Source: Pseudomonadota bacterium | GTDB taxonomy: Bacteria > Pseudomonadota > Alphaproteobacteria > Micavibrionales > Micavibrionaceae | Length of the DNA: 52,053 bases | Reading direction: 5' to 3' | Assembly (NCBI GenBank): GCA_039026795.1 | Contig: JBCCLQ010000001.1 | Location: 1 to 52,053 of the forward strand | Program-made: the position numbers and the translations under genes | Notes under the pieces: model-generated | What the model saw: the letters and a program-made list of their open reading frames with translations, nothing else | What the model was told of the DNA's origin: nothing | Database searches by the model: none | Shown here: positions 1 to 52,053 of the stretch, piece by piece | Layout of the letters: every line of letters begins with the position of its first letter | Numbering within the stretch: the stretch's first letter is position 1

Positions 1-45
1 CAAACCGCACTCAAAGCCGAAGCTTTGAAAGCCAAGAAGGACTAA
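1..45 (+). CDS. 3' end of an upstream ORF (partial, ...QTALKAEALKAKKD*)
   Basis: Frame 1 is open from the window edge to TAA at 43-45. Only 14 codons are visible. Confidence 0.25.
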   Translation, partial: QTALKAEALKAKKD

Positions 46-50
46 GAAGC

Positions 51-536
51 ATGATTAGAAAATTTTTAAAACCGCTCTTTAATAAAGAAGAAGGGCGAAA
101 GGAAATACTCGACTATATGCGCGAGCTAGAAGTTGACGTGCTGGCACGTACGATTTTCGGTGAAGCACGTAATGAAGGTGCGGTCGGCATGGAAGCCGTC
201 GCTTGTGTTGTTTTAAATCGTGTCAAAACCGCACAGAAAATAGGTGGTTACTGGTGGGGAAACAACATCATTCAGGTGTGCCAAAAGGCTTACCAATTTA
301 GCTGTTGGAATAAAGATGATCCGAATTTGAAACGCATCCAAGAAGTGACGGAAAGCGACATTCATTTTCAAACCTGTTTGAGGATCGCTCGTCGTGCAGT
401 GATTGGTGCACTGCGCGACACAACAAACGGCGCAGATCATTACCATGCGGATTATGTTGATCCGCATTGGGCGCAAGGGCAAAAGCCGGTCACGGTTATC
501 GGACGTCATATTTTTTATCGTCTCATTGAAGTTTAA
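51..536 (+). CDS. Cell wall hydrolase, SleB/Hydrolase_2 family (candidate endolysin)
   Basis: 161-aa ORF. The FGEARNEG...MEAVACVVLNRV and GADHYHA segments are typical of SleB-type cell wall hydrolases. No signal peptide. Confidence 0.8.
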   Translation: MIRKFLKPLFNKEEGRKEILDYMRELEVDVLARTIFGEARNEGAVGMEAVACVVLNRVKTAQKIGGYWWGNNIIQVCQKAYQFSCWNKDDPNLKRIQEVTESDIHFQTCLRIARRAVIGALRDTTNGADHYHADYVDPHWAQGQKPVTVIGRHIFYRLIEV

Positions 537-553
537 AAGAAAGGAACGCAAAC

Positions 554-721
554 ATGTTCACCTCAATTGATAAAGCTATTATCGCCATTCTTGGCGCCAT
601 CGTTTTTCTGGTGTCGGAATATACCGACCTTGAACCTGATTTTATATCGCAAGATATCATTCAATCTGCTGCCGCTATTGTCACGGCAGCACTTGTTTAT
701 CTGGTGCCGAATAAAGAGTGA
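554..721 (+). CDS. Small two-TM membrane protein (holin candidate)
   Basis: 55-aa ORF below the track cutoff (MFTSIDKAIIAILGAIVFLVSEY...SAAAIVTAALVYLVPNKE). It has two hydrophobic helices, an AGGA 8 nt upstream of the ATG, and a TGA stop that shares its A with the next ATG (GTGATG). Confidence 0.45.
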   Translation: MFTSIDKAIIAILGAIVFLVSEYTDLEPDFISQDIIQSAAAIVTAALVYLVPNKE

Positions 722-918
722 TGATTGAAACAATTATTTTCCTCGCAGTTCTTGGTTTGCTCTGGCTGGCGGTATCGCAACGAAGCCGTTGGCAAGAGCG
801 CGCCAAAAATGCTGAAAGAAAAAACAAAAACACCCGAAAAGCCCATGCCGTTAAGAATACAATTGCTATTGATGATGATGAGCGTCAGCGCGTGCGCGAC
901 CACTTCGATTCCCGTTGA
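721..918 (+). CDS. N-terminal TM anchor plus highly charged tail (i-spanin-like candidate)
   Basis: MIETIIFLAVLGLLWLAVSQ followed by an R/K/E/D-rich tail. The start is translationally coupled to the preceding ORF. At 65 aa it is short for an i-spanin. Confidence 0.4.
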   Translation: MIETIIFLAVLGLLWLAVSQRSRWQERAKNAERKNKNTRKAHAVKNTIAIDDDERQRVRDHFDSR

Positions 919-1030
919 TTTCTGCTCGGTCTATGAGCCTGTTCCAACGCTTCATTGTGGAAATGAAATTCAAAAACTGAAAGTCGATCAGAACAACGCG
1001 GTTTATCTGGATTTTTGCGCAGATCGGTAA
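845..1030 (+). CDS. Small lipoprotein in the +1 frame overlapping the previous ORF (o-spanin-like candidate)
   Basis: MPLRIQLLLMMMSVSA|C carries a lipobox (VSAC). The mature peptide is about 44 aa, contains additional Cys and Pro, and starts inside the 721-918 ORF. An alternative start lies at 809. Confidence 0.4.
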   Translation: MPLRIQLLLMMMSVSACATTSIPVDFCSVYEPVPTLHCGNEIQKLKVDQNNAVYLDFCADR

Positions 1031-1884
1031 ACCTTATGCTCGCGATAAATCATATAAAGACCTGCTCCGATAATAAGAATAAGGCCGATATATGTTGTTT
1101 TCACAGGGATATCGCCAAACAGAAAATATCCGAATAAAACACCCCAGATGATTTGTGTGTATTGAAACGGTGCGACAATCGCCATTTCTTTGATCTTTGC
1201 CATGCTATACGTGGTCATTAACAAACCACCAATGACAAAGCTGCCATATAAAGCAAACAGTCCAATATCAAACAAAGCGACCGGCGTGAAATTGGCCAAC
1301 CCTGCCGGAGCGTTTAATACAGCAATAAATAAAGGCGGATAAACCCCGTATAGCGGTAAATATTCATCTCGTCCGATTTTTCGAATGACGATAGCTGAAA
1401 ATGAAATGCATAAGACAGCCAAAGCTCCGTATATATACCCAATATTTAGGTTAGAGAATTCGGGGCCTGCCAAAACAATCACACCTACAAAGCCGATTCC
1501 AACCGCAAGCCATCGATGCCAACCGACATGCTCTTTTAAAAAAACTGCGATTAATATCAGAAGCAGAAATGGTGCTGTAAAAGTAATCCCGTAAAAATCC
1601 GCTAATGGAATGCGACTAATGGAATTCATCACAAAAAATGATGTTCCAAACACCAAAAATCCACGAATTAAATGCCATTTTAATGCCGGGGATAAAAAAC
1701 CTCTCCAGCCTTTTTGTATCACAATCCAGCTTGCTAGAAACGTTGCTGCGATAGAGCTGGCAATCATCAAGATTTGAGATATGCCATAATCTTGAGATAA
1801 GTATTTGCCCAGAACATCAGCACCTGCATAACTGCTCCACCCTAAAATATTTAGTAGTATCAATGGAAAAACTGAGGGTTGCAT
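1003..1884 (-). CDS. EamA/DMT-family transporter
   Basis: 293 aa with about 10 hydrophobic helices in two EamA-like halves. Confidence 0.8.
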   Translation of the reverse strand: MQPSVFPLILLNILGWSSYAGADVLGKYLSQDYGISQILMIASSIAATFLASWIVIQKGWRGFLSPALKWHLIRGFLVFGTSFFVMNSISRIPLADFYGITFTAPFLLLILIAVFLKEHVGWHRWLAVGIGFVGVIVLAGPEFSNLNIGYIYGALAVLCISFSAIVIRKIGRDEYLPLYGVYPPLFIAVLNAPAGLANFTPVALFDIGLFALYGSFVIGGLLMTTYSMAKIKEMAIVAPFQYTQIIWGVLFGYFLFGDIPVKTTYIGLILIIGAGLYMIYREHKVYRSAQKSR

Positions 1885-1960
1885 AACTGTTTCGGTTTTC
1901 TTTTCTGAATAGGTCGTGTAATGATTTGATGTCTATTATTGAAATGAGCATGTTATTTGT

Positions 1961-3241
1961 ATGTCTAGCAACGATCAAGATCATCCAGCATCAGAATCCA
2001 TAAAAGCTTTTTCAAAAGCTGTCCGAGTGCCGGTGGCGGTCGCCAGAGATTTTTTCAAAATGGAAGCATCTGGAGGCATCGTTCTCGTCATAGCATCCGT
2101 TTTAGCGCTCATTGTAGCCAACTCTCCTTTATATTCTTCGTATAACTATTTTTTGAACGAAGTTCACTTTCATATTGGTTTGACCAATATTGCGGGCAAC
2201 AACAAATATGACTTTGATAAATCAATTCTGCACTGGATCAATGATGGCCTTATGGCGATCTTCTTTTTCTTGATTGGTCTTGAAATTAAAAAAGAAGTGA
2301 TGGCTGGAGAGTTATCGTCGCGTGAGCGCGCATTACTTCCGGCTATTGCTGCTGTTGGTGGTATGGCCGTTCCCGCGCTGTTTTACTGGTATCTAAACAT
2401 TGGTGATCCTGAAGCAATGCGTGGCTGGGCTATTCCGGCTGCTACAGATATCGCGTTTGCGCTTGGGGTTTTGAGTTTGTTGGGTAACCGTGTACCAACC
2501 TCCCTTAAGGCTTTGCTCTTGGGTATAGCCGTTATTGACGATATGGGCGCGGTTCTAATTATTGCGATTTTCTTTTCTAAAGGAATATCGCTTGGTGCGC
2601 TCTATTTTGCCGCAGCATGTTTTGTTGTCTTGGCGATCATGAATAAACGCGGGGTTAGTAGTATTGCGCCTTACATCCTTGTGACAATTTTAATGTGGGC
2701 CGGATTTCTGGAATCCGGTGTTCACGCTACCATAGCGGGCGTTGTTGCAGCTATGTTTATCCCCCTTAAATGCTCTAAAGATCCATCAAAATCACCTGTA
2801 AAAGATCTGGAACACGGGCTTCATCCTTGGGTGGCTTTTCTGGTTTTGCCAATCTTTGGGTTTGCGAACGCCGGTGTTCCATTTGCCGGTCTTACTATAG
2901 AAGACCTTTTCAATCCGATTACCTTTGGTATTGCCGGCGGTTTGTTTATTGGTAAGCAAATTGGAGTTTTTGGTCTGATTTTCCTTACAATTAAAATGGG
3001 ATTGTCACCAAAACCGGATGGAGCAAATTGGTATCAGCTATACGCAGTATCTTTGCTCTGTGGTATCGGGTTTACCATGTCACTCTTTATTGGTGGTCTT
3101 GCATTCGACTCTTACGAAACACAGGCGTATGTCAGGCTTGGCGTATTAACAGGCTCAATTGCATCTGCTATCTTAGCCTATACTATTCTTCGATATGGCC
3201 CAACCAATCAGGTTATTGAGGCCAAACCGCAAAAGGCTTAA
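1961..3241 (+). CDS. nhaA: Na+/H+ antiporter NhaA
   Basis: The WAIPAATDIAFALGVL and AVIDDMGAV motifs are characteristic of NhaA. 426 aa, polytopic. Confidence 0.95.
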   Translation: MSSNDQDHPASESIKAFSKAVRVPVAVARDFFKMEASGGIVLVIASVLALIVANSPLYSSYNYFLNEVHFHIGLTNIAGNNKYDFDKSILHWINDGLMAIFFFLIGLEIKKEVMAGELSSRERALLPAIAAVGGMAVPALFYWYLNIGDPEAMRGWAIPAATDIAFALGVLSLLGNRVPTSLKALLLGIAVIDDMGAVLIIAIFFSKGISLGALYFAAACFVVLAIMNKRGVSSIAPYILVTILMWAGFLESGVHATIAGVVAAMFIPLKCSKDPSKSPVKDLEHGLHPWVAFLVLPIFGFANAGVPFAGLTIEDLFNPITFGIAGGLFIGKQIGVFGLIFLTIKMGLSPKPDGANWYQLYAVSLLCGIGFTMSLFIGGLAFDSYETQAYVRLGVLTGSIASAILAYTILRYGPTNQVIEAKPQKA

Positions 3242-3244
3242 ATC

Positions 3245-4498
3245 ATGACCAAAACCGCGCCTATTAAAATAACGGGCTCTATTGTTGATATGACAGGGGA
3301 CGGCGTATGGCCACATATGGCGCAGGAAATCCGTGATAACCTGATTGCATCAATCTTTGATATTGATTGGAAGGTGCATGATATTTCACTACAAGCACGC
3401 GATAAAACTAATGACGATGCCTTACAGGATGCATTAAATGATCTGAAAGAGCATAAAGCGGCAGTCAAAGGGCCCACTATCACACCCACAAAAGATGAAA
3501 CCGAAAAGTTTGGTTTATCCAAACAATGGGGCTCGCCGAACGGTATTATTCGCAGGTCTATTAACGGCGCAGTCATTTTGCGCAACACGATTGAAATTGA
3601 CGGCATTCAGAAATTTGCGCCGCTCATGCATGACGTGACAATTGCCCGTCAGGCTGTGGGCGGCATTTACGGAGCGCCCAATGCGGCTATTCCCGGAAAA
3701 GGAAAAGTGAAAGTTATCTACGAAGGGGACGATGGAGCGAACGAAACCTTGGTAGAGGGACGTGAGGTTGAAAACGGCACTTTGATGCTGACGACTGAAA
3801 CCGATCATTCTATTCGCGATTATGCGCATGCCGTATTCGGGCAAGCCTTAACGCTTGGTAAGTCTATTATCTTTGCCGGTAAGGACACGATCAGCCCAAT
3901 TTATGACGGGCGCTTCATGGAGATTTTCACTGAAGTATTCAAGGCAGACTTCGAAACTAAATTCCGCGCTGCAAATCTTACCTTTAGCGATAAGGTCGAA
4001 CTGATTGACGCGGTTGTTTCTAAAATCCCTCAAGGGAAAATGAACAACATGATCATCGCGCTTAAAAACTATGATGGTGATGTTGTGTCCGATCAGGTTG
4101 CAGGAGAACATAAATCTCTGGGTTTAATGGACTCAACACTTGTCAGCGCCGATGGTATTTTATTGGCCGATCCACCGCATGGCACAGCACCGGATCTTGA
4201 ACCGGCTTGGCACGAAAAGAAAATCCTGTTGGCCAATCCGACCGCTCACATTTTTGCTTATGCTGAGGCAATACGTCACAAAGCAGAGCTCAACGGACAA
4301 CAAGATGCGGTCATTGCAGCTAAGCGATTAAAGCAAGCGGTCGTGATCACAATAGAAGAGGGGCTAAAATCCGGAAAACTGACTGGTGATCTTGCACCAA
4401 ACGCCGGGAATTCTATCAGTGGTCAGCAATTTATTGCGAATGTTCGCGAAACCTTCGAACGTCTGCCTATTGAGCGTCGTAAAGCACAAGGTGAATAA
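3245..4498 (+). CDS. Divergent isocitrate dehydrogenase (NADP, eukaryote-like dimeric type) homolog
   Basis: Length (417 aa) and the blocks GPTITP, WGSPNGIIRR, ARQAVGGIY and KNYDGDVVSD resemble IDH1/2-type enzymes, but several signature blocks differ (see findings). The start lies 3 nt after the nhaA stop. Confidence 0.7.
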   Translation: MTKTAPIKITGSIVDMTGDGVWPHMAQEIRDNLIASIFDIDWKVHDISLQARDKTNDDALQDALNDLKEHKAAVKGPTITPTKDETEKFGLSKQWGSPNGIIRRSINGAVILRNTIEIDGIQKFAPLMHDVTIARQAVGGIYGAPNAAIPGKGKVKVIYEGDDGANETLVEGREVENGTLMLTTETDHSIRDYAHAVFGQALTLGKSIIFAGKDTISPIYDGRFMEIFTEVFKADFETKFRAANLTFSDKVELIDAVVSKIPQGKMNNMIIALKNYDGDVVSDQVAGEHKSLGLMDSTLVSADGILLADPPHGTAPDLEPAWHEKKILLANPTAHIFAYAEAIRHKAELNGQQDAVIAAKRLKQAVVITIEEGLKSGKLTGDLAPNAGNSISGQQFIANVRETFERLPIERRKAQGE

Positions 4499-4558
4499 TT
4501 TAATTGACATATTGCTTTAAAGCGTTAAAACCATAGAATTCATTCAAGGAGTATTTCT

Positions 4559-5752
4559 ATGGTTGGACTAATAGATGGCGTTTCCCCTGCACCTGTTCTG
4601 AACAACTTGCCAATTGGTCAAGAAGGTATTTTACCTGTCCACCTTGTGCCGCAAAAACTTCTGCAAATTCAACTCAATAAACTGGATATGACGGCCGCTC
4701 GTCGTGTTGAAAATGATGAACCTGCTCCCGGACCATTTGGCTCTGCTATCATGCTGTATAACACAGCGACAGGTGAGCATTTCCTCGTTGGTGATCGACA
4801 CGATAGCAATCTTGTTAATCGAGACGGTCCACAAGCTCATGCAGAAGCTGTCAGTCTTTATCCAGATAATTATGCGCTTACAACAAAGCTTCTGGAAGAA
4901 CGTAAAGATGATCCAAATTGGATAGCTGTTTTCCTAACAACTGGTGAAAGTTGCCCGAGTTGTTTCACGAAACAACACGTTGTCGTCAATGAATGGATTC
5001 GAAGCGGATTGATTGAACGCGGTCGTATTTTGAATTTCTATGGCGCTGATTACGACATGACTCAAGACGTTGCAGGTTTTAGTGATAAAGATCAGCTTAT
5101 AGATATGCAGGAAAACCCAATGGGTGCTCCGTTAACGCATGGTAAAGTTAATTTTATTGGCTCTGATATTTTGGATTTAAATCCTGAGGTGCAGCAGGTT
5201 TTTCGGGAGAGTGAGATACCTGTCGCTGTTATCACTCGTGATGGAGTGATTATTGCCAAAGGATATGATACCCGTGAACAGGACAATGATCCGTTAGCGA
5301 CTGCTGAAATGAACGCTGTAAAATCCGCTTTTGAATTGCAAAAAGCAGCAGAAAAAGCAGAGCCATGGAATTTATCTGACGCTCAAATGATTTCTGCAAC
5401 TACACTTTATGAAGCACCGCTGGCACGAACTGCAATGTTTTGGGCGAGTATACCAATAGGTGTTCACATGCGTGATGCGACATATGGAACACCAAGTTAT
5501 GATCCCATTCGAACAATTGAAGCACCGGGTATGACGAATGCTCAACTTTACGCTGCAGCTACAGATCGCCCCTATAATGGATCAAATAGCCTTATTCATT
5601 GTTTTCAAGCATCGCAAACTGGAGAAGATGCGTTCCAAAACTTAGCGCAAAAGGCATGGAGACCGCGTGTGGCAAGAGATGCCGAAAAAGGTAAAAACAT
5701 TCATTATGATGGTGGGAGCGCTGGAGCCCATAGTCCTGGTTGTAAATGCTAA
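4559..5752 (+). CDS. Tandem cytidine/deoxycytidylate-deaminase-fold protein (active-looking N-domain, degenerate C-domain)
   Basis: H94-A-E96 followed by C132-P-S-C135 gives the CDA zinc motif. The second half has [11 protein letters not shown] (His replaced by Thr) and no Cys pair. AAGGAG lies 8 nt upstream of the ATG. Confidence 0.6.
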
Positions 5753-6585
5753 TTACTGGCAGCCTTAAGCGTATTCTTCAACAAGCATGCGATGGTCATG
5801 GGGCCGACACCACCGGGGACGGGGGTAATGGCTGACGCTAGTTTTTCGGCCTGCTCATAATCCACATCACCGCATAGTTTGCCGTCATCCATACGGTTGA
5901 TGCCTACATCAATGACAATCGCACCGGGTTTCACCCAATCGCCCTTGACCATTTTCGGACGTCCAACGGCTGCAACCAAGATATCCGCGCTACGGCAAAC
6001 TTCTTCCAGATTTTGTGTGCGGGAGTGCGCAGTCGTGACCGTACAATTCTCCTGTAGAAGCAATTGTGCCATAGGTTTACCGAATAAATTCGAACGACCG
6101 ATCACAACAGCATGTTTGCCGCTCAAATTCTCTTCTACAGATTTAATCAACAAAAGTGAGCCTTGCGGCGTGCAGGGCACGAGGCCATCCAATCCCAAAA
6201 ACAGCTTTCCAGCGTTTGTCACAGTCAGCCCGTCGACGTCTTTTTCGGGAGCAATTGTCTGAACCAGATCTTCCTGCACATCGGCCAAATGATCGGGGAG
6301 GGGGAGTTGCAATAAAATACCATGCACTTCGGGATGTGCATTTAGGTTTTTGATGACATGGCGGATATCTTTTTCGCTCGCATCAGCGGGCATAATATGC
6401 TCAAAACTCTCCATCCCAACGGCTTTTGTCATTTTGATTTTACTGCCAACATAGACTTGAGAGGCCGGATCATCCCCAACCAGAATAGCGGCTAGCCCCG
6501 GCTTTTTATCCAGCTTTTCAACTTGCGCCTTAATATCTTCACGTAAAGCCGCCGCAATGCTTTTCCCGTCTATCCGCTCAGCCAT
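5749..6585 (-). CDS. folD: Bifunctional methylenetetrahydrofolate dehydrogenase/cyclohydrolase
   Basis: 278 aa with the FolD-typical blocks [43 protein letters not shown] and [11 protein letters not shown]. Confidence 0.95.
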
Positions 6586-6588
6586 GGT

Positions 6589-6888
6589 CTAGAACCACAC
6601 ACCGCCGTGATAGATAAACAGGCGGGCAATAATGTTTTGCAGAATGTAAATCCCGAAAATCACAATAATCGGTGTAATATCAATCCCACCAATGGCTGGA
6701 ATATATTTACGCAACGGTCTGTATACCGGTTCGGTGAGTTTATTCAGGAGCTTTACGATGTTCGCGGCTTGCGGGTTGTTGGTATTAAATACGCCAAACG
6801 CAATAAGCCAACTCACGACTACATTTATAATGATGATCCAGAAGTAAATCTGAAGGCCCAAAATCAAAAGATTACCGATAAAGCTCAT
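6589..6888 (-). CDS. yggT: YggT-family membrane protein
   Basis: 99-aa hydrophobic protein of YggT size and pattern, 3 nt upstream of folD. Confidence 0.75.
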   Translation of the reverse strand: MSFIGNLLILGLQIYFWIIIINVVVSWLIAFGVFNTNNPQAANIVKLLNKLTEPVYRPLRKYIPAIGGIDITPIIVIFGIYILQNIIARLFIYHGGVWF

Positions 6889-6985
6889 AATATCCTCGCA
6901 ACTGAAGTCTCTTAAGGACTTTTATAGGGAGTCGTGGTAAATGAAAAGAGGGGCTTATTTTTATTTTTAATAACGAAAGGGCGGT

Positions 6986-7672
6986 TTGGTGTTCGGATTA
7001 GAACTTGTGATGGCAAGCTGGCTAACTATGGCGTCATGGCAAGATGACATCAAGTGCGAACCACAACGTAAACCTCGGGTAACGGTTTTACCTTCGAAAA
7101 GCCCGTTGAAGTTTAACTTTCAAAAAAGCCGGGATGAATTGCAGCAGCTTGAGATTGATACAATCTCGCCGTATGGCCCGGGCGTTGAAACACACTTAAA
7201 TGGTGCGATGAGCGGGGCTATCCAACTGGAAACAAAAGTCAGCTATTTAAGCAACACGTATTCGCACCCCAATTATCCGGGAGAGGAGCAATCCTGTATT
7301 TTTGTGGATCAAATTCAGGTCAATATTCATTTTGATCCGACCATTTATATTGTCCGCGAATACCCGAAAGGCACGTGTGAACACGAAGCCGTTATGGAGC
7401 ATGAAAAAAAGCATTTGAAGGTTAATCAAATTGTCATCAATAAATACACTGAACGCATTTCAAAAACTTTGAGCTATGCAATGAATAAGTATGGCACGTC
7501 TTATGGTCCGTTCTTTGTTGCGGAAACGCCCGGTGTTTATGAACGTTTGAAAGAATATTATGTCGGGATCGTCAAAGACGAAGAAAAACGCATGTATGCG
7601 GAACTTCTAAAACTCAATCAGGATATCGATACAATTGAGGAATACGAGCGTGTGCGCAACGCTTGTTTATAG
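6986..7672 (+). CDS. Hypothetical protein with metalloprotease-like His/Glu motif (possibly DUF922-like)
   Basis: 228-aa ORF containing CEHEAVMEHEKKH. The start is uncertain (TTG 6986, ATG 7010 or ATG 7028). A hairpin terminator follows. Confidence 0.5.
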   Translation: MVFGLELVMASWLTMASWQDDIKCEPQRKPRVTVLPSKSPLKFNFQKSRDELQQLEIDTISPYGPGVETHLNGAMSGAIQLETKVSYLSNTYSHPNYPGEEQSCIFVDQIQVNIHFDPTIYIVREYPKGTCEHEAVMEHEKKHLKVNQIVINKYTERISKTLSYAMNKYGTSYGPFFVAETPGVYERLKEYYVGIVKDEEKRMYAELLKLNQDIDTIEEYERVRNACL

Positions 7673-7692
7673 AACATATGCACAATTAAAAA

Positions 7693-7718
7693 CCGCCGTC
7701 CGGAGGGATGGACAGCGG
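7693..7718 (+). terminator. Hairpin downstream of the 6986-7672 ORF
   Basis: CCGCCGTCC-ggagggat-GGACAGCGG (one mismatch), followed by cttgaatttt. Confidence 0.45.
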
Positions 7719-7928
7719 CTTGAATTTTCAATTGGCAATTTAACGGTTAATCTGGAAATCCATACTATTTCTTAAACCTATTATTGATATTGCCCCACGA
7801 ATGTGGCGCAAATAAGACACAATTGGGAATATTGCGAGGTAATATCACAAACATTCATACCTTATTAACCACTTTTGAGCATTAATGAGACGTGATATGA
7901 TATTTTTGCCTTAAAAACAAAGGGATAG

Positions 7929-10583
7929 ATGAGAATGACTCGCACCGGCCTTGATACTCTTCAAACACGTAAAACCCTAACTGTTGATGGAAAAGATTAT
8001 GATTATTTCAGCCTGAAAGAAGCTGAAAAACAGCTCGGAGACCTTTCCAAGATGCCTTTTACACTGAAAGTCTTGCTGGAAAACCTTTTGCGCTATGAAG
8101 ATTGTCGATCCGTTGAGGTTGATGATATGAAGGCTTTGGTGGCGCGTGAGAATAAAGAAATTGCTTATCGTCCGGCCCGCGTTCTGATGCAGGATTTCAC
8201 CGGTGTACCGGCCGTTGTTGATTTGGCAGCCATGCGTGAAGCAATGAAAGCTCTGGGTGGAGATGCACAAAAAATTAACCCATTGAGTGCTGTTGATTTG
8301 GTGATTGATCACTCTGTCATGGTTGATGAATTCGGAACGCCTCGTGCGTTTCAGGTGAATGTGGAACGTGAATTTGAACGCAATGGTGAACGCTATGCGT
8401 TTTTGCGTTGGGGGCAAGACGCATTTGATAATTTCCGTGTTGTGCCGCCAGGCACTGGTATTTGTCACCAGGTGAATTTGGAGTATCTCGGGCAGACCGT
8501 TTGGGTTGAAAAAGATCAGGACGGAAAAAATGTAGCTTATCCAGATACATTAGTGGGAACAGACTCTCACACAACAATGGTGAATGGACTTGCTATTTTG
8601 GGCTGGGGTGTCGGTGGTATTGAGGCTGAAGCTGCGATGCTTGGGCAGCCTATTTCTATGCTTATTCCTGAAGTCATTGGCTTTAAATTGACGGGAGCGC
8701 TCAAGGAAGGCGCAACCGCAACAGACCTCGTTTTGACCGTGACTGAAATGCTCCGTGAAAAAGGTGTGGTTGGAAAGTTTGTTGAATTCTACGGCGATGG
8801 TTTAGACCACATGACCTTGCCGGATCGTGCGACTCTCGGGAACATGTCACCGGAGTTTGGTTCGACATGTGCGTTCTTCCCGATTGATGATGAAGCGCTG
8901 CGTTATTTGCGCTTCACAGGTCGGGAAGAACACCGCGTGAAACTGGTTGAAGCCTATGCGAAAGAGCAGGGCATGTGGCGTGAAAGCGGTCACGAACCCG
9001 AATTCAATGACACACTTCATCTGGATATGAGTACGGTTGAACCTGCGATTGCGGGACCAAAACGCCCGCAAGATAAAATCTTATTGTCCAATGCCGTATC
9101 CGCTTTTGATGCTTTGAAAAACGATGGTACGAAGCAGGACGTGGAAGGCGAAGACTATGATCTGGAAGATGGTGATGTTGTTATCGCTGCGATTACATCT
9201 TGTACCAATACATCCAACCCATCTGTCATGGTCGGTGCGGGACTGCTGGCTCGTAATGCATTGGCAAAGGGTTTGGAAGTGAAGCCATGGGTTAAAACAT
9301 CCTTGGCGCCGGGTTCGCAAGTCGTCACAGATTATTTGGAAAAGGCAGGGCTACAAGATGATCTGGATGCGCTTGGTTTTAACTTGGTTGGTTACGGGTG
9401 CACGACGTGTATTGGTAACTCCGGGCCATTACCTGACAATATTGCGAAGGCTGTTGAAGATGGTGATTTAACCGTCTGTGGCGTTTTGTCTGGTAACCGA
9501 AATTTTGAAGGGCGTATTAATCCGCACGTTCGTGCCAACTATCTGGCGTCTCCGCCATTGGTCGTTGCGTATGCTTTGGCCGGTTCCATGGAAGTTGATT
9601 TATACAATGATCCGTTAGGTCAGGATAAAGATGGCAATGACGTCTTCATGAAAGATATCTGGCCGACGAATAAAGAAATTCAGGATACAGTTGAGCAATG
9701 TTTAACGCCTGAGATGTTCCAATCACGTTATGCTGATGTATTCAAAGGCACGGAAGAATGGCAGGAAATTTGTAGTGCAGATAGTGGCGAGACGTATGAC
9801 TGGGTACCGGGTTCAACGTATGTGAAAAATCCACCGTATTTTGAAGGGATGAGCGCCGAACCCGGCGATATCAATGATGTGAAAGGTGCGCATTGCTTGG
9901 CGCTACTCGGTGATAGTGTCACAACAGACCACGTTTCTCCGGCTGGTTCAATCGCTAAAGATTCTCCTGCTGGTGAATATCTAAAATCCCATCAGGTTAG
10001 TGTTGCTGATTTCAACTCTTATGGCTCCCGTCGCGGTAATCACGAAGTCATGATGCGTGGAACATTCGGTAACATTCGTATTCGAAACGAAATGGTACCG
10101 GACACAGAAGGTGGTTTTACCAAGCATGTTCCGAGCGGCGATGAGCTTTCAATCTATGATGCTGCAATGAAATATCAGAAAGAGGCCACACCACTGGTAG
10201 TCATTGCCGGTAAAGAATACGGCACCGGATCATCTCGTGACTGGGCCGCGAAAGGGACACGATTGCTGGGTGTGAAAGCCGTAATTGCTGAAAGCTATGA
10301 ACGTATTCACCGCTCCAACTTGGTTGGTATGGGCGTATTACCATTGCAGTTTAAAGATGGCGACAGTCGTAAGTCTTTAAACCTAACAGGCGATGAAGTT
10401 TTTGATCTCACAGGTATTGAAGGCAATTTGAGCCCACGTCAGGATGTTGAAATGACAATTCATCGTGCAGACGGATCAGCAGATAAGGTACAACTCCTCT
10501 GCCGCATCGATACACTCGATGAGATTGAATATTACAAACATGGTGGAATTTTGCATTACGTGTTGAGAAGCTTGGCGGCTTAA
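7929..10583 (+). CDS. acnA: Aconitate hydratase A
   Basis: 884 aa with canonical AcnA/IRP blocks: [64 protein letters not shown]. Confidence 0.95.
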
Positions 10584-11524
10584 TCGACCCATTCACCCTG
10601 ATCCTGTTCACCGGACTCAATCATTTCCTGAATTTGGGGTGCTAGGATGGTATGAGCGACTTCTTCGGCATCTATGATGGCTTTTGAGAAGTTTGGGCGT
10701 TCAGGGCGGTATGTCACATCGTATAGCATCTCATATTTATTAATCGCACGATTAAGTGAGCCGACACGTTCAACGGTACGTTTGCCTTTACGGTCATCAT
10801 CTGAATATTGTTCGATAAGCTTATAGGCTTTTTTCTTGTTGTACATACCAGCCTGAAAAGCGAGTTGAATACCTTCTAAAAATGCTGCCGATACAGTCAA
10901 AGATTGCGATACTCTGACGGATGACCCGTTCGGCTTTTTCTTTGCTGTAAAGTTAAATGTTGTTGTGCGGTTAGCCGATCTCAAGATGACGCCGCATTTT
11001 GCTTCATCCGATTTAAAAGCAACAACCAATGCAATGTTTGAGTCATATTCAATGTGAACATCTTTGCCTGCCTTCTTAAAAGCCTCTTCGGCAAATTCGA
11101 TTGATTCTTTATACTTACCGTTATTGGCTGCATCGCATTGTTCAATAATATCTAAAAATGCATGGTGCTCGCCTTCTTCAAACACGATGCGACCTTTGTG
11201 ATAGACCACACCCCAGATATCAGGATTCCAGTCACGCTCATATCCTTTGATGACTTCTTGCCATAAATCCTGCCAATAAAATTTACGTCGTCTCACCATA
11301 ATTGGACCGGAATCTTGAAATTCCTTGACGATCATGGCTGCGAAACGCACACAGCTATGCATATTTTGGGCGCGCACGACAAAACTTTCACGTTCACCTG
11401 TGCGCTCGGAATACATTGCAACAACCATACGATTGCTAAGCGCAACTACGTCATCTTCATTTTCCAGCTTTTGTGTGGCTGAAATTACAAATTTTTCGCG
11501 AACAAGTGATGAGTTGAATTCCAT
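10580..11524 (-). CDS. Hypothetical protein (no family recognised)
   Basis: 314-aa ORF with coding-like composition and an acidic C-terminus. Its stop overlaps the acnA stop (TTAA). Confidence 0.55.
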
Positions 11525-11678
11525 GACATTCCTCAGATATAAAGTATATCATGGCTAAAGGTTTGAATCATTTCAATTATTTATATAAGACTTTTCTAAA
11601 ATACAATATAAAAAGAAAGACGCAGATTAAAAAATCATGCGCCTTATCTAGTTGTCGTGCGGAGTTAAACTTTAAATC

Positions 11679-11888
11679 CTATAATTGAAAGGCACGGACT
11701 TGCCTTCGACACCCTCTGCCTTGGCCATTTGCTCTGTCTTCCCTGATATCACAAACCATGTTTACGACTTCGTATCCCTGTTCAGCTTCCTCGCCAAATA
11801 CCTCTACTAAAACACCTCCGAATGCCGCTCCAAATAGAAGACTTCCTTCAGAATGTTCGGCTTTCGCCTGTTGTGATTTAGTAAACAT
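11679..11888 (-). CDS. Small hypothetical protein
   Basis: 69 aa when started at MFTKSQQ, which has GAGGAA about 5 nt upstream. No recognisable family. Confidence 0.3.
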   Translation of the reverse strand: MFTKSQQAKAEHSEGSLLFGAAFGGVLVEVFGEEAEQGYEVVNMVCDIREDRANGQGRGCRRQVRAFQL

Positions 11889-11970
11889 AGTTTCCTCGTT
11901 CCCTTTGATCATCAAGGTACAGGGGCGGGGTAAAAGGGGATTTAATTTTCGATAAAATTCGAACTAATTG

Positions 11971-12600
11971 TTATTCGGCTCGGTTTTCTGCGAAGAGAGC
12001 GTCGATATCGTCCTGAGATTGGGCTTTCATTTTGCCCTCTGAAACTTCTTCAACGGCTTTGTTCTTGTCGGTTTCAACGTTAATGCCTAAGCGATTTAAA
12101 GTGCCGCTCAAACGCTCTTCAATCATTTGCAGGTTTTCAAGCGTCTTGCGTATACGTTGCCCTGTTAAATCCTGGAAAGTACAGGCCAACAGAATGTTTT
12201 GAACATCACTTCTGATATTTTCTAAGAGCTCTTCGCGTTTGTCAGGATTGTCCCAGTCTTTTTGCTCACCCACAAGCTCTGCTATTCTGTCGGCGGCATC
12301 CAGAATTTTATTGGCTGCTTCTTCTGTATCGCCAATTACAGCTTCCAGTTCAACACCAGTATTTACCTGTGTTTCTCCCTCGCCTTGATAGGATATCGCA
12401 GACATAATATCCAGTATTTCACTAAAGCGTCGCGCAATGCCTTCTTCGGCCATATCGACTTGCTGGGATGTGGCATTGATTTCCATGGAAATTTCATCAA
12501 AACGGCGGGCAATGAATTGTTCCATAAGAGACAATTTGTCATTAATGCCGAAGACTGAGTCTTCCAAATCACCGACAACGTTTTCGGGTTCTTTACTCAC
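11971..12600 (-). CDS. cheZ: CheZ-like CheY-P phosphatase
   Basis: The FQDLTGQRIRK motif matches the CheZ active-site QDxTGQ, within a long helical acidic protein. Preferred start is GTG 12600, with GGAGA 7 nt upstream. The track ORF extends to 12663. Confidence 0.65.
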   Translation of the reverse strand: MSKEPENVVGDLEDSVFGINDKLSLMEQFIARRFDEISMEINATSQQVDMAEEGIARRFSEILDIMSAISYQGEGETQVNTGVELEAVIGDTEEAANKILDAADRIAELVGEQKDWDNPDKREELLENIRSDVQNILLACTFQDLTGQRIRKTLENLQMIEERLSGTLNRLGINVETDKNKAVEEVSEGKMKAQSQDDIDALFAENRAE

Positions 12601-12724
12601 TATTATATCTCCAAATAATCTATGGTAGTAAACGAATTTCAACATGGAATGTCCAGAAGACAATCCACAGATTAAGGCTTAATCCCCTTAATCTTCTGTT
12701 AAAAACCTTAAAACATAAGATAGC

Positions 12725-13957
12725 ATGTCGTTTATGAAGATATTGATTGCATGGGAACTAGGAAAAAACTTCGGCCATATCATCAAAATTATTGAAATGG
12801 CTAAGCCTCTTTATGATAGGGGGGCAGAGATTATTTTTGCAGTTCAGGATCCAGGTGAATTTCTAAAGTTCAAACCTGACTATCCATATACAATGCTTCA
12901 GGCACCTTTCGCATCGATCCGACCTATAAAATCCCCAATTTTGACTTTTACAGATGACTTACGCCCCTGTGGGTATAACAATTCCAGTACAATGGCTGGC
13001 CTCATAGAAGCATGGCGTTCGCTATATGATTTGGTGTCGCCGGATATTTTAGTGACACAATCTTCACCTACTGCTTTGATAGCTGCCCGGGATCTTAATT
13101 TCCCAAAAGTTGCATTTGGAACATCTTACGAGCTTCCTCCTCTTCAGACTCCTATGCCGCTAATACCTTACTGGGAAAATGTAAGCGAAGATATTTTGTT
13201 GAAGCGTGAACAAGATGTTCTTTCAAATGTTAATGAAGCTCTCAAAGGCTTCTCTATTAAGCTTTATGATCATTTTTCGGACATTTATGAAGTGGATGCA
13301 AAATTTGTTTGCGGTTTTGAAGAACTTGATCATTACCCGGATAGACAGGAAAATGTGAAATATTATGGCACGTTGTTCAAAACCAATGCTGGTGCATCGC
13401 TGAAATGGAACTCAAAAGCATCCAAACATATTTTTGCGTATCTGCGACCTAAAGAAAAATCATTCAAACCAGTATTTTCTGCGCTGTGCGAGTTGCCGAA
13501 TAATTACGATGTGATTATTGCTGCTCCTGGCATCGATCCAAAGCTAAAGGAAGCATACGAGAACAATCATGTTGGTATCGAAGACGGACCGGTGAAGCTG
13601 GATAATATTATGTCGAAATGTGATTTGGCTGTATGCCATGCTGGAGTTGGTATTTCCTCTGCTTTCTTGCTAAAAGGTGTTCCGCTTATGTTGTTTCCTG
13701 GACACATAGAACAATTGATGTTCGGTCGTGCAATTGGACGGTTAGGCGCAGGGCGCGGAGCGTTTGGTCACGTCACAACCGATAAGGTTCATGAGTTAAT
13801 TAATTTGTTGCTGAATGAAGAAGAGTTTAAGGAAGCTGCAAAATCATTCGCTAAAAAATATAAAGGATACAAACCTTCGAAAGCTGTCGAAGACATGGCG
13901 GATGAAATTTTTAAACTCTCCAAATCCAAAAAGCCACGTAAGAAAAAACGCGCTTAA
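12725..13957 (+). CDS. GT-B glycosyltransferase (GT1/GT28, MGT-like)
   Basis: The C-terminal block CDLAVCHAGVGISSAFLLKGVPLMLFPGHIEQ is typical of UDP-sugar GT-B enzymes. It has a Lys-rich tail (KSKKPRKKKRA) and lower GC than its neighbours. Confidence 0.7.
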   Translation: MSFMKILIAWELGKNFGHIIKIIEMAKPLYDRGAEIIFAVQDPGEFLKFKPDYPYTMLQAPFASIRPIKSPILTFTDDLRPCGYNNSSTMAGLIEAWRSLYDLVSPDILVTQSSPTALIAARDLNFPKVAFGTSYELPPLQTPMPLIPYWENVSEDILLKREQDVLSNVNEALKGFSIKLYDHFSDIYEVDAKFVCGFEELDHYPDRQENVKYYGTLFKTNAGASLKWNSKASKHIFAYLRPKEKSFKPVFSALCELPNNYDVIIAAPGIDPKLKEAYENNHVGIEDGPVKLDNIMSKCDLAVCHAGVGISSAFLLKGVPLMLFPGHIEQLMFGRAIGRLGAGRGAFGHVTTDKVHELINLLLNEEEFKEAAKSFAKKYKGYKPSKAVEDMADEIFKLSKSKKPRKKKRA

Positions 13958-14835
13958 ACAAACTCCTTTGCCAGAGCTTCGATGTGTTCAGGTCCGATAC
14001 CGCAACAACCGCCAATAATGCTAGCGCCGTCGGAACACCATTTTTTTGCAAATTCCAAATATAGTTCAGGTGTTAATTCGTTGCGCATTTCTGTTAAACC
14101 GTCATTGGCTTCATTGTTATCTTGTGCTTCTGCGAAAGTATTGGCGTAAGCACCGATTTGCATAGCATCACTAAGGACATTTTTTGCAGCGAGGATTGCG
14201 TCTTCCATTTCCTCAGGTTGCGAGCAATTAAAGAGGATGGCTTCAACACCCTTCATATTTTTTAAGGCTTTCGCGCAATCCTCAATCGTTTCTCCTGAAC
14301 GATTCCTGACAGTTGTATTTTTATCTTCACGCTCGCTTACCGTAAAAGAAATCCAAATGGGTTTATTTGTATTCTTTAGATGATCATAAGCCATTTGTGC
14401 TTCTTGAATTGCGGATGTTGTTTCCACCAGCCAGACATTGACAAAATCCTGTTGCTCTTCGATCAGAGGCTTCAGCAGATCTGGTGCTTTTTCACCATCG
14501 AAGTCATCCGGCGCGTAAGAGCCAAAAAGTGGAGGAATGCATCCTGCAACTTTCACATTATTTCCGGCAACATCCTTTGCGATTGTGGCTGCGAGACTAA
14601 TTAATTCACGGCCCTGCTCATTAAACCGATCCCAGCCGATATGGAACGGGACAAGTGCATACGTGTTTGTTGTAATCACTTCCGCTCCGGCATCAATAAA
14701 GGATTGATGCGCTTGCGTGACTGTTTCCGGTGCTTCCATCAAAGCCAAAGCAGACCATTCAGGTTGTTTGAAGGGCGCGCCCATACGTTTTAATTCGCGG
14801 CCCATGCCGCCATCGAGAATTGTGATTTTTGTCAT
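13954..14835 (-). CDS. mmuM: Homocysteine S-methyltransferase
   Basis: ILDGGMGREL at the N-terminus and GGCCGIGPEHI at the C-terminus (zinc-binding Cys pair of the Pfam S-methyl_trans family). Confidence 0.85.
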   Translation of the reverse strand: MTKITILDGGMGRELKRMGAPFKQPEWSALALMEAPETVTQAHQSFIDAGAEVITTNTYALVPFHIGWDRFNEQGRELISLAATIAKDVAGNNVKVAGCIPPLFGSYAPDDFDGEKAPDLLKPLIEEQQDFVNVWLVETTSAIQEAQMAYDHLKNTNKPIWISFTVSEREDKNTTVRNRSGETIEDCAKALKNMKGVEAILFNCSQPEEMEDAILAAKNVLSDAMQIGAYANTFAEAQDNNEANDGLTEMRNELTPELYLEFAKKWCSDGASIIGGCCGIGPEHIEALAKEFV

Positions 14836-14837
14836 GA

Positions 14838-15152
14838 TTATTCGGTTATATAGAAAGCGACATATTCTTCAAGCTCGGTGAGCGTTTTGTTATGCATGAT
14901 TTTCTTAATTTCAGCATCCATTTCGGCTTGATCCATTTGGCCTTTGGCTTGTTGCTTTTTGATGATGTCTTGCATGATCATCATGGAAACAGTGACGAAA
15001 CGCTGTTGATCTTCCTCTGAGCGCTGTTTCACACGTTCCATTGTTTCATTGACGGCTGCAACGCTGTCTGCCTTCACCACGAAGTCTTCGGCATAGGCGG
15101 GCGTGGCCGCAAAAACCAAAAGAACCAAACAAAGAAGTAATCGCATAACCAT
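14838..15152 (-). CDS. Small secreted hypothetical protein
   Basis: Signal peptide MVMRLLLCLVLLVFAATPAYA|ED, followed by a charged helical region. Its stop lies 2 nt from the mmuM start. Confidence 0.55.
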   Translation of the reverse strand: MVMRLLLCLVLLVFAATPAYAEDFVVKADSVAAVNETMERVKQRSEEDQQRFVTVSMMIMQDIIKKQQAKGQMDQAEMDAEIKKIMHNKTLTELEEYVAFYITE

Positions 15153-15170
15153 AGTCTCTCACACTCTTTC

Positions 15171-15890
15171 TTAAGGCTTTAATAACGCCCGCGCGGAAAC
15201 CGTGAGTTGAATGGTGGTTTCACCGGCGGCGGCCACCGGAGCAACCATTTCCATGGATGATGCCATCGCCATACCACGTGCGTGATGCACGGGATGATAG
15301 GGGATGCCGGAGCTTTGCACGCTGACATCGCGCAAATCGGCCTTCGATTTGCCCAAAGCTGCTGCTGCCCGATCCGCGCGTTCCTGAAGTTGTTTGAGCG
15401 CCGCTTCCATCAGATTATCTTGCACCTCCACGGCTGTTTTGGGGGCGAGCATGTAGGACAAGCCGTTCATATTCAGTCCCATATCCTGTAATTTTCCCGC
15501 CAGTTCCAACACATCGTCCGCTTCCATGGATTTCAGCGTCAGGTTTTGTTGTCCGCGCCATAGCTTTTCTTTCGTACGCGGTTCCGTGGTTTCGTATACT
15601 TGATAGGAGCCAGTATTCACCTTCACCGTATTGACCTTTTTGGCAGTTTCCAGAGCCTTCGCCATAGTTTTGTTGATTTCGTTTTGGACGAATTTGGGAT
15701 CGCGATTGGTGATGGTGAAGGACAGGTTCGCGACCAGTAAATCCTGCTCGACCTCTTTGCGCTCCGTTGCTGAAATATTCAAAATGACCTGACCGTCGGG
15801 CATGGACAGGATCGGGTCTTCCACCTGTGCCATGGCGGGGGTGGCATAAAGCATTGATATGGTGAGTAGAACGGTGAACACGGCGCGCAT
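15171..15890 (-). CDS. SIMPL-domain (DUF541/BP26-like) periplasmic protein
   Basis: Signal peptide MRAVFTVLLTISMLYATPAMAQ, with SIMPL-like length and pattern. The start was moved to 15890 because AAGGAG lies 6 nt upstream. Confidence 0.8.
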   Translation of the reverse strand: MRAVFTVLLTISMLYATPAMAQVEDPILSMPDGQVILNISATERKEVEQDLLVANLSFTITNRDPKFVQNEINKTMAKALETAKKVNTVKVNTGSYQVYETTEPRTKEKLWRGQQNLTLKSMEADDVLELAGKLQDMGLNMNGLSYMLAPKTAVEVQDNLMEAALKQLQERADRAAAALGKSKADLRDVSVQSSGIPYHPVHHARGMAMASSMEMVAPVAAAGETTIQLTVSARALLKP

Positions 15891-15963
15891 GGCAAGCTCC
15901 TTTATGGGTTTCGATGCGCGTACTATAGCGGCTTCGATGGCATGCGGGAAGAGGGGAGGCAAA

Positions 15964-16041
15964 TCCTTCAGTTCGTTGGCGAGGCGGGGGTGGCCGAGGG
16001 GGTGAGGGCATTGATATAAAAGGATATTCCTTTAGTTCGTT
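15964..16041. repeat. Two copies of TCCTT(C/T)AGTTCGTT spaced 64 bp apart, upstream of the SIMPL gene
   Basis: Copies at 15964-15977 and 16028-16041 match at 13 of 14 positions. Confidence 0.4.
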
Positions 16042-16122
16042 TGTGGGGTGTATTCTTGCCTTTTGTCGTTCAAAACTCATAGAACTATTATAGGATATTT
16101 TTCCTATTTTGGGAAGTGGAAA

Positions 16123-16140
16123 CCACAGAGTTCACGGAGG
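16123..16140 (+). repeat. Solo copy of the CCACRGAGTTCACGGAG motif
   Basis: CCACAGAGTTCACGGAGG compared with CCACGGAGTTCACGGAG at 49302-49318, which flanks the GxxExxY gene. Confidence 0.6.
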
Positions 16141-16185
16141 AGAAAAGAGGTCAAAGAGGTATGAGTGTCATTCGCAAAGCGATGC

Positions 16186-16240
16186 ATCCTGACGAAAGTC
16201 AGGATCTTTTTCGCATGAGATCCCAAATCAAGTTTGGGAT
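16186..16240. repeat. Two adjacent REP/MITE-like hairpins with ATCC...GGAT ends
   Basis: ATCCTGAC-gaaa-GTCAGGAT (16186-16205) and ATCCCAAA-tcaag-TTTGGGAT (16220-16240). Confidence 0.6.
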
Positions 16241-16250
16241 GCAATGATAC

Positions 16251-16649
16251 TTATTGTGCGTCCTGCATCTCCCTCTGGCGCATGGGCATGGCGTCGATGA
16301 GGGCGAAGAGCTCTTCGGCCGCCACGGGTTTGTCCCAACGGCCTTTTTCACCGCCATCCTTGCCGATCAGAATGACAATGAATTGATGCGGTTCGACATC
16401 AAATTGCATGTAACGCGCCATGGTATCGGGCGCGGGCGTTATGCCGCGGACGATCAGATCACGCTCCGCAAAACCGTCCGCATGATCGACCACAATTTTG
16501 GCCTGCGCTTCGACCTTGTCCTGCACGCTCTCATCCCCATTGAAAACGAGCAGCACGCGGTTTTGCCAACGTAACTCTTCCAGACTTTGGGCATGCGTGG
16601 TCATGGGTAAGATCATAAACAGAGCGAGGAGACTGGTGAAGTCAGGCAT
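16251..16649 (-). CDS. DUF4174-domain secreted protein
   Basis: WQNRVLLVF...ERDLIV...FIVILIGKDGGEKGRW is a DUF4174-like pattern, with signal peptide MPDFTSLLALFMILPMTTHAQS. The start is uncertain (16649, 16676 or 16721); the longer versions run into a palindromic element. Confidence 0.65.
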   Translation of the reverse strand: MPDFTSLLALFMILPMTTHAQSLEELRWQNRVLLVFNGDESVQDKVEAQAKIVVDHADGFAERDLIVRGITPAPDTMARYMQFDVEPHQFIVILIGKDGGEKGRWDKPVAAEELFALIDAMPMRQREMQDAQ

Positions 16650-16674
16650 AGATATGACTATACACTGGATTGTC

Positions 16675-16696
16675 ATGCCCGCCAACGTGCGGGCAT
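16675..16696. repeat. REP-like hairpin
   Basis: ATGCCCGC-caacgt-GCGGGCAT, followed by CCGGATCC. Confidence 0.5.
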
Positions 16697-16762
16697 CCGG
16701 ATCCCCGCATAAAGCAGGCATAACGGGTTGGCTAAGAGCTTTCGGTCCTAATCATTTTCTGG

Positions 16763-16804
16763 ATCCCGTTTGTGCAAGCTCACTGTTGTTCGCGCCAACG
16801 GGAT
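16763..16804. repeat. REP-like inverted repeat
   Basis: ATCCCGTT and AACGGGAT separated by 26 nt. Confidence 0.4.
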
Positions 16805-16838
16805 GACGGATTCCTAAGACCAAGGTCTAAGGTATCGG

Positions 16839-16877
16839 TCACTTATCGTCACCCATTTTAAGGGCATTGATGAAGGC
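16839..16877 (-). pseudogene. Relic copy of the lepA 3' end (encodes [12 protein letters not shown])
   Basis: The minus-strand translation gives [12 protein letters not shown]-stop, compared with the [11 protein letters not shown]-stop that ends the intact lepA. It lies in an intergenic position. Confidence 0.75.
16852..16877. repeat. Direct repeat copy A (CCCATTTTAAGGGCATTGATGAAGGC)
   Basis: Matches 17804-17829 at 25 of 26 positions. Confidence 0.9.
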
Positions 16878-16882
16878 GAAAA

Positions 16883-17620
16883 CTAAGGTTTCCAAAATTC
16901 TAAACGCAAGCCTAAATAACCGTTCAGCAAGCTTGGTGCATTTTGTCCTGTTAAAGCTTTCGACAGTTCACCGGATGGAATATATCTAACCCCTGCCTCA
17001 ATGTTGGAATGACCCAAATCAAAGCCCACGCCAGCGCTGCTGAAAACATATAATAGACGACCACCAATAAGCGCTTCATCACGAATAACACCCTCGTAGC
17101 CATCAACCCAAGCCGCACCAGCGCCTACGCTGGCATAAATATTACTTAATAGATCACGATTGACGTGTCCGGCAACATAGGGGCCTTCAGAGCGCAGGAA
17201 ATGACTGTTTTCAAATGTGGTATATCCAGCTTCAGCGCCAAATGACCAAGGGCTATCTGGAGATGGCGTGTATTCTGCACCAAGACCTAAAGTCATAATA
17301 TGGTTAACTTCATTATAGCCACCTTTTGGAGCTCCGATGCTATTTGTGTGGTAAACACCCCCAGAGTAGGTGGCGGAGACATAAGGTGACCAATTGTCGT
17401 GTGTTTGTTGTTTCGCTCCGCCTTGTGCAGAACGATGATTGTCGGCATTGCTAGCATTCCCATAACGATCGACCAACATTCTTTGCAGAGAATCGGTTAT
17501 AATGGGGGCGGATGTGGTTATTGTTCCAGACCCCGCAGAGGCAGAAAAAGGATATAAAGCTGAAAACGCAACTGTAGTTACGGCAGCAAATACCCGTCGA
17601 ATCGACTGTGATATATTCAT
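16883..17620 (-). CDS. Outer-membrane beta-barrel protein (OmpA_membrane/porin-like, 8-10 strands)
   Basis: Signal peptide ending SASA|GS, alternating aromatic/Gly-rich strands, and a C-terminal ...GLRLEFWKP. GC is lower than in lepA. Confidence 0.65.
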   Translation of the reverse strand: MNISQSIRRVFAAVTTVAFSALYPFSASAGSGTITTSAPIITDSLQRMLVDRYGNASNADNHRSAQGGAKQQTHDNWSPYVSATYSGGVYHTNSIGAPKGGYNEVNHIMTLGLGAEYTPSPDSPWSFGAEAGYTTFENSHFLRSEGPYVAGHVNRDLLSNIYASVGAGAAWVDGYEGVIRDEALIGGRLLYVFSSAGVGFDLGHSNIEAGVRYIPSGELSKALTGQNAPSLLNGYLGLRLEFWKP

Positions 17621-17793
17621 GACACACCTCTTTATATGAATATACCTTACTTAAATTTTATGTAAAAATCAAATTTGTTTATTTTTTTCTATCGCATCTT
17701 GTTTCATCTTACGCTCTGGATCAAAGGTGGCGCATGGAATGATAAGTTGGTTGATAAAAAATCCCCATTTTCCGCGGGAAGCCATATGGGCGT

Positions 17794-19602
17794 TTATTCA
17801 TCTCCCATTTTGAGGGCATTGATGAAGGCTGATTGGGGGATTTCAACGTTCCCATATTGGCGCATTTTCTTTTTCCCCTTTTTCTGTTTTTCAAGGAGTT
17901 TGCGTTTTCGCGAGACGTCACCACCATAACATTTGGCCGTCACATCCTTGCGCATCGCACTGATATGTTCGGCGGCGATGATTTTACCACCCAGGGCGGC
18001 CTGTACCGCGATTTTAAACATCTGGCGAGGGATGAGCTCCTTGAGGCGTTCGCACAGCTGCCGCCCGCGGCTTTCGGCGTTATCCTTATGCACGATCATG
18101 GCGAGCGCATCGACGGGTTCCTGATTGACGCGGATGTCGAGTTTCACCAGATCGTTTTTATCGTATCCGTCCAGCGCGTAATCGAAGGACGCATAGCCAC
18201 GCGAAATGGATTTCAGGCGGTCATAAAAATCAAATACCACTTCGTTGAGCGGCAGGCGGTACACGACCAACGCGCGGTTACCGGCATAGTTCAATTCGAT
18301 TTGCACGCCGCGGCGTTCCTGACACAGTGTGAGGATGCCACCCAAATATTCATCCGGTACAAGGATAGTGGCCTTGATCCACGGCTCTTCAATGCTTTCG
18401 ACCTTTTGCACATCGGGCATATCAACGGGATTGTACAGCTCCATCTGCTCTCCATTGGTGAGGTTGATTTTATAAACCACGGATGGCGCAGTGGGGATTA
18501 GGTCGAGGTCAAATTCACGCTCGAGGCGTTCCTGAATAATCTCCATATGGAGCAGGCCGAGGAAACCGCAGCGGAAACCGAGGCCGAGGGCTTGCGAGCT
18601 TTCGGTTTCATAATGCAGCGATGCGTCATTCAGTTTGATCTTACCAAGTGAATCGCGCAGCTTCTCATAATCTGACGCATCGGCGGGGAAGAGGGAGCAG
18701 AACACCATCGGCACGGAGGGCTTGAACCCCGGCAAGGCTTCTTCGCATTGGTTCTTTTCATCCGTGATGGTGTCACCGACTTTGGTTTCGGATATGTCTT
18801 TAATGCTCGCCGTGATGAAACCCATTTCACCGGGGCCAAGCTCATCAAGTAAAACATGTTTGGGGGTGAACATCCCGACGCGGTCAATGTCGCGGGTGGC
18901 TTCGGCCTTCATGAAACGGATTTTCTGTCCTTTTTTGAGGTAGCCGTCAATCACGCGCACCAGAATGACAACACCGAGATAGGCGTCATACCAGGAGTCG
19001 ACGAGTAGCGCTTTGGTTGGTTTCTCCGCATCGCCTTCAGACGGGGGCGGGAGTTTGGTGACAATCTCTTCCAGAAGCTGGTCGATATTGATACCCGTTT
19101 TACCGGAGACGGGGACAGCATCAGTCGCATCGAGGCCAATCACATCTTCGATTTGTTCGCTCGCACGATCAATATCGGCGGCCGGCAGGTCGATTTTGTT
19201 AATCACAGGCAGGATTTCATGATCGTTTTCGATGGCCTGATAGACATTCGCCAGCGTTTGCGCCTCCACGCCTTGGGTCGAATCCACGACCAGCAGCGAG
19301 CCTTCACAGGACGCCAGCGAGCGCGAGACTTCATAGGCAAAATCCACGTGACCCGGCGTGTCCATCAAATTGAGCTGGTATTCAACGCCGTCCTTGGCTT
19401 TATAAGACAGGCGGACGGTTTGCGCCTTGATCGTGATGCCGCGCTCGCGCTCGATCTCCATGTTATCGAGGACTTGTTCCTGCATCTCGCGTTCTTCTAG
19501 CCCGCCGCAGGTTTGAATCAGGCGGTCGGCAAGGGTGGATTTTCCGTGATCTATATGTGCTATGATGGCAAAGTTACGGATATGTTCTAATTTTTTACTC
19601 AC
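17794..19602 (-). CDS. lepA: Elongation factor 4
   Basis: [25 protein letters not shown] and NKIDL are the GTPase motifs, and the rest follows the full LepA pattern. Preferred start is GTG 19602 (GGAG 6 nt upstream), giving 602 aa. The track ORF extends to 19644. Confidence 0.95.
17804..17829. repeat. Direct repeat copy B, inside the lepA 3' coding end
   Basis: CCCATTTTGAGGGCATTGATGAAGGC. Confidence 0.9.
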
Positions 19603-19748
19603 GTCGCGCTCCAAAGTATTTGTGTTGCGAACAATGCGATGCATTGCTTCGCGTGCGCGATAATCGCGAAGTTTCTTATTTCATGTAGGGGCTTACTCAT
19701 ACGCTAATGATGTAGCGGATTAAGCGTAGAAAGGGAAGGGGGGAGCGC

Positions 19749-22178
19749 CTAAGCGTCCAGAGTTTGTAGAGAAGCGTTTCTTGCGCTCGCTATAGCGCGC
19801 TCAACAGCAGCGTCTGCATCTGCAACTGCTTCAGCTGTCTCTCCATCTGGCATTGATAGAGCAGCCGGGTCAGCAGATGCAACAAATGAAGCATTCATGA
19901 CTGAAGATTCTACAGCTTCTGGTTCCGTCGAAGCACTTATAAAATCAGGTGATACCCTGCTTGCACTCACCGGGAGTAGTGAGGTACCTAAGCTGCTTGG
20001 TGCCCCTGCAGGAATGCCTGAATCGCTTGTGCCCGTCCCAGATATTCCTTTTGTACTCGTATTCACAGCAGCGATGGAACCGGGCGTTCCATATTTTTGA
20101 ACGTCTTGTACAATGCGGTTAAAATCATCGCGAACAGCACTGGTTACAGACGCATAGACTTGAGCATATGTTTTTGGATTGCTGCGATCCGGCTGGCCAT
20201 TACTTCCTCTATGGTAATATAAAGTTGGGTTCGCCGCGGCCGGTTTTCGCTCATATTTTGCCGCTGATCTGTTTGCCCATTTTGGGTCCGACGCGCGGCT
20301 GGCCAATCGATTACTACCTGAGAAATAGTATGCATATTGTCTTTTTAAATCAGTCCTTGATCCGGATTCCTTCATGTATTTTGCCATCATGTAGGGGGCA
20401 ACCAACGGATTTTGACGCCATTCGGAATTCGGATTAAAGCCAACGCCGTATTTCCCTAGAGCAGCACGTGCTTCTGCGCCATAGGTTTCTTCTAAATATC
20501 CTTTGGTACCATCAATGATTTGGCCGAAATTACGCGCTAATCGCGTTGCCGATGACGCACGATGCGTGTTGTAATTACCAAAATTTGATTCTTGGCTGAC
20601 CATCGCCACAATGTTCTGAATTGGTACGCCGCTTTCCAAGTGTGCAATTAAAATACCATCTGCAAGTCTTTGGTCTACGCCTGTTGCGGCAAAGCGTGCA
20701 AGATAAGCCTCATGCACTTGCTGAGCATCCAGGCTTGCAACACGTGGGTTTAAATCAATTGCAGAGTCACGAACCTGCATTGTGTTTTGAAATACTCTGC
20801 TCTCAGTTTGCTCTGGCCTGTAGGAACGATCAACTTCCATAAGTCCCGCACCAAATAGGTTTCCAATTTTGGCAACACCACCAACCATGGCCGGTACACC
20901 AAGTTGCACAGCTGTTACCAATGCCTGCATCATTTCCGGTAACCAAGGCATCATTTCCAATAGCTCAGGTGGAAACTCAAGGTTTGCGACTGTTTCATGA
21001 AGGTTGTCAAAAATTCCATCCCATTGATCACCGATGCCGTTGACTATAGCGAGCCAGTTTGCAGGATCGCTGGCAATCTCACTTCTCATTGTGTTGGTGG
21101 CGGAATTAAATATAGCGGCTACTACCGCAGGCGCTCCCGAATTAGGGTCTGTTGCAGCTGCGGATAAAGCTGTAAAATCTAAATCCCCTGTATTGGGATC
21201 GTAAAAGTTTGAAATATAACTTTCGGCACTTGCAAGATCCAGATCTGGGTTGCCGAGAACATCTTCTATTATTCCAGCTTTGACCTTACCCATTAAAGCA
21301 TCTAATTCTGCGCCACCCAGATTAATACCTCTCTCAGCCAGTGCGTCTGTAAAGACATTCGGGGGCAATGGTTGTGAAATCAGGGTTGATAAAACGCTTT
21401 GAGTTGAAGGATCCTGCGCTTCGCTCAATGATAATGTTGCCAAGCTGGCCGGATTGCTTTTGAATGCAGACAAGAAAGCATCCCGAGATGCCGGATCTGC
21501 TTCAAGATTCGAAAAGAAGGCTTCTTGTGTAGAAGCATCGCCCAAAAGACCTTCTGTTGAGCGCATTGCATCAAAAAGAGCATCACCTTCCAAAGCTCCA
21601 AAGCGCTCATTTAATTCAGCCGCGGTTCCGTCAACCAGTGCAGTTCTGAAATCATCCGATGTAAAATCATCCGGATCTTGTGCCAGAGTTGTGATGGCGC
21701 GCGTTATAGATTCTTGCCCGAATTCATGTTCAGACAAGTGCGTAAACATTGTTTGGTATCTTGCTGCCGTTTCAGGGTCAGTTGACAGATTGCTAAAATC
21801 CAGCTGGTCAACACCAACATTGGTTGCAAATCCATGAAGTGCCGTACGGAAACCCGGGTCCTGATCCATATTGGTCAAAAATGTATTGAGTTCCCCCATC
21901 TGCACATCGGCTGCTGCATCACCTGTTAAGCTTTCAAGCTTTAATTCCGTAGCGATAGATAGAGCTTCAAATGTTGCATCTGGATCATTTACCTGTTGTG
22001 CAGCTTCTGTGAAAGCTTGCATGAGTGTTCCACGCAGATCGAAGTCGGGTTGAGAGGCATTAGCCGTTATGTCAGGGATTTTATTGACAATAATGTCGCC
22101 AACAGCATTGTTACCCAAACGGCCTAAAACTGAACTATTATCAGTGGTAAACTTTAATATATCTGCTGCGGTTGCCAT
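19749..22178 (-). CDS. Large acidic Cys-free protein with degenerate DPxxxF repeats, a central hydrophobic segment and a weak SLT-like motif
   Basis: 809-aa uninterrupted ORF with GAGGGA about 10 nt upstream of the ATG. It contains VSQESNFGN...FGQ and YAYYFSGSN, reminiscent of lytic transglycosylase motifs, and a Ser/Thr/Ala-rich tail. Confidence 0.7.
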   Translation of the reverse strand: MATAADILKFTTDNSSVLGRLGNNAVGDIIVNKIPDITANASQPDFDLRGTLMQAFTEAAQQVNDPDATFEALSIATELKLESLTGDAAADVQMGELNTFLTNMDQDPGFRTALHGFATNVGVDQLDFSNLSTDPETAARYQTMFTHLSEHEFGQESITRAITTLAQDPDDFTSDDFRTALVDGTAAELNERFGALEGDALFDAMRSTEGLLGDASTQEAFFSNLEADPASRDAFLSAFKSNPASLATLSLSEAQDPSTQSVLSTLISQPLPPNVFTDALAERGINLGGAELDALMGKVKAGIIEDVLGNPDLDLASAESYISNFYDPNTGDLDFTALSAAATDPNSGAPAVVAAIFNSATNTMRSEIASDPANWLAIVNGIGDQWDGIFDNLHETVANLEFPPELLEMMPWLPEMMQALVTAVQLGVPAMVGGVAKIGNLFGAGLMEVDRSYRPEQTESRVFQNTMQVRDSAIDLNPRVASLDAQQVHEAYLARFAATGVDQRLADGILIAHLESGVPIQNIVAMVSQESNFGNYNTHRASSATRLARNFGQIIDGTKGYLEETYGAEARAALGKYGVGFNPNSEWRQNPLVAPYMMAKYMKESGSRTDLKRQYAYYFSGSNRLASRASDPKWANRSAAKYERKPAAANPTLYYHRGSNGQPDRSNPKTYAQVYASVTSAVRDDFNRIVQDVQKYGTPGSIAAVNTSTKGISGTGTSDSGIPAGAPSSLGTSLLPVSASRVSPDFISASTEPEAVESSVMNASFVASADPAALSMPDGETAEAVADADAAVERAIASARNASLQTLDA

Positions 22179-22228
22179 TTTCGGGGTTTCCCTCTACCTG
22201 TTTTGTCGTTTTTTATTTTACTTGCCCT

Positions 22229-22258
22229 ATTCTATGAAAAACCAAGGGCGCAGTGCAA
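22229..22258 (-). promoter_or_regulatory. Sigma70-like promoter TTGCAC-N18-TAGAAT for the 809-aa gene
   Basis: Reverse complement of 22229-22258. It lies about 50 nt upstream of the start codon. Confidence 0.4.
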
Positions 22259-22450
22259 ATTTGAGGGCTTTTTGACTTATTTTTTACAATAAAAACAATG
22301 GTTTAAATGTTTTTTATATCTTTGTGGCCCCGTAAAATTTGATTCTTCTTTTCCGCATTCAATATACTGTAATCATAATATTATTGAAGGCGTGTAAAAT
22401 CCAATAAACGCCAAATTTATGAATTAAAACAATAACTTGACTAATCAATT

Positions 22451-22480
22451 TTGCATTGGGTTTAGCAAATACCGTATTAT
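22451..22480 (+). promoter_or_regulatory. Sigma70-like promoter TTGCAT-N18-TATTAT for the 22543 gene pair
   Basis: Located 62 nt upstream of the ATG, within a 364-bp AT-rich divergent intergenic region. Confidence 0.4.
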
Positions 22481-22542
22481 AGGGGCAAGATTATAGAAAA
22501 AACGAAAACGGATACGAAAAACAGGATTTAGAGGTAAGTACA

Positions 22543-23514
22543 ATGGCAAGCGATGCAGATAGTCCAGAAGTAAATACTACGCACCCTCAAGCTCCAGGAG
22601 GCGGAAATCCTACAGGAGGTAACAGTCTTCCAGATAATATAGATCTTGATACGCCTGAAGGTAGAGCGGCTTTAGCAAGGACACCTGAGGGTAGGCATAT
22701 ATTAAGTGAGGCCCGTTTAGACGCAGAAAGTGCTGCCAGAGTTCGTGATGCAGATGCAAATGCTGGTGCAAGAACAGCAGAAGGAAAAGCAGCCACAACC
22801 GTTGCTAATGCACAAGCAGATGCAGCCAGAAATGGTTCTGGAGGTAGGGGCAAAGGCATTATGAGGGCTGCCAGAAGTGTTTTTACATGGGCATTAGTTG
22901 GTGCTGCTGCTGACGTTGTGATGAGTGAGAATACACTCGGTGGTACTCCAATTCCTGGTACTTCTATCACTGTGCCAGGTGCAAACAGGCCGTCAGTTTT
23001 ATTAGGTGAACCGGATAGAAATCCTGAAGGGTCACCTACACCTATTCAGGGAGAAAATCCAGGTGCGCTGGATGATGCTGGCAGCTTGGCAAGAGATAGG
23101 CTGGCTGCTTCAGCAGAGTTAACCCAAAGACAAGCTGAGTACGCTCGCTTAGATCCGGGAAGACTTCCAGAATTCGGGCAAAATGATGTCACTGTTATCG
23201 CTGGCGGAATACGTGGAACACTGGATTTGCCTGAGTATTCAGATATCAGTCCAGAGGCGAAACAGTGCATGCTTGGTGCGTTTAGTGCTGCAGCACAAAT
23301 AGCAAATGCAGAACATCCGGTGGCAACTCAAAGAAGTGAATTCTTAGATGCTTTTGGAAGGTATGCGAGTGGCGAGGATGATCAATATGGTTGGGCAAAA
23401 TGTGTTAAAGATCACCCTGAGTTAGAAAGTGTGGCAGGGCAAGTTGAACAGGATTTTCTTACTAGAGGTTCAGGTATGCAGGCAACGATATCAAGAGCAC
23501 CCGGTTGGAAATAA
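22543..23514 (+). CDS. Hypothetical protein (disordered Gly/Pro/Ala-rich N-terminus, one hydrophobic segment)
   Basis: 323-aa ORF with GAGGT about 7 nt upstream. Arg codons are strongly biased to AGA/AGG, unlike the neighbouring core genes. Confidence 0.6.
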   Translation: MASDADSPEVNTTHPQAPGGGNPTGGNSLPDNIDLDTPEGRAALARTPEGRHILSEARLDAESAARVRDADANAGARTAEGKAATTVANAQADAARNGSGGRGKGIMRAARSVFTWALVGAAADVVMSENTLGGTPIPGTSITVPGANRPSVLLGEPDRNPEGSPTPIQGENPGALDDAGSLARDRLAASAELTQRQAEYARLDPGRLPEFGQNDVTVIAGGIRGTLDLPEYSDISPEAKQCMLGAFSAAAQIANAEHPVATQRSEFLDAFGRYASGEDDQYGWAKCVKDHPELESVAGQVEQDFLTRGSGMQATISRAPGWK

Positions 23515-23532
23515 GGTTATAAGGAGAAGGTA

Positions 23533-24342
23533 ATGGTTTCAGATTTTAATCTTAATAGTGCAGCAAATTGGCTAAGCGGAGATCCTACTCAAGGTGAAGG
23601 GCAAGGTGTTTCTCTGGAGAGTTTGACTGATCAGTTTCGTGGAGATACGTCAGCAATCAGGGATGTATTACGCTCGCGTTTAAACGCAGTTATCACAAAT
23701 TTAGAAGTACTTGGTAAGGCAGGTATTGAACCTTCGCAAGCACAACTGCAATCATTTGCACAGATATTGACGCAATATGTTAGCTTGGATGCGCAGTTGA
23801 CAATGAATGTGCCAAGACACCAGCAAGATGCTTTCCATCAATACGAACAAATGTTGTTGAATGGTGATGCAAACTTACAGCTCAAATCTGTTGAAGGTAT
23901 TGCTAGTGCTGATAGTTGGTGGGGTTGGGCCGGACAAACTCTTATAAAAATTATAGATGGTCTGGAAAGTCTAGGAGTAGAAAGAGAATCTCTAGCTATG
24001 TTTGAAAATATGGCTAACCGCTGGGTTGAGAGTGCGCAAGCAAGTCCAGAAGACGGAAACGGAAAATATATTCAAGCAGATGAAGGTCGCATAATAACAG
24101 GGCGTCGTCCTGATTTTGATGCAGCTGCAGGCATATCAGATAGTGCTGAATTATCGCTAGATCCCATGGTAGGTCAAAAAGTGCTTGAGTTTACACAGCT
24201 AACGCAATCGCTGATGACTGAATTAGACGAGCTAGCTAGAATACATGAGTTACAAGATTGGCAAAGTAGTGTTACCACTACTGATCCGAGTGCTGGAAGT
24301 GCACCAAGGCCATCGGCAAGAGACTTAGTTCCAGTTCGATAA
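23533..24342 (+). CDS. Hypothetical helical protein
   Basis: 269-aa ORF starting 18 nt after the previous stop, with AAGGAGAAGG upstream. No Cys and no recognisable family. Confidence 0.6.
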   Translation: MVSDFNLNSAANWLSGDPTQGEGQGVSLESLTDQFRGDTSAIRDVLRSRLNAVITNLEVLGKAGIEPSQAQLQSFAQILTQYVSLDAQLTMNVPRHQQDAFHQYEQMLLNGDANLQLKSVEGIASADSWWGWAGQTLIKIIDGLESLGVERESLAMFENMANRWVESAQASPEDGNGKYIQADEGRIITGRRPDFDAAAGISDSAELSLDPMVGQKVLEFTQLTQSLMTELDELARIHELQDWQSSVTTTDPSAGSAPRPSARDLVPVR

Positions 24343-24379
24343 AGAATAAAATAGAATAAAACTTTTTTAATAATAAATA

Positions 24380-24414
24380 AAAGCCTAATACCTATCTATG
24401 TGGTATTAGGCTTT
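24380..24414. terminator. Bidirectional hairpin terminator between convergent orphan genes
   Basis: 13-bp stem AAAGCCTAATACC / GGTATTAGGCTTT with a 9-nt loop. On the minus strand it is followed by a T-rich tract. The stop codon of the 249-aa ORF lies at the stem-loop junction. Confidence 0.65.
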
Positions 24415-25141
24415 CTGCTGTTGGTCCTGTTGGAGCAGTGTTTTCTGATATTCCCAAATAATCCTGTATTAACGCTTTATCTTCTGCATAAGGCTCCGTC
24501 CCTGTAATATGATGTGCCCAAAGAGCCCTACCTGAAGCTTGGATTATAGGACTATCATATATTTCATAAAAACCGGCGACTGATGCAGATGCGCTGGAAC
24601 TTGCGGTTAATACAGGTGTGCCAAGCAAAGATGGTATGCCATGTGTGGCCGCTGCCCTAGCAGCTAGCGGAGCGCTCGCCACCATGGGAGCCAATGTTCC
24701 AGCCGTGTGTAAACAATTATCCAGATCATCAATGGCTTGCGGCATTTGACCGTCCACTGCGATAACAAGGCCTTCATAGCCATCTGTGAGTGATGTGTGA
24801 ATATGTTCCGATCCTAAAAATGGATTATCTGTCATTGGGCCGATATCAACCTCTACGCCCGGAATAACATTGACAGCATTTAGTATGCGGGGTGCATGGT
24901 TAACGCCGTCCACAACATAACCGGGTAGAGAAGCCAGCCCAATGAGACCGCGATTTACGCCATCGGCAAAAAAATTAAAGCTGTTCCACATACGGCCGGG
25001 GCTAATATCCCCTTCGATATTGTTAATACACGGCACTTCATGTCCAAAAACCGTAATAGGTTGATGATAGGCACCATTGGCCGTAGCATCGGAAAATCCG
25101 TTATTTACGTTTGTACCTGTTTGTATGCCATCCTGAGGCAT
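24392..25141 (-). CDS. Hypothetical protein
   Basis: 249-aa ORF with its own promoter-like element. No family recognised. Confidence 0.55.
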   Translation of the reverse strand: MPQDGIQTGTNVNNGFSDATANGAYHQPITVFGHEVPCINNIEGDISPGRMWNSFNFFADGVNRGLIGLASLPGYVVDGVNHAPRILNAVNVIPGVEVDIGPMTDNPFLGSEHIHTSLTDGYEGLVIAVDGQMPQAIDDLDNCLHTAGTLAPMVASAPLAARAAATHGIPSLLGTPVLTASSSASASVAGFYEIYDSPIIQASGRALWAHHITGTEPYAEDKALIQDYLGISENTAPTGPTAESLIPHR

Positions 25142-25200
25142 GATAAGTCCCTGTTTTTATATAATTTTTTATTTACGTCTCATTACGTAAATTTACATAA

Positions 25201-25230
25201 ATTATACTCGAAAAGGGTTAACAGATGCAA
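25201..25230 (-). promoter_or_regulatory. Sigma70-like promoter TTGCAT-N18-TATAAT for the 249-aa gene
   Basis: Reverse complement of 25201-25230. It lies about 60 nt upstream of the ATG at 25141. Confidence 0.45.
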
Positions 25231-25271
25231 AAATCGCACCTGTTTTTGTTGTTTTTCAATAGGTTAGTGGA

Positions 25272-26891
25272 TTAATGCCGGAAATGCCTCATATCCGTGA
25301 AAATCATGGCCAAACCGCGTTCATCAGCGGCTTTGATGATTTCTTCATCACGAATAGAACCACCGGGTTGAATGACAGCTGTTACGCCTGCATCTGCTGC
25401 GGCCAATAAACCATCCGCAAAGGGGAAAAACGCATCAGAGGCGACGACAGAGCCCTTGGTGAGGGCTTCTTCCTGTCCGATGGCTTCGGCGGCATCCTGC
25501 GATTTGCGGGCAGCGATTCGGGAAGAGTCCAGACGGCTCATCTGCCCCGCACCGATTCCCACTGTTGCGCTGTTTTTGGCATACACAATCGCGTTGGATT
25601 TCACGTGCTTGCCGACTTTAAAAGCGAAGAGCATATCACGGACTTCATCATCCGTGGGTTCGCGTTCACTGACCACACGCAATTCATCGGGGTTCAAACG
25701 ACCAAGATCATCATCCTGAACCAGAAGACCCGCGGCGACACGTTTAACCAGAAGGCGTTTCTGATTTTTATCCGGCATATCACCGGTTGTGAGGACACGG
25801 ACATTGGGTTTGTCTTTGAGAACTTCAATCGCTTCGCCTTCGATATCCGGTGCGATGATCACTTCGCTGAATGTCTTGATTATTTTGTTCGCGCTTGTGG
25901 CATCCAATGTACGGTTTAACGCAATGATACCGCCGAAGGCTGAAACGGGATCACAGCGCAAGGCAAGATCATATGCTTCTTCAATACTGTCTGCGCTGGC
26001 TACGCCGCAAGGGTTGGCGTGTTTGATAATAGTGACCGTTGGTTGATCAAATTCAGCGACCAGTTCAAATGCCGCGTCTGTGTCATTGATGTTATTATAT
26101 GAGAGTTCTTTACCTTGAATTTGGCTGGCATTTGTTACGCCTGCACGCTCCGAGCCGTCAACTTTATAGAGCGCAGCACTTTGGTGTGGGTTTTCGCCAT
26201 AGCGCAATGTTTGTTTGAGTGTTCCGGAGAAACTGATTCTACGCGGGAATTTGTTCGCATCCGTTTGCTGTGCGAACCAACTCGCGATGTTGGAGTCATA
26301 TGTTGCGGTGAGTGCGTAAGCATTCGCGGCCAGTTTTTTCCGCAAAGCATATGTTGTCGCGCCGTCATGTTCTTCAAGATCCTGTAAGACATCATCGTAA
26401 TCCTGCGGATCAGTAATGACAGTCACAAACTCATGATTTTTGGCAGCGGCGCGGATCATGGCCGGCCCACCGATATCAATATTTTCGATGCAGGTTTCAA
26501 AATCTGCGCCTGATGCTACGGTTTGTGAAAACGGGTAAAGATTCACGATTATCAGATCAATTTCACCGATATCATTATCATTCATGGCCTGAACATGCGC
26601 ATCATCGGAGCGGCGGGCAAGAATGCCACCATGGATTTTGGGGTGCAGTGTTTTGACGCGACCATCCATAATTTCGGGAAAGCCTGTGTGTGATGACACA
26701 TCTTTTACTTCCAGGCCGCTGTCTTTAAGCAATTTCGACGTGCCGCCCGTTGAGAGAATCTCAATGCCGTATTTGGCAAGTTTTTGAACAAACTCTACAA
26801 CGCCGTCTTTATCCGATACGGAGATCAGGGCACGTTTGATTTTGATTTCTTTGGGATCGCGAATTGTATCGTTATTCTCTTGAGCACTCAT
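25272..26891 (-). CDS. purH: Bifunctional AICAR transformylase/IMP cyclohydrolase
   Basis: [40 protein letters not shown] and a C-terminal FTDMRHFRH. Confidence 0.95.
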
Positions 26892-26947
26892 AATATAAAG
26901 TCTTTTGCATTGGTTATGATGTGCCTGAGTTTATAGGCAAAAAAGCC

Positions 26948-27811
26948 TTAGCCTGCAATAGTCTTGGTAGCGCTATCCTCTACGCTTGCTAGGAAGGGGT
27001 GGGCTTCAGGAACATAGACGCCGCGTAAGTCCGGAGCCGCGATAAATGATTTGGTAATTCCCATCACAGTTTCCGCACCGCCAAGGAACAGGAAGCCATC
27101 TGAAGCAATTTGACCGAGCAGTTTATCGAGTGTGGCGCGCTTGGTGTCGACATCGAAATAGATCAAAACATTGCGGCAGAAAATGATGTCAAACTGCCCA
27201 ATGCTGCTCATACTATCCAACAGATTAAAATATTTGAATTGGATTTTGTTTTTAATGATGTCTTTTAAACGCCAGGTTTGGCCATCCTGTTCGAAGTAAT
27301 TCATCAGCATTTGAATGGGCAATCCTCGCTGTACTTCGAATTGTGTGTATTCAGCCCTTTTGGCATGTTCGATAATTTTGTGATCAATGTCAGTCGCAAC
27401 GATTTCGTAATTCCAACCCGGCATTTCGGCTTTCATGTCTTCCAAAAGCATGGCCAGGGAATAGGGCTCCTGACCCGACGAACAGGCTGCACACCATATG
27501 CGTAAGGATTTTTGAGTTGCGCGTGCCTCTTTCATAAAGGGCAAAATTGTTGCCTTAAACGTATCGAACGGACGATTATCACGAAAAAAAGATGTTTCGT
27601 TTGTGGTCATGGCCTCAACCACATCCTTCACCAATCCGGGATCGGGCACACCGTTTAAAGCAACAGTCATGGCTTCCAGTGATTCAAAACCCCATTCTTT
27701 GGATACAGGTGTTAAACGGGATTCAATCAGATAGGATTTATCAGGCGTGAGTGTTAAACCCGATTTTTCTTTCAACAGTGCGGCATAAACATCGAAATCA
27801 TTGATACGCAT
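26948..27811 (-). CDS. cheR: Chemotaxis protein methyltransferase
   Basis: TNETSFFRD, RIWCAACSSGQEPYSLAM and IFCRNVLIYFD. Confidence 0.9.
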   Translation of the reverse strand: MRINDFDVYAALLKEKSGLTLTPDKSYLIESRLTPVSKEWGFESLEAMTVALNGVPDPGLVKDVVEAMTTNETSFFRDNRPFDTFKATILPFMKEARATQKSLRIWCAACSSGQEPYSLAMLLEDMKAEMPGWNYEIVATDIDHKIIEHAKRAEYTQFEVQRGLPIQMLMNYFEQDGQTWRLKDIIKNKIQFKYFNLLDSMSSIGQFDIIFCRNVLIYFDVDTKRATLDKLLGQIASDGFLFLGGAETVMGITKSFIAAPDLRGVYVPEAHPFLASVEDSATKTIAG

Positions 27812-27814
27812 ATA

Positions 27815-28897
27815 TTATATTCCAGTCACTGCTTTACGAACCCATGGTCCGATCTGATTTAAGGGTAAAACTTCGGTACATAGTCCTGCATTGGCAACAG
27901 CGCCCGGCATGCCCCAAACAACACTCGTTTCTTCGTCCTGTGCGATTAATCGACCACCTTTTTTAATTAAGGTTTTTGAACTATCAAGGCCGTCATGTCC
28001 CATACCTGTCAGAATGACACCCAGAACCTTATTGCCGAAGATATCGATAGCGCTTTCAAACATTGGGTCGACTGCCGGTTTGCAGAAATTGATCGGCGGA
28101 CTGTCATCAATATGAGCTACCAAAGCGCCATCTGCATTTTTTTTCACAATCATGTGATAGCCACCCGGTGCGACATAGAGGATACCATTTTCAATCACCA
28201 TGTCTTGTTCGGCTTCGATGGACGTCACGCCTGTATTGTTGCTGATATGTTGCGCCAGAATTTTTGTAAAAGTCGCCGGCATATGTTGCGTTAAAATCAT
28301 CGGGATATCCAAATCCTTGAAATGGGAAACTACCTCAAACAGAGCTTGTGGGCCTCCTGTTGAGCTGCCGATCGCAATGATAGATGGTTTACCTGTATAG
28401 GCAGCTACATTGGTGTTCAGTTTTATACTGGATGTTGATTTTTCCGGTTCTGTTGTCTCTGTTTTGGATGGCCCCAAGCCGCGGATGATTCCGACCAAGC
28501 TTTGTTGAAAATCGCCACCCGGCTTGATGTCCTCAGGCTTGGTTGGTTTACCGATACATTCAGTTGCACCTATGCGCAAAGCTTCTAACGTAATAGACGC
28601 ATTGCGCACAGTGAGCGTTGAACACATTACGATTTTAGAATTGGGTGCTTTTTCCAGCAATTGTGGCAAGGCTGTCATGCCATCCATAACGGGCATTTCA
28701 ACATCCAACAAGATGATATCCGGTGAGAGTGTTTCGACAGCCTTCAAGGCCTGTTCGCCATCCGTTACGGATTTGATGATTTCAAAATCAGGTTCGGATG
28801 ATAAAACGCGTGACAGCATGCCTCTGACAACTGCTGAGTCATCAACAAGCATGATTTTAATTGTAGAGTCTGTTTGATCTGAAGGGGGAGGTGTCAT
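27815..28897 (-). CDS. cheB: Protein-glutamate methylesterase/glutaminase (REC plus CheB_methylest domains)
   Basis: IKIMLVDDSAVVR...DVEMPVMDG forms the REC domain; IAIGSSTGGPQAL and TGMGHDG belong to the catalytic domain. Start set at MTPPPSD (28897), just after the cheY stop. Confidence 0.9.
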   Translation of the reverse strand: MTPPPSDQTDSTIKIMLVDDSAVVRGMLSRVLSSEPDFEIIKSVTDGEQALKAVETLSPDIILLDVEMPVMDGMTALPQLLEKAPNSKIVMCSTLTVRNASITLEALRIGATECIGKPTKPEDIKPGGDFQQSLVGIIRGLGPSKTETTEPEKSTSSIKLNTNVAAYTGKPSIIAIGSSTGGPQALFEVVSHFKDLDIPMILTQHMPATFTKILAQHISNNTGVTSIEAEQDMVIENGILYVAPGGYHMIVKKNADGALVAHIDDSPPINFCKPAVDPMFESAIDIFGNKVLGVILTGMGHDGLDSSKTLIKKGGRLIAQDEETSVVWGMPGAVANAGLCTEVLPLNQIGPWVRKAVTGI

Positions 28898-28904
28898 ATA
28901 GCCC

Positions 28905-29285
28905 TTATGTGCTCGCGTTTTCCATGAGGCCGATTTGAATAAATTTAGATTGTATAATATCGCTATCAAACGGTTTCATAATATATTCGTTTGCGCCTGC
29001 CATCATGGCTTCCTGAATTTTGCTCATGTCGTTTTCAGTTGTGCAGAAAATAACTTTCGGGAAACCGCCGTTATCCATAGCACGTAATTTTACGAGAAAT
29101 TCTATACCGCTCATGATCGGCATATTCCAGTCCAGCAAAATCGCTTCCGGCATGGAAGACTCACAAGCTTCGTAGGCTTTTTGTCCGTCTTCTGCTTCGG
29201 CACAGGTGAAGCCTAAATCTTCGACTATGCGGCGTGCGACTTTTCGAACAACACGACTATCATCGACAACAAGACATGTTTTCAT
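28905..29285 (-). CDS. cheY: CheY-like single-domain response regulator
   Basis: 126 aa with VVDDS, LLDWNMP and KP motifs, located inside the che operon. Confidence 0.85.
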   Translation of the reverse strand: MKTCLVVDDSRVVRKVARRIVEDLGFTCAEAEDGQKAYEACESSMPEAILLDWNMPIMSGIEFLVKLRAMDNGGFPKVIFCTTENDMSKIQEAMMAGANEYIMKPFDSDIIQSKFIQIGLMENAST

Positions 29286-29303
29286 GATTTACTCTCTTTT
29301 AAA

Positions 29304-29801
29304 TTAGTGAATAGTGCTTAGTAACTTCGGGATATCCAGAACAACCAGAAGATTGTTTTCCAATCTAAAAATTCCTTGGGAGATATCACGCCAGAGTGGA
29401 TCCAATGTGGCAGGATTTTTCTCAAAGTCTTTAATCTTAAGGCTCAGGACATCGCCGATAGAATCAATAATGAGACTATAAAGCTCTCCGTTGTGTTCGA
29501 CAACGACGCTCATGTCTTTGGATGTGGTTTCTGTTCGTGGTAGTCCCAAACATTTGCGCACGTCGATGGCCGTAACGATGCGACCACGCAAGTTGAGTGA
29601 GCCGGCAATGGCCGAAGATGCAAGGGGGATTTGTGTAATCTTCTGTTCGCCTAAAACATCCTGCACCTGCAAAATCGGAATACCGAACATCTGGTCATTG
29701 ATATGAATGGATAAATACTCTTTACGAGTATTCATGCCGGTTGCGTTGTCTTTGGCATCATCCGTATTTGTTTCTAAAAAACCCGAAGCTTCTGCACTCA
29801 T
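29304..29801 (-). CDS. cheW: Chemotaxis coupling protein
   Basis: 165-aa CheW-like fold (FGIPILQVQDV, NLRGRIVTAIDVR). It overlaps the cheA stop by 4 nt. Confidence 0.9.
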   Translation of the reverse strand: MSAEASGFLETNTDDAKDNATGMNTRKEYLSIHINDQMFGIPILQVQDVLGEQKITQIPLASSAIAGSLNLRGRIVTAIDVRKCLGLPRTETTSKDMSVVVEHNGELYSLIIDSIGDVLSLKIKDFEKNPATLDPLWRDISQGIFRLENNLLVVLDIPKLLSTIH

Positions 29802-32518
29802 GACATTTTCCTTGTATCGTTACTGATATCGACCAAAGTTTGATTGATTGTGCTTAACAATGTGTCTTTATCGAATTTTGCGATGTAACGGCTGAAACCA
29901 ACTTCCTGTCCTCGGTCAATATCTTGCGGCGTGGCATGTGATGATAAGGCAAGAAGTGGTGTGTCTTTCCAGTCATTGGACGCACGGAGTTTTTCGGCGA
30001 ATTCAAAACCATCCATTTCCGGCATTTCAATATCACTGATAATCATGTCAAAGCGTTCGCCAGATTCACACACCTTCAGAGCATCAACGGCACTTTCCAT
30101 TGTTGTAACGTTGTATCCCGCCACTTTTAAAAGTGGGGTCAGCATGTTGCGGAAAAAAGGGCTGTCATCTACCAGCAATATACGGGTGCTGCCTGCGTCT
30201 TTTTCGCCGTAAGGTTCGTCGCCGTGAGTTTTGAACCAGTCTTTGTTATGCGAGCGCAAATAATGCCCGATATCAACGATATCCGTTGCTTTGCCGTCAA
30301 TGATGGCACTTCCCATGAGGCCCGGTGTAGTGCCTTGTAGTTGAACGTCAATCACGATATCAACAATATCCAGAATGCTGTCGATAATCAGGCCCATTGA
30401 TCGACCGTTGTCTGTAAAGACGAGCACAGGTTTGCGTGCATCGGCGTTCAAGTCCATAGACGGATAGAACGGAATAAGAGCCATGAGTTCGTCGCGGTAT
30501 TGAATCACAGCTTTATCATCTGAATATTCAATATCGGTGAGTTTGATTTCTTCTAAACGGGCGACAAGAGAAAGCGGTACAGCTTTCGGCGCTGTATCTC
30601 CAGCCTTAAAGAGAAGTAAAGACGTTTTGTCGGATGCGATGCTCGCTTCCAATTCTTCTTGTTCGGTATCGCGGCTTTCTCCAGCTTCGAGTTCACCGCT
30701 GGCTTTGGCGATACCTGCTGGGTCGAGGATCATGATTACGCTACCGTCACCCAAAATGGTGTTGCCGGAGAACATCTCGATCTCTTTCAAAACACCTGCA
30801 ACAGGTTTCACAACAATTTCTTCGGTGTCAAACACCTTATCGACAATAATACCAAAGAGGTATGCGCCGATTTGTGTGACGACTATGTATTGGTTTTCTG
30901 GATCGAGGGATTCTACGTCTTCTTCGCTTTCTACTGATTTTCCGCCTTGAAGACTCAAAACATTGTCCAGATAAACAAGCGGTAGGAGTTGGTCACGTAA
31001 GCGTAAAACGGGTGAGCCTTTAATAAACTCGACCTTGTTGTCGCTTTTTTCGTTCAACAAAACCAATTCGCGAACAACCAGTTGTGGAATTGCAAATTTT
31101 TCTGCGGCAGCTTCCACGATCAATGCGGATACAATGGCCAGCGTTAATGGAATTTTGATTGAGAAGGTTGAGCCTTCACCTTCCTTAGATAACAGTTCGA
31201 TAGAACCACCAATTTTTTCGATATTGGTACGGACAACATCCATACCGACACCGCGACCGGATACAGCAGTTACTTTTTCAGCTGTTGAGAAACCGGCCTT
31301 GAACACATGTTGGTGAATTTGTTGCGCTGACATAGCTTCCAACTCTTCAGCAGTTGCCAGTCCGTTATTCAGAATTTTTTCTTTGATTTTCTCTGTATTC
31401 AGACCTTTACCATCATCCTTGATTTCAATGATGATATGCCCGCCTTCGTGATAGGCATTGAGCCAGATAGACCCTGTTTCGGGTTTACCTGTGGCGGCAC
31501 GTTCATCGGGCATTTCGATACCGTGGTCAGCGGAGTTACGCACCATGTGAGTCAGAGGATCCTTAATCATCTCCAACACCTGACGATCCAGTTCCGTATC
31601 CTGACCTGTCATTTTCAGATCGATCTTTTTACCCAGTTCCATGCTGAGATCACGAATGATGCGCGGCAGTTTTGACCAAGCATTGCCGATGGGCTGCATG
31701 CGTGTTTTCATCACGCCTTCCTGTAATTCGGAAACAACATGGTTCAGGCGTTGTAAGGGCGCTTCAAATTCCGTTTCTTTATTATGCCTTGCGGTTTGCA
31801 AGAGTTGGTTGCGTGTCAGAACAAGTTCCGACACCATGGTCATTAAATCTTCCAGAACATCGACATTGACGCGTAAGGATTGCGCAGCAACCGCACTGGT
31901 CTTTTCAACTTTTTCTGCTGGTGGTTCTTCGTCTTTTACTTCTTCTTTAGGAGGTGAAGCTTCGGCAACAGGTTCTTGTTCCGGTTGAGGCGGTTCTTCT
32001 GCTTGTTGCTGTTTGTGATAATCGGGGTGGCTTGGCGCTAGGGTTGGCGTAAAACCATGTTCATCGGGCTCTAAAGCGGAAGAAACGGGTTCTTGCTCTG
32101 GTTCATTTGCAGGTTCTGGCGCGTTGTCTGTTTTTACATCGCGTCCTTCGTAAACGGCATCGAGCCTTTCGATCAAATCCGAGTCATCACCGGCAGGTTC
32201 TTCACCTGTATCCTCAATGGCGGACATGATGTCCTTAATACAATCCAGAGATTCAAAAATCAGTGTCACATATTCTGGTGTAACTTCGAGTTCACCATCA
32301 CGAAAACGTCCCATGATGTTTTCGGCATGGTGTGCGACTTTTTCAAGGCGCGGCAGACCCAAAAACCCGCATGTGCCCTTAATGGTATGCATCAAGCGGA
32401 AAATATTGGACAATAAGTCTTTATCGTTGGGGTTTTGTTCAAGTTTGACGAGGTCTAAATCCAGTTCACCCAAGCTTTCGTTTGTTTCAGTCAAAAACTC
32501 AGTGATTAAATCATCCAT
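29798..32518 (-). CDS. cheA: Chemotaxis histidine kinase CheA with C-terminal receiver domain
   Basis: Hpt (MHTIKGTCGF), HATPase (DDGKGL, GRGVGMDVV), a CheW-like P5 domain, then a REC domain (ILLVDDSPFFR...SDIEMPEMDG). Start at MDDLITEF (32518) with GGAG 7 nt upstream. Confidence 0.9.
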   Translation of the reverse strand: MDDLITEFLTETNESLGELDLDLVKLEQNPNDKDLLSNIFRLMHTIKGTCGFLGLPRLEKVAHHAENIMGRFRDGELEVTPEYVTLIFESLDCIKDIMSAIEDTGEEPAGDDSDLIERLDAVYEGRDVKTDNAPEPANEPEQEPVSSALEPDEHGFTPTLAPSHPDYHKQQQAEEPPQPEQEPVAEASPPKEEVKDEEPPAEKVEKTSAVAAQSLRVNVDVLEDLMTMVSELVLTRNQLLQTARHNKETEFEAPLQRLNHVVSELQEGVMKTRMQPIGNAWSKLPRIIRDLSMELGKKIDLKMTGQDTELDRQVLEMIKDPLTHMVRNSADHGIEMPDERAATGKPETGSIWLNAYHEGGHIIIEIKDDGKGLNTEKIKEKILNNGLATAEELEAMSAQQIHQHVFKAGFSTAEKVTAVSGRGVGMDVVRTNIEKIGGSIELLSKEGEGSTFSIKIPLTLAIVSALIVEAAAEKFAIPQLVVRELVLLNEKSDNKVEFIKGSPVLRLRDQLLPLVYLDNVLSLQGGKSVESEEDVESLDPENQYIVVTQIGAYLFGIIVDKVFDTEEIVVKPVAGVLKEIEMFSGNTILGDGSVIMILDPAGIAKASGELEAGESRDTEQEELEASIASDKTSLLLFKAGDTAPKAVPLSLVARLEEIKLTDIEYSDDKAVIQYRDELMALIPFYPSMDLNADARKPVLVFTDNGRSMGLIIDSILDIVDIVIDVQLQGTTPGLMGSAIIDGKATDIVDIGHYLRSHNKDWFKTHGDEPYGEKDAGSTRILLVDDSPFFRNMLTPLLKVAGYNVTTMESAVDALKVCESGERFDMIISDIEMPEMDGFEFAEKLRASNDWKDTPLLALSSHATPQDIDRGQEVGFSRYIAKFDKDTLLSTINQTLVDISNDTRKMS

Positions 32519-32622
32519 TGCCAAACTCCGATTGTCTCGACAAGCCACAAACGTATACGTTTTGGGCGATTTGCCTGCATTCTTTTAAAAAAAGTGTGAA
32601 CTAATAAAATGCCAAATATTAG

Positions 32623-32637
32623 TTAAAGATCAGTTAC
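32623..32637. promoter_or_regulatory. CtrA-box-like TTAA-N7-TTAC upstream of cheA
   Basis: TTAAagatcagTTAC lies about 105 nt upstream of the cheA start. It is a single imperfect match to TTAA-N7-TTAA(C). Confidence 0.25.
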
Positions 32638-32724
32638 TCAGATAACGCATCAAAGATAATATCATAAGTTGTTTTTTTGTGCCCCACCTATTGTTGAACT
32701 TTTCCAACGGTTTCTATTGTGGGT

Positions 32725-33372
32725 TTAGTCCCCAGCCAAGCTGTGGAATGCGAATGTGACTTTGTTTTCGTCTGTTTCGAGGACTTTAATCGAAAAGTTG
32801 TAAAGCTCGGCAATCATCCCAATAACATACGGATGTACGAGGCGAGGGTCGAGTTCATCAATAGCGATTTTGTTCATTAACGCGTCTTCTGTTTGATCGC
32901 GTAAGCCCGCGTTTTCGCCTTCTGCGATAACAAGTGTGTCATTGTTCTCTCCGGCTTTGACTGAAATGCTGCCGCCTTTTGGCAATGCTTCCATAGCGAG
33001 CATCATGGTGCACAATAAGATTTTACAAAAACCAAGGGGTAGGGGATCGGGGCCGAGCGGTCCGAAAGGATCCCATGTTTGTGAGATTTTACCTTCGGCA
33101 GATATGAGTGCGGAGAAGGCCTTTTGTACATCTTCAGGTTTGATGTTCGGGTCTTTGCCGCCCGCACCGTAAGCCATGCGGAAAGCCTGAAGTTTTGCGG
33201 CCGCTTGTGATGCACTGTAGGAAATCAGCTTGAGTGCTTCGTCACCGGCATCCGGTCCCATTTCCTCCATAAACTCTACGCCGTTGTTGACGGCGCCGAC
33301 AGGAGAGATGATGTCATGACAAATGCGGGAAGCCAGCATCTCCAGAATTGCGGTGTTCGCGGTATCGCTCAT
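32725..33372 (-). CDS. chpT: Histidine phosphotransferase ChpT (CckA-ChpT-CtrA relay)
   Basis: LASRICHDIISPVGAVNNGVEFMEE and FRMAYGAGG closely parallel Caulobacter ChpT (LAARLCHDFISPASAI, RVAFGA). 215 aa. Confidence 0.8.
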   Translation of the reverse strand: MSDTANTAILEMLASRICHDIISPVGAVNNGVEFMEEMGPDAGDEALKLISYSASQAAAKLQAFRMAYGAGGKDPNIKPEDVQKAFSALISAEGKISQTWDPFGPLGPDPLPLGFCKILLCTMMLAMEALPKGGSISVKAGENNDTLVIAEGENAGLRDQTEDALMNKIAIDELDPRLVHPYVIGMIAELYNFSIKVLETDENKVTFAFHSLAGD

Positions 33373-33404
33373 AAAAGCTCACTTTATTGAAAAGTTTCAG
33401 ACTT

Positions 33405-34823
33405 TTAGAGTGTACCCTCATATCCTGATTTGGCAAGCTCGGCCTTGAGCATATTCTTTAAGTTTTCCAAAGCCTTGTCACTTTCGGCTTCGATACGGGC
33501 GACCAGCGCGCTTTGTGTGTTTGAAGCGCGTAAAAGCCACCAGCCTTCAGGAGTCAGCACACGGACACCATCCAGATCGGAAATTTGAAACTCATCGTTC
33601 GCTTGTGGTTTTAAACGTTCCAGAATTTCGTCAACGATAGCGAATTTGCGCTCTTCGCTTACTTCGATGCGCATTTCAGGTGTGTTAATTTGAGCAGGTA
33701 AGTGCGCAAAAAGCGATGACAAAGGTTCATCGGTTTCTTGCGCGGCATTTATGAGACGGATTGCGCAATAGAGCGCATCATCAAAGCCATAATATTTATC
33801 GGCAAAAAAGATATGACCGCTGAGTTCACCTGCGAGTGGTGATTGCGTTTCAGCCATTTTGGATTTGATCAGAGAGTGACCTGTCTTCCACATGATGGCT
33901 TCGCCGCCCAAGCGCGTGATTTCATCAAAAAGAACCTGTGAGCATTTGATATCGCCAATGATGGGGGCACCGGGGAAAGTTTCCAAAACATCCTTCGCGT
34001 AAAGCGCGAGTAAAAGATCGGAGCGAATGATGGTGCCTTTTTCGTCAATGACGCCGATGCGGTCACCGTCACCATCCATGGCAATCCCGAAATCGCAGTT
34101 TTCGGACAGGACTGTTTGTTTGAGGTCTTCGAGGTTTTTATCGACCGTGGGGTCAGGGTGGTGGTTCGGGAAATCACCATCAATATCATCAAACAGCAAA
34201 ATATGTTCACCGGGGAGTTTGGATGTCAGTCGGCGCATGATTTCTCCTGTCGCGCCATTACCTGCATCCCATGCGATTTTCATGTCTTTTTGCCCGCTTA
34301 GGTCCTTAAGTAAACGTTCGATGTATAAATCCTGAATATCTTTTTCGCGTGACGACCCTTCGCCGTGTGTATACGCGCCATCGGCTGCGATTTGCGCGAT
34401 CTCTTTGATCGTTTCACCAAACACGGCCTTGCTTTGCAGTGTCATTTTAAAACCGTTATCTTTGCCCGGGTTGTGCGAGCCCGTGACCATGATGCCTGCA
34501 TCCGCGCCGCTGTCTTTGACGGCAAAATACAGCATGGGGGTTGGACCGAGGCCGACATTGGTAACATCCATGCCTGTTTCGGTGAGACCTTTGATTAGAT
34601 TTTGAACGAGGTCAGGGGAACTATGGCGGCCATCGTAACCGACACAGATTTTATTGCCGCTTTGGCCTTGTACGAACGTTCCGAAGGTCAGGCCGAGGTG
34701 ATAGGCGTCATCATTACCCAGCGTTTTTCCGACCTCGCCGCGAATATCATATTCACGAATGATGTGTGGGTTGAAATTGTAGGTTTGGGTGTTGGGGTTA
34801 AGCTGAGGCTGCGTGTTTGACAC
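33405..34823 (-). CDS. Phosphomannomutase/phosphoglucomutase
   Basis: REYDIRG, the TGSHNP active-site Ser loop, the DGDGDR metal loop and GELSGH. Confidence 0.9.
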   Translation of the reverse strand: MSNTQPQLNPNTQTYNFNPHIIREYDIRGEVGKTLGNDDAYHLGLTFGTFVQGQSGNKICVGYDGRHSSPDLVQNLIKGLTETGMDVTNVGLGPTPMLYFAVKDSGADAGIMVTGSHNPGKDNGFKMTLQSKAVFGETIKEIAQIAADGAYTHGEGSSREKDIQDLYIERLLKDLSGQKDMKIAWDAGNGATGEIMRRLTSKLPGEHILLFDDIDGDFPNHHPDPTVDKNLEDLKQTVLSENCDFGIAMDGDGDRIGVIDEKGTIIRSDLLLALYAKDVLETFPGAPIIGDIKCSQVLFDEITRLGGEAIMWKTGHSLIKSKMAETQSPLAGELSGHIFFADKYYGFDDALYCAIRLINAAQETDEPLSSLFAHLPAQINTPEMRIEVSEERKFAIVDEILERLKPQANDEFQISDLDGVRVLTPEGWWLLRASNTQSALVARIEAESDKALENLKNMLKAELAKSGYEGTL

Positions 34824-35718
34824 TCGTCTCTCCGTTGATTTGTTTATGGTACTTCTCGATCACTTCAATAGCACCTTGTCTGAATTCCGGATTGTGTAGG
34901 GCATAGGCGAGGGTTGCTTCAACAAATCCTGCGCGTGTTCCACAATCGTGGCGTTCACCTTCGTAACGGAAGCCATGAAATGGTTGTGTTTCGATGAGTT
35001 TCAACATGGCATCGGTCAGTTGAATTTCTCCACCTGCGCCTTTTTCAAATGTAGATAAATGATCAAAGACTTCGGGTTGTAAAATGTAGCGTCCCATAAT
35101 GGCTGTATTGGATGGTGCGTCTTCAGGCGATGGTTTTTCAATCATATTGCGGATAGACACTGTTTTACCCATATCGTTTTCAATATCGATGATACCATAT
35201 CGACCCGTATCTTCGATTTCAGTGACAGCGACCATGTTTCCGCCTAGACTGTTGTAAGCCTCCATCATCTGAGCAAGGCAGCTTTTTTCAGCCAGGAAAA
35301 CATCATCGGGTAGAATAATCGCAAACGGCTCATTACCGACAAGCTCATGGGCGCACCATACTGCATGACCAAAGCCGAGCGCTTTTTCCTGAATAACAGT
35401 CTGGACATCACCGGGTTTTAAGTTGGTGTGATGTATGCGTTCCAATAATTCGGTTTTGCCTTTTTCACTGAGATCGCTTTCAAGGTGCTTCTGTTCTTCA
35501 AAGTGTTTTTCAAGGCTTGGTTTGTGAGGACTGTTGACGAAAATAATCTGTTCAATACCTGCTTCTATAGCTTCGTTATAAGCATGTTCGATGAGCGGCT
35601 TATCAACAAGCGGCAGCATTTCTTTTGGAATGACTTTTGTCGCGGGAAGAAAACGTGTACCAAGGCCTGCAACTGGTAAAACAGCTTTTTTGACAGGCTT
35701 GAAATCTGGGTTGCTCAT
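34798..35718 (-). CDS. galU: UTP-glucose-1-phosphate uridylyltransferase
   Basis: KAVLPVAGLGTRFLPATKVIPKEMLP and VEKP-like (IEKP) motifs. Confidence 0.9.
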   Translation of the reverse strand: MSNPDFKPVKKAVLPVAGLGTRFLPATKVIPKEMLPLVDKPLIEHAYNEAIEAGIEQIIFVNSPHKPSLEKHFEEQKHLESDLSEKGKTELLERIHHTNLKPGDVQTVIQEKALGFGHAVWCAHELVGNEPFAIILPDDVFLAEKSCLAQMMEAYNSLGGNMVAVTEIEDTGRYGIIDIENDMGKTVSIRNMIEKPSPEDAPSNTAIMGRYILQPEVFDHLSTFEKGAGGEIQLTDAMLKLIETQPFHGFRYEGERHDCGTRAGFVEATLAYALHNPEFRQGAIEVIEKYHKQINGETSVKHAASA

Positions 35719-35789
35719 TCTTTTGAGCCCTTTAATTGTTCAGTGCAGTAAAACTCGACGCAGTTTTGGCATATTTTTCGGTCGGTTGT

Positions 35790-36221
35790 CTATTTTTTTA
35801 AGTGATTCATGAGGGTGTCTTTGGCCTGGTTCAAGTTCTTCGCAAGACCTTCTGAACCTTCCTGATCAGGATGTACCTTTTTCATCAGACGCTTATAGGC
35901 ATTTTCTATCTCTTCTTCGTCCGGTTCGCCTTTGAGACCCAGTATTTCAAGGGCGTCATAAACGCTCATTTCACCTTTAGGGACTTTGACACGCTCTTTG
36001 GCGTTCCACCAGCTTAAAACAATAGGGGTGAGTGCAGCCAATATCCCCAATGCTGCCGGTAATTTTCCAGTCACGGCCAGAAAGAATAGAGCAGAACCAA
36101 TGACGAGTGTTCCGATGGTAATAACCATGGCCACGATATCGCGGATTGTAGCGGTCAGCATAAAGCGGTATAGGGCGTAACCGCCAATGAGAATTCCGAG
36201 TACGAGTATCAGTAAGGGCAT
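35790..36221 (-). CDS. Membrane-anchored J-domain protein
   Basis: Three N-terminal hydrophobic helices, then AYKRLMKKVHPDQ (the HPD motif). Confidence 0.75.
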   Translation of the reverse strand: MPLLILVLGILIGGYALYRFMLTATIRDIVAMVITIGTLVIGSALFFLAVTGKLPAALGILAALTPIVLSWWNAKERVKVPKGEMSVYDALEILGLKGEPDEEEIENAYKRLMKKVHPDQEGSEGLAKNLNQAKDTLMNHLKK

Positions 36222-36222
36222 T

Positions 36223-37176
36223 TTAGAGCGTACTTTCTTTTGCGAGTGGTTTTAAGGATTCGGGATCAATAGCGCTGATCAGGCTGCGCACTTCCTGCCG
36301 CGCTGTGATTTGCGACAAGGTGAGCGGTGTGTCTTCATCGTCCTCTAAATCCATTAATGTCAGTCCCTTTAAAAACAATTCCCTGAATATAACACGTTCC
36401 CCAAAGCCCGGTGCAACGCGAAAGTCATATTCGTGGGAAATATCGGTCAAAAGCTCAGCGATATCCCGTTTGTTTTTCGCATTGATATGGGACAGGCGGG
36501 TGCGCATGACAATCCAGTCCAGCGTACCACCGTTACGCAAAGCCTTTTGCACGCGTTGGTCATTGACCATTTTGGTGTAAACGGACGGCCCTTTGATTTT
36601 TAAGGTATCCGGATCGACGTCGGCCAGTAGGTCCAGATCCACAAAGCTGTCATTCATCGGCGTAATCAATGTATCAGCATGAGAGTGGGCGAGGCGGGAG
36701 AGGTAGCTATCCGTTCCCGGTGTATCAATGATGATGAAGTCTGTATTGGTGCTAAGCTCCGCAATAGCCATAGACAGGAATTCACGCTCCTGTGTTTGTT
36801 GTTCGGCGACGTTTTCGGCAGCAGACCGTTCAATGGCCATGTGATAGGGGGCGAGCAGGATTTTGCGTTCGCGTGACACATATTGAAAACGGTTGCGTAA
36901 ATAGCGGGTGAATGTGCCTTGACGCGCATCAAGGTCGATGGAGCCGACATTATAGCCTTGTTTCAACAGCCCGATAGCGACATGCATGGCCGTCGTAGAT
37001 TTACCCGATCCGCCCTTTTCATTGCCAAAGACAATCAAATACGCATCACGTGTGCCCCATGATTTCGGGATAGACGAGAAATCATCCGAAAACGTATCTG
37101 GCGCATCGAAATCGGCCATATTGTCTTTTAAATCAAGGTCTTTCAAATCGGGGCGCACTGCCTTATGCTTTTCCAA
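36223..37176 (-). CDS. mipZ: Division-plane positioning ATPase MipZ (ParA/MinD family)
   Basis: IVFGNEKGGSGKSTTAMHVAIGLL...IDLDARQGTFTRYLRNR parallels Caulobacter MipZ. The start is uncertain (TTG 37176 or ATG 37119). Confidence 0.8.
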   Translation of the reverse strand: MEKHKAVRPDLKDLDLKDNMADFDAPDTFSDDFSSIPKSWGTRDAYLIVFGNEKGGSGKSTTAMHVAIGLLKQGYNVGSIDLDARQGTFTRYLRNRFQYVSRERKILLAPYHMAIERSAAENVAEQQTQEREFLSMAIAELSTNTDFIIIDTPGTDSYLSRLAHSHADTLITPMNDSFVDLDLLADVDPDTLKIKGPSVYTKMVNDQRVQKALRNGGTLDWIVMRTRLSHINAKNKRDIAELLTDISHEYDFRVAPGFGERVIFRELFLKGLTLMDLEDDEDTPLTLSQITARQEVRSLISAIDPESLKPLAKESTL

Positions 37177-37195
37177 AATCTATTGAACCTAAGCA

Positions 37196-38980
37196 TTGCC
37201 GCACATGACAGAGAACACAAGTATTTTTGCACAGCGCCTAGACGCTTTAAGAGGCTTAATGGCCGAGCAGGGGCTGGATGGATATATTATCCCCAGAACC
37301 GATGAGTATCAGGGCGAGTATGTGCCGGCCAATGAAGAGCGGCTCGCTTGGTTGACCGGATTTACAGGCTCAGCGGGGGTGGCGGTTGTACTGAAAGATA
37401 AAGCCGTTGTGATGAGTGACGGGCGCTACACCATTCAACTAGAGCAGCAGGTTGATAGTTCTGTCTATCATACTGATGATAATACAAAAACTCCGGTTGA
37501 GGAGTGGATTGAAACTCACATAAATAAAAACGATACGATTGGTTTCGATGGTCGGTTGTTTACGCCAAGCGTTATTCAAAAAATTCAGCAAAAACTGAAG
37601 GATAGTGATGTTATCGTAAAGCCAATCTCAGAAAATCTGATTGATAAGCTTTGGGAGGATCGACCCGATGCTCCTAAAGCGAAAGTTGAAGTTTTTTCTG
37701 AAAAAATTGCGGGACGTTCGCATCAGGAAAAACTGGATGAGATTGCAGCGTCCATCAAAGAACAGGGCGCTGATTTGGGGATTATCACGCTGTCTGATTC
37801 CATTGCGTGGCTGTTGAATATTCGGGGGGGGGATGTGCCACATATTCCGATTGCGCTGTCGTATTTGATTGTGAAATCAGATGCTACTGCTGATTGGTTT
37901 ATTCATGAGGACAAGCTGAGTGATTCAGTGCGAACCCATTTGGGTAATCGGGTAGCTGTTTATGCACCGGAAACGCTGGAAGCGCTTTTAAAAGAAGCCG
38001 TTGCGGGCAAATCGGTTTTGTTAGACCCAAAGCGCACGTCACTGTGGTTTCATGAGAATGTTCAGGCGGCTGGCGGTGAAATTATTGAGGCCAAAGACCC
38101 GTGCATTGATATCCGTAGCCGTAAAACGAAGTCTGAGCAAGACGCTATGCGGCAAGCGCATATTCGTGATGGTGTAGCCGTTGTGAAGTTCCTGAAATGG
38201 CTGGAGGAACATGGGCCTAGTGGTCAGGAAAGCGAACTATCAGTAGAAGAACATTTAAAGGCGTTTCGGGCAGAAGCCGCAGAATTCAAAGACACCAGCT
38301 TTGACACGATTGCCGGGTTCAATGCCAATGGCGCGATTGTTCATTACCGAGCGACAGAAGAGACTAGTCAAACAATCAAAGCGCCGGGACTGTTGCTGGT
38401 GGATAGCGGTGCACAATATGCTGATGGCACGACCGACATCACCCGCACCGTTGCAATTGGTGAGCCGACCGATGAGATGTGTGAGCGCAATACGCTGGTG
38501 CTCAAAGGGCATATTGCGGTGGCGGCGGCCGCATTCAAAAAAGGCACATTGGGCAAGGAGATCGATGCGCTGGCGCGTAAGCCTTTGCAAGATGAAGGCT
38601 TGGATTATGCTCATGGTACCGGGCATGGCGTCGGCGTGTATTTATCCGTGCATGAGGAAGCCGCGCATTTATCACCGAAAGGTGAAGAAGCGCCGCAAGC
38701 GGGCATGATCCTGTCCAACGAGCCGGGATATTACAAGGAAGGGGAATACGGCATTCGTATCGAAAACCTTGTTTTGGTACGCGAAGCTGATGACGAGCAT
38801 CTGGAATTTGAAACAATTACGCTCGCCCCGCTCGATACATCCCTGATTATCAAAGATATGCTGACTCAAGATGAGTTGGACTGGCTGAATGCATACCATG
38901 CTCATGTTTATAAAACTCTCTCACCGTTTTTGGATGAAGAGCATCAGAACTGGCTTGAGATTGCCTGCGCTCAAATGTAA
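37196..38980 (+). CDS. pepP: Xaa-Pro aminopeptidase (M24B)
   Basis: HGTGHGVG, SNEPGYY and ENL metal-ligand blocks, with a Creatinase_N-like N-terminus. An ATG at 37205 is an alternative start. Confidence 0.9.
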   Translation: MPHMTENTSIFAQRLDALRGLMAEQGLDGYIIPRTDEYQGEYVPANEERLAWLTGFTGSAGVAVVLKDKAVVMSDGRYTIQLEQQVDSSVYHTDDNTKTPVEEWIETHINKNDTIGFDGRLFTPSVIQKIQQKLKDSDVIVKPISENLIDKLWEDRPDAPKAKVEVFSEKIAGRSHQEKLDEIAASIKEQGADLGIITLSDSIAWLLNIRGGDVPHIPIALSYLIVKSDATADWFIHEDKLSDSVRTHLGNRVAVYAPETLEALLKEAVAGKSVLLDPKRTSLWFHENVQAAGGEIIEAKDPCIDIRSRKTKSEQDAMRQAHIRDGVAVVKFLKWLEEHGPSGQESELSVEEHLKAFRAEAAEFKDTSFDTIAGFNANGAIVHYRATEETSQTIKAPGLLLVDSGAQYADGTTDITRTVAIGEPTDEMCERNTLVLKGHIAVAAAAFKKGTLGKEIDALARKPLQDEGLDYAHGTGHGVGVYLSVHEEAAHLSPKGEEAPQAGMILSNEPGYYKEGEYGIRIENLVLVREADDEHLEFETITLAPLDTSLIIKDMLTQDELDWLNAYHAHVYKTLSPFLDEEHQNWLEIACAQM

Positions 38981-39005
38981 AAAAACCGCTTTGAGAGAAG
39001 CGGTT
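38978..39005 (-). terminator. Rho-independent terminator of rpsU
   Basis: AACCGCTT-ctctca-AAGCGGTT followed by a T7 run on the minus strand. It overlaps the pepP stop. Confidence 0.7.
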
Positions 39006-39039
39006 CCTTAAACGTGATTTAATGGGTACGAGACTTAAA

Positions 39040-39237
39040 TTAGTAGTCTCCTTTTTTACGTTGAAGTTTTCTCCAACGGCGCGATGATTCTGCCTTTTCA
39101 CGTTTCTTCTTCGCAGAAGGTTTCTCGTAATCACGGCGCAATTTCATCTCACGGAAGATACCTTCACGCTGCATTTTCTTTTTCAGCGCGCGTAATGCTT
39201 GTTCAACATTGTTATCCCGTACGTTTACGCTAACCAC
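39040..39237 (-). CDS. rpsU: 30S ribosomal protein S21
   Basis: 65 aa. [22 protein letters not shown]...YEKPS is a canonical S21 pattern. Confidence 0.9.
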
Positions 39238-39331
39238 TCAATCACCTCTTTTCTTCTCTTTATCAGAATGTTAGCACTATAAAAGCTTGCTCTTCGTACC
39301 TATGAGCAGGCGCGAATGCAAGCAAAAAATA

Positions 39332-41113
39332 ATGAAATACCATTATCAGTATATAACTTTAAGGTCGGCTAAACAAATTGCGCTTTTATGTAGCGCTTTG
39401 ATTTTATTTTGTTTTTCAGCCTATGCTCAGGATGTGGCGCGTCCGGAGCCCGAAATCGGTACCGGAATTTCGAGTAAAAATGCCGTTTCCGCCCAAAATC
39501 ACATGGTTGTGAGCTCTCATCCCGAGGCAACACGGGCGGGGGAAGCCGTTTTGGCGGCTGGTGGCACAGCAGCGGATGCGGCCATAGCCGTACAGATGAT
39601 GTTGGGTTTGGTGGAGCCGCAAAGTTCCGGCATCGGCGGTGGAGCCTTTATTCTGTATTACGATGCCAAGAAGGGGCAGCTTGTTTCTTTGGATGGGCGT
39701 GAAACGGCACCGGTGACGGCCGGAAAGCATTTGTTTACAGGTCAGGATGGAAATCCGATGGCGTTCATGGATGCCGTCGTTGGCGGTCGCGCGGTCGGAA
39801 CGCCAGGCACTTTGCGGGTACTGGAAAAACTTCATAGCTGGTACGGGCAAAAAGAGTGGGGGAGTTTGTTCGGATATCCGATCAAAGTGGCGGAGAATGG
39901 ATTTACAGTGACACCGCGTTTATCCAAAATGGTGGAAGCGGATCGCAAATATTTAGGCACATATACGGATACAAAACTGTACTTCTATCCTGATGCACTC
40001 AATCCTGTTCAGGTTGGAACAACGTTACGCAATCCTGATTACGCGGTGACGTTGCGCGCCATTGCACAAAACGGAGCGGATGCTTTTTACACCGGAGAGA
40101 TTGCGCAAGAGATTGTCCGCACCGTTCGTGAAGTGGCGCGAGATAATCCAGGTTTATTATCGATGGAAGATTTGGCGAATTATGAAGCCAAAGAGCGTAA
40201 GCCTGTCTGTGGTAATTATCGCAAATATGCAGTGTGTTCGATGGGGGAGCCATCCTCAGGGGGACTGACATTATTGTCCATACTCGGGATGTTGGAATAT
40301 CATAACTTGCGTGCGCTTGGGTCAAATAATCCGACAAGCTGGCATTTGATTGGTGAAGCCAGCCGTTTAGCATTTGCCGACAGGAATTATTACATGGCTG
40401 ATGCCGATTTTGTCCGCACGCCAGGTGAACGGTTGATCAATCGTGATTATTTGAAGCAGCGCGCCATTCTGATTAGCCCGAATATTGTTCAAAGTGACGT
40501 TTCACATGGTGTTCCACCCGGCTGGAATGATGTTGAGCCATTGGGGCCTGATGTGTATATTCGCAGACCCGGAACGAGTCATATGTCGATAGTCGATAGC
40601 TATGGCAATATGTTGTCGATGACGACAACGATTGAAGGTGCGTTTGGTTCGAAGCTTATGACGCAAGGGTTTTTGTTGAACAATGAACTCACCGATTTTT
40701 CATTCGCGCATGAAAAGGACGGCAAGGCTGTCGCCAATCGTGTGGAAGGCGGGAAGCGTCCGCGATCATCCATGGCACCGACCATTGTATTCGATCCTAA
40801 CAACAATCCGTTTTTGATTATCGGCTCTGCGGGTGGTAGCCGCATCATAGGCTTTGTAGCGCAACGCATTGTCGCGATGATTGATTGGCAAATGGATGTG
40901 CAGGATGCGTTGAACATGCCGAATATTGTGAATCGCGGAAACGCGATGGAAGTTGAAAACGGCGCGGAAAGCATTGCTCGCGGTTTGGAAAAAATGGGAC
41001 ACACAGTCAAGATGGATGAGATGACCAGTGGTTTAACGGCCATTCATTTCAAGAACGGGCAAATGTACGGCGCCGCCGATCCCCGCCGTGAAGGCCTTGC
41101 CGCAGGACTTTAA
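39332..41113 (+). CDS. ggt: Gamma-glutamyltransferase
   Basis: Signal peptide; GGNAADAA-like block GGTAADAA; autoprocessing site PGTSHMSIVD (Thr nucleophile); GSAGGSRI. The start is uncertain (39287, 39302 or 39332). Confidence 0.9.
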   Translation: MKYHYQYITLRSAKQIALLCSALILFCFSAYAQDVARPEPEIGTGISSKNAVSAQNHMVVSSHPEATRAGEAVLAAGGTAADAAIAVQMMLGLVEPQSSGIGGGAFILYYDAKKGQLVSLDGRETAPVTAGKHLFTGQDGNPMAFMDAVVGGRAVGTPGTLRVLEKLHSWYGQKEWGSLFGYPIKVAENGFTVTPRLSKMVEADRKYLGTYTDTKLYFYPDALNPVQVGTTLRNPDYAVTLRAIAQNGADAFYTGEIAQEIVRTVREVARDNPGLLSMEDLANYEAKERKPVCGNYRKYAVCSMGEPSSGGLTLLSILGMLEYHNLRALGSNNPTSWHLIGEASRLAFADRNYYMADADFVRTPGERLINRDYLKQRAILISPNIVQSDVSHGVPPGWNDVEPLGPDVYIRRPGTSHMSIVDSYGNMLSMTTTIEGAFGSKLMTQGFLLNNELTDFSFAHEKDGKAVANRVEGGKRPRSSMAPTIVFDPNNNPFLIIGSAGGSRIIGFVAQRIVAMIDWQMDVQDALNMPNIVNRGNAMEVENGAESIARGLEKMGHTVKMDEMTSGLTAIHFKNGQMYGAADPRREGLAAGL

Positions 41114-42729
41114 GCCGCTTTTCGGGCTTTGAGGTTAAGAGCCGCTTCCATCAGGGTTTTGGTGTATTCCTCTTTCGGACTATCGAAGATATCCGAAGCG
41201 TTTCCGCTTTCAACAACCTTACCGTTTTTCATGACAATCAAATCATGTGCCATAGCGCGGACAACCCGAAGATCGTGACTGATGAACATATAAGCCAGAT
41301 CATGTTTATCCTGCAGTTCGCGTAAGAGATCGACGATTTCGGCTTGAACCGATACATCGAGTGCGGATGTGGGTTCATCGAGGACAACAAATTTGGGATG
41401 CAGTACCATGGCGCGGGCAATGGCGATACGCTGGCGCTGTCCTCCGGAAAATTCATGGGGGTAGCGATGCCGCGTTTCAGGGTTGAGGTGCACGTCATTT
41501 AGTGCTTCCACGACCAAATCATCGCGGCCTTTGGAATCCAGATCGCGGCGATGGATTTTTAAACCTTCTTCAATGATTTGTGCAATCGACATGCGCGGTG
41601 AGAGGGAGCCGAAGGGATCCTGAAATACGATTTGCATATCAGACCGTAATGGTGTCATTGCCCCACGTTTATATTTGGAGATATCGGTTCCATCGAACAC
41701 GATGTTGCCTTGACCGTTCAAAAGACGAAGAAGAGCGAAGCCAAGTGTTGATTTTCCTGAGCCTGACTCACCGACCACACCGACGGTGTGTCCTGATTTA
41801 ATCTCAACATCTATGCCGTCCACAGCCTTAACCCAATCGTTGATCTTGCCCCAGAATGTTTTGCCTTTCGGAAAGTGGACTTTGATATCTGTACCTTGAA
41901 TGATGTCTTTGCTGTCAGCTTTGGGTGGATTGGCACGACCGCGCGGGCGGGCGCCCAGTAATTTTTTGGAATAGTCATGCGATGGGGACGCGAAGATTTT
42001 TTTACCTGCATCTTGTTCAACAATCTTACCGTTTTTCATGACGCAAACATGATCCGCGAATTTTTCGACGATGGACAGATCATGCGTGATCATCAGCATC
42101 GCCATATCGAGTTCATTTTGCAGACGTTCCAGCAATTCCAGAATTTCAGCCTGAACCGTGACATCTAGTGCGGTTGTCGGTTCATCCGCAATCAGAAGCT
42201 CGGGGTTATTCGCCAAAGCCATGGCGATCATCACGCGTTGCCGTTGCCCACCCGAGAGTTGATGTGGGTATGCGTTCAATCGTTCGCGCATCATGGGCAG
42301 TTGAACGAGATCAAGTAATTCCAGAACGCGGTCTTTGGCGTCATTATCGCTCATTTTTTGATGGAGCTTTAAAATCTCACCGATTTGTTTTTCGATTGTA
42401 TGGAGCGGGTTCAACGCCGTCATCGGTTCTTGAAAAATCATCCCGATTTGGGAGCCGCGAATGGTGCGCATGAAAGTATCTTTTTTACCGACAAGCTCTT
42501 CACCTTCAAAAATAATGGACGACCCTTCCGGGTGCATGGCTTGCGGGTAGGGGAGCAGTTGCATGATGGACATGGCTGTCACTGACTTGCCCGATCCGCT
42601 TTCCCCGACCAGTGCGACGGTCTGTCCCCTATCAATTGTAAAGGATGCATTTTTGACGGCGTTGAAGATGCCGTCTGTGGTTTTGAAATCGACGCTTAAA
42701 TCCTGAACGGTCAATAAAGTATTGGACAT
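41110..42729 (-). CDS. yejF: Dual-ATPase ABC protein of the YejABEF (microcin C/peptide) importer
   Basis: Two Walker A motifs (GESGSGKS twice), two LSGGQRQR signatures, and overall similarity to E. coli YejF. Confidence 0.85.
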
Positions 42730-42735
42730 TCACAA

Positions 42736-42972
42736 CTATTTAGCAGTTAGAGACGAAGCCACCAAGGGTTTTGGTTTATTATTTTCATTGTTTGGCACAG
42801 GTTGTTTGCGCTTTAAGCGTTTTCGCTCTTGTGGTGATAGAGACGCAACGACAGCGACCCGCACAAAAATAGTCGTTAGAATGGGGTAATCGCCTCCATA
42901 TAATAAGCATAAGCGACAGAGTTCAGTGAAATTTAAAGACGCCGTTTGGGGGTATCGGATATTTATGTTCAT
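42736..42972 (-). CDS. Possible small ORF/leader immediately upstream of yejF
   Basis: AGGAGG lies 9 nt upstream of the ATG, a promoter and operator lie just upstream, and the stop is 6 nt before the yejF ATG. The sequence is not family-like and its composition is odd. Confidence 0.25.
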   Translation of the reverse strand: MNINIRYPQTASLNFTELCRLCLLYGGDYPILTTIFVRVAVVASLSPQERKRLKRKQPVPNNENNKPKPLVASSLTAK

Positions 42973-42992
42973 TGTTCATTCCCTCCTTTTCT

Positions 42993-43013
42993 AAATGAGA
43001 ATAATTCTCATTT
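42993..43013. promoter_or_regulatory. Fur-family-type operator: perfect 21-bp palindrome with a 7-1-7 core
   Basis: AAATGAGAATAATTCTCATTT. The core TGAGAAT-a-ATTCTCA matches the Fur 7-1-7 consensus TGATAAT-n-ATTATCA at 12 of 14 positions. Confidence 0.55.
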
Positions 43014-43016
43014 GCA

Positions 43017-43045
43017 ATTAATAAATAGGATAGAGGGAATGTCAA
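43017..43045 (-). promoter_or_regulatory. Sigma70-like promoter TTGACA-N17-ATTAAT reading toward yejF
   Basis: Reverse complement of 43017-43045. The operator starts 4 nt downstream of the -10 element. Confidence 0.5.
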
Positions 43046-43091
43046 TGCTATACCTTTGTGCGTGGCAAAATTGTGGAGTCGGAATTTTTGG

Positions 43092-43127
43092 ATAAAAGAA
43101 AAGCCCTGCGAGGGGGATGCAGGGCCT
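43092..43127 (-). terminator. Rho-independent terminator of the fasciclin gene
   Basis: On the minus strand, GCCCTGC-atccccctc-GCAGGGC is followed by TTTTCTTTT. Confidence 0.7.
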
Positions 43128-43162
43128 TTCACACTCTTCTTTTGAAAAAGGAAGGAGAGTTA

Positions 43163-43711
43163 TTACTGAGACGCGTCGTCCTTCGGCAGTATCACTGTAT
43201 CAATCACGTGAATCACACCATTGCTTGTTTTGATGTCAGTCGCTGTGACTGTTGCGTCGTTGATTTTAACGCCTGCATCACTTGCATTGACTGTGATCAT
43301 TTGGCCTTGAAGTGTTGCCACTTCGCTTGTACCTGCCTGAATGTCACCAGCTTTAATTTTTGCGGGTACGACATGGTATGTCAGGATGCCAGCCAGTTTT
43401 TCTTTATTTTCCGGCTTTAAAAGCTCTTCCACTGTGCCTTCAGGCAATTTTGCGAAGGCATCGTTTGTTGGTGCAAACACTGTGAACGGGCCTTCGCCTT
43501 TCAATGGCTCAACCAGATCAGCGGCTTGAATAGCGGCTACAAGTGTTGAGAAATCTTCATTACCGATCGCTGTGTCGATAATGTCTTTTTTCATAGCTTT
43601 TTCAGCTTTTTTGTCGCCGTATCCGTAACCTTTATCCATATCACCGGCAAAGGCTTGTGAACCGACGGCTATGAGGCCGAGAGCGGCTGTTGCTAAAAGG
43701 GTCTTCTTCAT
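43163..43711 (-). CDS. Fasciclin (FAS1) domain secreted protein
   Basis: Signal peptide, then [14 protein letters not shown] and [13 protein letters not shown], the FAS1 H1/H2 motifs. Confidence 0.85.
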
Positions 43712-43791
43712 AAGTTAGGTCTCCTTGTTTTGAAACTTATGCTCTTTCTACGCACAGTTTCAAACTTGGTTCACCTTGCCACAAAGATACC

Positions 43792-45111
43792 TTATTTACG
43801 GCTTTTTGCAGCGTTTTCAACGGAGAGGTAGTTGAAGATATCGTCTGTGATTTTGGCTTCAACGGATTGTAGATCATCCAAAGAGAGCTCGTCGAGACGG
43901 CAGTTTTTGTCTTCCGCCAGTTTCACAGCGCGGCCGGTCACATGGTGTGCATCACGGAAGGGCATATTCAATTCGCGCACCAGCCAATCGGCAAGCTCCG
44001 TCGCGGTGGAATAGCCGCTCTGTGCCGCTTCCAACATCGCGTCTTTATTCCATGTGGCGCTGGAGAGCATGCCTGTCATCGCATCGAGGCAGAGGATCAT
44101 AGTATCGAAGCTATCGAAGACGGATTTTTTGTCTTCCTGTAGGTCTTTGTTATAGGTCAGCGGCAAAGCCTTCATCACCGTCATCATCTGCACCAGATTT
44201 CCGGTAAGGCGGCCAGTTTTGCCACGGATCAGTTCGGCGGCATCGGGGTTTTTCTTTTGCGGCATAATGGAAGAGCCGGTGCTCCAAGCATCGCTCATGG
44301 TCACAAAACCAAATTGTGGGGTCGACCAGATGATCAATTCCTCGGCAAGGCGAGAGAGATGAAGGCCACATTGCGCGCAAGAAAATAGAAATTCGTTGGC
44401 GAAGTCACGCGCAGAAACGCCGTCCATGGTGTTCATCACAGGGCGATCAAAGCCGAGCTGTTCTGCCGTAAAGTCTTTATTAATCGGGAATCCCGTTCCG
44501 GCCAAGGCGGCAGAGCCGAGCGGTGACGTGTTGAGACGTTTGCGGCAATCTGCAAAGCGGAGTTTGTCGCGGTTCAGCATGCAGGCATAAGCATCCAGAT
44601 GACGGGCGAGAGTGACAGGCTGCGCCACCTGCAGATGCGTAAAGCCGGGCATGACCGTATCGGCGTGCTGTTCTTCCAAGACATCAATGGTTTCCTGAAA
44701 GACTTCAATGCGTTCCATGATAACATCGCAAGCTTCGCGCACCCACAGGCGAAAGTCGGTTGCGACCTGATCATTTCTAGATCTGGCCGTGTGCAGGCGA
44801 CCGGCCGGCTCGCCGATAATCTCTTTCAAACGGTTTTCGATGTTCATATGGATGTCTTCGAGGTCGCGACGGAATTCAAATTGACCGTTTTCGATTTCGC
44901 TTAGGATTTGGTCGAGGCCTTTATGGATCGCGTCCTTATCCGCATCCGAAATGATGTTTTGCTTGGCCAACATGGCGGCGTGCGCTTTCGAACCCGCGAT
45001 GTCCTGTTTATACAGGCGCTTGTCGATATCGATGGAGGCGTTGATTTGCTCCATCACGTCATCGGGCTTTTCATCAAAACGCCCGCCCCACATTTTATTT
45101 GCGTCGGTCAT
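43792..45111 (-). CDS. argH: Argininosuccinate lyase
   Basis: [15 protein letters not shown] and [12 protein letters not shown] are the fumarate-lyase signature motifs. Confidence 0.95.
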
Positions 45112-46355
45112 TAAGCGGCCTTCTTTTTTGAGCTTTCGGCTTTGCCGTGGACTTGCGTGTTATTGCGTAAGCGCACAGCGTTGATTTTGATAAACCCGTC
45201 GGCATCTTTTTGATCATAGCCGCCCTCTTCATCCATGGAGGATTGCTTCGGATCGTACAATGCGTTTGGTGATGTACGGGCAAGCGGGTAGGCCATACCT
45301 TTTAAGAGCTGAACCTGAACCTCACCATTCACAGTTTCCTGCGCCTTGTTCATGGTTGTCATGAGTAGGTCGAATTCAGGTGAGAACCAGAAGCCGTTAT
45401 AAATCAAATGCGCCATGTCGATGGACAGGCGGTCACGAATACGCATGACTTCACGGTCCATGGTGAGGCCTTCCAGATCGCGGTGGGCTTTATAAAGAAT
45501 TTCGCCGCCTGGTGTTTCGTACACACCGCGCGATTTAATGCCGACAAAACGGTTTTCAACCATATCAATACGGCCAATGCCGTGCTTGGTACCAAGATCA
45601 TTCAAATACGTGAACAAGTCCAGAGCGCCTGTGACTGTTTTGCCGTCGTGGGCCACAGAAACCGGAATACCTTCCTGAAACGTGATCGTAATGATGTCCG
45701 CTTCATCGGGAGCATCAGCGATAGAGGTTGTGCGAGAATACACATCCTCCGCACATGCTGCGTTCGGATCTTCCAGAATGCCGGCCTCGTGAGAGATGTG
45801 CAGAAAGTTATCATCTTCTGAATACGGTTTTGAACGGGAAGCTTTCACCGGAATACCGTACTGATCGGCATAGTTCAGCATGTCCTGACGCCCTTCAAAG
45901 CGAGTGAGGAATTCTTCCATTTTCCATGGTGCTAAGACTTGGATATCGGGTTTGAGTGCATAGTAAGAGAGTTCAAAACGCACTTGGTCGTTCCCTTTAC
46001 CGGTTGCACCGTGAGACACAAATTGTGCGCCTTCTTTTTCCGCGATTTCTATTTGGCGTTTTGCAATAATCGGACGGGCAACGGAGGTGCCGAGGAGATA
46101 GCGCCCTTCGTAAATCGCCTGAGATTTAATAGCCGGGAAAATATAATCGGTGATGAATTCTTCTTTCAGGTCTTCGACATAGACTTTGGATGCACCGATT
46201 TTTTCGGCCTTTTCGCGTGCAGCTTCGAAATCTTCTTCCTGACCGACATCCGCGATGTAGGCGATAGTCTCATAACCTTCTTCGATAAACCATTTCAGGA
46301 TGACGGATGTATCCAATCCACCTGAATAGGCCAGTACGATTTTTCCTTTAGACAT
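45111..46355 (-). CDS. argG: Argininosuccinate synthase
   Basis: [28 protein letters not shown]. Start at MSKGK (46355) with AAGAGGAGAAG upstream. The TAA stop shares one nt with the argH ATG. Confidence 0.95.
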
Positions 46356-46369
46356 TTTACTTCTCCTCT

Positions 46370-47218
46370 TTAAATCTCTACGCCGACGTCTTCGAGGCAA
46401 TAGGCCAAAATGGCTTTTTGCGCGTGCAGGCGGTTTTCAGCTTCATCATAAATCACGGAAGAGGGGGACTTTGCAACCTCTTCGGTGACTTCTTCCCATT
46501 CATGAATCGGTAAGCAATGCATGAAAATGGCTTCCGGTTTGGCCAAATCCATCAAATCCTGCGTGACTTGGTAGGGTTCGAACTTGGCAATCGCTTTGCC
46601 ATCCTGTCCCAGTGAGACCCATGTATCGGTCACCAGAACGTCGGCATCTTTGGCAGCGTCTTGGGCCGAAATATCGTTAAAGGGGGTCGCCATAACGAAG
46701 TCAAAGCCGAAAATGGGGGCTGCTTCCTCATAGGTTTTGCTGACATTGTTATCATCACCGAACCAGGCGATTTTCTTGCTCGCGACATCGCCCAGTTTTT
46801 CCTCAATCGTCATCAGGTCAGCCATGATTTGGCAGGGGTGTGATTGATCTGTCATGCCGTTGATGATTGAGATGTCGGAATATTGTGCGAGCTCTTCCAT
46901 CAGCGCGTGATCGCTCATGCGGATCATCACGGCATCGACGAAACGGGACAGAACCTTGGCCGTGCTTTCCGCACTTTCTGCGCCGCCGATTTGCATTTCA
47001 TTCATACTCATGACAACCGTATGGCCGCCAAGCTGTTTCATCGCAACATCAAATGACACGCGTGTGCGGGTCGAAAGCTTGTCGAACATCATTGCCAGTG
47101 TCAGGCCTTTGAACAGCTGTGGCGGTGAAAATTTCTGCGCTTTTAACTCATGGGCATGCTTTAAAATGCTTTTAAGTGTTTCCGCATCGAAATCGCTGAG
47201 GTTGATGAAGTGTTTCAT
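46370..47218 (-). CDS. argF: Ornithine carbamoyltransferase (short, 282 aa)
   Basis: STRTR, HPCQ, DTWVSLG (compare DxWxSMG) and HCLP motifs. Confidence 0.8.
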
Positions 47219-48429
47219 TCGACCAACTCCAGCGTTTCGTCTCTTAAGGTTTGTGCGATAATATCAACGGCTTCGTCAATTTCGGACTCGTTGACCGTTA
47301 GTGGTGGCGTGAGACGCAGCGTGTTTGCACCTGCTTGTGTTGCCAGAAGTCCGTTTTCCAAAAGTTTGTTGAGCAAAGATGCGCATTTGAATTTTGTATC
47401 GATACCGATCATCAGGCCTTTGCCACGGACATCCGTGATTGTACCTGTATTGCTTTCGCTTTTTAGTGTTTCGAGTTTGGACAGGAAATGTGCGCTGGCT
47501 TTATTCACGTGATCCAGAAAGCCATCCGATAGCATTTCAGACACAACGTGATAAACCACATTGGTTGCCAGCGGATTGCCGCCGTAGGTCGTGCCGTGAT
47601 CACCAGCCTCAAATGCTTCGGTGAATTTCTTCTTCGCCATGAACGCTCCCACGGGGAAACCTGAACCCATGCCTTTTGCGAGACACACCACATCAGGTTC
47701 ATATTCAAAAGCTTCATGCGCCATGAGTGTGCCCATGCGACCCATACCGGCCTGAATTTCATCGGAGATCATCACAATTTGGTGTTCATCGCAGAGTTTG
47801 CGAAGGCCTTGGAAAAATTGGGCGTCCCCTGGCATGAGGCCACCTTCACCCTGAACGGGCTCAAAGATAATCCCGCAGATTTTGTCAGTGATAAGCGCTT
47901 TGACACTATCAAGATCACCATAGTCTGCGAAATGCATGCCTTGTAAATAGGGGCCGAATTTTGGCTGCTTTAGTGACTTATAAGTTGCACTGACTGCGCC
48001 ATAGGTACGACCATGGAACGATCCTTTGAAAGTGATAAATTCTTTACAGTCTTCGCTTTTGTTTTTATGCGCCCATGCGCGAGCGAGTTTCAACGACCCT
48101 TCAACAGCTTCCGCGCCAGAGTTGCAGAAAAATATTTGTTCCTGACAGCAGTTGTTGATGAGTAGTTCGGCCGCTTTCAATTTCGGTTCAGTCGGATAAG
48201 AACCAACGGTCATAATCAAACCGGTATCCAGTTGTTCGGTTATGGCTTTGTGCATGACAGGGTGATTGTGACCCAGAGAACAAACTGCGATACCAGCCGC
48301 AAAGTCTATATAGGATTTACCTTCGGTGTCTTTCACACGTACGCCATCACCACTCGCTAAGGCCACTTTCTTTTGCGGGTAGAGCGGGATGATAACTTCG
48401 TTTGCACGTTTTTGCATATCCAGCGTCAT
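47215..48429 (-). CDS. argD: Acetylornithine aminotransferase
   Basis: Class-III PLP aminotransferase: GHNHP, CNSGAEA, DEIQAGMGRMG and LAKGMGSGFP (PLP Lys). Confidence 0.9.
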   Translation of the reverse strand: MTLDMQKRANEVIIPLYPQKKVALASGDGVRVKDTEGKSYIDFAAGIAVCSLGHNHPVMHKAITEQLDTGLIMTVGSYPTEPKLKAAELLINNCCQEQIFFCNSGAEAVEGSLKLARAWAHKNKSEDCKEFITFKGSFHGRTYGAVSATYKSLKQPKFGPYLQGMHFADYGDLDSVKALITDKICGIIFEPVQGEGGLMPGDAQFFQGLRKLCDEHQIVMISDEIQAGMGRMGTLMAHEAFEYEPDVVCLAKGMGSGFPVGAFMAKKKFTEAFEAGDHGTTYGGNPLATNVVYHVVSEMLSDGFLDHVNKASAHFLSKLETLKSESNTGTITDVRGKGLMIGIDTKFKCASLLNKLLENGLLATQAGANTLRLTPPLTVNESEIDEAVDIIAQTLRDETLELVE

Positions 48430-48430
48430 G

Positions 48431-49297
48431 TTATTTCTCCGTTTTTAATTCTTTATCGTATTTTGTTTTTTCAGCCTGACGCACAATCATAGTTCCGGTA
48501 CCAGCTTTTGTATAAACTTCATTCCGCAACATATCTTTCTTGAAGCCATTTAAAATGTGCACACGTTTTACTCCTGCTCTTAGGGCGTCAACACAGTTTT
48601 CCAATTTGACTTGCATACCGCCGATGACAGTTTTGTCATTGATCATTTGTTCAATATCGGCAGGGGTCAGGACGGATTGAACTGTGTCGTCTATCTTCAC
48701 GCCATCAACATCGGTCAGGAAAATTAGCTTTGCAGCTTTCATGCCCGATGCTAACGCTACAGCCATATTGTCGGCATTGATATTTACCGTGACGCCTTGT
48801 TTGAGTAGGCTAAGGCAAGGCACGATAATCAGTCGCGTTGTTTCAAACATTTTACGCGGGAACTTCGTATGAACTTTCTCGATCGTTGCATCAAAACGCG
48901 TGATGTCATTTTTCTTTGGTCTGCGTTTATACAATGCCCAATGATCGGGTACGGTGTTAAACACATAACCATCCAGATCGAGTTTTGCCATGTTCTCCAG
49001 AATACGAAAGGCGAAATCTCCGGCCAGAACTTTTTTGACACAAGCGATATCGGCTTCCGATGTAATACGTCTTCCATCAATTTTCGTCGGCTCGCGTTTT
49101 TCGGATTGAATGGCTGCATCAATTGCTGCGCCGCCACCGTAAATGAGAAGGACTTTTATGCCGTCGTTTGTGAGTTCGTGAATATTTTTGAGTAGGCTCA
49201 AGCGTGCGGTATCGTCCTCAATTATGCGTCCGCCGGCCTTGACCACAAATATCTGGCCTGCAAAACGTTTTTTGTAGAAGGACTTGAAGTTGATCAT
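48431..49297 (-). CDS. argB: Acetylglutamate kinase
   Basis: VVKAGG, IYGGG, NINADNMA and FLTDVDG amino-acid-kinase motifs. Confidence 0.8.
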   Translation of the reverse strand: MINFKSFYKKRFAGQIFVVKAGGRIIEDDTARLSLLKNIHELTNDGIKVLLIYGGGAAIDAAIQSEKREPTKIDGRRITSEADIACVKKVLAGDFAFRILENMAKLDLDGYVFNTVPDHWALYKRRPKKNDITRFDATIEKVHTKFPRKMFETTRLIIVPCLSLLKQGVTVNINADNMAVALASGMKAAKLIFLTDVDGVKIDDTVQSVLTPADIEQMINDKTVIGGMQVKLENCVDALRAGVKRVHILNGFKKDMLRNEVYTKAGTGTMIVRQAEKTKYDKELKTEK

Positions 49298-49301
49298 GAT
49301 A

Positions 49302-49340
49302 CCACGGAGTTCACGGAGTTAATAAAGAGGGCACAGAGAG
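49302..49340. repeat. Left flank of the GxxExxY cassette: CACGGAG x2 plus CACAGAG
   Basis: CCACGGAGTTCACGGAGTTAATAAAGAGGGCACAGAGAG. Confidence 0.7.
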
Positions 49341-49718
49341 TCATAGCTTGAACCTCTTAATCCCATCTTTAATTAAAGGGACATTAAAGTTGATAAGAAG
49401 GCCTACCTCTTTTTTAGATAGTTTCATGTAAGTTAAGATCTGTGCTTCATGAATGGGGATTAACGTATCAACACTTTTTAATTCAACGACGACGGTATCC
49501 TCTACCAGTAGATCAATTCTAAAGGCGTTATGAATCACTAAATCCTTGTATTGAACTGTAATTGGAAATTGTCTTTCAGTTTTTAGTCCTCGTTTTTCTA
49601 AATCATGAAATAGGCAGTCCTCGTAAACTTTTTCGTAAAGCCCCGGTCCCATAACCCTATGGATTTGAAGAGAAGCATCCACAATTTCGCCTGTTATATC
49701 ATTTAATTTTTTAGCCAT
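49341..49718 (-). CDS. GxxExxY family protein (PD-(D/E)XK-like)
   Basis: GPGLYEKVYEDCL supplies the GxxExxY motif, alongside DLLVED..VVELK and a size of 125 aa. Confidence 0.8.
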   Translation of the reverse strand: MAKKLNDITGEIVDASLQIHRVMGPGLYEKVYEDCLFHDLEKRGLKTERQFPITVQYKDLVIHNAFRIDLLVEDTVVVELKSVDTLIPIHEAQILTYMKLSKKEVGLLINFNVPLIKDGIKRFKL

Positions 49719-49754
49719 CTCTGTGATCTCTTTTTATCTCGGTGTTCTCTGTGG
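49719..49754. repeat. Right flank of the GxxExxY cassette: CTCTGTG x2 (inverted relative to the left flank)
   Basis: CTCTGTGATCTC...GTTCTCTGTGG. Its reverse complement CCACAGAGAACAC compares with the left-flank CCACGGAGTTCAC. Confidence 0.7.
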
Positions 49755-50750
49755 TTACGGGTATATCGGGCTGTCGAAGTGGAGGCCTGCTGTTTCATCG
49801 AGGCCGAACATGAGGTTCATGTTTTGGACGGCTGTTCCCGATGCGCCTTTGAGCAAGTTATCAAGTGCGCCTTGGGCAATCATGGTTCCGTTATTGCCTT
49901 GCTGATATGATAAGTCGACGAAGTTATTAGAAACGACGTTTGTCATTTCAACCTTATCAACGATGCGTATGAATGGAGCATCATCATAGAGATTATTCTC
50001 TGCACAGTCAGTATTTTGAATGATCGCGTGCGCAAAAATACCACGCGAGAAAGGCCCTACAGTCGGCGCAAAGTTCAGTTGTTCTTCATCCAGTCCGCTT
50101 GTCGCCAGAATTTCCGGGATATGGCGGTGAGAATTGACCAGATAGCTGCGCATGTTCTGTGCTAGTGCCGGATGATCAACAGGATCACGCGGAGACCGAC
50201 CGCCACCTGATGTACCGGAAATGGCGATCACGTCCGCGCTATCCATTTTATCTTTGAACGGTAACAGTAAAAGTTGCACCAGCAAGGCGAAACATCCCGG
50301 ATTAGCAACCGCATCAGATTTAGCAATCTCATCTTTAAAGATCTCTGGTGCGCCATAGATAAAACGACCGTTCAGTAAGTCCGCATGTTGGTGATCGACA
50401 GCGTAATATTTTTTATACGTATCCGCGTTATTTAGCCGGAAGTCGGCAGACATATCGATGATTTTGGTTTTGCCGAGGAATTGCGGCACGATATCCTGCG
50501 CCGTTTTATGGGGAAGGCAGGCAAAGACAATATCGCTGTCCGCCGCCACAGTTTCATAATCTGTGTTCGATAATGTGAGCCCTTCAATGTGTGACAAGCG
50601 CGGGAAGACCTTTGATAAAGGTTCCTGATCATATTGGCGGGAGACCAGATATTTGATGTCCACATCCGGGTGTTGCAACAGACAGCGTAAAAGCTCTGTG
50701 CCCGTAAATCCGGTAACGCCTATGATGGATGTTTTAATTTTACTTGTCAT
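49755..50750 (-). CDS. argC: N-acetyl-gamma-glutamyl-phosphate reductase (common long form)
   Basis: IIGVTGFTGTELLRCL Rossmann start, NPGCFA active-site Cys block, and LLKGASGTAVQNMN at the C-terminus. Confidence 0.9.
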   Translation of the reverse strand: MTSKIKTSIIGVTGFTGTELLRCLLQHPDVDIKYLVSRQYDQEPLSKVFPRLSHIEGLTLSNTDYETVAADSDIVFACLPHKTAQDIVPQFLGKTKIIDMSADFRLNNADTYKKYYAVDHQHADLLNGRFIYGAPEIFKDEIAKSDAVANPGCFALLVQLLLLPFKDKMDSADVIAISGTSGGGRSPRDPVDHPALAQNMRSYLVNSHRHIPEILATSGLDEEQLNFAPTVGPFSRGIFAHAIIQNTDCAENNLYDDAPFIRIVDKVEMTNVVSNNFVDLSYQQGNNGTMIAQGALDNLLKGASGTAVQNMNLMFGLDETAGLHFDSPIYP

Positions 50751-50776
50751 ATTTTATCCAATATCAATCGTTTTGC

Positions 50777-50794
50777 CATTCAAGTGTTTGAATG
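50777..50794. promoter_or_regulatory. Perfect 18-bp palindrome upstream of argC
   Basis: CATTCAAGTGTTTGAATG, 27-44 nt upstream of the argC ATG. Confidence 0.35.
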
Positions 50795-50950
50795 ATCACT
50801 GCTTTGTTTCAAATAGTTGTGGAGGATTTTTAGGGTGCAATCAACCAGCTGATCTCAAAGAAGTGATCAGATGCTACGTCGGCGTCGGTTGTTTGCAATA
50901 AAACTCATAAAAGACAAATAATCGTATAGGGCGTTGAAAGTCAATAATTT

Positions 50951-51976
50951 TTATAAGGTTGTTTTCCTTGGGTCGAAAGCATCGCGCACGGCTTCACCAA
51001 TAAAAGTCAGCAATGTGAGCATCACGGCCAGCGACATAAAGGCTGTAATGCCGAGCCATGGGGCTTGTAGGTTATTTTTTCCTTGTGCGAGCAATTCACC
51101 CAAAGAAGCTGAGCCGGGCGGCAGGCCGAGGCCGAGGAAATCTAATGATGTCAGCGCGGTGATAGAGCCTGTGAGGATAAAGGGCATAAGCGTGAGGGTC
51201 GCGACCATAGCGTTGGGCAATACGTGGCGGCGCATGATGGTGAGGTTATTGACGCCCAGCGCGTTTGCGGCCCGGACATAATCAAAATTTCGGGCACGCA
51301 GGAATTCCGCCCGCACCACATCGACGAGCGAGACCCACGAGAATAAGAGCAGAATTGCGAGCAACGTCCAGAAGCCGGGCACAAACATGGCCGAAAAAAT
51401 GATGAGAATGTATAGCGAGGGCAGGGAAGACCAGATTTCGATGATACGTTGCATAATCAAATCCAGACGACCGCCGAAGTACCCCTGAAACGCACCTGCC
51501 GTAATGCCGATAACGGAACTGATAACCGTTAAGATCAGCCCGAAGAGCACTGAGACCCGAAAGCCGTAGATCACGCGAGCGGCAACATCACGCCCCTGAT
51601 CATCCGTGCCGATGATGTTATCAGCTGTTGGTGGTGAGGGTGCGGGGGTTTCGAGGTTGTAATTGATTGTGTCATAGGAAAAACGGATCAGTGGCCAAAC
51701 CATCCAGCCCTTTTCCTCAATCAAATCCGCAACGTAAGGGTCGCGGTAATCAGCGGCCGTTTCGAAATCTCCGCCAAAGGTCGTTTCGGGATAATCAATA
51801 AAAGTCGGGAAATAGAGCGCGTTATCGTAAGAAACCACAATCGGCCTGTCGTTTGCGATAAATTCGGCAAACAGGCACACCACAAGCAGCGCGATGAATA
51901 TCCAGAAGGACCAATAGCCGCGTTTATTGGCCTTAAACTGTGATAGCCGCCGTTGTGTGATGGGTGAAAGATTCAT
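50951..51976 (-). CDS. yejE: ABC permease YejE of the YejABEF importer
   Basis: RRLSQFKANKRGYWSFWIF...IANDRPIVVSYD...DYRDP...GTDDQGRDV closely tracks E. coli YejE, including the long periplasmic loop. Confidence 0.85.
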   Translation of the reverse strand: MNLSPITQRRLSQFKANKRGYWSFWIFIALLVVCLFAEFIANDRPIVVSYDNALYFPTFIDYPETTFGGDFETAADYRDPYVADLIEEKGWMVWPLIRFSYDTINYNLETPAPSPPTADNIIGTDDQGRDVAARVIYGFRVSVLFGLILTVISSVIGITAGAFQGYFGGRLDLIMQRIIEIWSSLPSLYILIIFSAMFVPGFWTLLAILLLFSWVSLVDVVRAEFLRARNFDYVRAANALGVNNLTIMRRHVLPNAMVATLTLMPFILTGSITALTSLDFLGLGLPPGSASLGELLAQGKNNLQAPWLGITAFMSLAVMLTLLTFIGEAVRDAFDPRKTTL

Positions 51977-52023
51977 CCCACAACCCTAGCGAAAATTTTT
52001 TAAAAAGAGAATAGGTTAGAGTT

Positions 52024-52053
52024 TTAAGGCGTCGATTGCACTTTTGATCTGGC
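52024..52053 (-). CDS. Possible 3' end of an upstream ORF (yejB expected here)
   Basis: One minus-strand frame reads ...ARSKVQSTP-stop. Nine codons are too few to judge. Confidence 0.2.
   Translation of the reverse strand, partial: ARSKVQSTP

Follow-up and report, generated by a model that had tools for sequence, protein, structure and literature searches.

A 952-bp single-gene insertion at the 3′ end of lepA in a Micavibrionaceae contig, and small units at the same position in other Alphaproteobacteria

The lepA 3′ end and the DNA that follows it

The DNA analyzed here, hereafter the window, is a 52,053-nt stretch of a metagenome-type Micavibrionaceae contig (JBCCLQ010000001.1, assembly GCA_039026795.1). 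It carries lepA, whose product is 94 to 95% identical to the LepA proteins of comparison loci L001, L107, and L108, followed by an orphan gene and a DUF4174 gene (Table 1). The end of lepA is repeated beyond the orphan gene. Specifically, the 26-mer CCCATTTT(A/G)AGGGCATTGATGAAGGC occurs exactly twice on the plus strand of the window, at 16852–16877 and 17804–17829, with 25 of 26 positions identical. The number of copies stays at two when three mismatches are permitted, and no match was found in 100 dinucleotide-preserving shuffles, which bears out the claim of an earlier note, made from the sequence alone, that the repeat is beyond chance. Ungapped extension lengthens the repeat to 32 nt (29/32 identical, 16846–16877 versus 17798–17829), with a spacing of 952 bp. 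This is the only pair of its kind in the 52 kb and is therefore not a dispersed repeat; that reading, which the earlier note had raised as an alternative, was rejected on the copy count. In metagenomes, the 23-nt core was recovered at 20 lepA ends and as three in-frame chance matches in unrelated genes. Farther downstream in the window, L001, and L002, no older, degraded tail copy scored above shuffles.

The proximal copy is the functional end of lepA, and the distal copy lies in intergenic DNA. As had been noted earlier, the distal copy nevertheless keeps the LepA tail reading, and translation of 16877..16839 on the minus strand agrees; L001, L101, and L108 have matching native lepA ends. The core is near-identical between the copies and the sequences diverge sharply to its right (AGATGAATAA versus TGACGATAAGTGA); the tail repeat is thus not a target-site duplication. 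Compared with 120 LepA relatives, the GDE-TAA tail of the window LepA is an outlier; GDDK is the ending in 45 relatives. Because GDE-TAA is the outlier and GDDK the common ending in relatives, the distal copy is identified as the displaced ancestral end and the proximal copy as the imported one. The last lepA codons and the stop codon therefore come from inserted DNA, in line with the earlier proposal of a replacement 3′ end brought in with the insert: the displaced copy reads GDDK-TGA, as in relatives.

Between the copies lie a single 245-aa open reading frame (ORF) (17620..16883) and a 173-nt region of 35% GC. The earlier description of one gene with an AT-rich upstream region was accurate in this respect; its statement that the gene itself is of lower GC holds only in a relative sense, as the GC content of the gene (0.461) equals the window mean (0.462), and it is lepA (0.524) and the DUF4174 gene (0.552) that are GC-high outliers. 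GC and codon usage, being average for the window, were accordingly rejected as signs of foreign origin. A consensus scan located a promoter-like site, TTTACA-16-TATATT (10/12 match), at 17666..17639. A weak terminator-like hairpin at 17780..17762 matched the consensus, but its folding energy was unsupportive (z = 0.26), and it was set aside as a cassette-borne terminator.

The protein encoded by this cargo gene has no Pfam match and no close homologue. Two remote homologues (E ~1e-10) end in Phe, and the cargo protein extends three residues beyond that position (F-WKP). Its N terminus is signal-peptide-like. An AlphaFold model of modest confidence (pLDDT 60) places eight strands over residues 77 to 241, and a Foldseek search with this model gave OmpA-TM, Ail, NspA, and OmpX as best PDB matches (E = 5e-6, TM ~0.5). 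A single-sequence AlphaFold model was discarded (pLDDT 30), and an outer-membrane protein (OMP) family profile search against PDB sequences returned nothing meaningful. The cargo is probably an 8-stranded outer-membrane β-barrel with an extra N-terminal segment of ~50 aa. The β-barrel assignment of the earlier note finds no backing in Pfam; its basis is the signal-like N terminus, the Phe-ending remote homologues, and the modest eight-strand model.

Table 1. Features at the 3′ end of lepA in the window (positions of the 52,053-nt stretch)
Feature	Position	Strand	Description
lepA (elongation factor 4)	17794..19644	-	616-aa ORF; Pfam GTP_EFTU, EFG_C, LepA_C
Proximal (attL-like) tail copy, the functional lepA end	17798..17829	-	26-mer core 17804-17829; reading ends (E)
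Imported lepA end right of the shared core	17794..17803	-	AGATGAA-TAA, ...GDE-stop; differs from ancestral GDDK-TGA
5′ non-coding part of the cassette	17621..17793	-	35% GC
Cargo gene, 245-aa orphan	16883..17620	-	stop codon 5 nt before the distal tail copy
Distal (attR-like) tail copy, the displaced ancestral lepA tail	16839..16877	-	tail reading kept to the stop; attached to no gene
Native lepA post-stop hairpin	16803..16842	-	ΔG -15.9 kcal/mol, z = -3.6; 5′ arm includes the ancestral TGA
Ancestral lepA-downstream intergenic DNA	16715..16838	-	70.9% identity over 175 nt to L101
DUF4174 gene, ancestral downstream neighbor of lepA	16251..16721	-	Pfam DUF4174; homologue directly after lepA in L108/L109

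The 952-bp unit is an insertion relative to the ancestral lepA–hairpin–DUF4174 arrangement

Unoccupied sites were found in relatives. In L101, lepA ends in GDDK-TGA and is followed immediately, in the alignment, by the homologue of window positions 16846–16715. This is the empty site that the earlier note had predicted, with lepA ...GDDK joined directly to the sequence on the 16838 side. In L108/L109, the closest relatives, whose LepA is 95% identical to that of the window, the gene order is 809aa-lepA-DUF4174-104aa-HMT, with no OMP gene. The difference between these empty, attB-type sites and the window is a clean 952 bp, and direct repeats flank the insert, one of them overlapping the lepA 3′ end. 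We conclude that the 952-bp unit is an insertion relative to the ancestral lepA–hairpin–DUF4174 arrangement; the earlier claim of insertion into the lepA 3′ end is supported by both kinds of empty site. That note had also raised the case of relatives with the OMP gene after lepA and no repeat, and no relative has the OMP gene beside lepA.

The native post-stop hairpin of lepA now sits downstream of the cargo gene. The homologous position of L101 also forms a hairpin, whose stem differs in sequence (ΔG -19, z = -4.9). Within the ancestral intergenic DNA of the window lies a palindromic element, GTCATCCCG...CGGGATC, at 16762–16807. Rfam yielded no family match in the window, nor in the region at a permissive threshold.

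Other occupied lepA tails and searches for a recombinase

Two other Micavibrio-like lineages carry different single genes at the same position: a 538-bp unit encoding a 137-aa secreted protein in L002 and a 1,166-bp unit encoding a 216-aa membrane protein in L110. The L110 insertion was predicted from its outlier LepA tail and then found; an atypical LepA C terminus may thus serve to predict insertions elsewhere. L116, a 99%-identical sister locus, lacks the insert and is the empty counterpart of L110. Comparison of the two lepA genes revealed differences at 22 of 1,806 positions, of which the final 19 nt contain 4 and the 320 nt before them contain none (P ~1e-4), showing that the exchange was confined to the lepA tail. 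The corresponding search for a recombination tract inside the window lepA was uninformative because its nearest relatives are only 82 to 85% identical in DNA.

Tail duplications were also found in more distant alphaproteobacteria. In L052 the tail is present three times, together with two pilin-like genes, the cargo of L066 is an AAA ATPase, and L018 and L053 have non-coding inserts, the two tail copies of L053 being separated by a scaffold gap. In all, there are eight units of 85 to 1,357 bp in seven loci, in searches that could reach up to 10 kb downstream. Within the same loci, the tail was duplicated in 6 of 78 lepA genes versus 2 of 1,301 other ORFs of at least 200 aa (Fisher p = 7e-7). 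The distance from the cargo stop to the tail copy is 5 nt in the window, 16 nt in L002, and ~6 nt in L066. The duplicated block measures about 23 to 70 nt depending on the lineage. Even among the Micavibrio-like loci its left edge moves by a few nt, and one L110 junction retains only 8 nt. In L119, a homologue of the L002 cargo lies directly after lepA, and the available 188 nt contain no tail copy; at least this cargo gene may therefore be an old lepA neighbor rather than a roaming cassette. Taken with the window, the other small, recombinase-less inserts at the same spot in relatives give the position the appearance of a recurrent landing pad.

No recombinase or transposase was detected by Pfam in the 52-kb window, the cassette included, and no integrase was found beside lepA in 119 loci by motif scan and phmmer, including the other occupied sites. 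The statement of the earlier note that there is no integrase thus extends to the entire window and to every other occupied site. Just two genes were picked up by the motif scan of the loci, the integrase of a tRNA-Ser island in L025 and a XerD-like gene in L074, both unrelated to lepA, and phmmer searches with these two proteins against 4,949 ORFs gave nothing further. Three scans of viral contigs for an attP-like tail gave zero, zero, and one match, the last a chance match in a capsid gene, and blastn of the whole cassette against plasmid and phage collections gave no match.

The repeats themselves were also analyzed for the architecture of a recombination site. The imported copies contain only a 6-nt inverted pair, TTCATC...GATGAA, 18 nt apart, and inspection of the core revealed no convincing inverted-repeat architecture. 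Also by inspection, and judged against the consensus rather than a computed model, the core TTCATCAATGCCCTCAAAATGGGAGAT lacks the arms of the 28-bp dif-like sites (11-6-11, ATAA...TTATG) that flank XerCD-dependent modules such as IMEX and pdif modules. Identity stops after AAAATGGG in both the window and L002, which sets its right-hand limit and is compatible with, though no proof of, a recombinase overlap of 6 to 8 bp there. Features of an integron were absent, with no inverted repeat at the cassette end, no Rfam match, and no integrase in the window. Those of a transposon or insertion sequence were likewise absent: terminal inverted repeats and a transposase are lacking, and the repeats are 26 to 41 nt long and unlike each other right of the core.

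Possible origins of the unit and relation to known systems

The account that we prefer, tentatively and with somewhat less than even confidence, is a conservative exchange restricted to the lepA tail, most probably site-specific and catalyzed by an enzyme acting in trans on a 952-bp cassette. The moving unit would combine an imitation of the lepA tail, stop codon included, with an AT-rich leader bearing a promoter-like site and a single OMP-like gene, and would have recombined within the last ~30 nt of lepA. The reaction would be a conservative site-specific one, attP × attB giving attL + attR, with the crossover in or beside AAAATGGG. The recombinase is placed in trans because none is present in cis; its gene would lie at another place in the genome or on a helper element. 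The model predicts an empty-site junction of lepA...AAAATGGG + TGACGATAAGTGACCGATACC and a circle junction of ...GGAAACCTTAGTTTTCGCCTTCATCAATGCCCT(C/T)AAAATGGGAGATGAATAAACGCCC. The insertion leaves LepA intact apart from the loss of its terminal Lys. Transcription of the cargo probably starts at the cargo's own promoter or continues into it from lepA, with transcripts ending at the original lepA post-stop hairpin. The moving unit itself would be cassette-sized and not the stump of a large island.

A second, fairly unlikely explanation is short-homology recombination that involves no dedicated recombinase. DNA carrying a segment of the lepA tail, circular or linear, would enter via RecA or a phage single-strand-annealing protein, either by a Campbell-type single crossover or by a double crossover in which lepA provides a long left arm and the tail copy a short right arm. 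Since lepA is conserved, a tail-cargo-tail unit formed in this way could spread to any relative. The same topology would be produced, and the variable block length (23 to 70 nt), the shifting left edge, and the failure to find a recombinase anywhere in our searches are all consistent with such a process. The L052 units resemble the products of amplification or recombination between tail copies, and the native lepA-adjacent homologue of the L002 cargo in L119 is a plausible donor arrangement. However, identical blocks of 23 to 26 nt do not exceed the shortest homology with which RecA usually recombines DNA efficiently. Short homology also leaves unexplained the confinement of the exchange to the last ~30 nt, the scarcity of such scars in other conserved genes of the same loci (2/1,301), and the first acquisition of a tail copy by different cargos. 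On confinement, synonymous-site conservation of the lepA tail is average (rank 307/564); lacking unusual synonymous constraint, the tail is no better a homology anchor than the rest of lepA, and homology alone therefore fails to account for the restriction to it.

An unlikely alternative is a decayed island, in which an integrase-bearing island, prophage, or ICE/IME once occupied an att site in the lepA tail and internal deletions then removed the integrase and almost all else, down to the two att copies and a single cargo gene. Integrase-bearing elements classically leave behind such a duplicated 3′ end of a conserved gene, and the distal copy of an intact element larger than 10 kb would have escaped our scans. 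Against this, all eight units in the seven loci are at most 1.4 kb in searches that could span 10 kb, remnants of intermediate size did not turn up, and no integrase adjoins any lepA in the 119 loci. Random internal deletions would also not be expected to leave cargo stops just 5 to 16 nt from the tail copy. That other lineages have small, compact units at this site leads us to favor a cassette over a decayed island. A precedent for such an island is that lepA is a documented prophage integration locus in Salmonella enterica (Bobay et al. 2013, PMC3603311, citing Hermans 2006; PMC5502288). The gene serving as attachment locus is the same, but those elements are full prophages with integrases in a gammaproteobacterium, and the two papers (PMC3603311, PMC5502288) document no relationship to the alphaproteobacterial tail site. 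This was the only case returned by a literature search for an island site in the alphaproteobacterial lepA tail.

A local origin, by tandem duplication, replication slippage, or a long transposon target-site duplication with the OMP gene arriving independently, is largely refuted and very improbable. A unit of tail and pilin-like gene does occur twice in tandem in L052, but the window has one cargo gene and nothing except the tail is present twice. The systematic difference right of the core means that the copies were not identical at birth, repeats of 26 to 41 nt far exceed known target-site duplications, the hallmarks of transposition are absent as described above, and the difference to the empty-site relatives is a clean 952 bp. 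Chance similarity or an assembly artifact merits next to no weight: the contig is of metagenome type and the supporting locus L053 has a scaffold gap, but no shuffle matched, the repeat is shorter than the assembler k-mers that would yield chimeras, and the same architecture is present in independent assemblies from different projects (L002, L110, L052, and L066).

It is textbook biology that mobile DNA enters conserved genes at their 3′ ends and duplicates those ends. SGI1 inserts in the last 18 bp of trmE/thdF and MGIs in yicC, as integrative mobilizable islands at the 3′ ends of housekeeping genes. Similar to the lepA units, these use the last codons of a conserved gene, are flanked by short direct repeats, show varied cargo per site, and bring a replacement end, so that the target gene stays intact. 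They differ in being islands of 15 to 45 kb with their own tyrosine integrase and excisionase, whereas the lepA units are 0.1 to 1.4 kb, with one gene and no recombinase in cis. CIMEs at the fda 3′ end of Streptococcus thermophilus are att-flanked and integrase-less and are thought to be mobile only with trans functions from a related element. Their location, too, is the 3′ end of a conserved gene, and their tandem accretion resembles the L052 array; but CIMEs are several-kb deletion derivatives of known ICEs, whereas trans-mobilization of the lepA units is only proposed here, and we know of no integrase-bearing parent element for the lepA tail. Prochlorococcus genomes contain tycheposon/tRNA-tail island arrays, reported by Hackl et al. 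(2023), in which partial 3′-end copies separate flexible cargo, some of it with no recombinase. The repeated partial 3′ ends of a conserved gene between cargo blocks are alike, but tycheposons target tRNA or tmRNA genes and intact recombinase-bearing elements are known, whereas here the tail is protein-coding and no intact element was seen.

With integron cassettes, the lepA units share compact single-ORF organization, a site right after the stop codon, varied cassettes per site, and the possibility of series (L052). They differ in lacking an attC hairpin, attI, and a nearby intI, in using the coding tail of a housekeeping gene as the site, and in the promoter-like hexamers that precede the cargo of the window and L002 units. 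Scale and recurrence are the unusual aspects of the present case: recombinase-less units of 0.1 to 1.4 kb at the same few lepA codons in several alphaproteobacterial lineages, with unrelated cargo. It is possible, if doubtful, that the alphaproteobacterial lepA 3′ tail is a dedicated landing pad for miniature, recombinase-less, mostly single-gene cassettes that use a lepA-tail mimic as their recombination site and are inserted, stacked, and exchanged by a trans-acting recombinase or host machinery. Such a system would amount, functionally, to integron-like gene capture without an integron. Were the units merely scars of decayed islands or homologous exchange, an atypical LepA C terminus would still be a useful marker of insertion. 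If the cassettes are mobile in their own right, they would represent a compact route of gene capture outside integrons, a concrete search for the responsible recombinase would become possible, and the lepA tail would provide a defined, highly conserved site for swapping surface and envelope genes in poorly studied predatory and marine alphaproteobacteria.

Structure and content of the inserted unit

The 26-mer CCCATTTT(A/G)AGGGCATTGATGAAGGC occurs twice in the 52-kb window, as a proximal copy at the present end of lepA and a distal copy beyond the cargo gene. With up to three mismatches allowed, no further copy was found in the window and no match arose in any of 100 shuffled sequences. A whole-window repeat search likewise gave no third member. 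An earlier note had described the two copies as bracketing a single-gene cassette at the lepA 3' end, and this observation is confirmed. Ungapped extension of the repeat yielded 29 of 32 identical nucleotides at a spacing of 952 bp. The terminator-like hairpin 3' of the new lepA stop codon received no support from its folding energy, so that read-through from lepA into the cargo gene is possible.

Features at the 3' end of lepA in the window and in the related loci (L numbers) compared with it
Locus	Feature	Position	Strand	Description
Window	lepA	19644..17794	-	616-aa ORF with GTP_EFTU, EFG_C, and LepA_C domains; proximal copy is the ORF end
Window	26-mer, proximal copy	17804-17829
Window	26-mer, distal copy	16852-16877
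Window	Distal tail copy	16877..16839	-	in non-coding DNA; lepA-tail frame still readable (15 residues)
Window	Cassette leader			between proximal copy and cargo ORF; 173 nt, 35% GC
Window	Promoter-like TTTACA-16-TATATT			upstream of cargo gene
Window	Cargo ORF	17620..16883	-	245 aa; stop codon 5 nt from distal copy
Window	Post-stop hairpin	16803-16842	-	stem differs in sequence from that of L101
L101	Post-stop hairpin	738-795	-	stem differs in sequence from that of the window
L002	lepA end and insert			LepA identity 88%; GDEK-TAA, 71 nt, 137-aa secreted-type protein, 16 nt, second tail GDEK-TGA
L110	lepA end and insert			GDE-TAG, 216-aa membrane protein, ~470 nt with palindromic elements, second tail GDE-TGA
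L116	lepA end			sister of L110 (99% identical); lepA then directly YrhK, no insert
L052	lepA end and inserts			three copies of 57-nt tail (~87% identical) around two diverged prepilin-like genes; units 72% identical
L066	lepA end and insert			70-nt tail duplicated around 395-aa AAA_16 ATPase; cargo stop ~6 nt before copy
L018, L053	lepA end and insert			24-35-nt tail duplicated around short non-coding insert; motif common to both

The cargo protein belongs to no Pfam family, and a search of 5.8 billion proteins gave no close homologue. An exhaustive HMMER search revealed two remote relatives (182-194 aa, E ~ 1e-10), both of which end in Phe and neither of which adjoins lepA. An AlphaFold model, built from a three-sequence alignment (pLDDT 60), contains eight strands and is best matched in the PDB by OmpA-TM, Ail, NspA, OmpX, and PagP (E = 5e-6). 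As modeled, the cargo probably forms a small outer-membrane barrel and carries an additional N-terminal segment. Its C terminus (16883-16895, minus strand) reads ...LRLEF-WKP, three residues past the usual terminal Phe, whereas the two remote relatives stop at this aromatic residue, as a beta-signal would require. The TGG codon that follows TTT may derive from a stop codon by mutation, so the gene is possibly slightly degraded. The gene had been described as lower in GC, but its GC content of 0.461 equals the window mean and only its neighbors are GC-rich.

LepA relatives assign the window to a Micavibrio-like alphaproteobacterial clade. Apart from this site, the window is ordinary chromosomal DNA, whose content includes aconitase, purH, a che operon, MipZ, genes of arginine biosynthesis, and an ABC transporter of the Opp type. 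The absence of an integrase holds for all 52 kb: domain searches found neither recombinase nor transposase, and the window contains no tRNA gene and no Rfam match. Near lepA, with an 809-aa orphan in between, lie three neighboring ORFs (22543-25141; 323, 269, and 249 aa) that match no Pfam family and are very low in GC3 (0.26-0.34, z ~ -2); they may be another lineage-specific or acquired gene block.

Empty sites and the ancestral end of lepA

An empty site, with lepA joined directly to the ancestral downstream DNA, had been predicted and was found. In the metagenomic locus L101, lepA ends ...GGAGATGATAAG-TGA and is followed at once by a homologue of window 16846..16715; identity to window 16878..16715 is 70.9% over 175 nt, with the match beginning in the tail. 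In the closest relatives, L108 and L109 (LepA identity 95%), the order is 809-aa protein, lepA, DUF4174, 104-aa protein, and homocysteine methyltransferase, which is that of the window without the OMP gene and without the SIMPL gene. The OMP gene was found in none of the relatives.

Of 120 LepA relatives, 45 end in GDDK, among them every one of the nearest. The functional tail of the window LepA, INALKMGDE, is an outlier in this set, and the displaced copy reads GDDK and then TGA, like the lepA ends of L001 (a related locus) and L101. Thus, the distal copy is the original lepA end and the present end arrived with the insert, in agreement with the proposal that the incoming DNA supplied a replacement 3' end. 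The two copies are nearly identical across GCCTTCATCAATGCCCT(C/T)AAAATGGG and part sharply to the right of this core (AGATGAATAA versus TGACGATAAGTGA), as expected for recombination of similar sites and not for a target-site duplication. A transposon footprint and a dif-like site were also rejected.

A hairpin beginning at the ancestral lepA stop codon (GUGAC...GUCAU) is present in both the window (dG -15.9, z = -3.6) and L101 (dG -19, z = -4.9). It has no Rfam match, and its presence in both suggests that lepA transcripts carry a conserved structural element at the 3' end.

In the window, the SIMPL (DUF541) gene (15171-15962, minus strand) separates DUF4174 from the 104-aa gene; it is absent from this position in L108/L109 and lies elsewhere in the neighborhood in L110 and L114. 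It is a second presence/absence difference in the flexible stretch after lepA.

Recurrent insertions at the lepA tail

Other loci carry different cargo at the same site (see table); L052, L066, L018, and L053 belong to alphaproteobacteria more distant from the window. The eight units seen are small and compact (85-1357 bp, with up to 10 kb downstream searchable), the L053 case, which contains a scaffold gap, being less certain. In L002, the 71-nt spacer holds promoter-like hexamers (by eye), and the second tail almost equals the native end of L001. Outlier LepA tails were taken as predictors of insertions, and the two outliers were looked up: P0061 led to L110, where an insert is present, while P0110, on a short contig, showed no second copy. 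Between L110 and its insert-free sister L116, lepA differs at 22 of 1806 positions; four differences fall within the final 19 nt, and the 320 nt before that stretch contain none (P ~ 1e-4), indicating that the exchange was restricted to the tail.

The insertions are specific to the lepA tail. When a tail copy (at least 22 of 26 positions matching, within 4 kb downstream) was sought for all ORFs of 200 aa or more across the loci, 6 of 78 lepA genes were positive compared with 2 of 1301 other ORFs (Fisher p = 7e-7; one mislabelled lepA moved to the lepA group and one tandem paralogue discounted). The unbiased genome scan alone gave 4 of 62 lepA genes (p = 5e-5). Synonymous-site conservation of the tail ranks 307th of 564 windows and is not unusual, so the tail cannot simply be regarded as the best homology anchor that lepA offers. 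The same core is found at 20 further lepA ends from metagenomes, none of which had a second copy in the sequence available.

Several observations accompany these loci. The two non-lepA ORFs with a duplicated last ~20 nt, L009 7887-8660 and L027 2626-3228 (minus strand), with copies 46 nt and 3.3 kb downstream, may be scars of this kind at genes other than lepA. L110 (3876-5791) and L116 (3290-3300), whose lepA genes are 98.8% identical, differ directly 3' of lepA by 1915 bp, made up of cassette, second tail copy, and methyltransferase gene. At the far junction of the methyltransferase, no more than 8 nt (GAATAATC) of the lepA end remain, which suggests stacked insertions with different junction types. 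A complicating case is L119 (7990-8438), in which a homologue of the L002 cargo (53% identical) lies directly 3' of lepA with a stop/start overlap (TAATG), and the 188 nt remaining on the contig contain no tail copy; this cargo family is either an old lepA neighbor or a cassette repeatedly targeting lepA. Between the L053 tail copies (4330-4560) are tandem ~45-nt units, each with a GGACCTTCGGTCC hairpin and interrupted by an N run; the motif preceding the distal copy is shared with L018. The ancestral spacer downstream of lepA contains, in the window (16762-16807, minus strand), a palindromic element, GTCATCCCG-N(4-34)-CGGGATC. Further copies occur in several alphaproteobacterial loci, among them one from a Rickettsia endosymbiont (L101 701-745; L116 1455-1478; two copies in L027; four in L110, also inside its cassette). 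The element has the appearance of a dispersed REP/MITE-like family.

Candidate mechanisms

No recombinase is encoded in cis with the units. A catalytic-motif scan of the loci found tyrosine recombinases in L025 and L074 only, and phmmer searches with both against all 4949 ORFs of 100 aa or longer detected no others. The L074 enzyme is XerD-like and 6.7 kb from lepA. In L025 (12590-14523), a tRNA-Ser(GGA) gene located 0.8 kb beyond lepA is followed by a 576-aa tyrosine integrase; the pair marks a separate, conventional island of the tRNA-targeted type that is unrelated to the lepA tail. Viral contigs, plasmids, and phages contained neither tail nor cassette beyond one chance capsid-gene match. 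DNA encoding FINALKMG occurs within unrelated genes in three metagenomic loci (L094 13755, L096 7355, L102 415) and one viral locus (L118 649), which we take from flanking residues to be glycogen-synthase-like, glycosyltransferase-like, MntP-like, and phage capsid-like, respectively. These matches are probably chance given database size, though all four are in frame.

The most economical mechanism, which we favor tentatively, is conservative site-specific recombination between the lepA tail and a small circular unit carrying a site that mimics it. The crossover would fall in or beside AAAATGGG, and the recombinase would be supplied in trans. Short-homology recombination, which we consider less likely, would give the same topology and would accommodate both blocks of varying length (23-70 nt) and the absence of any recombinase, but it leaves tail confinement and lepA specificity unexplained. 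Somewhat less likely again is the decay of conventional islands: it has a precedent in that lepA is a known prophage attachment gene in Salmonella (PMC3603311, PMC5502288), but matches the uniformly tiny, compact units poorly.

Integron cassettes are similarly compact, but the lepA units are without attC and intI. The units resemble CIMEs and SGI1/MGI-type targeting as att-flanked elements (integrase-less) at the 3' end of a conserved gene and differ in having no integrase in cis and no known parent element. The earlier interpretation of an attL/attR-like scar around an OMP cassette is supported in its essentials.

Follow-up and report, generated by a model that had tools for sequence, protein, structure and literature searches.

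Located between lepA and purH in the genome of an uncultured marine Micavibrio-like alphaproteobacterium are four open reading frames of 809, 323, 269 and 249 amino acids, referred to here as genes A, B, C and D (Table 1); the window, that is, the whole stretch of DNA analysed, spans 52 kb. The genes are arranged in the order purH, D, C–B, A, lepA and form three transcription units, A, B–C and D. The protein of gene A consists of a helical N-terminal domain, followed by a lytic transglycosylase domain of phiKZ gp144 type and then by a tail predicted to be disordered; beyond its C-terminal end is lepA, at a distance of 104 bp, with nothing else downstream. Given their length in DNA of 45% GC, and the fact that two other genomes keep them open with order and orientation unchanged, the four frames are not chance occurrences. 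Third-position GC content is 0.26–0.36 in the four genes, against a window mean of 0.47.

The frames, at their exact coordinates, and the three transcription units are as the initial annotation had described them. Its statement that the borders carry no integrase, transposase or tRNA is borne out by scans of the window, which found no tRNA and no Rfam family in the window, no integrase or transposase among the neighbouring genes scanned and no att site at the locus. No secretion machinery was found in the 52 kb. Chemotaxis genes are abundant around the cluster.

Table 1 Features of the lepA–purH interval and its flanks
Feature	Coordinates	Strand	Description
lepA flank	17794-19644	-	
Gene A	19749..22178	-	ORF, 809 aa
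A tail, residues 698-809	19752..20087	-	Low-complexity, predicted disordered
Predicted phiKZ gp144-type lytic transglycosylase domain, A residues 479-697	20088..20744	-	
A N-terminal domain, residues 1-465	20784..22178	-	Family in five lineages
A–B divergent control region	22179..22542		364 bp, 31.6% GC
Promoter-like element of A	22225..22259	-	TTTGCAC-N18-TAGAAT then AGGG
Promoter-like element of B–C operon	22450..22484	+	TTTGCAT-N18-TATTAT then AGGG; mirror of A element
Gene B	22543..23514	+	ORF, 323 aa
Gene C	23533..24342	+	ORF, 269 aa; begins 18 bp after B
Hairpin terminator of D	24380..24414	-	13-bp perfect stem (24380-24392 / 24402-24414), 9-nt loop
Gene D	24392..25141	-	ORF, 249 aa
D control region	25142..25271	-	Conserved; holds promoter-like TTTGCAT-N18-TATAAT at 25201-25231
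purH flank	25272-26891	-	

Conserved layout and divergent proteins

In two related marine metagenome genomes, L001 and L005, this slot is occupied by four genes with an identical layout. Proteins of the flanks are 63–95% identical to their counterparts there (for example, 82% for a 314-aa protein without a Pfam match), whereas the A proteins share 41–46% identity, restricted to the N-terminal ~460 residues, the D proteins 38–50% over a partial region only, and the B and C proteins have no detectable similarity. DNA similarity breaks off abruptly at the cluster edges, and the B–C cassette differs wholly from those of L001 and L005 behind a conserved promoter. Values of dN are 0.03–0.15 for the flanks and 0.19–1.06 for the cluster; with dS saturated, positive selection and relaxed constraint are not separable. 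The cluster is lineage-restricted, with a position that is fixed across a small clade of Micavibrio-related marine Alphaproteobacteria, all uncultured, and its proteins diverge several-fold faster than their neighbours while the reading frames stay open and the three promoters are conserved. It is not a recent insertion, since relatives share both slot and layout; the ‘island’ proposed earlier does not hold in that sense, flanks and promoters being sharply conserved. The outcome that was to count against an undescribed system, the same four genes as ordinary conserved hypotheticals in all relatives, is seen only in part: the layout recurs in two relatives, but the sequences have strongly diverged.

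The divergent region between A and B, AT-rich as first noted, is of equal length in L001 and contains blocks that align over the three genomes. The promoter-like element of A is also found 5′ of A-like genes in L005 and L087/L088, and as a one-base variant in the L001 alignment. The D control region has 77% nucleotide identity to relatives, equal to that of the purH coding sequence; overall, the promoters and ribosome-binding regions of the cluster are conserved to the level of housekeeping coding DNA. In the 52 kb the form TTTGCR-N19-TAnnAT occurs three times (0.55 expected), solely at the three cluster promoters, and a stricter form also precedes distant A-like genes. Between C and D is a hairpin (−19.8 kcal/mol, z=−4.6), one arm of which lies within the last codons of D. 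Because a U-rich tail follows it on the minus strand only, this is clearly the terminator of D and only possibly that of C; the 13-bp stem of the supposed shared terminator is real.

Orphan proteins and the modular gene A product

All four proteins are acidic (pI 4.4–4.7) and Cys-poor (0–2 each), as claimed, but acidity is common across the window, where most proteins have a pI around 5. None of the four has a signal peptide, in agreement with the initial annotation, or a hydrophobic N-terminus, and none has a hydrophobic segment of membrane grade or a convincing membrane helix. Searches against Pfam, NCBIfam, PADLOC and PHROGs (38,880 families) gave no significant match. An exhaustive HMMER search of 1.84 billion representatives returned only 11 matches for protein A; protein D has two relatives, protein C is a singleton among 5.8 billion proteins, and no relatives of protein B were detected with the tools used. 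The N-terminal third of B is Gly/Pro-rich and charged, and residues ~105–123 form a Gly-rich, weakly hydrophobic segment. Common only to D and its counterparts in L001 and L005 are a conserved N-terminus, MPQDG, and a core of ~70 residues (LPGYxVDGxNHxPRxL...IPGV...GPMTDxPxLGSE...LTxGYEG). By family searches the four are true orphans, apart from the C-terminal half of A; the earlier view that no family could be assigned stands for the rest, and that half is assignable by profile to the phiKZ gp144-type lytic transglycosylases.

Protein A is modular, with a predicted all-helical ‘carrier’ domain of ~465 residues joined to a lineage-specific C-terminal end. Its AF2 model is all-α (pLDDT 75–94 over residues 1–270), and the N-terminal domain has neither a sequence nor a fold match in the PDB. 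In all five lineages this domain family is encoded directly upstream of lepA, which the remote relatives P0012 and P0014 also adjoin. Across the five, the C-terminal end is a stub of 45–54 residues (as in L001 and L005, which stop there and lack the lytic domain), a lytic transglycosylase, a segment with an EF-hand/dockerin-like motif or a segment of unknown type. As the lytic domain is found only in the A protein of this genome, the core function of the cluster must be something other than cutting the wall.

Residues ~479–697 of A share homology with gp144, the lytic transglycosylase of phiKZ, a type of domain that cleaves the glycan strands of peptidoglycan. The profile match to gp144 in the PDB (E=4e-20) covers gp144 residues 98–251, and a plain pairwise match is weak (E=0.008). 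Glu530 (codon 20589–20591), the predicted catalytic residue, aligns with Glu115 of gp144, and its E-S pair is invariant in seven family members. The domain model (pLDDT 82.5) has MltE, MltF and MltC as top fold matches in a search enriched for lytic transglycosylases, and the domain, of gp144 subtype, falls below the Pfam SLT thresholds. Its closest relatives, P0007–P0011, are bacterial, 44–48% identical and paired with PG_binding_1. Below this domain is a tail with pLDDT <50 (residues 696–809) that ends in a helix (residues 782–806) and holds a short motif, NASFVASA, aligning with the tails of P0008–P0011.

Known relatives and candidate roles

The catalytic domain of gp144 (PDB 3BKH, 9XPS) is homologous to that of A along its full length, and neither protein bears a signal peptide. 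However, gp144 is a 260-aa phage lysis enzyme with an N-terminal peptidoglycan-binding domain; A has instead a clade-specific helical domain of 465 residues and a disordered tail of 110, and its gene occupies a constant place on the chromosome, where the surroundings include no phage genes. P0007–P0011 are likewise leaderless, and the genes for P0007 and P0010, like that for A, have unannotated neighbours and are bracketed by housekeeping genes, in their case sucC and mdh. P0007–P0011 target the wall through one to three peptidoglycan-binding domains, of which A has none. PANA5342_1731 of Pantoea ananatis resembles A in being leaderless and in its reported architecture and gp144 homology (PMC3942780). 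This PG_binding and gp144-like protein is encoded in a variable T6SS island (T6SS-1 hcp) and was proposed to be a contact-dependent bactericidal effector (PMC3942780), whereas the surroundings of A show no T6SS gene.

Wall-cleaving domains joined to non-enzymatic ones, and presumed to make local openings in the peptidoglycan, are also found in FlgJ-type, VirB1/EtgA-type and tape-measure or ejection proteins; for FlgJ and the phage ejection proteins, export likewise involves no Sec signal. Pfam and PHROGs searches linked the N-terminal domain of A to none of the FlgJ rod-binding, VirB1 and tape-measure families, and the catalytic domain of A is of the gp144 subtype. A tape-measure-like or ejection protein in a degenerate prophage, tailocin or gene-transfer agent, with B, C and D as decayed tail or lysis genes, is nevertheless suggested by the jumbo-phage origin of the sole solved homologue, by the order of long helical region and lytic domain, typical of tape measures, and by the best BFVD fold matches of full-length A, to tape-measure and minor tail proteins. 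We consider this origin very improbable: the BFVD matches are insignificant (TM of at most 0.1, probability of at most 0.3), no PHROG family was matched by any of the four proteins, tblastn with the lytic domain found nothing in 50,697 phage genomes, and IMG/VR yielded just two jumbo-phage contigs (27–30%) that are more distant than the bacterial chromosomal relatives. Integrase, att site and tRNA are all absent, and position and promoters are conserved across genomes.

Polymorphic effectors of the LXG, MIX, Rhs and CdiA types share with A the logic of a conserved carrier, leaderless and helical, followed by a variable C-terminal module, along with small accompanying genes that are swapped between strains. 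The conserved N-terminal domain, the replaced B–C cassette and the peptidoglycan glycoside hydrolase tips known from contact-dependent effectors (PMC3942780) would suit a toxin locus for kin discrimination or competition, in which exchangeable toxin tips, here a wall-degrading one, are trafficked by the N-terminal domain and B–C serve as immunity proteins or adaptors. That A is such a toxin seems improbable, since its carrier is unrelated to theirs in sequence or fold, no trafficking marker (PAAR, Rhs, LXG, MIX, VENN and similar) was found with Pfam, PADLOC gave no match, and no secretion genes or downstream immunity gene are in view, only lepA. B and C are without signal peptides, although a toxin that degrades the wall is countered in the periplasm; in L001 and L005, which supply two of the five A-family proteins, A is essentially tipless, yet B, C and D are retained. 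Less easily set aside, though still unlikely, is that the four are ordinary genes, lineage-specific and weakly constrained, which form no system, A remodelling the cell’s own wall (for example, to clear room for a polar organelle such as a flagellum or pilus) and B, C and D being unrelated fast-drifting cytoplasmic or structural proteins in a permissive slot. Throughout the clade, unannotated genes occupy the interval from lepA to the che genes, with other orphans in more distant relatives (including giants of 1086–1751 aa) and nine hypothetical genes from lepA to cheR in M. aeruginosavorus ARL-13 (PMC3189940 suppl. 4). The abundance of chemotaxis genes nearby and the low GC3, which would fit either low expression or weak selection on codons, also favour this reading, and with dS saturated, relaxed constraint is fully compatible with the data. 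Against weak constraint stand frames of 249–809 aa kept intact in size and order in three genomes, control regions as conserved as housekeeping coding DNA, and a promoter form common to the three units and absent elsewhere in the window. A wall enzyme with a housekeeping role would as a rule carry a signal peptide or be anchored in the membrane, and A shows neither feature; nor could sister genomes dispense with such a function.

The reading we tentatively prefer is that the cluster encodes a co-regulated set of proteins that lack leaders and act at the cell envelope, A possibly combining a carrier and a cell-wall-cutting domain. Counted against this reading are the window without secretion machinery, the cluster without a signal-peptide gene as immunity candidate, and at least one marine Micavibrionales metagenome-assembled genome predicted to be that of a photoheterotrophic epibiont, not a predator (PMC9933672). 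Without a signal peptide or membrane helix, the enzyme of A would have to reach a cell wall by a non-Sec route. The suggestion of secreted effector or toxin cargo is plausible, and gains some support from the attachment of a leaderless wall-cleaving domain to a carrier whose C-terminus varies. On the envelope reading, A would be exported without a leader, to the envelope of either the producer or a cell in contact with it, where its lytic domain may locally open peptidoglycan. B, C and D, expressed from the same promoter type, may act as partners or adaptors or be additional substrates, with sequences subject to fast turnover or to replacement through interaction-driven or relaxed selection.

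The lepA–purH interval in the window and in relatives

Between lepA and purH lie four genes, A to D, whose positions and flanks (see table) agree exactly with the initial annotation; the divergent A/B spacer, described there as AT-rich, is 364 bp long with 31.6% GC. The hairpin between C and D, proposed as a terminator shared by both genes, folds well beyond shuffled sequences (z = −4.6, minus strand), and its stem is real. One arm lies inside the last codons of D and a U-rich tail is present in the minus-strand transcript only, so that it terminates D and, at most weakly, C. The cluster has an overall GC content of 44.7%, like the window, and the GC3 of A–D (0.26–0.36) is below that of almost every other ORF (mean 0.47, s.d. 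0.08, in 36 other ORFs).

Features of the lepA–purH cluster (window positions unless a contig is named)
Feature	Position	Strand	Description
A	19749–22178	−	ORF, 809 aa
B	22543–23514	+	ORF, 323 aa
C	23533–24342	+	ORF, 269 aa
D	24392–25141	−	ORF, 249 aa
lepA	17794–19644	−	Flank of cluster
purH	25272–26891	−	Flank of cluster; cheR, cheB, cheW and cheA beyond purH
Hairpin between C and D	24380–24392/24402–24414		13-bp perfect stem
Promoter-like element of A			TTTGCAC-N18-TAGAAT-AGGG; mirrors B–C element
Promoter-like element of B–C			TTTGCAT-N18-TATTAT-AGGG; mirrors A element
Promoter-like element of D			TTTGCAT-N18-TATAAT; upstream of D
Tail motif	~19869–19916	−	A residues ~755–770; also in C-terminal ~35–40 residues of P0008–P0011
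MPQDG-type starts	25127–25141; L001:6816–6830; L087:6694–6720; L087:1081–1100		

All four proteins are acidic and cysteine-poor, as first noted (pI 4.4–4.7, 0–2 cysteines each), acidity being fairly general across the whole window, and none has the hydrophobic N terminus of a classical signal peptide, which bears out the earlier reading. Membrane anchoring as an explanation for the missing signal peptides is ruled out by the Hessa scale: the best 19-residue segments of A–D score 6.8–10.5 kcal/mol, against 5.6–8.9 for cytoplasmic controls, −1.5 to 0.6 for NhaA membrane helices and 3.2–4.6 for signal peptides, and only B-like proteins are borderline.

Among 185,579 species genomes, LepA is most similar to that of MAGs from uncultured Alphaproteobacteria (94% and 88%), followed by Micavibrio spp. 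at 82–83%; together with MipZ and a general gene content consistent with Alphaproteobacteria, this makes the organism a marine Micavibrio relative. Micavibrio strains in culture are epibiotic predators whose secretion systems are limited to types I and II (PMC3189940), and a photoheterotrophic epibiont lifestyle has been predicted for at least one marine Micavibrionales MAG (PMC9933672). Relatives were found through a LepA scan of GTDB genomes, two protein searches and contig look-ups, and the comparison spans the 52 kb of the window and about 20 kb per relative.

The cluster had been taken for an island, and as an insertion this did not hold. Two relatives, L001 (a scaffold from TARA Oceans) and L005 (a MAG contig in GenBank), carry cheA-W-Y-B-R, purH, four unannotated genes and lepA in the order and orientation of the window, with similar sizes (L001/L005: D 329/310, C 289/293, B 280/270 and A 507/639 aa), and an A-family gene adjoins lepA in two further lineages. 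The full four-gene layout is found in these three genomes only. Mobility genes and tRNAs are absent from the borders, as stated at the outset: a scan of the window found no tRNA, the neighbours scanned are housekeeping genes, the lepA-side border is free of inverted repeats, the stretch scanned on that side contains no long direct repeats, and the purH-side border has AT-rich imperfect inverted repeats only. Genomic islands are expected to show a border integrase, transposase, tRNA or att repeats and an empty site in relatives, neither of which is seen here.

In contig L087 the slot reads purH-817-581-295-A-like-lepA; apart from the A-like gene, its orphans bear no relation to B, C or D. Four more distant relatives (L006, L007, L009 and L012) keep the purH–lepA linkage, with 2.9–9.6 kb between the two genes filled with other unannotated genes. 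Three of these intervals (L007:412–10000, L009:2517–10000 and L012:848–10000) contain giants of 1086, 1548 and 1751 aa and two small proteins of ~160 and ~124 aa, conserved as a pair (41–67% identical between genomes); Pfam gave no match for either the giants or the pair. For the cultured predator M. aeruginosavorus ARL-13, supplementary file 4 of PMC3189940 lists nine hypothetical genes between lepA and cheR (GMV_701–GMV_711), with low to moderate expression indices, several of them unequal between the two expression columns (attack and attachment phase). The slot beside lepA is thus orphan-rich across the whole group.

Flanking proteins common to the window, L001 and L005 are 63–95% identical (median near 80%), including a Pfam-less 314-aa protein (82%) and CheZ (80%). 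Within the cluster, A aligns with its L001 and L005 counterparts at 41–46% identity over the first ~460 residues only and D at 38–50% over a core (shuffle test z = 30). B and C give no signal against their positional counterparts by BLASTP, hhalign or shuffle test (z ~1, as for negative controls), so that for these two genes a diverged orthologue looks the same as a replaced gene. L001 and L005 are 56–72% identical to each other in all four genes. In nucleotide sequence the flanks align without a break at 72–83%, and similarity ends sharply at the cluster borders; dN is 0.19–1.06 in the cluster versus 0.03–0.15 in the flanks, with dS saturated, which makes dN/dS uninterpretable and positive selection inseparable from relaxed constraint. 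The locus is fixed in position and hypervariable, and is not an insertion.

At the end of lepA away from the cluster, a direct repeat of 32 nt (window 16846–16877 and 17798–17829, 91% identical) duplicates the last lepA codons 952 bp downstream. Its copies enclose a gene (16883–17620, −) for a 245-aa protein with a signal-peptide-like N terminus and no Pfam match; the distal copy is 92% identical to the L001 lepA 3′ end, and two copies are present in L006 too. The arrangement resembles a cassette insertion at the 3′ end of lepA that duplicated its target. On this side there is a second variable stretch (14836–17793), with genes for the 245-aa orphan, DUF4174 and SIMPL/DUF541, of which two have an unusually high GC3 (0.61–0.65); the L001 counterpart contains only DUF4174 (43% identical) and a 102-aa gene.

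Promoter-like elements of the cluster

The purH–D spacer is 77% identical between genomes, matching purH itself, and the A/B spacer, of equal length in the window and L001, contains strongly conserved blocks. The three cluster promoters are the only places in the 52-kb window that match TTTGCR-N19-TAnnAT (three matches, 0.55 expected). Since these sites themselves defined the pattern, finding it there is circular; no such circularity applies to the other ~35 genes, whose promoters lack it, and this indicates that the three units share a specific regulation. A stricter form ending in ATAGGG has two matches against none expected, and is also present upstream of distant A-like genes in the contigs L087 and L088. 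Reading the conserved blocks as sigma-54 or CtrA-type sites was rejected on spacing and motif conservation, the alignment being judged by eye. The open ORFs, together with their conserved ribosome-binding regions and promoters, show that the production of A–D is selected, though their sequences are not.

Domain organization of A and orphan status of B, C and D

That no family could be assigned to the four proteins stands for B, C, D and the N-terminal domain of A (residues ~1–465), but not for the C-terminal domain of A (residues 479–697). Scans of A–D against Pfam, NCBIfam, PADLOC and PHROGs gave nothing significant: PHROGs returned 0 families for each protein, and no PADLOC anti-phage defence model was matched above threshold, the single sub-threshold match being that of C to a ‘control protein’ model (E = 0.035). 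An Rfam scan found no family. GGxGxD calcium-binding repeats mark the type I secretion RTX substrates, the hemolysin-related proteins described in Micavibrio; Pfam found neither HemolysinCabind nor any other repeat family in A–D. Among 5.8 billion clustered proteins A has one relative, the D family two and C none; exhaustive HMMER searching with A over 1.84 billion representatives returned only 11 proteins, and pattern scans for the A family in GTDB genomes and JGI metagenomes gave no loci. Single-sequence PDB searches matched only A, and profile searches of the PDB were negative for the D family, for the N-domain of A and for B and C as encoded in L001/L005; short stretches of C resembling designed helical-repeat proteins in the PDB were judged compositional.

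The D proteins of the window, L001 and L005 all begin with MPQDG, the next ~50 residues being unalignable. P0014, an A-family protein encoded on L087, begins with MPQDATT and its neighbour L087_817 with MPDGEN, both continuing with LDT[IV]V[IV]. These starts may be a shared N-terminal signal or a coincidence.

The A N-domain is all-helical, with a model that is confident for residues 1–270, and has no significant match in the PDB by sequence or fold; a resemblance of A to tape-measure proteins in BFVD is not significant (TM ≤0.1, probability ≤0.3). Its family has five members (window, L001, L005, P0012 and P0014; HMM positions 1–467), and the gene lies directly upstream of lepA wherever context exists (LepA 84–95% identical). 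Beyond this domain the C-terminal ends are mutually unrelated in each lineage: 45–54 residues in L001 and L005, a lytic domain and a disordered tail in the window, ~205 residues without a family match in P0012 and ~230 residues in P0014, including a sub-threshold EF-hand/dockerin-like motif. That motif, DLNGDGTVDYIGIDLNNDGEID at residues ~700–725 (L087:~8790–8870), scores E = 0.0026 for EF-hand and E = 0.069 for dockerin-type in Pfam, both sub-threshold; calcium-binding motifs of this type are more typical of extracellular proteins. BLAST self-comparison of A found no internal repeats.

A single-sequence search weakly matched residues 516–673 of A to gp144, an endolysin of phiKZ (E = 0.008), and aligned Glu530-Ser531 to gp144 Glu115-Ser116, of which Glu115 is catalytic and lies in an E-S motif at a helix end; both residues are invariant in 7/7 members of the domain family. 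A profile of A(479–697) and its six relatives matched gp144 in the PDB with E = 4.2e-20 and 75.7 bits over residues 98–251, the entire catalytic domain, and at the level of sequence homology the designation ‘gp144-type lytic transglycosylase domain’ is settled. Lytic transglycosylases split MurNAc-GlcNAc bonds without hydrolysis and form 1,6-anhydroMurNAc, the activity predicted for A. The six relatives are bacterial proteins from the exhaustive search (P0007–P0011 at 44–48% identity, P0013 at 29%). P0007–P0011 each carry 1–3 N-terminal PG_binding_1 domains, which is the gp144 architecture; Pfam found no PG_binding domain in A, which therefore belongs to the gp144 type by its catalytic domain only and has a different architecture.

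The domain-only AlphaFold model of this region (pLDDT 82.5, pTM 0.81) finds almost exclusively lytic transglycosylases as its best PDB fold matches, at modest scores (Foldseek: MltE, MltF, MltC, SltB3, phi6 lysin and Slt35 at the top; E ≥0.16, probability ≤0.82, TM ~0.4). Full-length A has no match to the Pfam SLT families (PF01464 SLT, PF19489 SLT_4) at E up to 1, and the isolated domain reaches E = 0.15 and 12.1 bits against SLT_4, under the cutoff of 27. Recent acquisition from a phage was rejected, as tblastn with the domain against 50,697 phage genomes gave no match and IMG/VR only two jumbo-phage contigs at 27–30%.

A and P0008–P0011 also have in common a tail motif, [LMF]x[AG]SFxxA[SA], located beyond the catalytic domain and 34–48 residues from the C terminus, which could be left over from a common ancestor or could serve in targeting as a C-terminal signal. 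P0007 and P0010 (PG_binding_1 plus gp144-like, no signal peptide) are encoded in another orphan slot, between sucC and mdh (L089:3066–6524, L091:2448–7850), beside 2–3 further genes without Pfam matches and unlike B, C and D.

Functional interpretation

The lepA–purH locus is a position-fixed, promoter-anchored, fast-turnover cluster, in which the anchor protein A joins a carrier domain to an exchangeable C-terminal end; here that end is, by its homology, a cell-wall-cleaving enzyme without Sec signal or membrane anchor. A is predicted to be a peptidoglycan-lytic protein of modular build, whose N-terminal domain is novel and which is accompanied by orphan partners. What the cluster does is mostly something we infer. 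As a peptidoglycan-cleaving domain would be useless in the cytoplasm, A should either leave the cell by a leaderless route or act only after lysis. Leaderless PG_binding plus gp144-like proteins have been described in variable T6SS islands as presumed effectors (PMC3942780). By analogy, we tentatively favour a reading in which leaderless A would be exported to an envelope, that of the producer or of another cell, and B, C and D would be its co-regulated partners. A more far-reaching version, which we consider unlikely, would make the slot an undescribed interaction locus with a dedicated promoter type and three units, in which a leaderless carrier bears interchangeable modules and a B–C cassette is swapped wholesale between sister genomes: a new polymorphic effector/partner system, exported by an as yet unrecognised route and directed against neighbour or host cells.

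The main rival, somewhat doubtful in our view, is a permissive slot that gathers weakly constrained lineage-specific genes, the enzyme of A serving the cell's own wall. Fast-evolving orphans are common in MAGs. The finding is nonetheless real and more interesting than the average stretch of hypothetical genes, given promoters and position conserved against unrecognisable coding sequence, a new carrier domain and a leaderless wall-cutting module. A toxin-immunity locus would account for the conserved N-terminal domain and variable C-terminal module of the A family across five lineages, a plan that A shares with polymorphic toxins; it is improbable, however, as A contains no recognised trafficking domain (PAAR, Rhs, LXG, MIX, VENN and similar; Pfam, NCBIfam, and the PDB for the N-domain), no immunity gene directly follows its tip (lepA begins 104 bp past the stop codon), no periplasmic immunity candidate was found either, and the sister genomes encode a tip-less A. 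Derivation of the cluster from a phage remnant is contradicted by every phage-directed search (PHROGs, phage-genome tblastn, IMG/VR and BFVD), including those that could have linked A–D to tape-measure or tail proteins, and is very improbable.

If A and its partners do act as effectors, the locus would offer a first molecular entry point into the way in which uncultured marine relatives of the predator Micavibrio interact with other cells, and would extend the range of modular wall-degrading proteins by a new carrier domain; as a permissive slot with fast-drifting lineage-specific genes, it would be of modest importance. With the gp144-type family, which has seven bacterial members below Pfam thresholds, a fold described chiefly for jumbo-phage endolysins is extended to bacterial chromosomes. 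Whatever its function, the locus is a clean natural case of coding sequence diverging beyond recognition while promoters and chromosomal position stay fixed, and is useful for studying the origin and turnover of orphan genes.

Follow-up and report, generated by a model that had tools for sequence, protein, structure and literature searches.

A phiKZ gp144/gp181-like lytic transglycosylase domain fused to an orphan helical module in a fast-evolving chromosomal island of a marine alphaproteobacterium

Introduction

The endolysin gp144 and the virion-associated lysin gp181 (PMC5380687) of phage phiKZ are GH23, or family-1, lytic transglycosylases (LTs; 3BKH, 3BKV and 9XPS). Cleavage by LTs is non-hydrolytic and yields 1,6-anhydro-MurNAc. 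Mutagenesis of gp144 defined two active sites, E115/Y197 and E178/Y147 (PMC5406664). Phage-derived enzymes of this general kind also occur in bacteriocins. Pesticin of Yersinia pestis and the colicin/pyocin-type bacteriocins join an N-terminal delivery part to a C-terminal, phage-derived peptidoglycan-degrading domain, and pesticin, which is devoid of cysteine, has to unfold in order to cross the membrane (PMC3390615). Among predatory bacteria, Micavibrio depends on secretion of types I and II, and the obligate predator M. aeruginosavorus lacks arginine biosynthesis and peptide transporters (PMC3189940). Here we describe a chromosomal gene of an uncultured marine alphaproteobacterium whose product combines an enzyme domain of the gp144 type with an N-terminal module of an orphan family. 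The term window denotes the whole stretch of DNA analysed (52,053 nucleotides of contig JBCCLQ010000001.1), and all coordinates refer to it. All structural inference is drawn from shallow alignments of 7 to 11 sequences.

Results

The open reading frame

The initial annotation had described an 809-residue protein without cysteine at 19749..22178. This open reading frame is real and complete; it lies on the minus strand and encodes an acidic protein followed by a TAG stop. The frame is intact across its 809 codons, no upstream extension is possible, and the position of the start codon is kept in the ortholog P0002. Zero cysteines were indeed found among the 809 residues (P ~8e-4, taking as baseline the 0.88% Cys of the 38 proteins that the window encodes outside the island). 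Motif checks of the protein revealed neither a signal peptide nor a lipobox, twin-arginine or RTX (GGxGxD) motif; scanned directly against Pfam, NCBIfam and PHROGs, the target and its three island neighbours gave zero matches. The target falls below the gathering threshold of the Pfam SLT family (PF01464), and hmmscan reported no family at E <= 1. The gp144-type subfamily lies beyond the reach of the curated Pfam SLT model, and current Pfam, NCBIfam and PHROG models overlook the enzyme domain of this protein.

The lytic transglycosylase domain

A loose resemblance to SLT-type muramidases had been suspected from the strings VSQESNFGN, ARNFGQ and YAYYFSGSN, all of which are present. They lie in a globular C-terminal domain (aa 481-700; 20079..20738, minus strand) modelled at a pLDDT of ~80-95 with a lysozyme-like/GH23 fold, which is almost certainly a GH23 LT of the phiKZ gp144/gp181 subfamily. 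A profile of seven family members searched against the PDB matched gp144 (3BKH/9XPS) over the whole catalytic domain with E=1.3e-20, profile positions 66-224 aligning to residues 98-251 of the gp144 chain; in the target this homology covers aa 513-671 (20166..20642, minus strand). The single target sequence matched gp144 with an E value of 0.008 and placed E530 over Glu115.

Equivalents of all four active-site residues of gp144 (PMC5406664) are present in the target, their codons lying on the minus strand. E530 (20589..20591) corresponds to the catalytic Glu115 and Y615 (20334..20336) to its partner Tyr197; both are invariant in 10/10 relatives, as are S531, Q553 and N650, and two jumbo-phage proteins are among these relatives. 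The secondary site is represented by E604 (20367..20369; Glu178) and its partner Y566 (20481-20483), which aligns to Tyr147 of gp144. Whereas Y566 occurs in 9/10 relatives, E604 varies and occurs in 5/10 only; therefore, the secondary site is not a family-wide feature. The domain is probably catalytically competent. Its AlphaFold model reached a pTM of 0.77, and the top Foldseek matches in the PDB were all GH23 enzymes (3W6E, MltE, MltC, MltF and the phi6 lysin), with probabilities up to 1.0 but E values of at least 0.01 and TM-scores of 0.35-0.54.

The initial annotation had considered the motif spacing atypical and a new fold conceivable. The spacing E530-Q553-Y615 is 23 + 62 residues, compared with 19 + 63 residues for E115-Q134-Y197 of gp144, and is thus normal for the gp144 subfamily. 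Since the target shares the spacing of gp144, its fold is most probably that of gp144 and GH23 and not a new one. The same annotation would have abandoned the enzyme if similarity to lysozyme-like folds or conservation of the candidate glutamate had been lacking; the profile match and the invariant E530 came out in its favour, and the best PDB matches of the structural model are GH23 enzymes.

The N-terminal module

The first 410 residues (20949..22178, minus strand) constitute an all-helical module with a net charge of -48, which belongs to an orphan family whose homology reaches about aa 460-462. Among 1.84 billion proteins this family has five cluster representatives (P0001, P0002, P0003, P0009 and P0011). 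Its best-conserved core, at aa 196-261 (21396..21593, minus strand), reads G-D-x-L-F ... T-E-G-L-x-G-D ... Q-x-x-F-F ... N-P ... L-S-L and is duplicated in P0009. What follows the module differs among the members. P0002 and P0003 have just a low-complexity tail of ~45-175 aa, and P0009 and P0011 carry unrelated C-termini of ~200-250 aa, that of P0011 with two DxNxDGxxD calcium-binding-like motifs. The fusion with an LT domain occurs in one genome only, from a single metagenome run. Four C-terminal states on one N-module are the pattern of a family in which the delivery part is conserved and the C-terminal domains are polymorphic, and on these sequences the module is very likely to be a modular carrier with a swappable C-terminus. 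It must also have a function of its own, because two orthologs carry essentially no payload.

Pattern scans found no relatives of the N-module in metagenome contigs or in 2.9 million viral contigs. Against the PDB, its profile gave non-significant matches only, which were designed helical repeats and the repeats of protein A. Neither the alternative C-termini of P0009 and P0011 nor the remaining island proteins matched anything in the PDB or NCBIfam. A word-indexed search with the combined alignment recovered P0001 and P0002 only, the same type of search with the C-domain alone gave no match, and a scan of the genome collection with a three-sequence alignment matched one MAG.

Nine DP strings, read earlier as degenerate DPxxxF repeats, are all present in the module, and their excess is statistically real: the first 420 residues contain 9 DP dipeptides versus 2.0 +/- 1.3 in 10,000 shuffles. 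In five of the nine a predicted helix starts with the proline (chance expectation 0.54), so these motifs are Asp-Pro helix N-caps in an all-helical domain and not a repeat array. The repeat test that had been proposed was essentially negative. With the core HMM a second copy in the target was not significant (0.5 bits versus 7.2 bits for the best of 1000 shuffles), and profile-profile comparison detected one weak internal duplication, aa 60-135 versus aa 195-262 (E 6e-4, probability 30%). The tandem-repeat reading was rejected on these two results and on the helix-cap positions.

The hydrophobic segment, the tail and possible export signals

The hydrophobic string noted earlier is found at aa 415-446 (20841..20936, minus strand), as a Gly-rich, moderately hydrophobic segment modelled as a low-confidence helix. 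Just before it is a 7-aa insertion that originated by a 21-nt tandem duplication (20927-20968). The membrane anchor that the initial annotation implied did not hold up. The Kyte-Doolittle maximum is 1.55, and on the Hessa scale the segment sums to +7.0 kcal/mol versus -2.9 to +1.2 for reference transmembrane (TM) helices, an approximate comparison that uses a simple additive sum and hand-entered control sequences. In the orthologs P0002 and P0003 the segment is broken by charged residues (E, D and K). The TM-anchor reading was rejected as the Hessa-scale sum is outside the control range, and the stretch is predicted to be too weak for a Sec-type membrane anchor.

Behind the LT domain lies a Ser/Thr/Ala/Gly/Pro-rich tail (aa 701-780; 19839..20078, minus strand), which the initial annotation had also seen and which is predicted to be disordered. 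It is followed by an acidic amphipathic C-terminal helix (aa 781-809; 19752..19838, minus strand), a candidate C-terminal export signal. The giant proteins of jumbo phages have a similar tail behind the same LT domain. The tail disorder (aa 701-780), the acidic helix (aa 781-808) and the lack of cysteine make a composition compatible with an uncleaved type I secretion signal. Within the 52-kb window there are no secretion-system, lysis or phage genes; its only ABC ATPase is of the Opp/Dpp type, and no ABC-MFP-TolC operon adjoins the target gene. We also looked for TonB boxes. The first 30 residues of the target contain no match to [DE]T[ILMV][VTI][VI], just a weak GDIIVN. At the related locus L009, the A- and D-type proteins (L9_817 and P0011) begin with a TonB-box-like LDT[IV]V[IV], and such a motif is at the N-terminus of 0/38 non-island proteins.

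The purH-lepA island

Between purH and lepA lies an island of four genes, the last of which (D) is the target gene. Gene C (w323; 22543..23514, plus strand) encodes an acidic orphan of 323 aa with one weak internal hydrophobic segment behind basic residues, and is the positional counterpart of L1_280 and L5_270. Gene B (w269; 23533..24342, plus strand) encodes an acidic, cysteine-free orphan of 269 aa. Gene A (w249; 24392..25141, minus strand) encodes an acidic orphan of 249 aa that begins with a conserved MPQDG and has the homologs L1_329 and L5_310 (E 5e-27). The order purH-[A,B,C,D]-lepA was found in the window and in loci L001, L005 and L009. Across these loci the flanking products are 84-95% (LepA) and 79-91% (PurH) identical, whereas the D proteins share 24-47% identity and B and C cannot be recognised. 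The island genes have a GC3 of 0.26-0.39, compared with 0.42-0.62 for the genes that flank them. In composition the island stands apart, and it evolves very fast. Inside the target gene neither GC nor GC3 shows a step, and GC3 is uniform from the N-module through the LT part. The fusion is therefore no fresh insertion, and recent acquisition of the LT-coding part was rejected.

A promoter-like motif, TTTGCA-N19-TAGAATAGGG (22225..22259, minus strand), faces the target gene and is kept upstream of its orthologs in L001, L005 and L009. A second copy, TTTGCA-N19-TATTATAGGG (22450..22484, plus strand), faces the divergent neighbour w323. The window contains two copies versus 0 expected, and the divergent transcription units of the island have this dedicated promoter motif in common. 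Regulation through CtrA boxes was rejected: TTAA-N7-TTAA occurs four times in the window and not in the island, a count that is not significant. Generic sigma-70 and terminator scans yielded nothing informative.

The island consists of exactly four genes, both where D has the LT domain and where it lacks it. None of their products has a signal peptide, and no gene for a periplasmic immunity protein with such a signal is present. A search for the hallmarks of a mobile element revealed nothing convincing among flanking repeats, tRNAs and Rfam matches, and this reading was rejected. The window and the related loci contain housekeeping genes only and no phage structural genes. Chemotaxis genes are situated on both sides of the island, with no flagellar structural genes adjoining. 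Because the organism can make arginine by a full pathway and possesses peptide transporters, its identification as Micavibrio was rejected.

Discussion

Our preferred reading, which we hold only tentatively, is that the target is a carrier-plus-payload protein, exported by a non-Sec route, that would cleave the peptidoglycan of another cell. It would thus possibly be an exported antibacterial effector. The initial annotation had proposed a secreted or injected peptidoglycan-targeting factor; this is a reasonable inference, strengthened by the modular and hypervariable context, although the analysis turned up neither an export route nor a target nor an immunity gene. The LT domain could act only on peptidoglycan and would have to reach the wall. 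Given a peptidoglycan-only enzyme in a protein that lacks Sec, Tat and lipoprotein signals as well as a TM-grade anchor, the whole cysteine-free, acidic polypeptide would probably be exported unfolded through a non-Sec route encoded elsewhere; the likeliest candidate is type I secretion by means of the disordered tail and the amphipathic helix at the C-terminus. The N-module may then act as the delivery or targeting part, and the transglycosylase would cut the glycan strands of a competitor's or prey's wall, by analogy with the phage-lysozyme-derived killing domain of pesticin.

On the side of export are the lack of cysteine, a trait also of pesticin, the TonB-box-like N-termini of the L009 proteins, and the LT-only, signal-less relatives in orphan islands of Micavibrio-like genomes, Micavibrio itself being dependent on secretion of types I and II. 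Several observations speak against an effector. The chromosomal position of the island is stable across species, which suits a vertically inherited cellular function as well as it suits a toxin locus. There is no immunity gene in the island, and no secretion-system, lysis or phage gene in the 52-kb window. The target has neither a convincing TonB box nor RTX repeats, two orthologs lack a payload, and full arginine biosynthesis sets the organism apart from M. aeruginosavorus. A wider and more doubtful proposal is that the purH-lepA island is an undescribed polymorphic, bacteriocin-like antibacterial locus of uncultured marine alphaproteobacteria, with a dedicated promoter type. Its helical carrier would bear interchangeable killing domains, here derived from a jumbo phage; some versions would be TonB-imported, like those of L009 with LDT[IV]V[IV], and the partner proteins would serve in release, chaperoning or unconventional self-protection.

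Rather unlikely, yet the best surviving of the alternatives, is that the four island proteins form or service a structure of the producer's own envelope. The LT would be a space-maker that makes local openings in the peptidoglycan of the producer itself; it would be joined to a structural subunit in this lineage and separate in others, as FlgJ fusions compare with SltF and VirB1-type enzymes. Such a role would fit the stable chromosomal position in species with LepA 84-95% identical, the co-regulation of divergent units through one promoter motif, the missing immunity gene and the flanking chemotaxis genes. It would also fit the presence of the LT in one lineage and its clean absence from sister lineages. 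The C-type proteins, with a basic stretch before a hydrophobic segment, are compatible with membrane anchoring. However, extreme divergence and low GC3 are atypical of core machinery, variable and unrelated C-termini are hard to fit with a fixed structural role, and an LT with no signal and a segment that is not TM-grade would have no way to the periplasm. No similarity to known flagellar, pilus or secretion components was found in Pfam, NCBIfam or the PDB.

It is unlikely that the C-terminal half (Gly-rich segment, LT and Ser/Thr tail) is a domesticated part of a jumbo-phage gp181-like virion lysin or tape-measure protein, now serving as an ejection or tape-measure component of a particle encoded elsewhere, or as a signal-less endolysin lysing the producer with a holin-like partner. 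The sole viral sequence relatives of the LT domain are jumbo-phage proteins of 1989 and 2189 aa with the same order of parts, gp181 itself is a virion lysin, and the signal-less PG_binding plus LT relatives have an endolysin-like architecture. In the structural search with the full-length model, giant phage proteins alone were significant (E 5e-6 to 4e-4); next in rank came tape-measure proteins, internal-core proteins and tail lysins. Yet these full-length Foldseek alignments have TM-scores of ~0.2, and therefore their significance probably comes from the LT domain and generic helices. Moreover, the N-module is without relatives in the 2.9 million viral contigs; phage structural, integrase and lysis genes are missing from the window and related loci, as are flanking repeats and tRNAs, and the same four-gene slot is retained across species.

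A bitopic inner-membrane protein, with a cytoplasmic N-module, the segment as signal-anchor and the LT in the producer's periplasm, is very improbable. A hydrophobic stretch directly before the enzyme domain, one long AlphaFold helix at aa 413-445 and an N-module charge of -48 that would hinder translocation are in its favour. Against it are the Hessa-scale sum given above, the Q, P, K and N within the segment as well as the charged residues in P0002 and P0003, a segment pLDDT of 31-60, and flanking charges (acidic before, three Arg after) that oppose the positive-inside rule for an N-in orientation. Scarcely credible is a decaying or non-catalytic fusion, the LT being accidental, without selected function, or merely peptidoglycan-binding: the fusion comes from a single genome of one metagenome run and the LT is missing in sister lineages, but the 809-codon frame is intact, all catalytic and structural signature residues are kept, and GC3 is uniform across both parts.

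Whichever role applies, the gp144/gp181 LT subfamily, known from jumbo phages, now extends into bacterial chromosomes, where it recurs in small orphan-gene islands, including those of Micavibrio-like bacteria (candidate predators). The carrier and its three partners are sequence dark matter, yet they have a fixed chromosomal slot, their own promoter signature and a far faster evolution than the genes around them. Should the carrier-plus-payload reading be right, the island would be a compact, experimentally tractable case of marine bacteria recruiting phage wall-cutting enzymes as weapons, and would offer new domains for peptidoglycan cleavage as well as new delivery modules. If it instead builds a cell structure, it would represent an unrecognised envelope component.

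Comparison with known systems

The LTs of envelope machines (FlgJ/SltF, VirB1, EtgA and PleA) have a similar GH23-type chemistry and offer a precedent for an enzyme that is fused or separate depending on the lineage. They possess Sec signals or are type III substrates and are encoded in the cluster of their machine; the target has no such signal and lies in no such cluster. Compared with FlgJ, the target has no rod-binding domain, no Pfam or NCBIfam match and no flagellar gene context; compared with the Mlt and Slt enzymes of bacteria, it lacks a signal peptide, lipobox and TM anchor.

With pesticin and the colicin/pyocin-type bacteriocins the target shares the logic of N-terminal delivery and a C-terminal phage-derived peptidoglycan-degrading domain, the absence of signal peptide and cysteine, and C-termini swappable across the family. 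TonB-box-like N-termini occur in the more distant island proteins of L009. However, the pesticin domain is a T4-lysozyme-type muramidase and that of the target is GH23, and pesticin has a proven TonB box and the adjacent periplasmic immunity gene pim, both missing here. The delivery parts have no sequence or detectable fold similarity.

The phiKZ lysins are homologous to the target over the full catalytic domain, with ES, GxxQ and Y-x-x-[HY]-F motifs at the same spacing, and in two jumbo phages the giant gp181-like proteins show the same succession of helical and Gly-rich hydrophobic regions, LT and Ser/Thr-rich tail. Identity to the phage LT domains is ~27-30% only. The target does not have the architecture of a gp144-type endolysin, as it lacks PG_binding_1. 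Unlike the phiKZ lysins it is not in a phage genome and its N-module has no viral relative; unlike a gp181-like virion lysin or tape-measure protein it is not encoded among phage structural genes.

Other bacterial representatives are the PG_binding_1 plus LT proteins of Micavibrio-like sucC-mdh islands, such as HEU4838252.1, whose sole annotation is "peptidoglycan-binding domain-containing protein". In these proteins PG-binding repeats replace the N-module (in relatives P0005-P0008 PG_binding_1 repeats precede the LT, as in gp144), the chromosomal slot is another one and the island promoter motif is missing. BLAST detected no homology between the sucC-mdh and purH-lepA islands beyond the LT domain, and the idea of a wider relationship was rejected. 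Nevertheless, they belong to the same LT subfamily as the target, with 33-38% identity over the aligned domain and 44-48% over the best-matching stretch. Like the target, they have no signal peptide and are nearly (in the target, entirely) free of cysteine, and in both cases the enzyme is encoded by the last gene of a small unannotated island wedged between housekeeping genes.

The lytic transglycosylase domain

The target gene lies on the minus strand at 19749-22178 and encodes 809 amino acids; its ORF cannot be extended upstream and its start, "MAT…", is kept in the closest ortholog. All strings quoted in the initial annotation were found in the protein, and the reported lack of cysteine held: none occurs in 809 residues (P ~8e-4 given the 0.88% Cys of 38 non-island window proteins). 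There are 9 Asp-Pro dipeptides in residues 1-420, against 2.0 ± 1.3 in 10,000 shuffles, and the net charge is -48 for the N-terminal 410 residues and +7 for residues 446-700. As an observation, that description was mostly correct.

The target protein showed no match in Pfam, NCBIfam or PHROGs. A PDB sequence search aligned its residues 516-673 with the phiKZ endolysin gp144 (E 0.008), placing "SQES" against the "SIES" of gp144. When 1.84 billion representatives were searched exhaustively with HMMER, only six further proteins with this lytic transglycosylase (LT) domain emerged, and the profile of the seven-sequence family matched gp144 (3BKH/9XPS, chain residues 98-251) with an E-value of 1.3e-20. 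Mutagenesis of gp144 identified Glu115/Tyr197 as its main site and Glu178/Tyr147 as a secondary one (PMC5406664), which correspond to E530/Y615 and E604/Y566 in the target. All 10 sequences compared, two jumbo-phage proteins among them, keep the candidate catalytic residue E530 as well as S531, Q553, Y615 and N650. Judged from its sequence, the C-terminal domain is a catalytically equipped LT of the phiKZ gp144/gp181 type; with this profile match and the active-site residues present, the LT reading of the initial annotation is right and well supported. The spacing of the SLT-like motif had been considered atypical, perhaps pointing to a new fold. Since E530, Q553 and Y615 are separated by 23 and 62 residues, as their counterparts in gp144 are by 19 and 63, this spacing is the pattern of the gp144 subfamily, which the domain matches, and not a new fold. 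The first matches of the predicted domain model (pTM 0.77) were a GH23 chitinase, MltE, MltC, MltF and the phi6 lysin, with modest E-values of at least 0.01; this model-based evidence for a GH23 fold agrees with the sequence evidence, though it is weaker.

An N-terminal module with interchangeable C-termini

The acidic N-terminal part of the protein (residues 1 to ~462, the N-module) is predicted to be all-helical (AlphaFold, mean pLDDT 72.5). In this model Pro is the first helical residue in 5 of the 9 DP motifs, where 0.54 would be expected by chance; the motifs are Asp-Pro helix N-caps and no functional acidic repeat. An HMM of the best-conserved ~65-residue core (residues 196-261), set against 1000 shuffles with a best score of 7.2 bits, detected no second copy in the target (0.5 bits), a marginal one in the relative P0002 (9.2 bits) and a clear one in P0009 (35 bits). 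Profile-profile comparison of the target gave one weak internal match (residues 60-135 vs 195-262, E 6e-4, probability 30%), so that the outcome for the proposed repeats is essentially negative. The two clear core copies of P0009 lie at residues 51-106 and 250-320.

Among the 1.84 billion representatives the N-module has only four relatives, P0002, P0003, P0009 and P0011; none was found in viral or JGI metagenome contigs, and the PDB contained no significant sequence relative and no credible structural match. One N-module carries four C-terminal states: the LT domain in the target, only a low-complexity tail of ~45-175 residues in P0002 and P0003, and two unrelated regions of ~200-250 residues in P0009 and P0011, which showed no match to anything known. 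Two DxNxDGxxD calcium-binding-like motifs occur in the C-terminus of P0011. The absence of the LT domain from P0002 is real, since this protein is present on four independent contigs with lepA directly after it. The N-module is a helical orphan, and the C-termini joined to it are interchangeable. Residues 1-125 of P0003 form an additional N-terminal extension of ~125 residues absent from the other members. In the target gene, an imperfect 21-nt tandem duplication (20927-20968, 76% identity) encodes a doubled 'LEMMPW/LPEMMQ' and is the source of 7 extra residues, not present in P0002 and P0003, immediately ahead of the hydrophobic segment.

The purH-lepA island

The window is alphaproteobacterial core chromosome, with MipZ, ChpT, cheAWYBR, CheZ, aconitase, folD and an arginine biosynthesis cluster; no secretion-system or phage genes were found in it. 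The target (gene D) is the final gene of a four-gene island lying between purH and lepA, a slot also filled in three other lineages: L001 (Tara metagenome), L005 (MAG "Alphaproteobacteria bacterium 3_bin.2") and L009. Between the window and these loci LepA is 84-95% and PurH 79-91% identical, the D proteins are 24-47% identical, gene A is recognisable by a short motif alone, and genes B and C are unrecognisable. Every island protein is acidic, Cys-poor and devoid of a signal peptide. GC3 is 0.26-0.39 in the four island genes (19749-25141) and 0.42-0.62 in flanking genes (lepA 0.62, purH 0.48, argH 0.62); no mobile-element marks (flanking repeats, tRNAs or Rfam elements) were found at the island.

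The divergent intergenic region, 364 bp long, contains exactly two copies of a promoter-like motif, TTTGCA-N19-TAnnATAGGG, where chance would give 0: the copy at 22225-22259 (minus strand) points towards the target, that at 22450-22484 (plus strand) towards gene C, w323. No extra copy was found in the window when two mismatches were permitted. Despite diverged surroundings, the motif block is also conserved ahead of the D genes of L001 (~9925-9960), L005 (6771-6805 and 6999-7033) and L009 (6545-6579). With the motif at both divergent units and conserved in these loci, the island is a co-regulated unit; it is also compositionally distinct and hypervariable.

Other features of the window were recorded. 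A CheZ-family phosphatase gene (11971-12663, minus strand, Pfam E 8e-9) lies ~7 kb from the cheAWYBR operon and is kept in L001 and L005. ORFs 10580-11524 (minus), 16883-17620 (minus) and 6986-7672 (plus) matched no Pfam family; the 314-aa one among them keeps its position in L001 and L005. A gene of the PD-(D/E)XK nuclease family (PDDEXK_3, E 3e-42; 49341-49718, minus) is located inside the arginine biosynthesis cluster, and a Hydrolase_2 (SleB-like) cell-wall hydrolase gene, of no bearing on the target, stands at the window start (51-536, plus). The CheB ORF as listed, with a TTG start (27815-28969, minus), and the cheY ORF (28905-29285, minus) overlap by 65 nt; the true CheB start is probably further downstream.

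Relatives of the LT domain in bacteria and phages

The LT-only relatives P0004, P0005, P0007, P0016 and P0019 all adjoin mdh and, where the contig is long enough, each belongs to a small island of genes without annotation that is flanked by sucC/sucD and mdh. One mdh-adjoining relative, HEU4838252.1, is annotated to a Micavibrio sp. MAG, with flanking synteny in common. In five such loci of Micavibrio-like genomes (L006, L011, L015, L017 and L018) the orphan-gene island ends with a signal-less protein combining PG_binding_1 and a gp144-type LT; the islands of L015 and L018 contain a second SLT-like gene. That of L018 also has an Acyl_transf_3+SGNH gene of OatA-like architecture, possibly a self-protection route, as transglycosylases would be blocked by O-acetylation of the peptidoglycan. 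The obligate epibiotic predator Micavibrio aeruginosavorus has type I and type II secretion, has neither T3SS nor T4SS and lacks arginine biosynthesis (PMC3189940). Because the window organism has arg genes and Opp-type permeases, we rejected equating its lifestyle with that of M. aeruginosavorus.

One to three PG_binding_1 repeats precede the LT domain in P0005-P0008, an architecture shared with gp144. Similar short C-terminal motifs, …SGW(T/A)P..NDF[VC] and …NWKPDSFGIA, are present in P0006, P0008, P0019 and P0007, whose extreme C-termini place hydrophobic residues after an acidic one; this may resemble certain signals for type I secretion.

Across 2.9 million viral contigs, relatives of the LT domain were found only in two jumbo phages (276 and 283 kb), close to the C-terminal end of giant proteins that are 1989 and 2189 residues long. 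Long helical regions and Gly-rich hydrophobic segments occur in these proteins, and a Ser/Thr/Ala/Pro-rich tail follows the LT domain; the parts are ordered as in the C-terminal half of the target, a layout that is also that of the virion lysin gp181 (PMC5380687). Giant phage proteins were the only significant structural matches of the full-length target model (E 5e-6 to 4e-4), followed by tape-measure, internal-core and tail-lysin proteins; TM-scores were low.

Possible role of the target protein

Since the LT enzyme can act on peptidoglycan only, and no Sec, Tat or lipoprotein signal or TM-grade anchor was found in the target, the whole protein would most likely be exported via a non-Sec route encoded elsewhere. 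Its acidic, Cys-free character and its predicted disordered tail and terminal amphipathic helix are compatible with type I secretion; neither RTX repeats in the target nor an adjacent transporter gene was found. We tentatively regard the target as an exported effector. Against a classical toxin stand the lack of a periplasmic immunity gene, an island gene count independent of the payload (the attached C-terminal part) and the two orthologs without payload.

A self-acting space-maker, working on the peptidoglycan of its own cell, is a rather unlikely alternative. A domesticated phage function, to which the phage-like layout of the C-terminal half might point, appears improbable. A bitopic membrane protein is highly improbable: the hydrophobic segment (residues 415-446), taken as an anchor, is not TM-grade, with an additive Hessa-scale sum of +7.0 kcal/mol (control TM helices gave -2.9 to +1.2), a charged counterpart in P0002 and P0003, and a pLDDT of 31-60. 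Least probable is a non-functional fusion, and within the gene GC3 showed no step from the N-module to the LT-coding part.

As to how an exported effector might enter other cells, two L009 island proteins, the A-type L9_817 (1081-3534) and P0011 (6694-8937), begin with 'MP(Q)D...' and carry LDTIVV or LDTVVI within their first 21 residues; this LDT[IV]V[IV] motif occurs at the N-terminus of 0 of the 38 non-island window proteins. It is similar to the TonB boxes of group-B colicins, pesticin and TonB-dependent receptors, which hints at TonB-type import in some family members; no convincing TonB box was found in the target. The find as a whole is of a known kind, with a transglycosylase of phage type; what is new is the carrier and the island. 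The closest functional precedent is pesticin, which joins a delivery part to a killing domain derived from phage lysozyme, is Cys-free and has to unfold for import (PMC3390615).

Follow-up and report, generated by a model that had tools for sequence, protein, structure and literature searches.

A yejE–yejF pair parted by arginine-biosynthesis genes as a probable local form of an old gene order passed down vertically in Micavibrio-like alphaproteobacteria

Results

Gene order and identity

In the stretch of DNA analysed here (52,053 nucleotides, hereafter the window), the genes of the Yej importer permease YejE and of the ATPase YejF are both encoded on the minus strand and stand 8,221 bp apart, counted between the stop of yejE and the start of yejF; this arrangement is very probably the local form of an order that is old, has been inherited vertically and typifies a Micavibrio-like clade. 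The strand and the distance of about 8.2 kb are those of the original prediction, whose ORF coordinates were reproduced. From yejE to yejF the order is argC, a GxxExxY gene, argB, argD, argF, argG, argH, a fasciclin gene with its terminator and a 433-bp spacer (Table 1); the window stops 77 bp upstream of yejE, and yejA and yejB of this genome fall beyond it. The NCBIfam model matched by YejE is that of the microcin C ABC permease subfamily, and the protein is 83–91% identical to many Micavibrio-like YejE proteins. YejF comprises two ABC domains, in each of which the Walker A, signature and Walker B motifs are intact.

Table 1. Features of the yejE–yejF interval, with positions in the window
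Feature	Position	Strand	Assignment and remarks
yejE	50951..51976	-	permease of Yej (microcin C/peptide) ABC importer; NCBIfam NF011596, 488.8 bits (cut-off 439)
TTGACT, -35-like element of arg-cluster promoter	50939..50944	-	TTGAC invariant in 7 lineages
leader ORF MSFIANNRRRRSI, then stop	50867..50908	-	four consecutive Arg codons at 50876-50887
argC	49755..50750	-	N-acetyl-gamma-glutamyl-phosphate reductase; TIGR01850, 299.4 bits (cut-off 233.6)
GxxExxY / PD-(D/E)XK_3 (PDDEXK_3) gene	49341..49718	-	TIGR04256, 146 bits
argB	48431..49297	-	acetylglutamate kinase; TIGR00761, 137.2 bits, under the 151.3 cut-off; Pfam AA_kinase, 103 bits
argD	47215..48429	-	acetylornithine aminotransferase, divergent allele; TIGR00707, 438 bits (cut-off 410)
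argF	46370..47218	-	ornithine carbamoyltransferase, short 282-aa form; NF001986, 352.6 bits (cut-off 306)
argG	45111..46400	-	argininosuccinate synthase; NF001770, 550 bits; start probably the ATG at 46355
argH	43792..45111	-	argininosuccinate lyase; TIGR00838, 574 bits
fasciclin-domain gene	43163..43711	-	Pfam PF02469, 142 bits; N-terminal signal-peptide-like sequence
intrinsic terminator	43090..43130	-	after the fasciclin gene; arms 43098-43109 and 43119-43130, then T-run
promoter-like TTGACA-17 nt-ATTAAT	43017..43045	-	read directly off the sequence; pattern only
19-bp perfect palindrome AATGAGAATTATTCTCATT	42994..43012	-	candidate Fur operator overlapping the predicted transcription start
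78-codon orphan ORF	42736..42972	-	AAGGAGG ribosome-binding site
yejF	41110..42729	-	double ABC ATPase; best NCBIfam family YejF, 713.7 bits, under the 834 equivalog cut-off

Comparison across genomes

Adjacency of the two genes is indeed the rule elsewhere, as had been proposed: the gap is shorter than 150 bp in 132 of the 146 fetched loci that hold both. All the close relatives fetched (Micavibrio-like alphaproteobacteria, YejF 62–87% identical) nevertheless have the yejE–yejF interval occupied by arg genes and set in the chromosomal surroundings seen in the window, with outer flanks kept as pyrD-yejA upstream and yejF-ggt(-)-rpsU-pepP(-)-mipZ downstream. Measured likewise from yejE stop to yejF start, the interval nearest to the window's layout is that of L172, with 7,677 bp occupied by argC, argB, argD, argF, argG, argH and a 245-aa gene, while L174/L175 have 4,932 bp with argC, argB, argD and argF, argG and argH being gone from the L174 interval, and L161 and L166, on a single TARA scaffold, are 15,317 bp apart. 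Of the two Micavibrio loci, L170 (6.5 kb) carries an M20D gene followed by a GNAT gene, and argD, and L171 (7.2 kb) carries M20D, a 221-aa gene with no family match, argD and argF. In L169 argH overlaps yejF by 11 nt, and in L161, L163 and L164 the start and stop codons of yejE and M20D overlap. The genes are likewise split in L001, L003, L004 and L083, the L004 interval holding no arg gene. Clearly, the interval content differs greatly among lineages, opposite-strand and unrelated genes being present in some relatives; moreover, the yejA/yejB and yejB/yejE junctions of relatives also hold inserted genes, so that splitting is not peculiar to the yejE/yejF junction. Within this clade, one related metagenome-assembled genome (L002) has yejB-yejE-yejF-ggt contiguous and is placed inside the clade in both neighbour-joining (NJ) trees; it reflects either a secondary loss of the block or multiple origins of the split, between which these single-gene YejE and YejF trees cannot decide.

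We have also compared the divergence of the arginine and transporter proteins. Against the closest relatives, identities amount to 84% for ArgC, 81% for ArgB, 88–90% for ArgF, 92–94% for ArgG and 83–85% for ArgH, with 90% for YejE and 86–87% for YejF, and in the more distant L169, L001 and L003 the Arg, YejE and YejF values drop in parallel. ArgC and ArgB are 74–84% and 75–81% identical, respectively, to the proteins encoded at the same position in relatives. Wherever calculable, dN/dS lies between 0.03 and 0.14, the locus genes being under purifying selection; for yejE against L161 dN is 0.069 (dN/dS 0.03), whereas for yejF against L166 dN is 0.098 and dS is saturated. Since dS is saturated or not calculable, even the nearest relatives must have separated anciently. 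The NJ trees of YejE and YejF broadly agree and share their main groups, with 91% bootstrap for the clade in the YejF tree. Taken together, the clade-wide split, the co-divergence and the adjacency found elsewhere indicate an ancient, vertically inherited interruption.

Later local changes are suggested only for argD and the GxxExxY gene. ArgD is merely 56–58% identical to the ArgD of close relatives, which are 73–95% identical to one another, and the dip in DNA identity is confined to argD; part of the cluster may thus not be strictly vertical, and the divergence looks like a later local change. The GxxExxY gene is missing from every relative, in which argC and argB are separated by about 8–35 bp or share 4 nt, and it is flanked by the 8-bp inverted repeat CACAGAGA/TCTCTGTG; it looks like a later, lineage-specific insertion at the argC-argB junction. 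As for the fasciclin gene, an ortholog (62–68% identical) stands at the equivalent position in L001 only, and in closer relatives the slot upstream of yejF holds DUF2795, the 245-aa gene or other genes. Contrary to what had been suggested, the fasciclin gene does not form one block with the arg genes; the slot it fills, immediately before yejF, is variable in content. ArgF lacks 15 aa that are also missing in L161, L163 and L167, while the STRTR, HPCQ and HCLP motifs are retained.

Predicted transcription signals

Upstream of argC, a region of about 200 bp is conserved in seven lineages, including a leader ORF rich in arginine codons and a TTGAC element always placed 35–36 nt ahead of the leader ATG, a spacing which suggests a leaderless arg transcript. 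A leader ORF of this type (4–5 Arg codons, with the stop 0–2 codons after) precedes argC in L161, L163, L168, L169, L172 and L174 and is found nowhere else in those six loci, the background rate being 0.0022 per 200 nt. The region has no Rfam match and no clear intrinsic terminator was found after the leader ORF. The ORF looks like an arginine attenuator and is a candidate for ribosome-mediated control of argC and the genes after it.

At the other end, the terminator attributed to the fasciclin gene was corroborated: a 12-bp GC-rich stem is followed by UUUUCUUUU, with a folding energy of -25.7 kcal/mol (z = -4.4). The spacer beyond it was described as an AT-rich, non-coding stretch of about 430 bp; the length holds (433 bp), but its GC content of 0.41 is, like its length, normal for intergenic DNA of the window (mean 0.38, with seven gaps of 330–470 bp), and it carries a 78-codon ORF. 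This ORF has no homolog among 1.84 billion representative proteins, no family match and a codon usage that deviates more than any other in the window, and is probably a 5' leader, not a conserved gene. The spacer is unique to this lineage. Its promoter-like site does not appear in the consensus promoter scan, since the weak -10 element (ATTAAT) breaks the scan rule of A at position 2. The palindrome occurs once in the window, was equalled in none of 100 shuffles and is unaltered in a 95–99% variant from run X2, while none of the 168 related loci in which it was sought contains it. Between the palindrome and yejF no terminator came to light, although this absence is unproven. The new promoter and operator proposed for yejF in the original prediction are thus plausible on these patterns, as a separate and possibly iron-controlled promoter, the candidate Fur-box assignment resting on likeness to Caulobacter sites.

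Discussion

Origin of the arrangement

We propose that a contiguous yejABEF operon in the clade ancestor was interrupted between yejE and yejF by arginine-pathway genes, namely an M20D amidohydrolase gene and a GNAT gene, then argC, argB, argD, argF, argG and argH, a single ancestral insertion being the parsimonious, although not proven, reading. The interval would then have repeatedly gained and lost genes while the order of yejA, yejB, yejE and yejF and the outer neighbours were kept, this genome representing a compact variant, arg leader-argC-[GxxExxY]-argB-argD-argF-argG-argH-fasciclin-spacer-yejF. At least three transcription units are probable: yejE plus anything upstream; the arg cluster, which would be read from its own conserved promoter and Arg-codon leader ORF to the fasciclin terminator; and yejF, whose lineage-specific promoter would be overlapped by the Fur-box-like palindrome. 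YejF would remain the cognate ATPase of the Yej importer, co-transcription being unnecessary for assembly of the transporter. The insertion envisaged in the original prediction is thus upheld as regards an interrupted ancestral operon with conserved flanks on both sides, but it is ancient and clade-wide and not a recent import. A split shared by close relatives, with arg genes of native composition that co-diverge with YejE and YejF, is just what that prediction had named as speaking against it.

Indeed, a recent horizontal insertion of a foreign arg-fasciclin block into the yej operon, whether in this genome or in the ancestors immediately before it, is highly improbable. The yej operon is contiguous in most bacteria, the GxxExxY gene within the block is compositionally foreign and lineage-specific, and the argD divergence is anomalous, all of which would fit such an event. 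However, the cargo is not foreign-looking as a whole: the GC contents of yejE, yejF and the genes of the interval lie at 0.44–0.52, where the window averages 0.464 (sd 0.038), and neither the arg and fasciclin genes nor the two yej genes are unusual in codon usage, the sole exception in composition being the GxxExxY gene (GC 0.352, about 3 sd under the gene mean). Also, neither a tRNA marking the block nor direct repeats flanking it were found, and a Pfam search detected no integrase or transposase domain among its genes. Finally, the arg-in-yej layout extends to relatives with YejF identity as low as 62%, with co-diverging Arg proteins and saturated dS. An even less credible possibility, practically negligible, is a chimeric contig in which a yejABE locus was joined to an arg-yejF locus, for which the metagenomic source (the runs holding this sequence are DNA runs only) and the low depth might speak. 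Logan unitigs of run X1, an independent assembly, span the fasciclin-spacer-yejF junction (42404-43308) and the GxxExxY-argC-yejE junction (49450-51646) with 100% identity and an even depth of about 6–7x, and therefore the locus is not an assembly chimera; in agreement, the same order recurs in independent assemblies, more than 10 in number, with contigs of 0.2–2 Mb among them.

It could also be argued that yejE and yejF are not partners, yejF belonging to another Opp/Dpp-type transporter and lying 8 kb from yejE by chance, given that the YejF score is below its equivalog cut-off and that the genome is visible within the window alone. We regard this as very doubtful, because YejF is by far the top-scoring family for this gene, no other permease or binding-protein gene adjoins yejF in the window or in relatives with called genes, and none of the relatives has an ATPase gene after yejE; besides, the contiguous locus of L002 joins yejB-yejE-yejF to the same ggt that adjoins yejF in the window, and the two trees show the same groups. 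Somewhat less remote, yet still unlikely, is that a yej-arg supra-operon has been retained by selection for co-regulated peptide import and arginine synthesis, in which case yejF of the relatives would end the arginine-attenuated transcript. The linkage does survive saturating divergence across the clade, the gene overlaps at yejE-M20D and argH-yejF point in the same direction, and peptide-degrading neighbours are conserved (ggt and pepP throughout, M20D in many relatives). Against it, the interval is highly variable, with opposite-strand and unrelated genes, the arg genes are lacking in L004 and argG and argH in L174, a conserved promoter and leader belong to the arg cluster itself, and yejF would here be uncoupled from that cluster by a strong terminator and a promoter-like region of its own. 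Simple inheritance can account for the persistence of the linkage.

Relation to known systems

The yejABEF operons of E. coli, Brucella melitensis and Sinorhizobium meliloti import microcin C and antimicrobial peptides (PMC10924461, PMC4994006, PMC8406287, PMC10128002). The families are the same here, with a YejE permease and a double-ATPase YejF, and relatives keep the A-B-E-F order with a YejA binding protein and a YejB permease. Unlike those operons, the yej genes of the window and the Micavibrio-like clade are non-contiguous: arg and other genes hold yejE and yejF 4.9–15.3 kb apart, with, in relatives, smaller inserts at yejA/yejB and yejB/yejE. Separation of ATPase and permease genes has a counterpart in MsiK, the shared ATPase of Streptomyces sugar importers, whose gene is unlinked from the permease genes. 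The likeness lies in an ATPase that, according to the predicted units, would be transcribed apart from its permeases and assembled in trans; in contrast to MsiK, there is no sign of yejF serving several transporters; relative to its neighbours the gene stands where it did ancestrally, and it co-evolves with yejE.

The alphaproteobacterial Fur box of Caulobacter crescentus is a 19-bp 9-1-9 inverted repeat, and the sites listed for it include 11 verified in vitro (PMC2724300). The palindrome, with its core TGAGAA-N3-TTCTCA, shares the 9-1-9 layout given there and, lying over the predicted transcription start, has the geometry of a repressor site such as a Fur box, although this candidate site is unique to the present lineage and, in the passages of that paper considered, the Fur targets comprise neither the ATPase of an ABC peptide importer nor a small orphan ORF.

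Leader-peptide attenuators control amino-acid operons, as in trpL, hisL and pheL and in trpL of S. meliloti (bioRxiv 10.1101/606483), and an Arg-codon leader ORF controls speF of Salmonella (PMC6386406). The literature searched yielded no description of an Arg-codon attenuator of an arg biosynthesis operon, and in comparison with trpL, hisL and pheL the candidate described here combines Arg codons and an arg biosynthesis operon with the lack of a clear terminator and a seemingly leaderless transcript. In common with these leaders and that of speF, it is a short ORF with a run of end-product codons between promoter and first biosynthetic gene, the codon run being conserved across lineages while the remaining peptide is variable.

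Gene content of the yejE-yejF interval

All the open reading frames of the block were recovered on the minus strand at the predicted positions and with the predicted families (table), and the separation of yejE and yejF, originally put at about 8.2 kb, measures 8,221 bp from the yejE stop to the yejF start; in place of a contiguous four-gene yej operon there is an interval of nine genes and a terminator. The latter, predicted to follow the fasciclin gene, corresponds to a strong downstream hairpin with a U-run (-25.7 kcal/mol, z = -4.4). The split is real in the assembly: independent Logan unitigs, drawn from the marine metagenome run in which 99% of the window sequence is present, span both critical junctions at 100% identity and with even depth, which indicates that the arrangement is no assembly artefact. 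Upstream of yejE the window extends for only 77 bp, the yejA and yejB junctions lying beyond its edge.

YejF scores 713.7 bits against NF011713, below the YejF equivalog cut-off of 834, and on this score ranks as a family-level relative and not as a certified equivalog. It comprises two complete ABC domains (two PF00005 stretches) with intact Walker A, signature and Walker B motifs, DEPT(T/S)ALD occurring twice in the translation, and an exact-sequence look-up of the protein matched no record. Among the arginine enzymes, ArgC, ArgD, ArgF, ArgG and ArgH are above the curated cut-offs, ArgB being the exception. Neither argJ nor argA nor argE is found in the block or in the 52,053-nt window, which thus lacks a complete pathway. 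ArgF is short (282 aa), with a 15-aa deletion in the ornithine-binding domain that is common to three relatives (L161, L163, L167); the catalytic motifs STRTR, HPCQ and HCLP are retained and the protein is probably functional.

Features of the window and of related loci (L-numbers are fetched loci of other genomes or metagenome contigs carrying yej genes; interval, yejE stop to yejF start; paired scores are score/cut-off)
Sequence	Feature	Position or length	Strand	Remarks
Window	yejE	50951-51976	-	microcin C permease subfamily; NF011596 488.8 bits, cut-off 439, full length
Window	leader ORF	50867-50908	-	MSFIANNRRRRSI, stop
Window	argC	49755-50750	-	ArgC 299/234
Window	GxxExxY insertion	49298-49754	-	argC-argB junction
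Window	GxxExxY/PD-(D/E)XK_3 gene	49341-49718	-	family match
Window	argB	48431-49297	-	137.2/151.3; best hit, Pfam AA_kinase, conserved position
Window	argD	47215-48429	-	ArgD 438/410
Window	argF	46370-47218	-	ArgF 353/306
Window	argG	45111-46400	-	ArgG 550/334; true start probably ATG at 46355
Window	argH	43792-45111	-	ArgH 574/280
Window	fasciclin-domain gene	43163-43711	-	
Window	TTGACA-17 nt-ATTAAT	43045-43017		promoter-like, pattern only
Window	palindrome	42994-43012		AATGAGAATTATTCTCATT
Window	78-codon ORF	42736-42972	-	
Window	yejF	41110-42729	-	best family NF011713 (YejF), residues 1-528 of 539
Window	second Fur-box-like site	7930-7944	+	TGAGAATGACTCGCA
L161	leader ORF	12242-12292		MLTQAHIPARRRRRTN, stop
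L163	leader ORF	9902-9946		MLMQAYIPARRRRRTI, stop
L168	leader ORF	579-620		MIMHAPVALRRRRIR, stop
L169	leader ORF	112-156		MKAQNTINRRRRRH, stop
L172	leader ORF	11078-11128		MNTVSTLGTLPRRRRT, stop
L174	leader ORF	11069-11104		MNNNTNRRRRR, stop
L161	M20D	11023-12216		
L163	M20D	8677-9870		
L003	M20D	3883-5076		
L004	M20D	4517-5710		
L170	M20D	4997-6193		
L171	M20D	4024-5208		
L172	interval	7,677 bp		leader, argC, argB, argD, argF, argG, argH, 245-aa gene; nearly window layout
L174/L175	interval	4,932 bp		leader, argC, argB, argD, argF, 179-aa gene (opposite strand)
L161 + L166 (one TARA scaffold)	interval	15,317 bp		M20D, leader, argC, argB, argD, argF, bPH_2, argG, YjdM, eight more genes incl. 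argH, then DUF2795
L169 (2.1-Mb contig)	interval	not spanned		argC, argB, argD, argF, argG, two genes, argH
L170 (Micavibrio)	interval	6.5 kb		sulfate-transporter-family gene (opposite strand), M20D, GNAT, argD, BrkB, 87-aa gene
L171 (Micavibrio)	interval	7.2 kb		DUF179 and DUF1275 genes, M20D, 221-aa gene (no family hit), argD, argF, BrkB, 87-aa gene
L001	interval	at least 10 kb		argC, argB, argD, argF, two genes, argG, one gene, argH, fasciclin
L003	interval	6.1 kb		M20D, one gene, GNAT, argF, argG, argH
L004	interval	5.5 kb		M20D, two-component-system genes, GNAT; without arg genes
L083	interval	not spanned		argG ... argH ... yejF
L002	yejE-yejF	2104-4770		adjacent; yejB-yejE-yejF, then the same convergent ggt as after window yejF

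The split in related genomes

That yejE and yejF are normally adjacent, as the original prediction assumed, is borne out. In a YejF scan of one genome per species and of JGI metagenomes, with YejE placed by tblastn (160 loci), the gap is below 150 bp in 132 of the 146 loci holding both genes, and most of the remaining 14 have gaps of 150-750 bp. The scan of metagenome contigs with YejF returned distant relatives only (at most 63%), L083 excepted. The closest relatives of the window are Micavibrio-like and carry the NCBI titles Micavibrio, Pseudobdellovibrionaceae or Bdellovibrionales, the Bdellovibrionales-type titles arising because NCBI files Micavibrio under Bdellovibrionota; the window itself has alphaproteobacterial features, namely a MipZ gene, a ChpT-type phosphotransferase gene and a Fur-type box. 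In a large protein collection the top relatives reach 91% identity in YejE and 87% in YejF.

The corresponding site holds arg genes in L161/L166, L163, L167, L168, L169, L172, L174, L001, L003 and L083, and the outer flanks are conserved across the clade, being pyrD-yejA upstream and yejF-ggt(-)-rpsU-pepP(-)-mipZ downstream. The upstream yej genes of the relatives comprise an SBP_bac_5 gene and a second BPD_transp_1 gene in the order A-B-E. Their yejA-yejB junction holds kdsB-like and His_Phos_1 genes in L161 (2214-11026), L163, L164, L172 and L174, with SlyX and a 418-aa gene present or absent by relative, and the yejB-yejE junction of the same genomes carries a conserved gene as well, of about 83-90 aa. 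The yej operon of the relatives is pulled apart as a whole, its gene order being kept.

The content of the interval varies. In many relatives yejE is followed by an M20D amidohydrolase gene, often with a 4-nt overlap between the M20D start and the yejE stop; the window has no such gene, and its arg leader region comes straight after yejE. Assignment of this gene as argE was rejected, as its NCBIfam matches fall in the M20D amidohydrolase/DoeB2/CpsA group, which is neither ArgE nor DapE. The slot upstream of yejF holds fasciclin in the window and in L001, and DUF2795 or other genes in closer relatives, while in L169 argH overlaps yejF by 11 nt. A search of the window for the relatives' cargo (M20D, bPH_2, YjdM, a 322-aa gene, OsmC and others) found only rpsU. 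Two loci depart further. A short Micavibrio MAG contig (L030, 1-5274) reads yejB, 89-aa gene, DUF937(-), 419-aa gene, DUF937(-), yejF, with no yejE between yejB and yejF, and is either another rearrangement or a low-coverage misassembly. The interval of L168 is without argF, argG and argH, and a 212-aa ORF at 7996-8634, matching part of ArgH only (45% identity), may be an argH remnant.

Origin and age of the arrangement

The interval had been described as foreign-looking cargo, a view that the composition of the genes contradicts: by GC, GC3 and codon-usage distance against the window genes, the arg genes, fasciclin, yejE and yejF all deviate from the window means by no more than about 1.5 sd, and the only outliers in the interval are the GxxExxY gene (GC 0.352) and the 78-codon ORF of the spacer, the stretch between the fasciclin gene and yejF. 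Neither integrase or transposase domains (domain search) nor tRNA genes are found in the window, and no direct repeats flank the block at its borders. Against the nearest relatives the identities are 84% for ArgC, 81% for ArgB, 88-90% for ArgF, 92-94% for ArgG and 83-85% for ArgH, alongside 90% for YejE and 86-87% for YejF; against L169 they fall to 74, 58, 70, 88 and 75% for the same five Arg proteins and 80% for YejF, and the Arg values are lower still against L001 and L003. Arg proteins and Yej proteins lose identity in parallel. Where calculable, dN/dS is 0.03-0.14, and even the nearest relatives yield a dS that is saturated or beyond calculation: saturation together with low dN/dS points to an old arrangement, all of whose genes are under purifying selection.

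The YejE and YejF neighbour-joining trees recover the same groups, the window falling with the L161/L166, L163 and L164/L167 lineages and then with Micavibrio L170 and L171 (clade bootstrap 91% in the YejF tree), and on these trees yejE and yejF are best read as one system. Relatives share the split, and the arg genes of the window are native in composition and diverge together with yej, the very outcome named beforehand as refuting the original proposal. An insertion into the yej operon, one of the two events originally proposed, did occur, but in a distant ancestor and with inheritance throughout the clade, and not as a recent arrival of foreign cargo: the split is old, inherited and typical of the clade. 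In L002 yejE and yejF are adjacent though this locus is nested among split genomes in both single-gene trees, which hints at a secondary deletion bringing them back together.

Two changes within the block are particular to this genome. The GxxExxY insertion (about 450 bp, GC 0.37) is flanked by an 8-bp inverted repeat, CACAGAGA/TCTCTGTG; its gene is absent from all relatives compared, and the best named homologues are from other alphaproteobacteria (65-73%), with unnamed hits at 71-90%. The window ArgD is only 56-58% identical to that of close relatives, whose ArgD proteins are 73-95% identical among themselves and whose neighbouring Arg proteins are 80-94% identical to those of the window. 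At the DNA level identity falls in argD alone, which suggests an in-place replacement of this gene.

An arginine-codon leader ORF upstream of argC

A region of approximately 200 bp preceding argC is conserved in relatives and contains, in seven lineages, an ORF of 11-16 codons with 4-5 consecutive Arg codons. This run, placed just before the stop, is the sole conserved feature of the ORF, and codon differences within it are synonymous or Arg-preserving. Each of these loci has a single such ORF, invariably ahead of argC, and loci lacking argC have none; over 2.35 Mb of other loci the background is 0.0022 per 200 nt. An invariant TTGAC precedes the leader ATG by 35-36 nt in 7/7 lineages, a spacing that would fit a leaderless transcript. 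In every lineage a hairpin overlaps or follows the leader stop codon, and in the subgroup of the window a long-range stem can be drawn in which the stop region UGAUCAC(C/U) pairs with (G/A)GUGAUCA, located some 90 nt further downstream; one compensatory change is seen in this stem. The U-tracts of the region are weak, the consensus fold is poor (-1.9 kcal/mol), and no convincing canonical intrinsic terminator was seen after the leader ORF. At E values up to 10, Rfam gave no credible match to the arg leader. We consider it somewhat more likely than not that the leader ORF is a genuine ribosome-mediated regulatory element; control might be exerted at termination, through access of Rho or by hiding the argC ribosome-binding site.

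The spacer and a possible control of yejF

The spacer had been described as a non-coding, AT-rich stretch of some 430 bp. It indeed measures 433 bp, with a GC of 0.41, but this is ordinary for the window (intergenic mean GC 0.38; seven gaps of 330-470 bp), and it holds a 78-codon ORF. No counterpart of the spacer exists in any relative examined, and its origin as a decayed DUF2795 copy was discarded, tblastn and blastn having found no similarity. The promoter-like TTGACA-17-ATTAAT is followed, 5 nt downstream, by the perfect 19-bp palindrome AATGAGAATTATTCTCATT, which no shuffled sequence equalled and which is found in none of the 168 related loci compared. The palindrome has a TGAGAA-N3-TTCTCA core within a 9-1-9 repeat, the layout of listed Caulobacter Fur sites such as TTTGAGAATGGTTCTCAAT and AATGAGAACAGCTCTCAAC (PMC2724300). 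An ARG box was considered and rejected on a misfit of half-site spacing, as judged by eye against the consensus. In a second sample of the same study (run X2), a variant of window 42862-43381 (95-99% identity) differs over the spacer and the fasciclin start by 14 substitutions and 2 indels, none of them in the promoter-palindrome segment, which constitutes weak evidence. Elsewhere in the window, the second Fur-box-like site has 2 mismatches and lies on the start codon of aconitase, which in Caulobacter is a Fur target; judged by count only, it does not exceed chance expectation. Rfam over the whole window at gathering thresholds gave no match.

The 78-codon ORF lies between the palindrome and yejF and is preceded by a strong AAGGAGG ribosome-binding site. 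That it encodes a conserved small protein was rejected in favour of an orphan or a leader, given its deviant codon usage and zero homologues, none being found among 1.84 billion representative proteins or in NCBIfam. No terminator was seen between palindrome and yejF. In the lineage of the window the fasciclin terminator would cut yejF off from the arg transcript, and yejF would be expressed from its own promoter, probably under Fur repression. On this model transcripts would begin at about 50908, at the leaderless leader ORF, stop at about 43090 and begin anew at about 43005-43010.

Meaning of the arrangement and comparison with known systems

One might read these elements as coupled regulation, in which the energising subunit of the importer is controlled apart from the membrane parts, through an Arg-codon attenuator in relatives and a Fur promoter here, a reading that we hold to be improbable. 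Where argH overlaps or abuts yejF, the latter would be the last gene of an Arg-attenuated transcript and a shortage of arginyl-tRNA would switch on peptide import, whereas in the window yejF would be rewired to a Fur-controlled promoter, bringing import under iron control. Should the leader work as an attenuator, leader-peptide control would extend to arginine synthesis, and the candidate could be the first such attenuator described for an arginine biosynthesis operon; likewise, the candidate Fur-type operator before yejF hints that peptide import may be linked to iron. These are the two parts most deserving of experiment, the leader being the most testable.

For annotation, the window yejF is neither an orphan nor a decaying ATPase and the arg cluster is no island, and callers that expect E. 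coli-like operons or islands would mislabel the locus across a mostly uncultured Micavibrio-like clade. In evolutionary terms it offers a clean, datable case of an operon pulled apart yet kept in order, whose interval went on gaining and losing genes (4.9-15.3 kb in relatives) and which may have been re-joined in L002.

Literature searches on Micavibrio yej or arg gene order returned nothing relevant, and no description of an Arg-codon attenuator of an arg operon was found in the searchable literature. Operon interruption uncoupling an ATPase gene from its permeases is of a known kind, the present case being undocumented and well supported. As for the leader ORF, the closest known elements are the classic trp, his and phe leaders, together with the Arg-codon leader ORF of Salmonella speF (PMC6386406).
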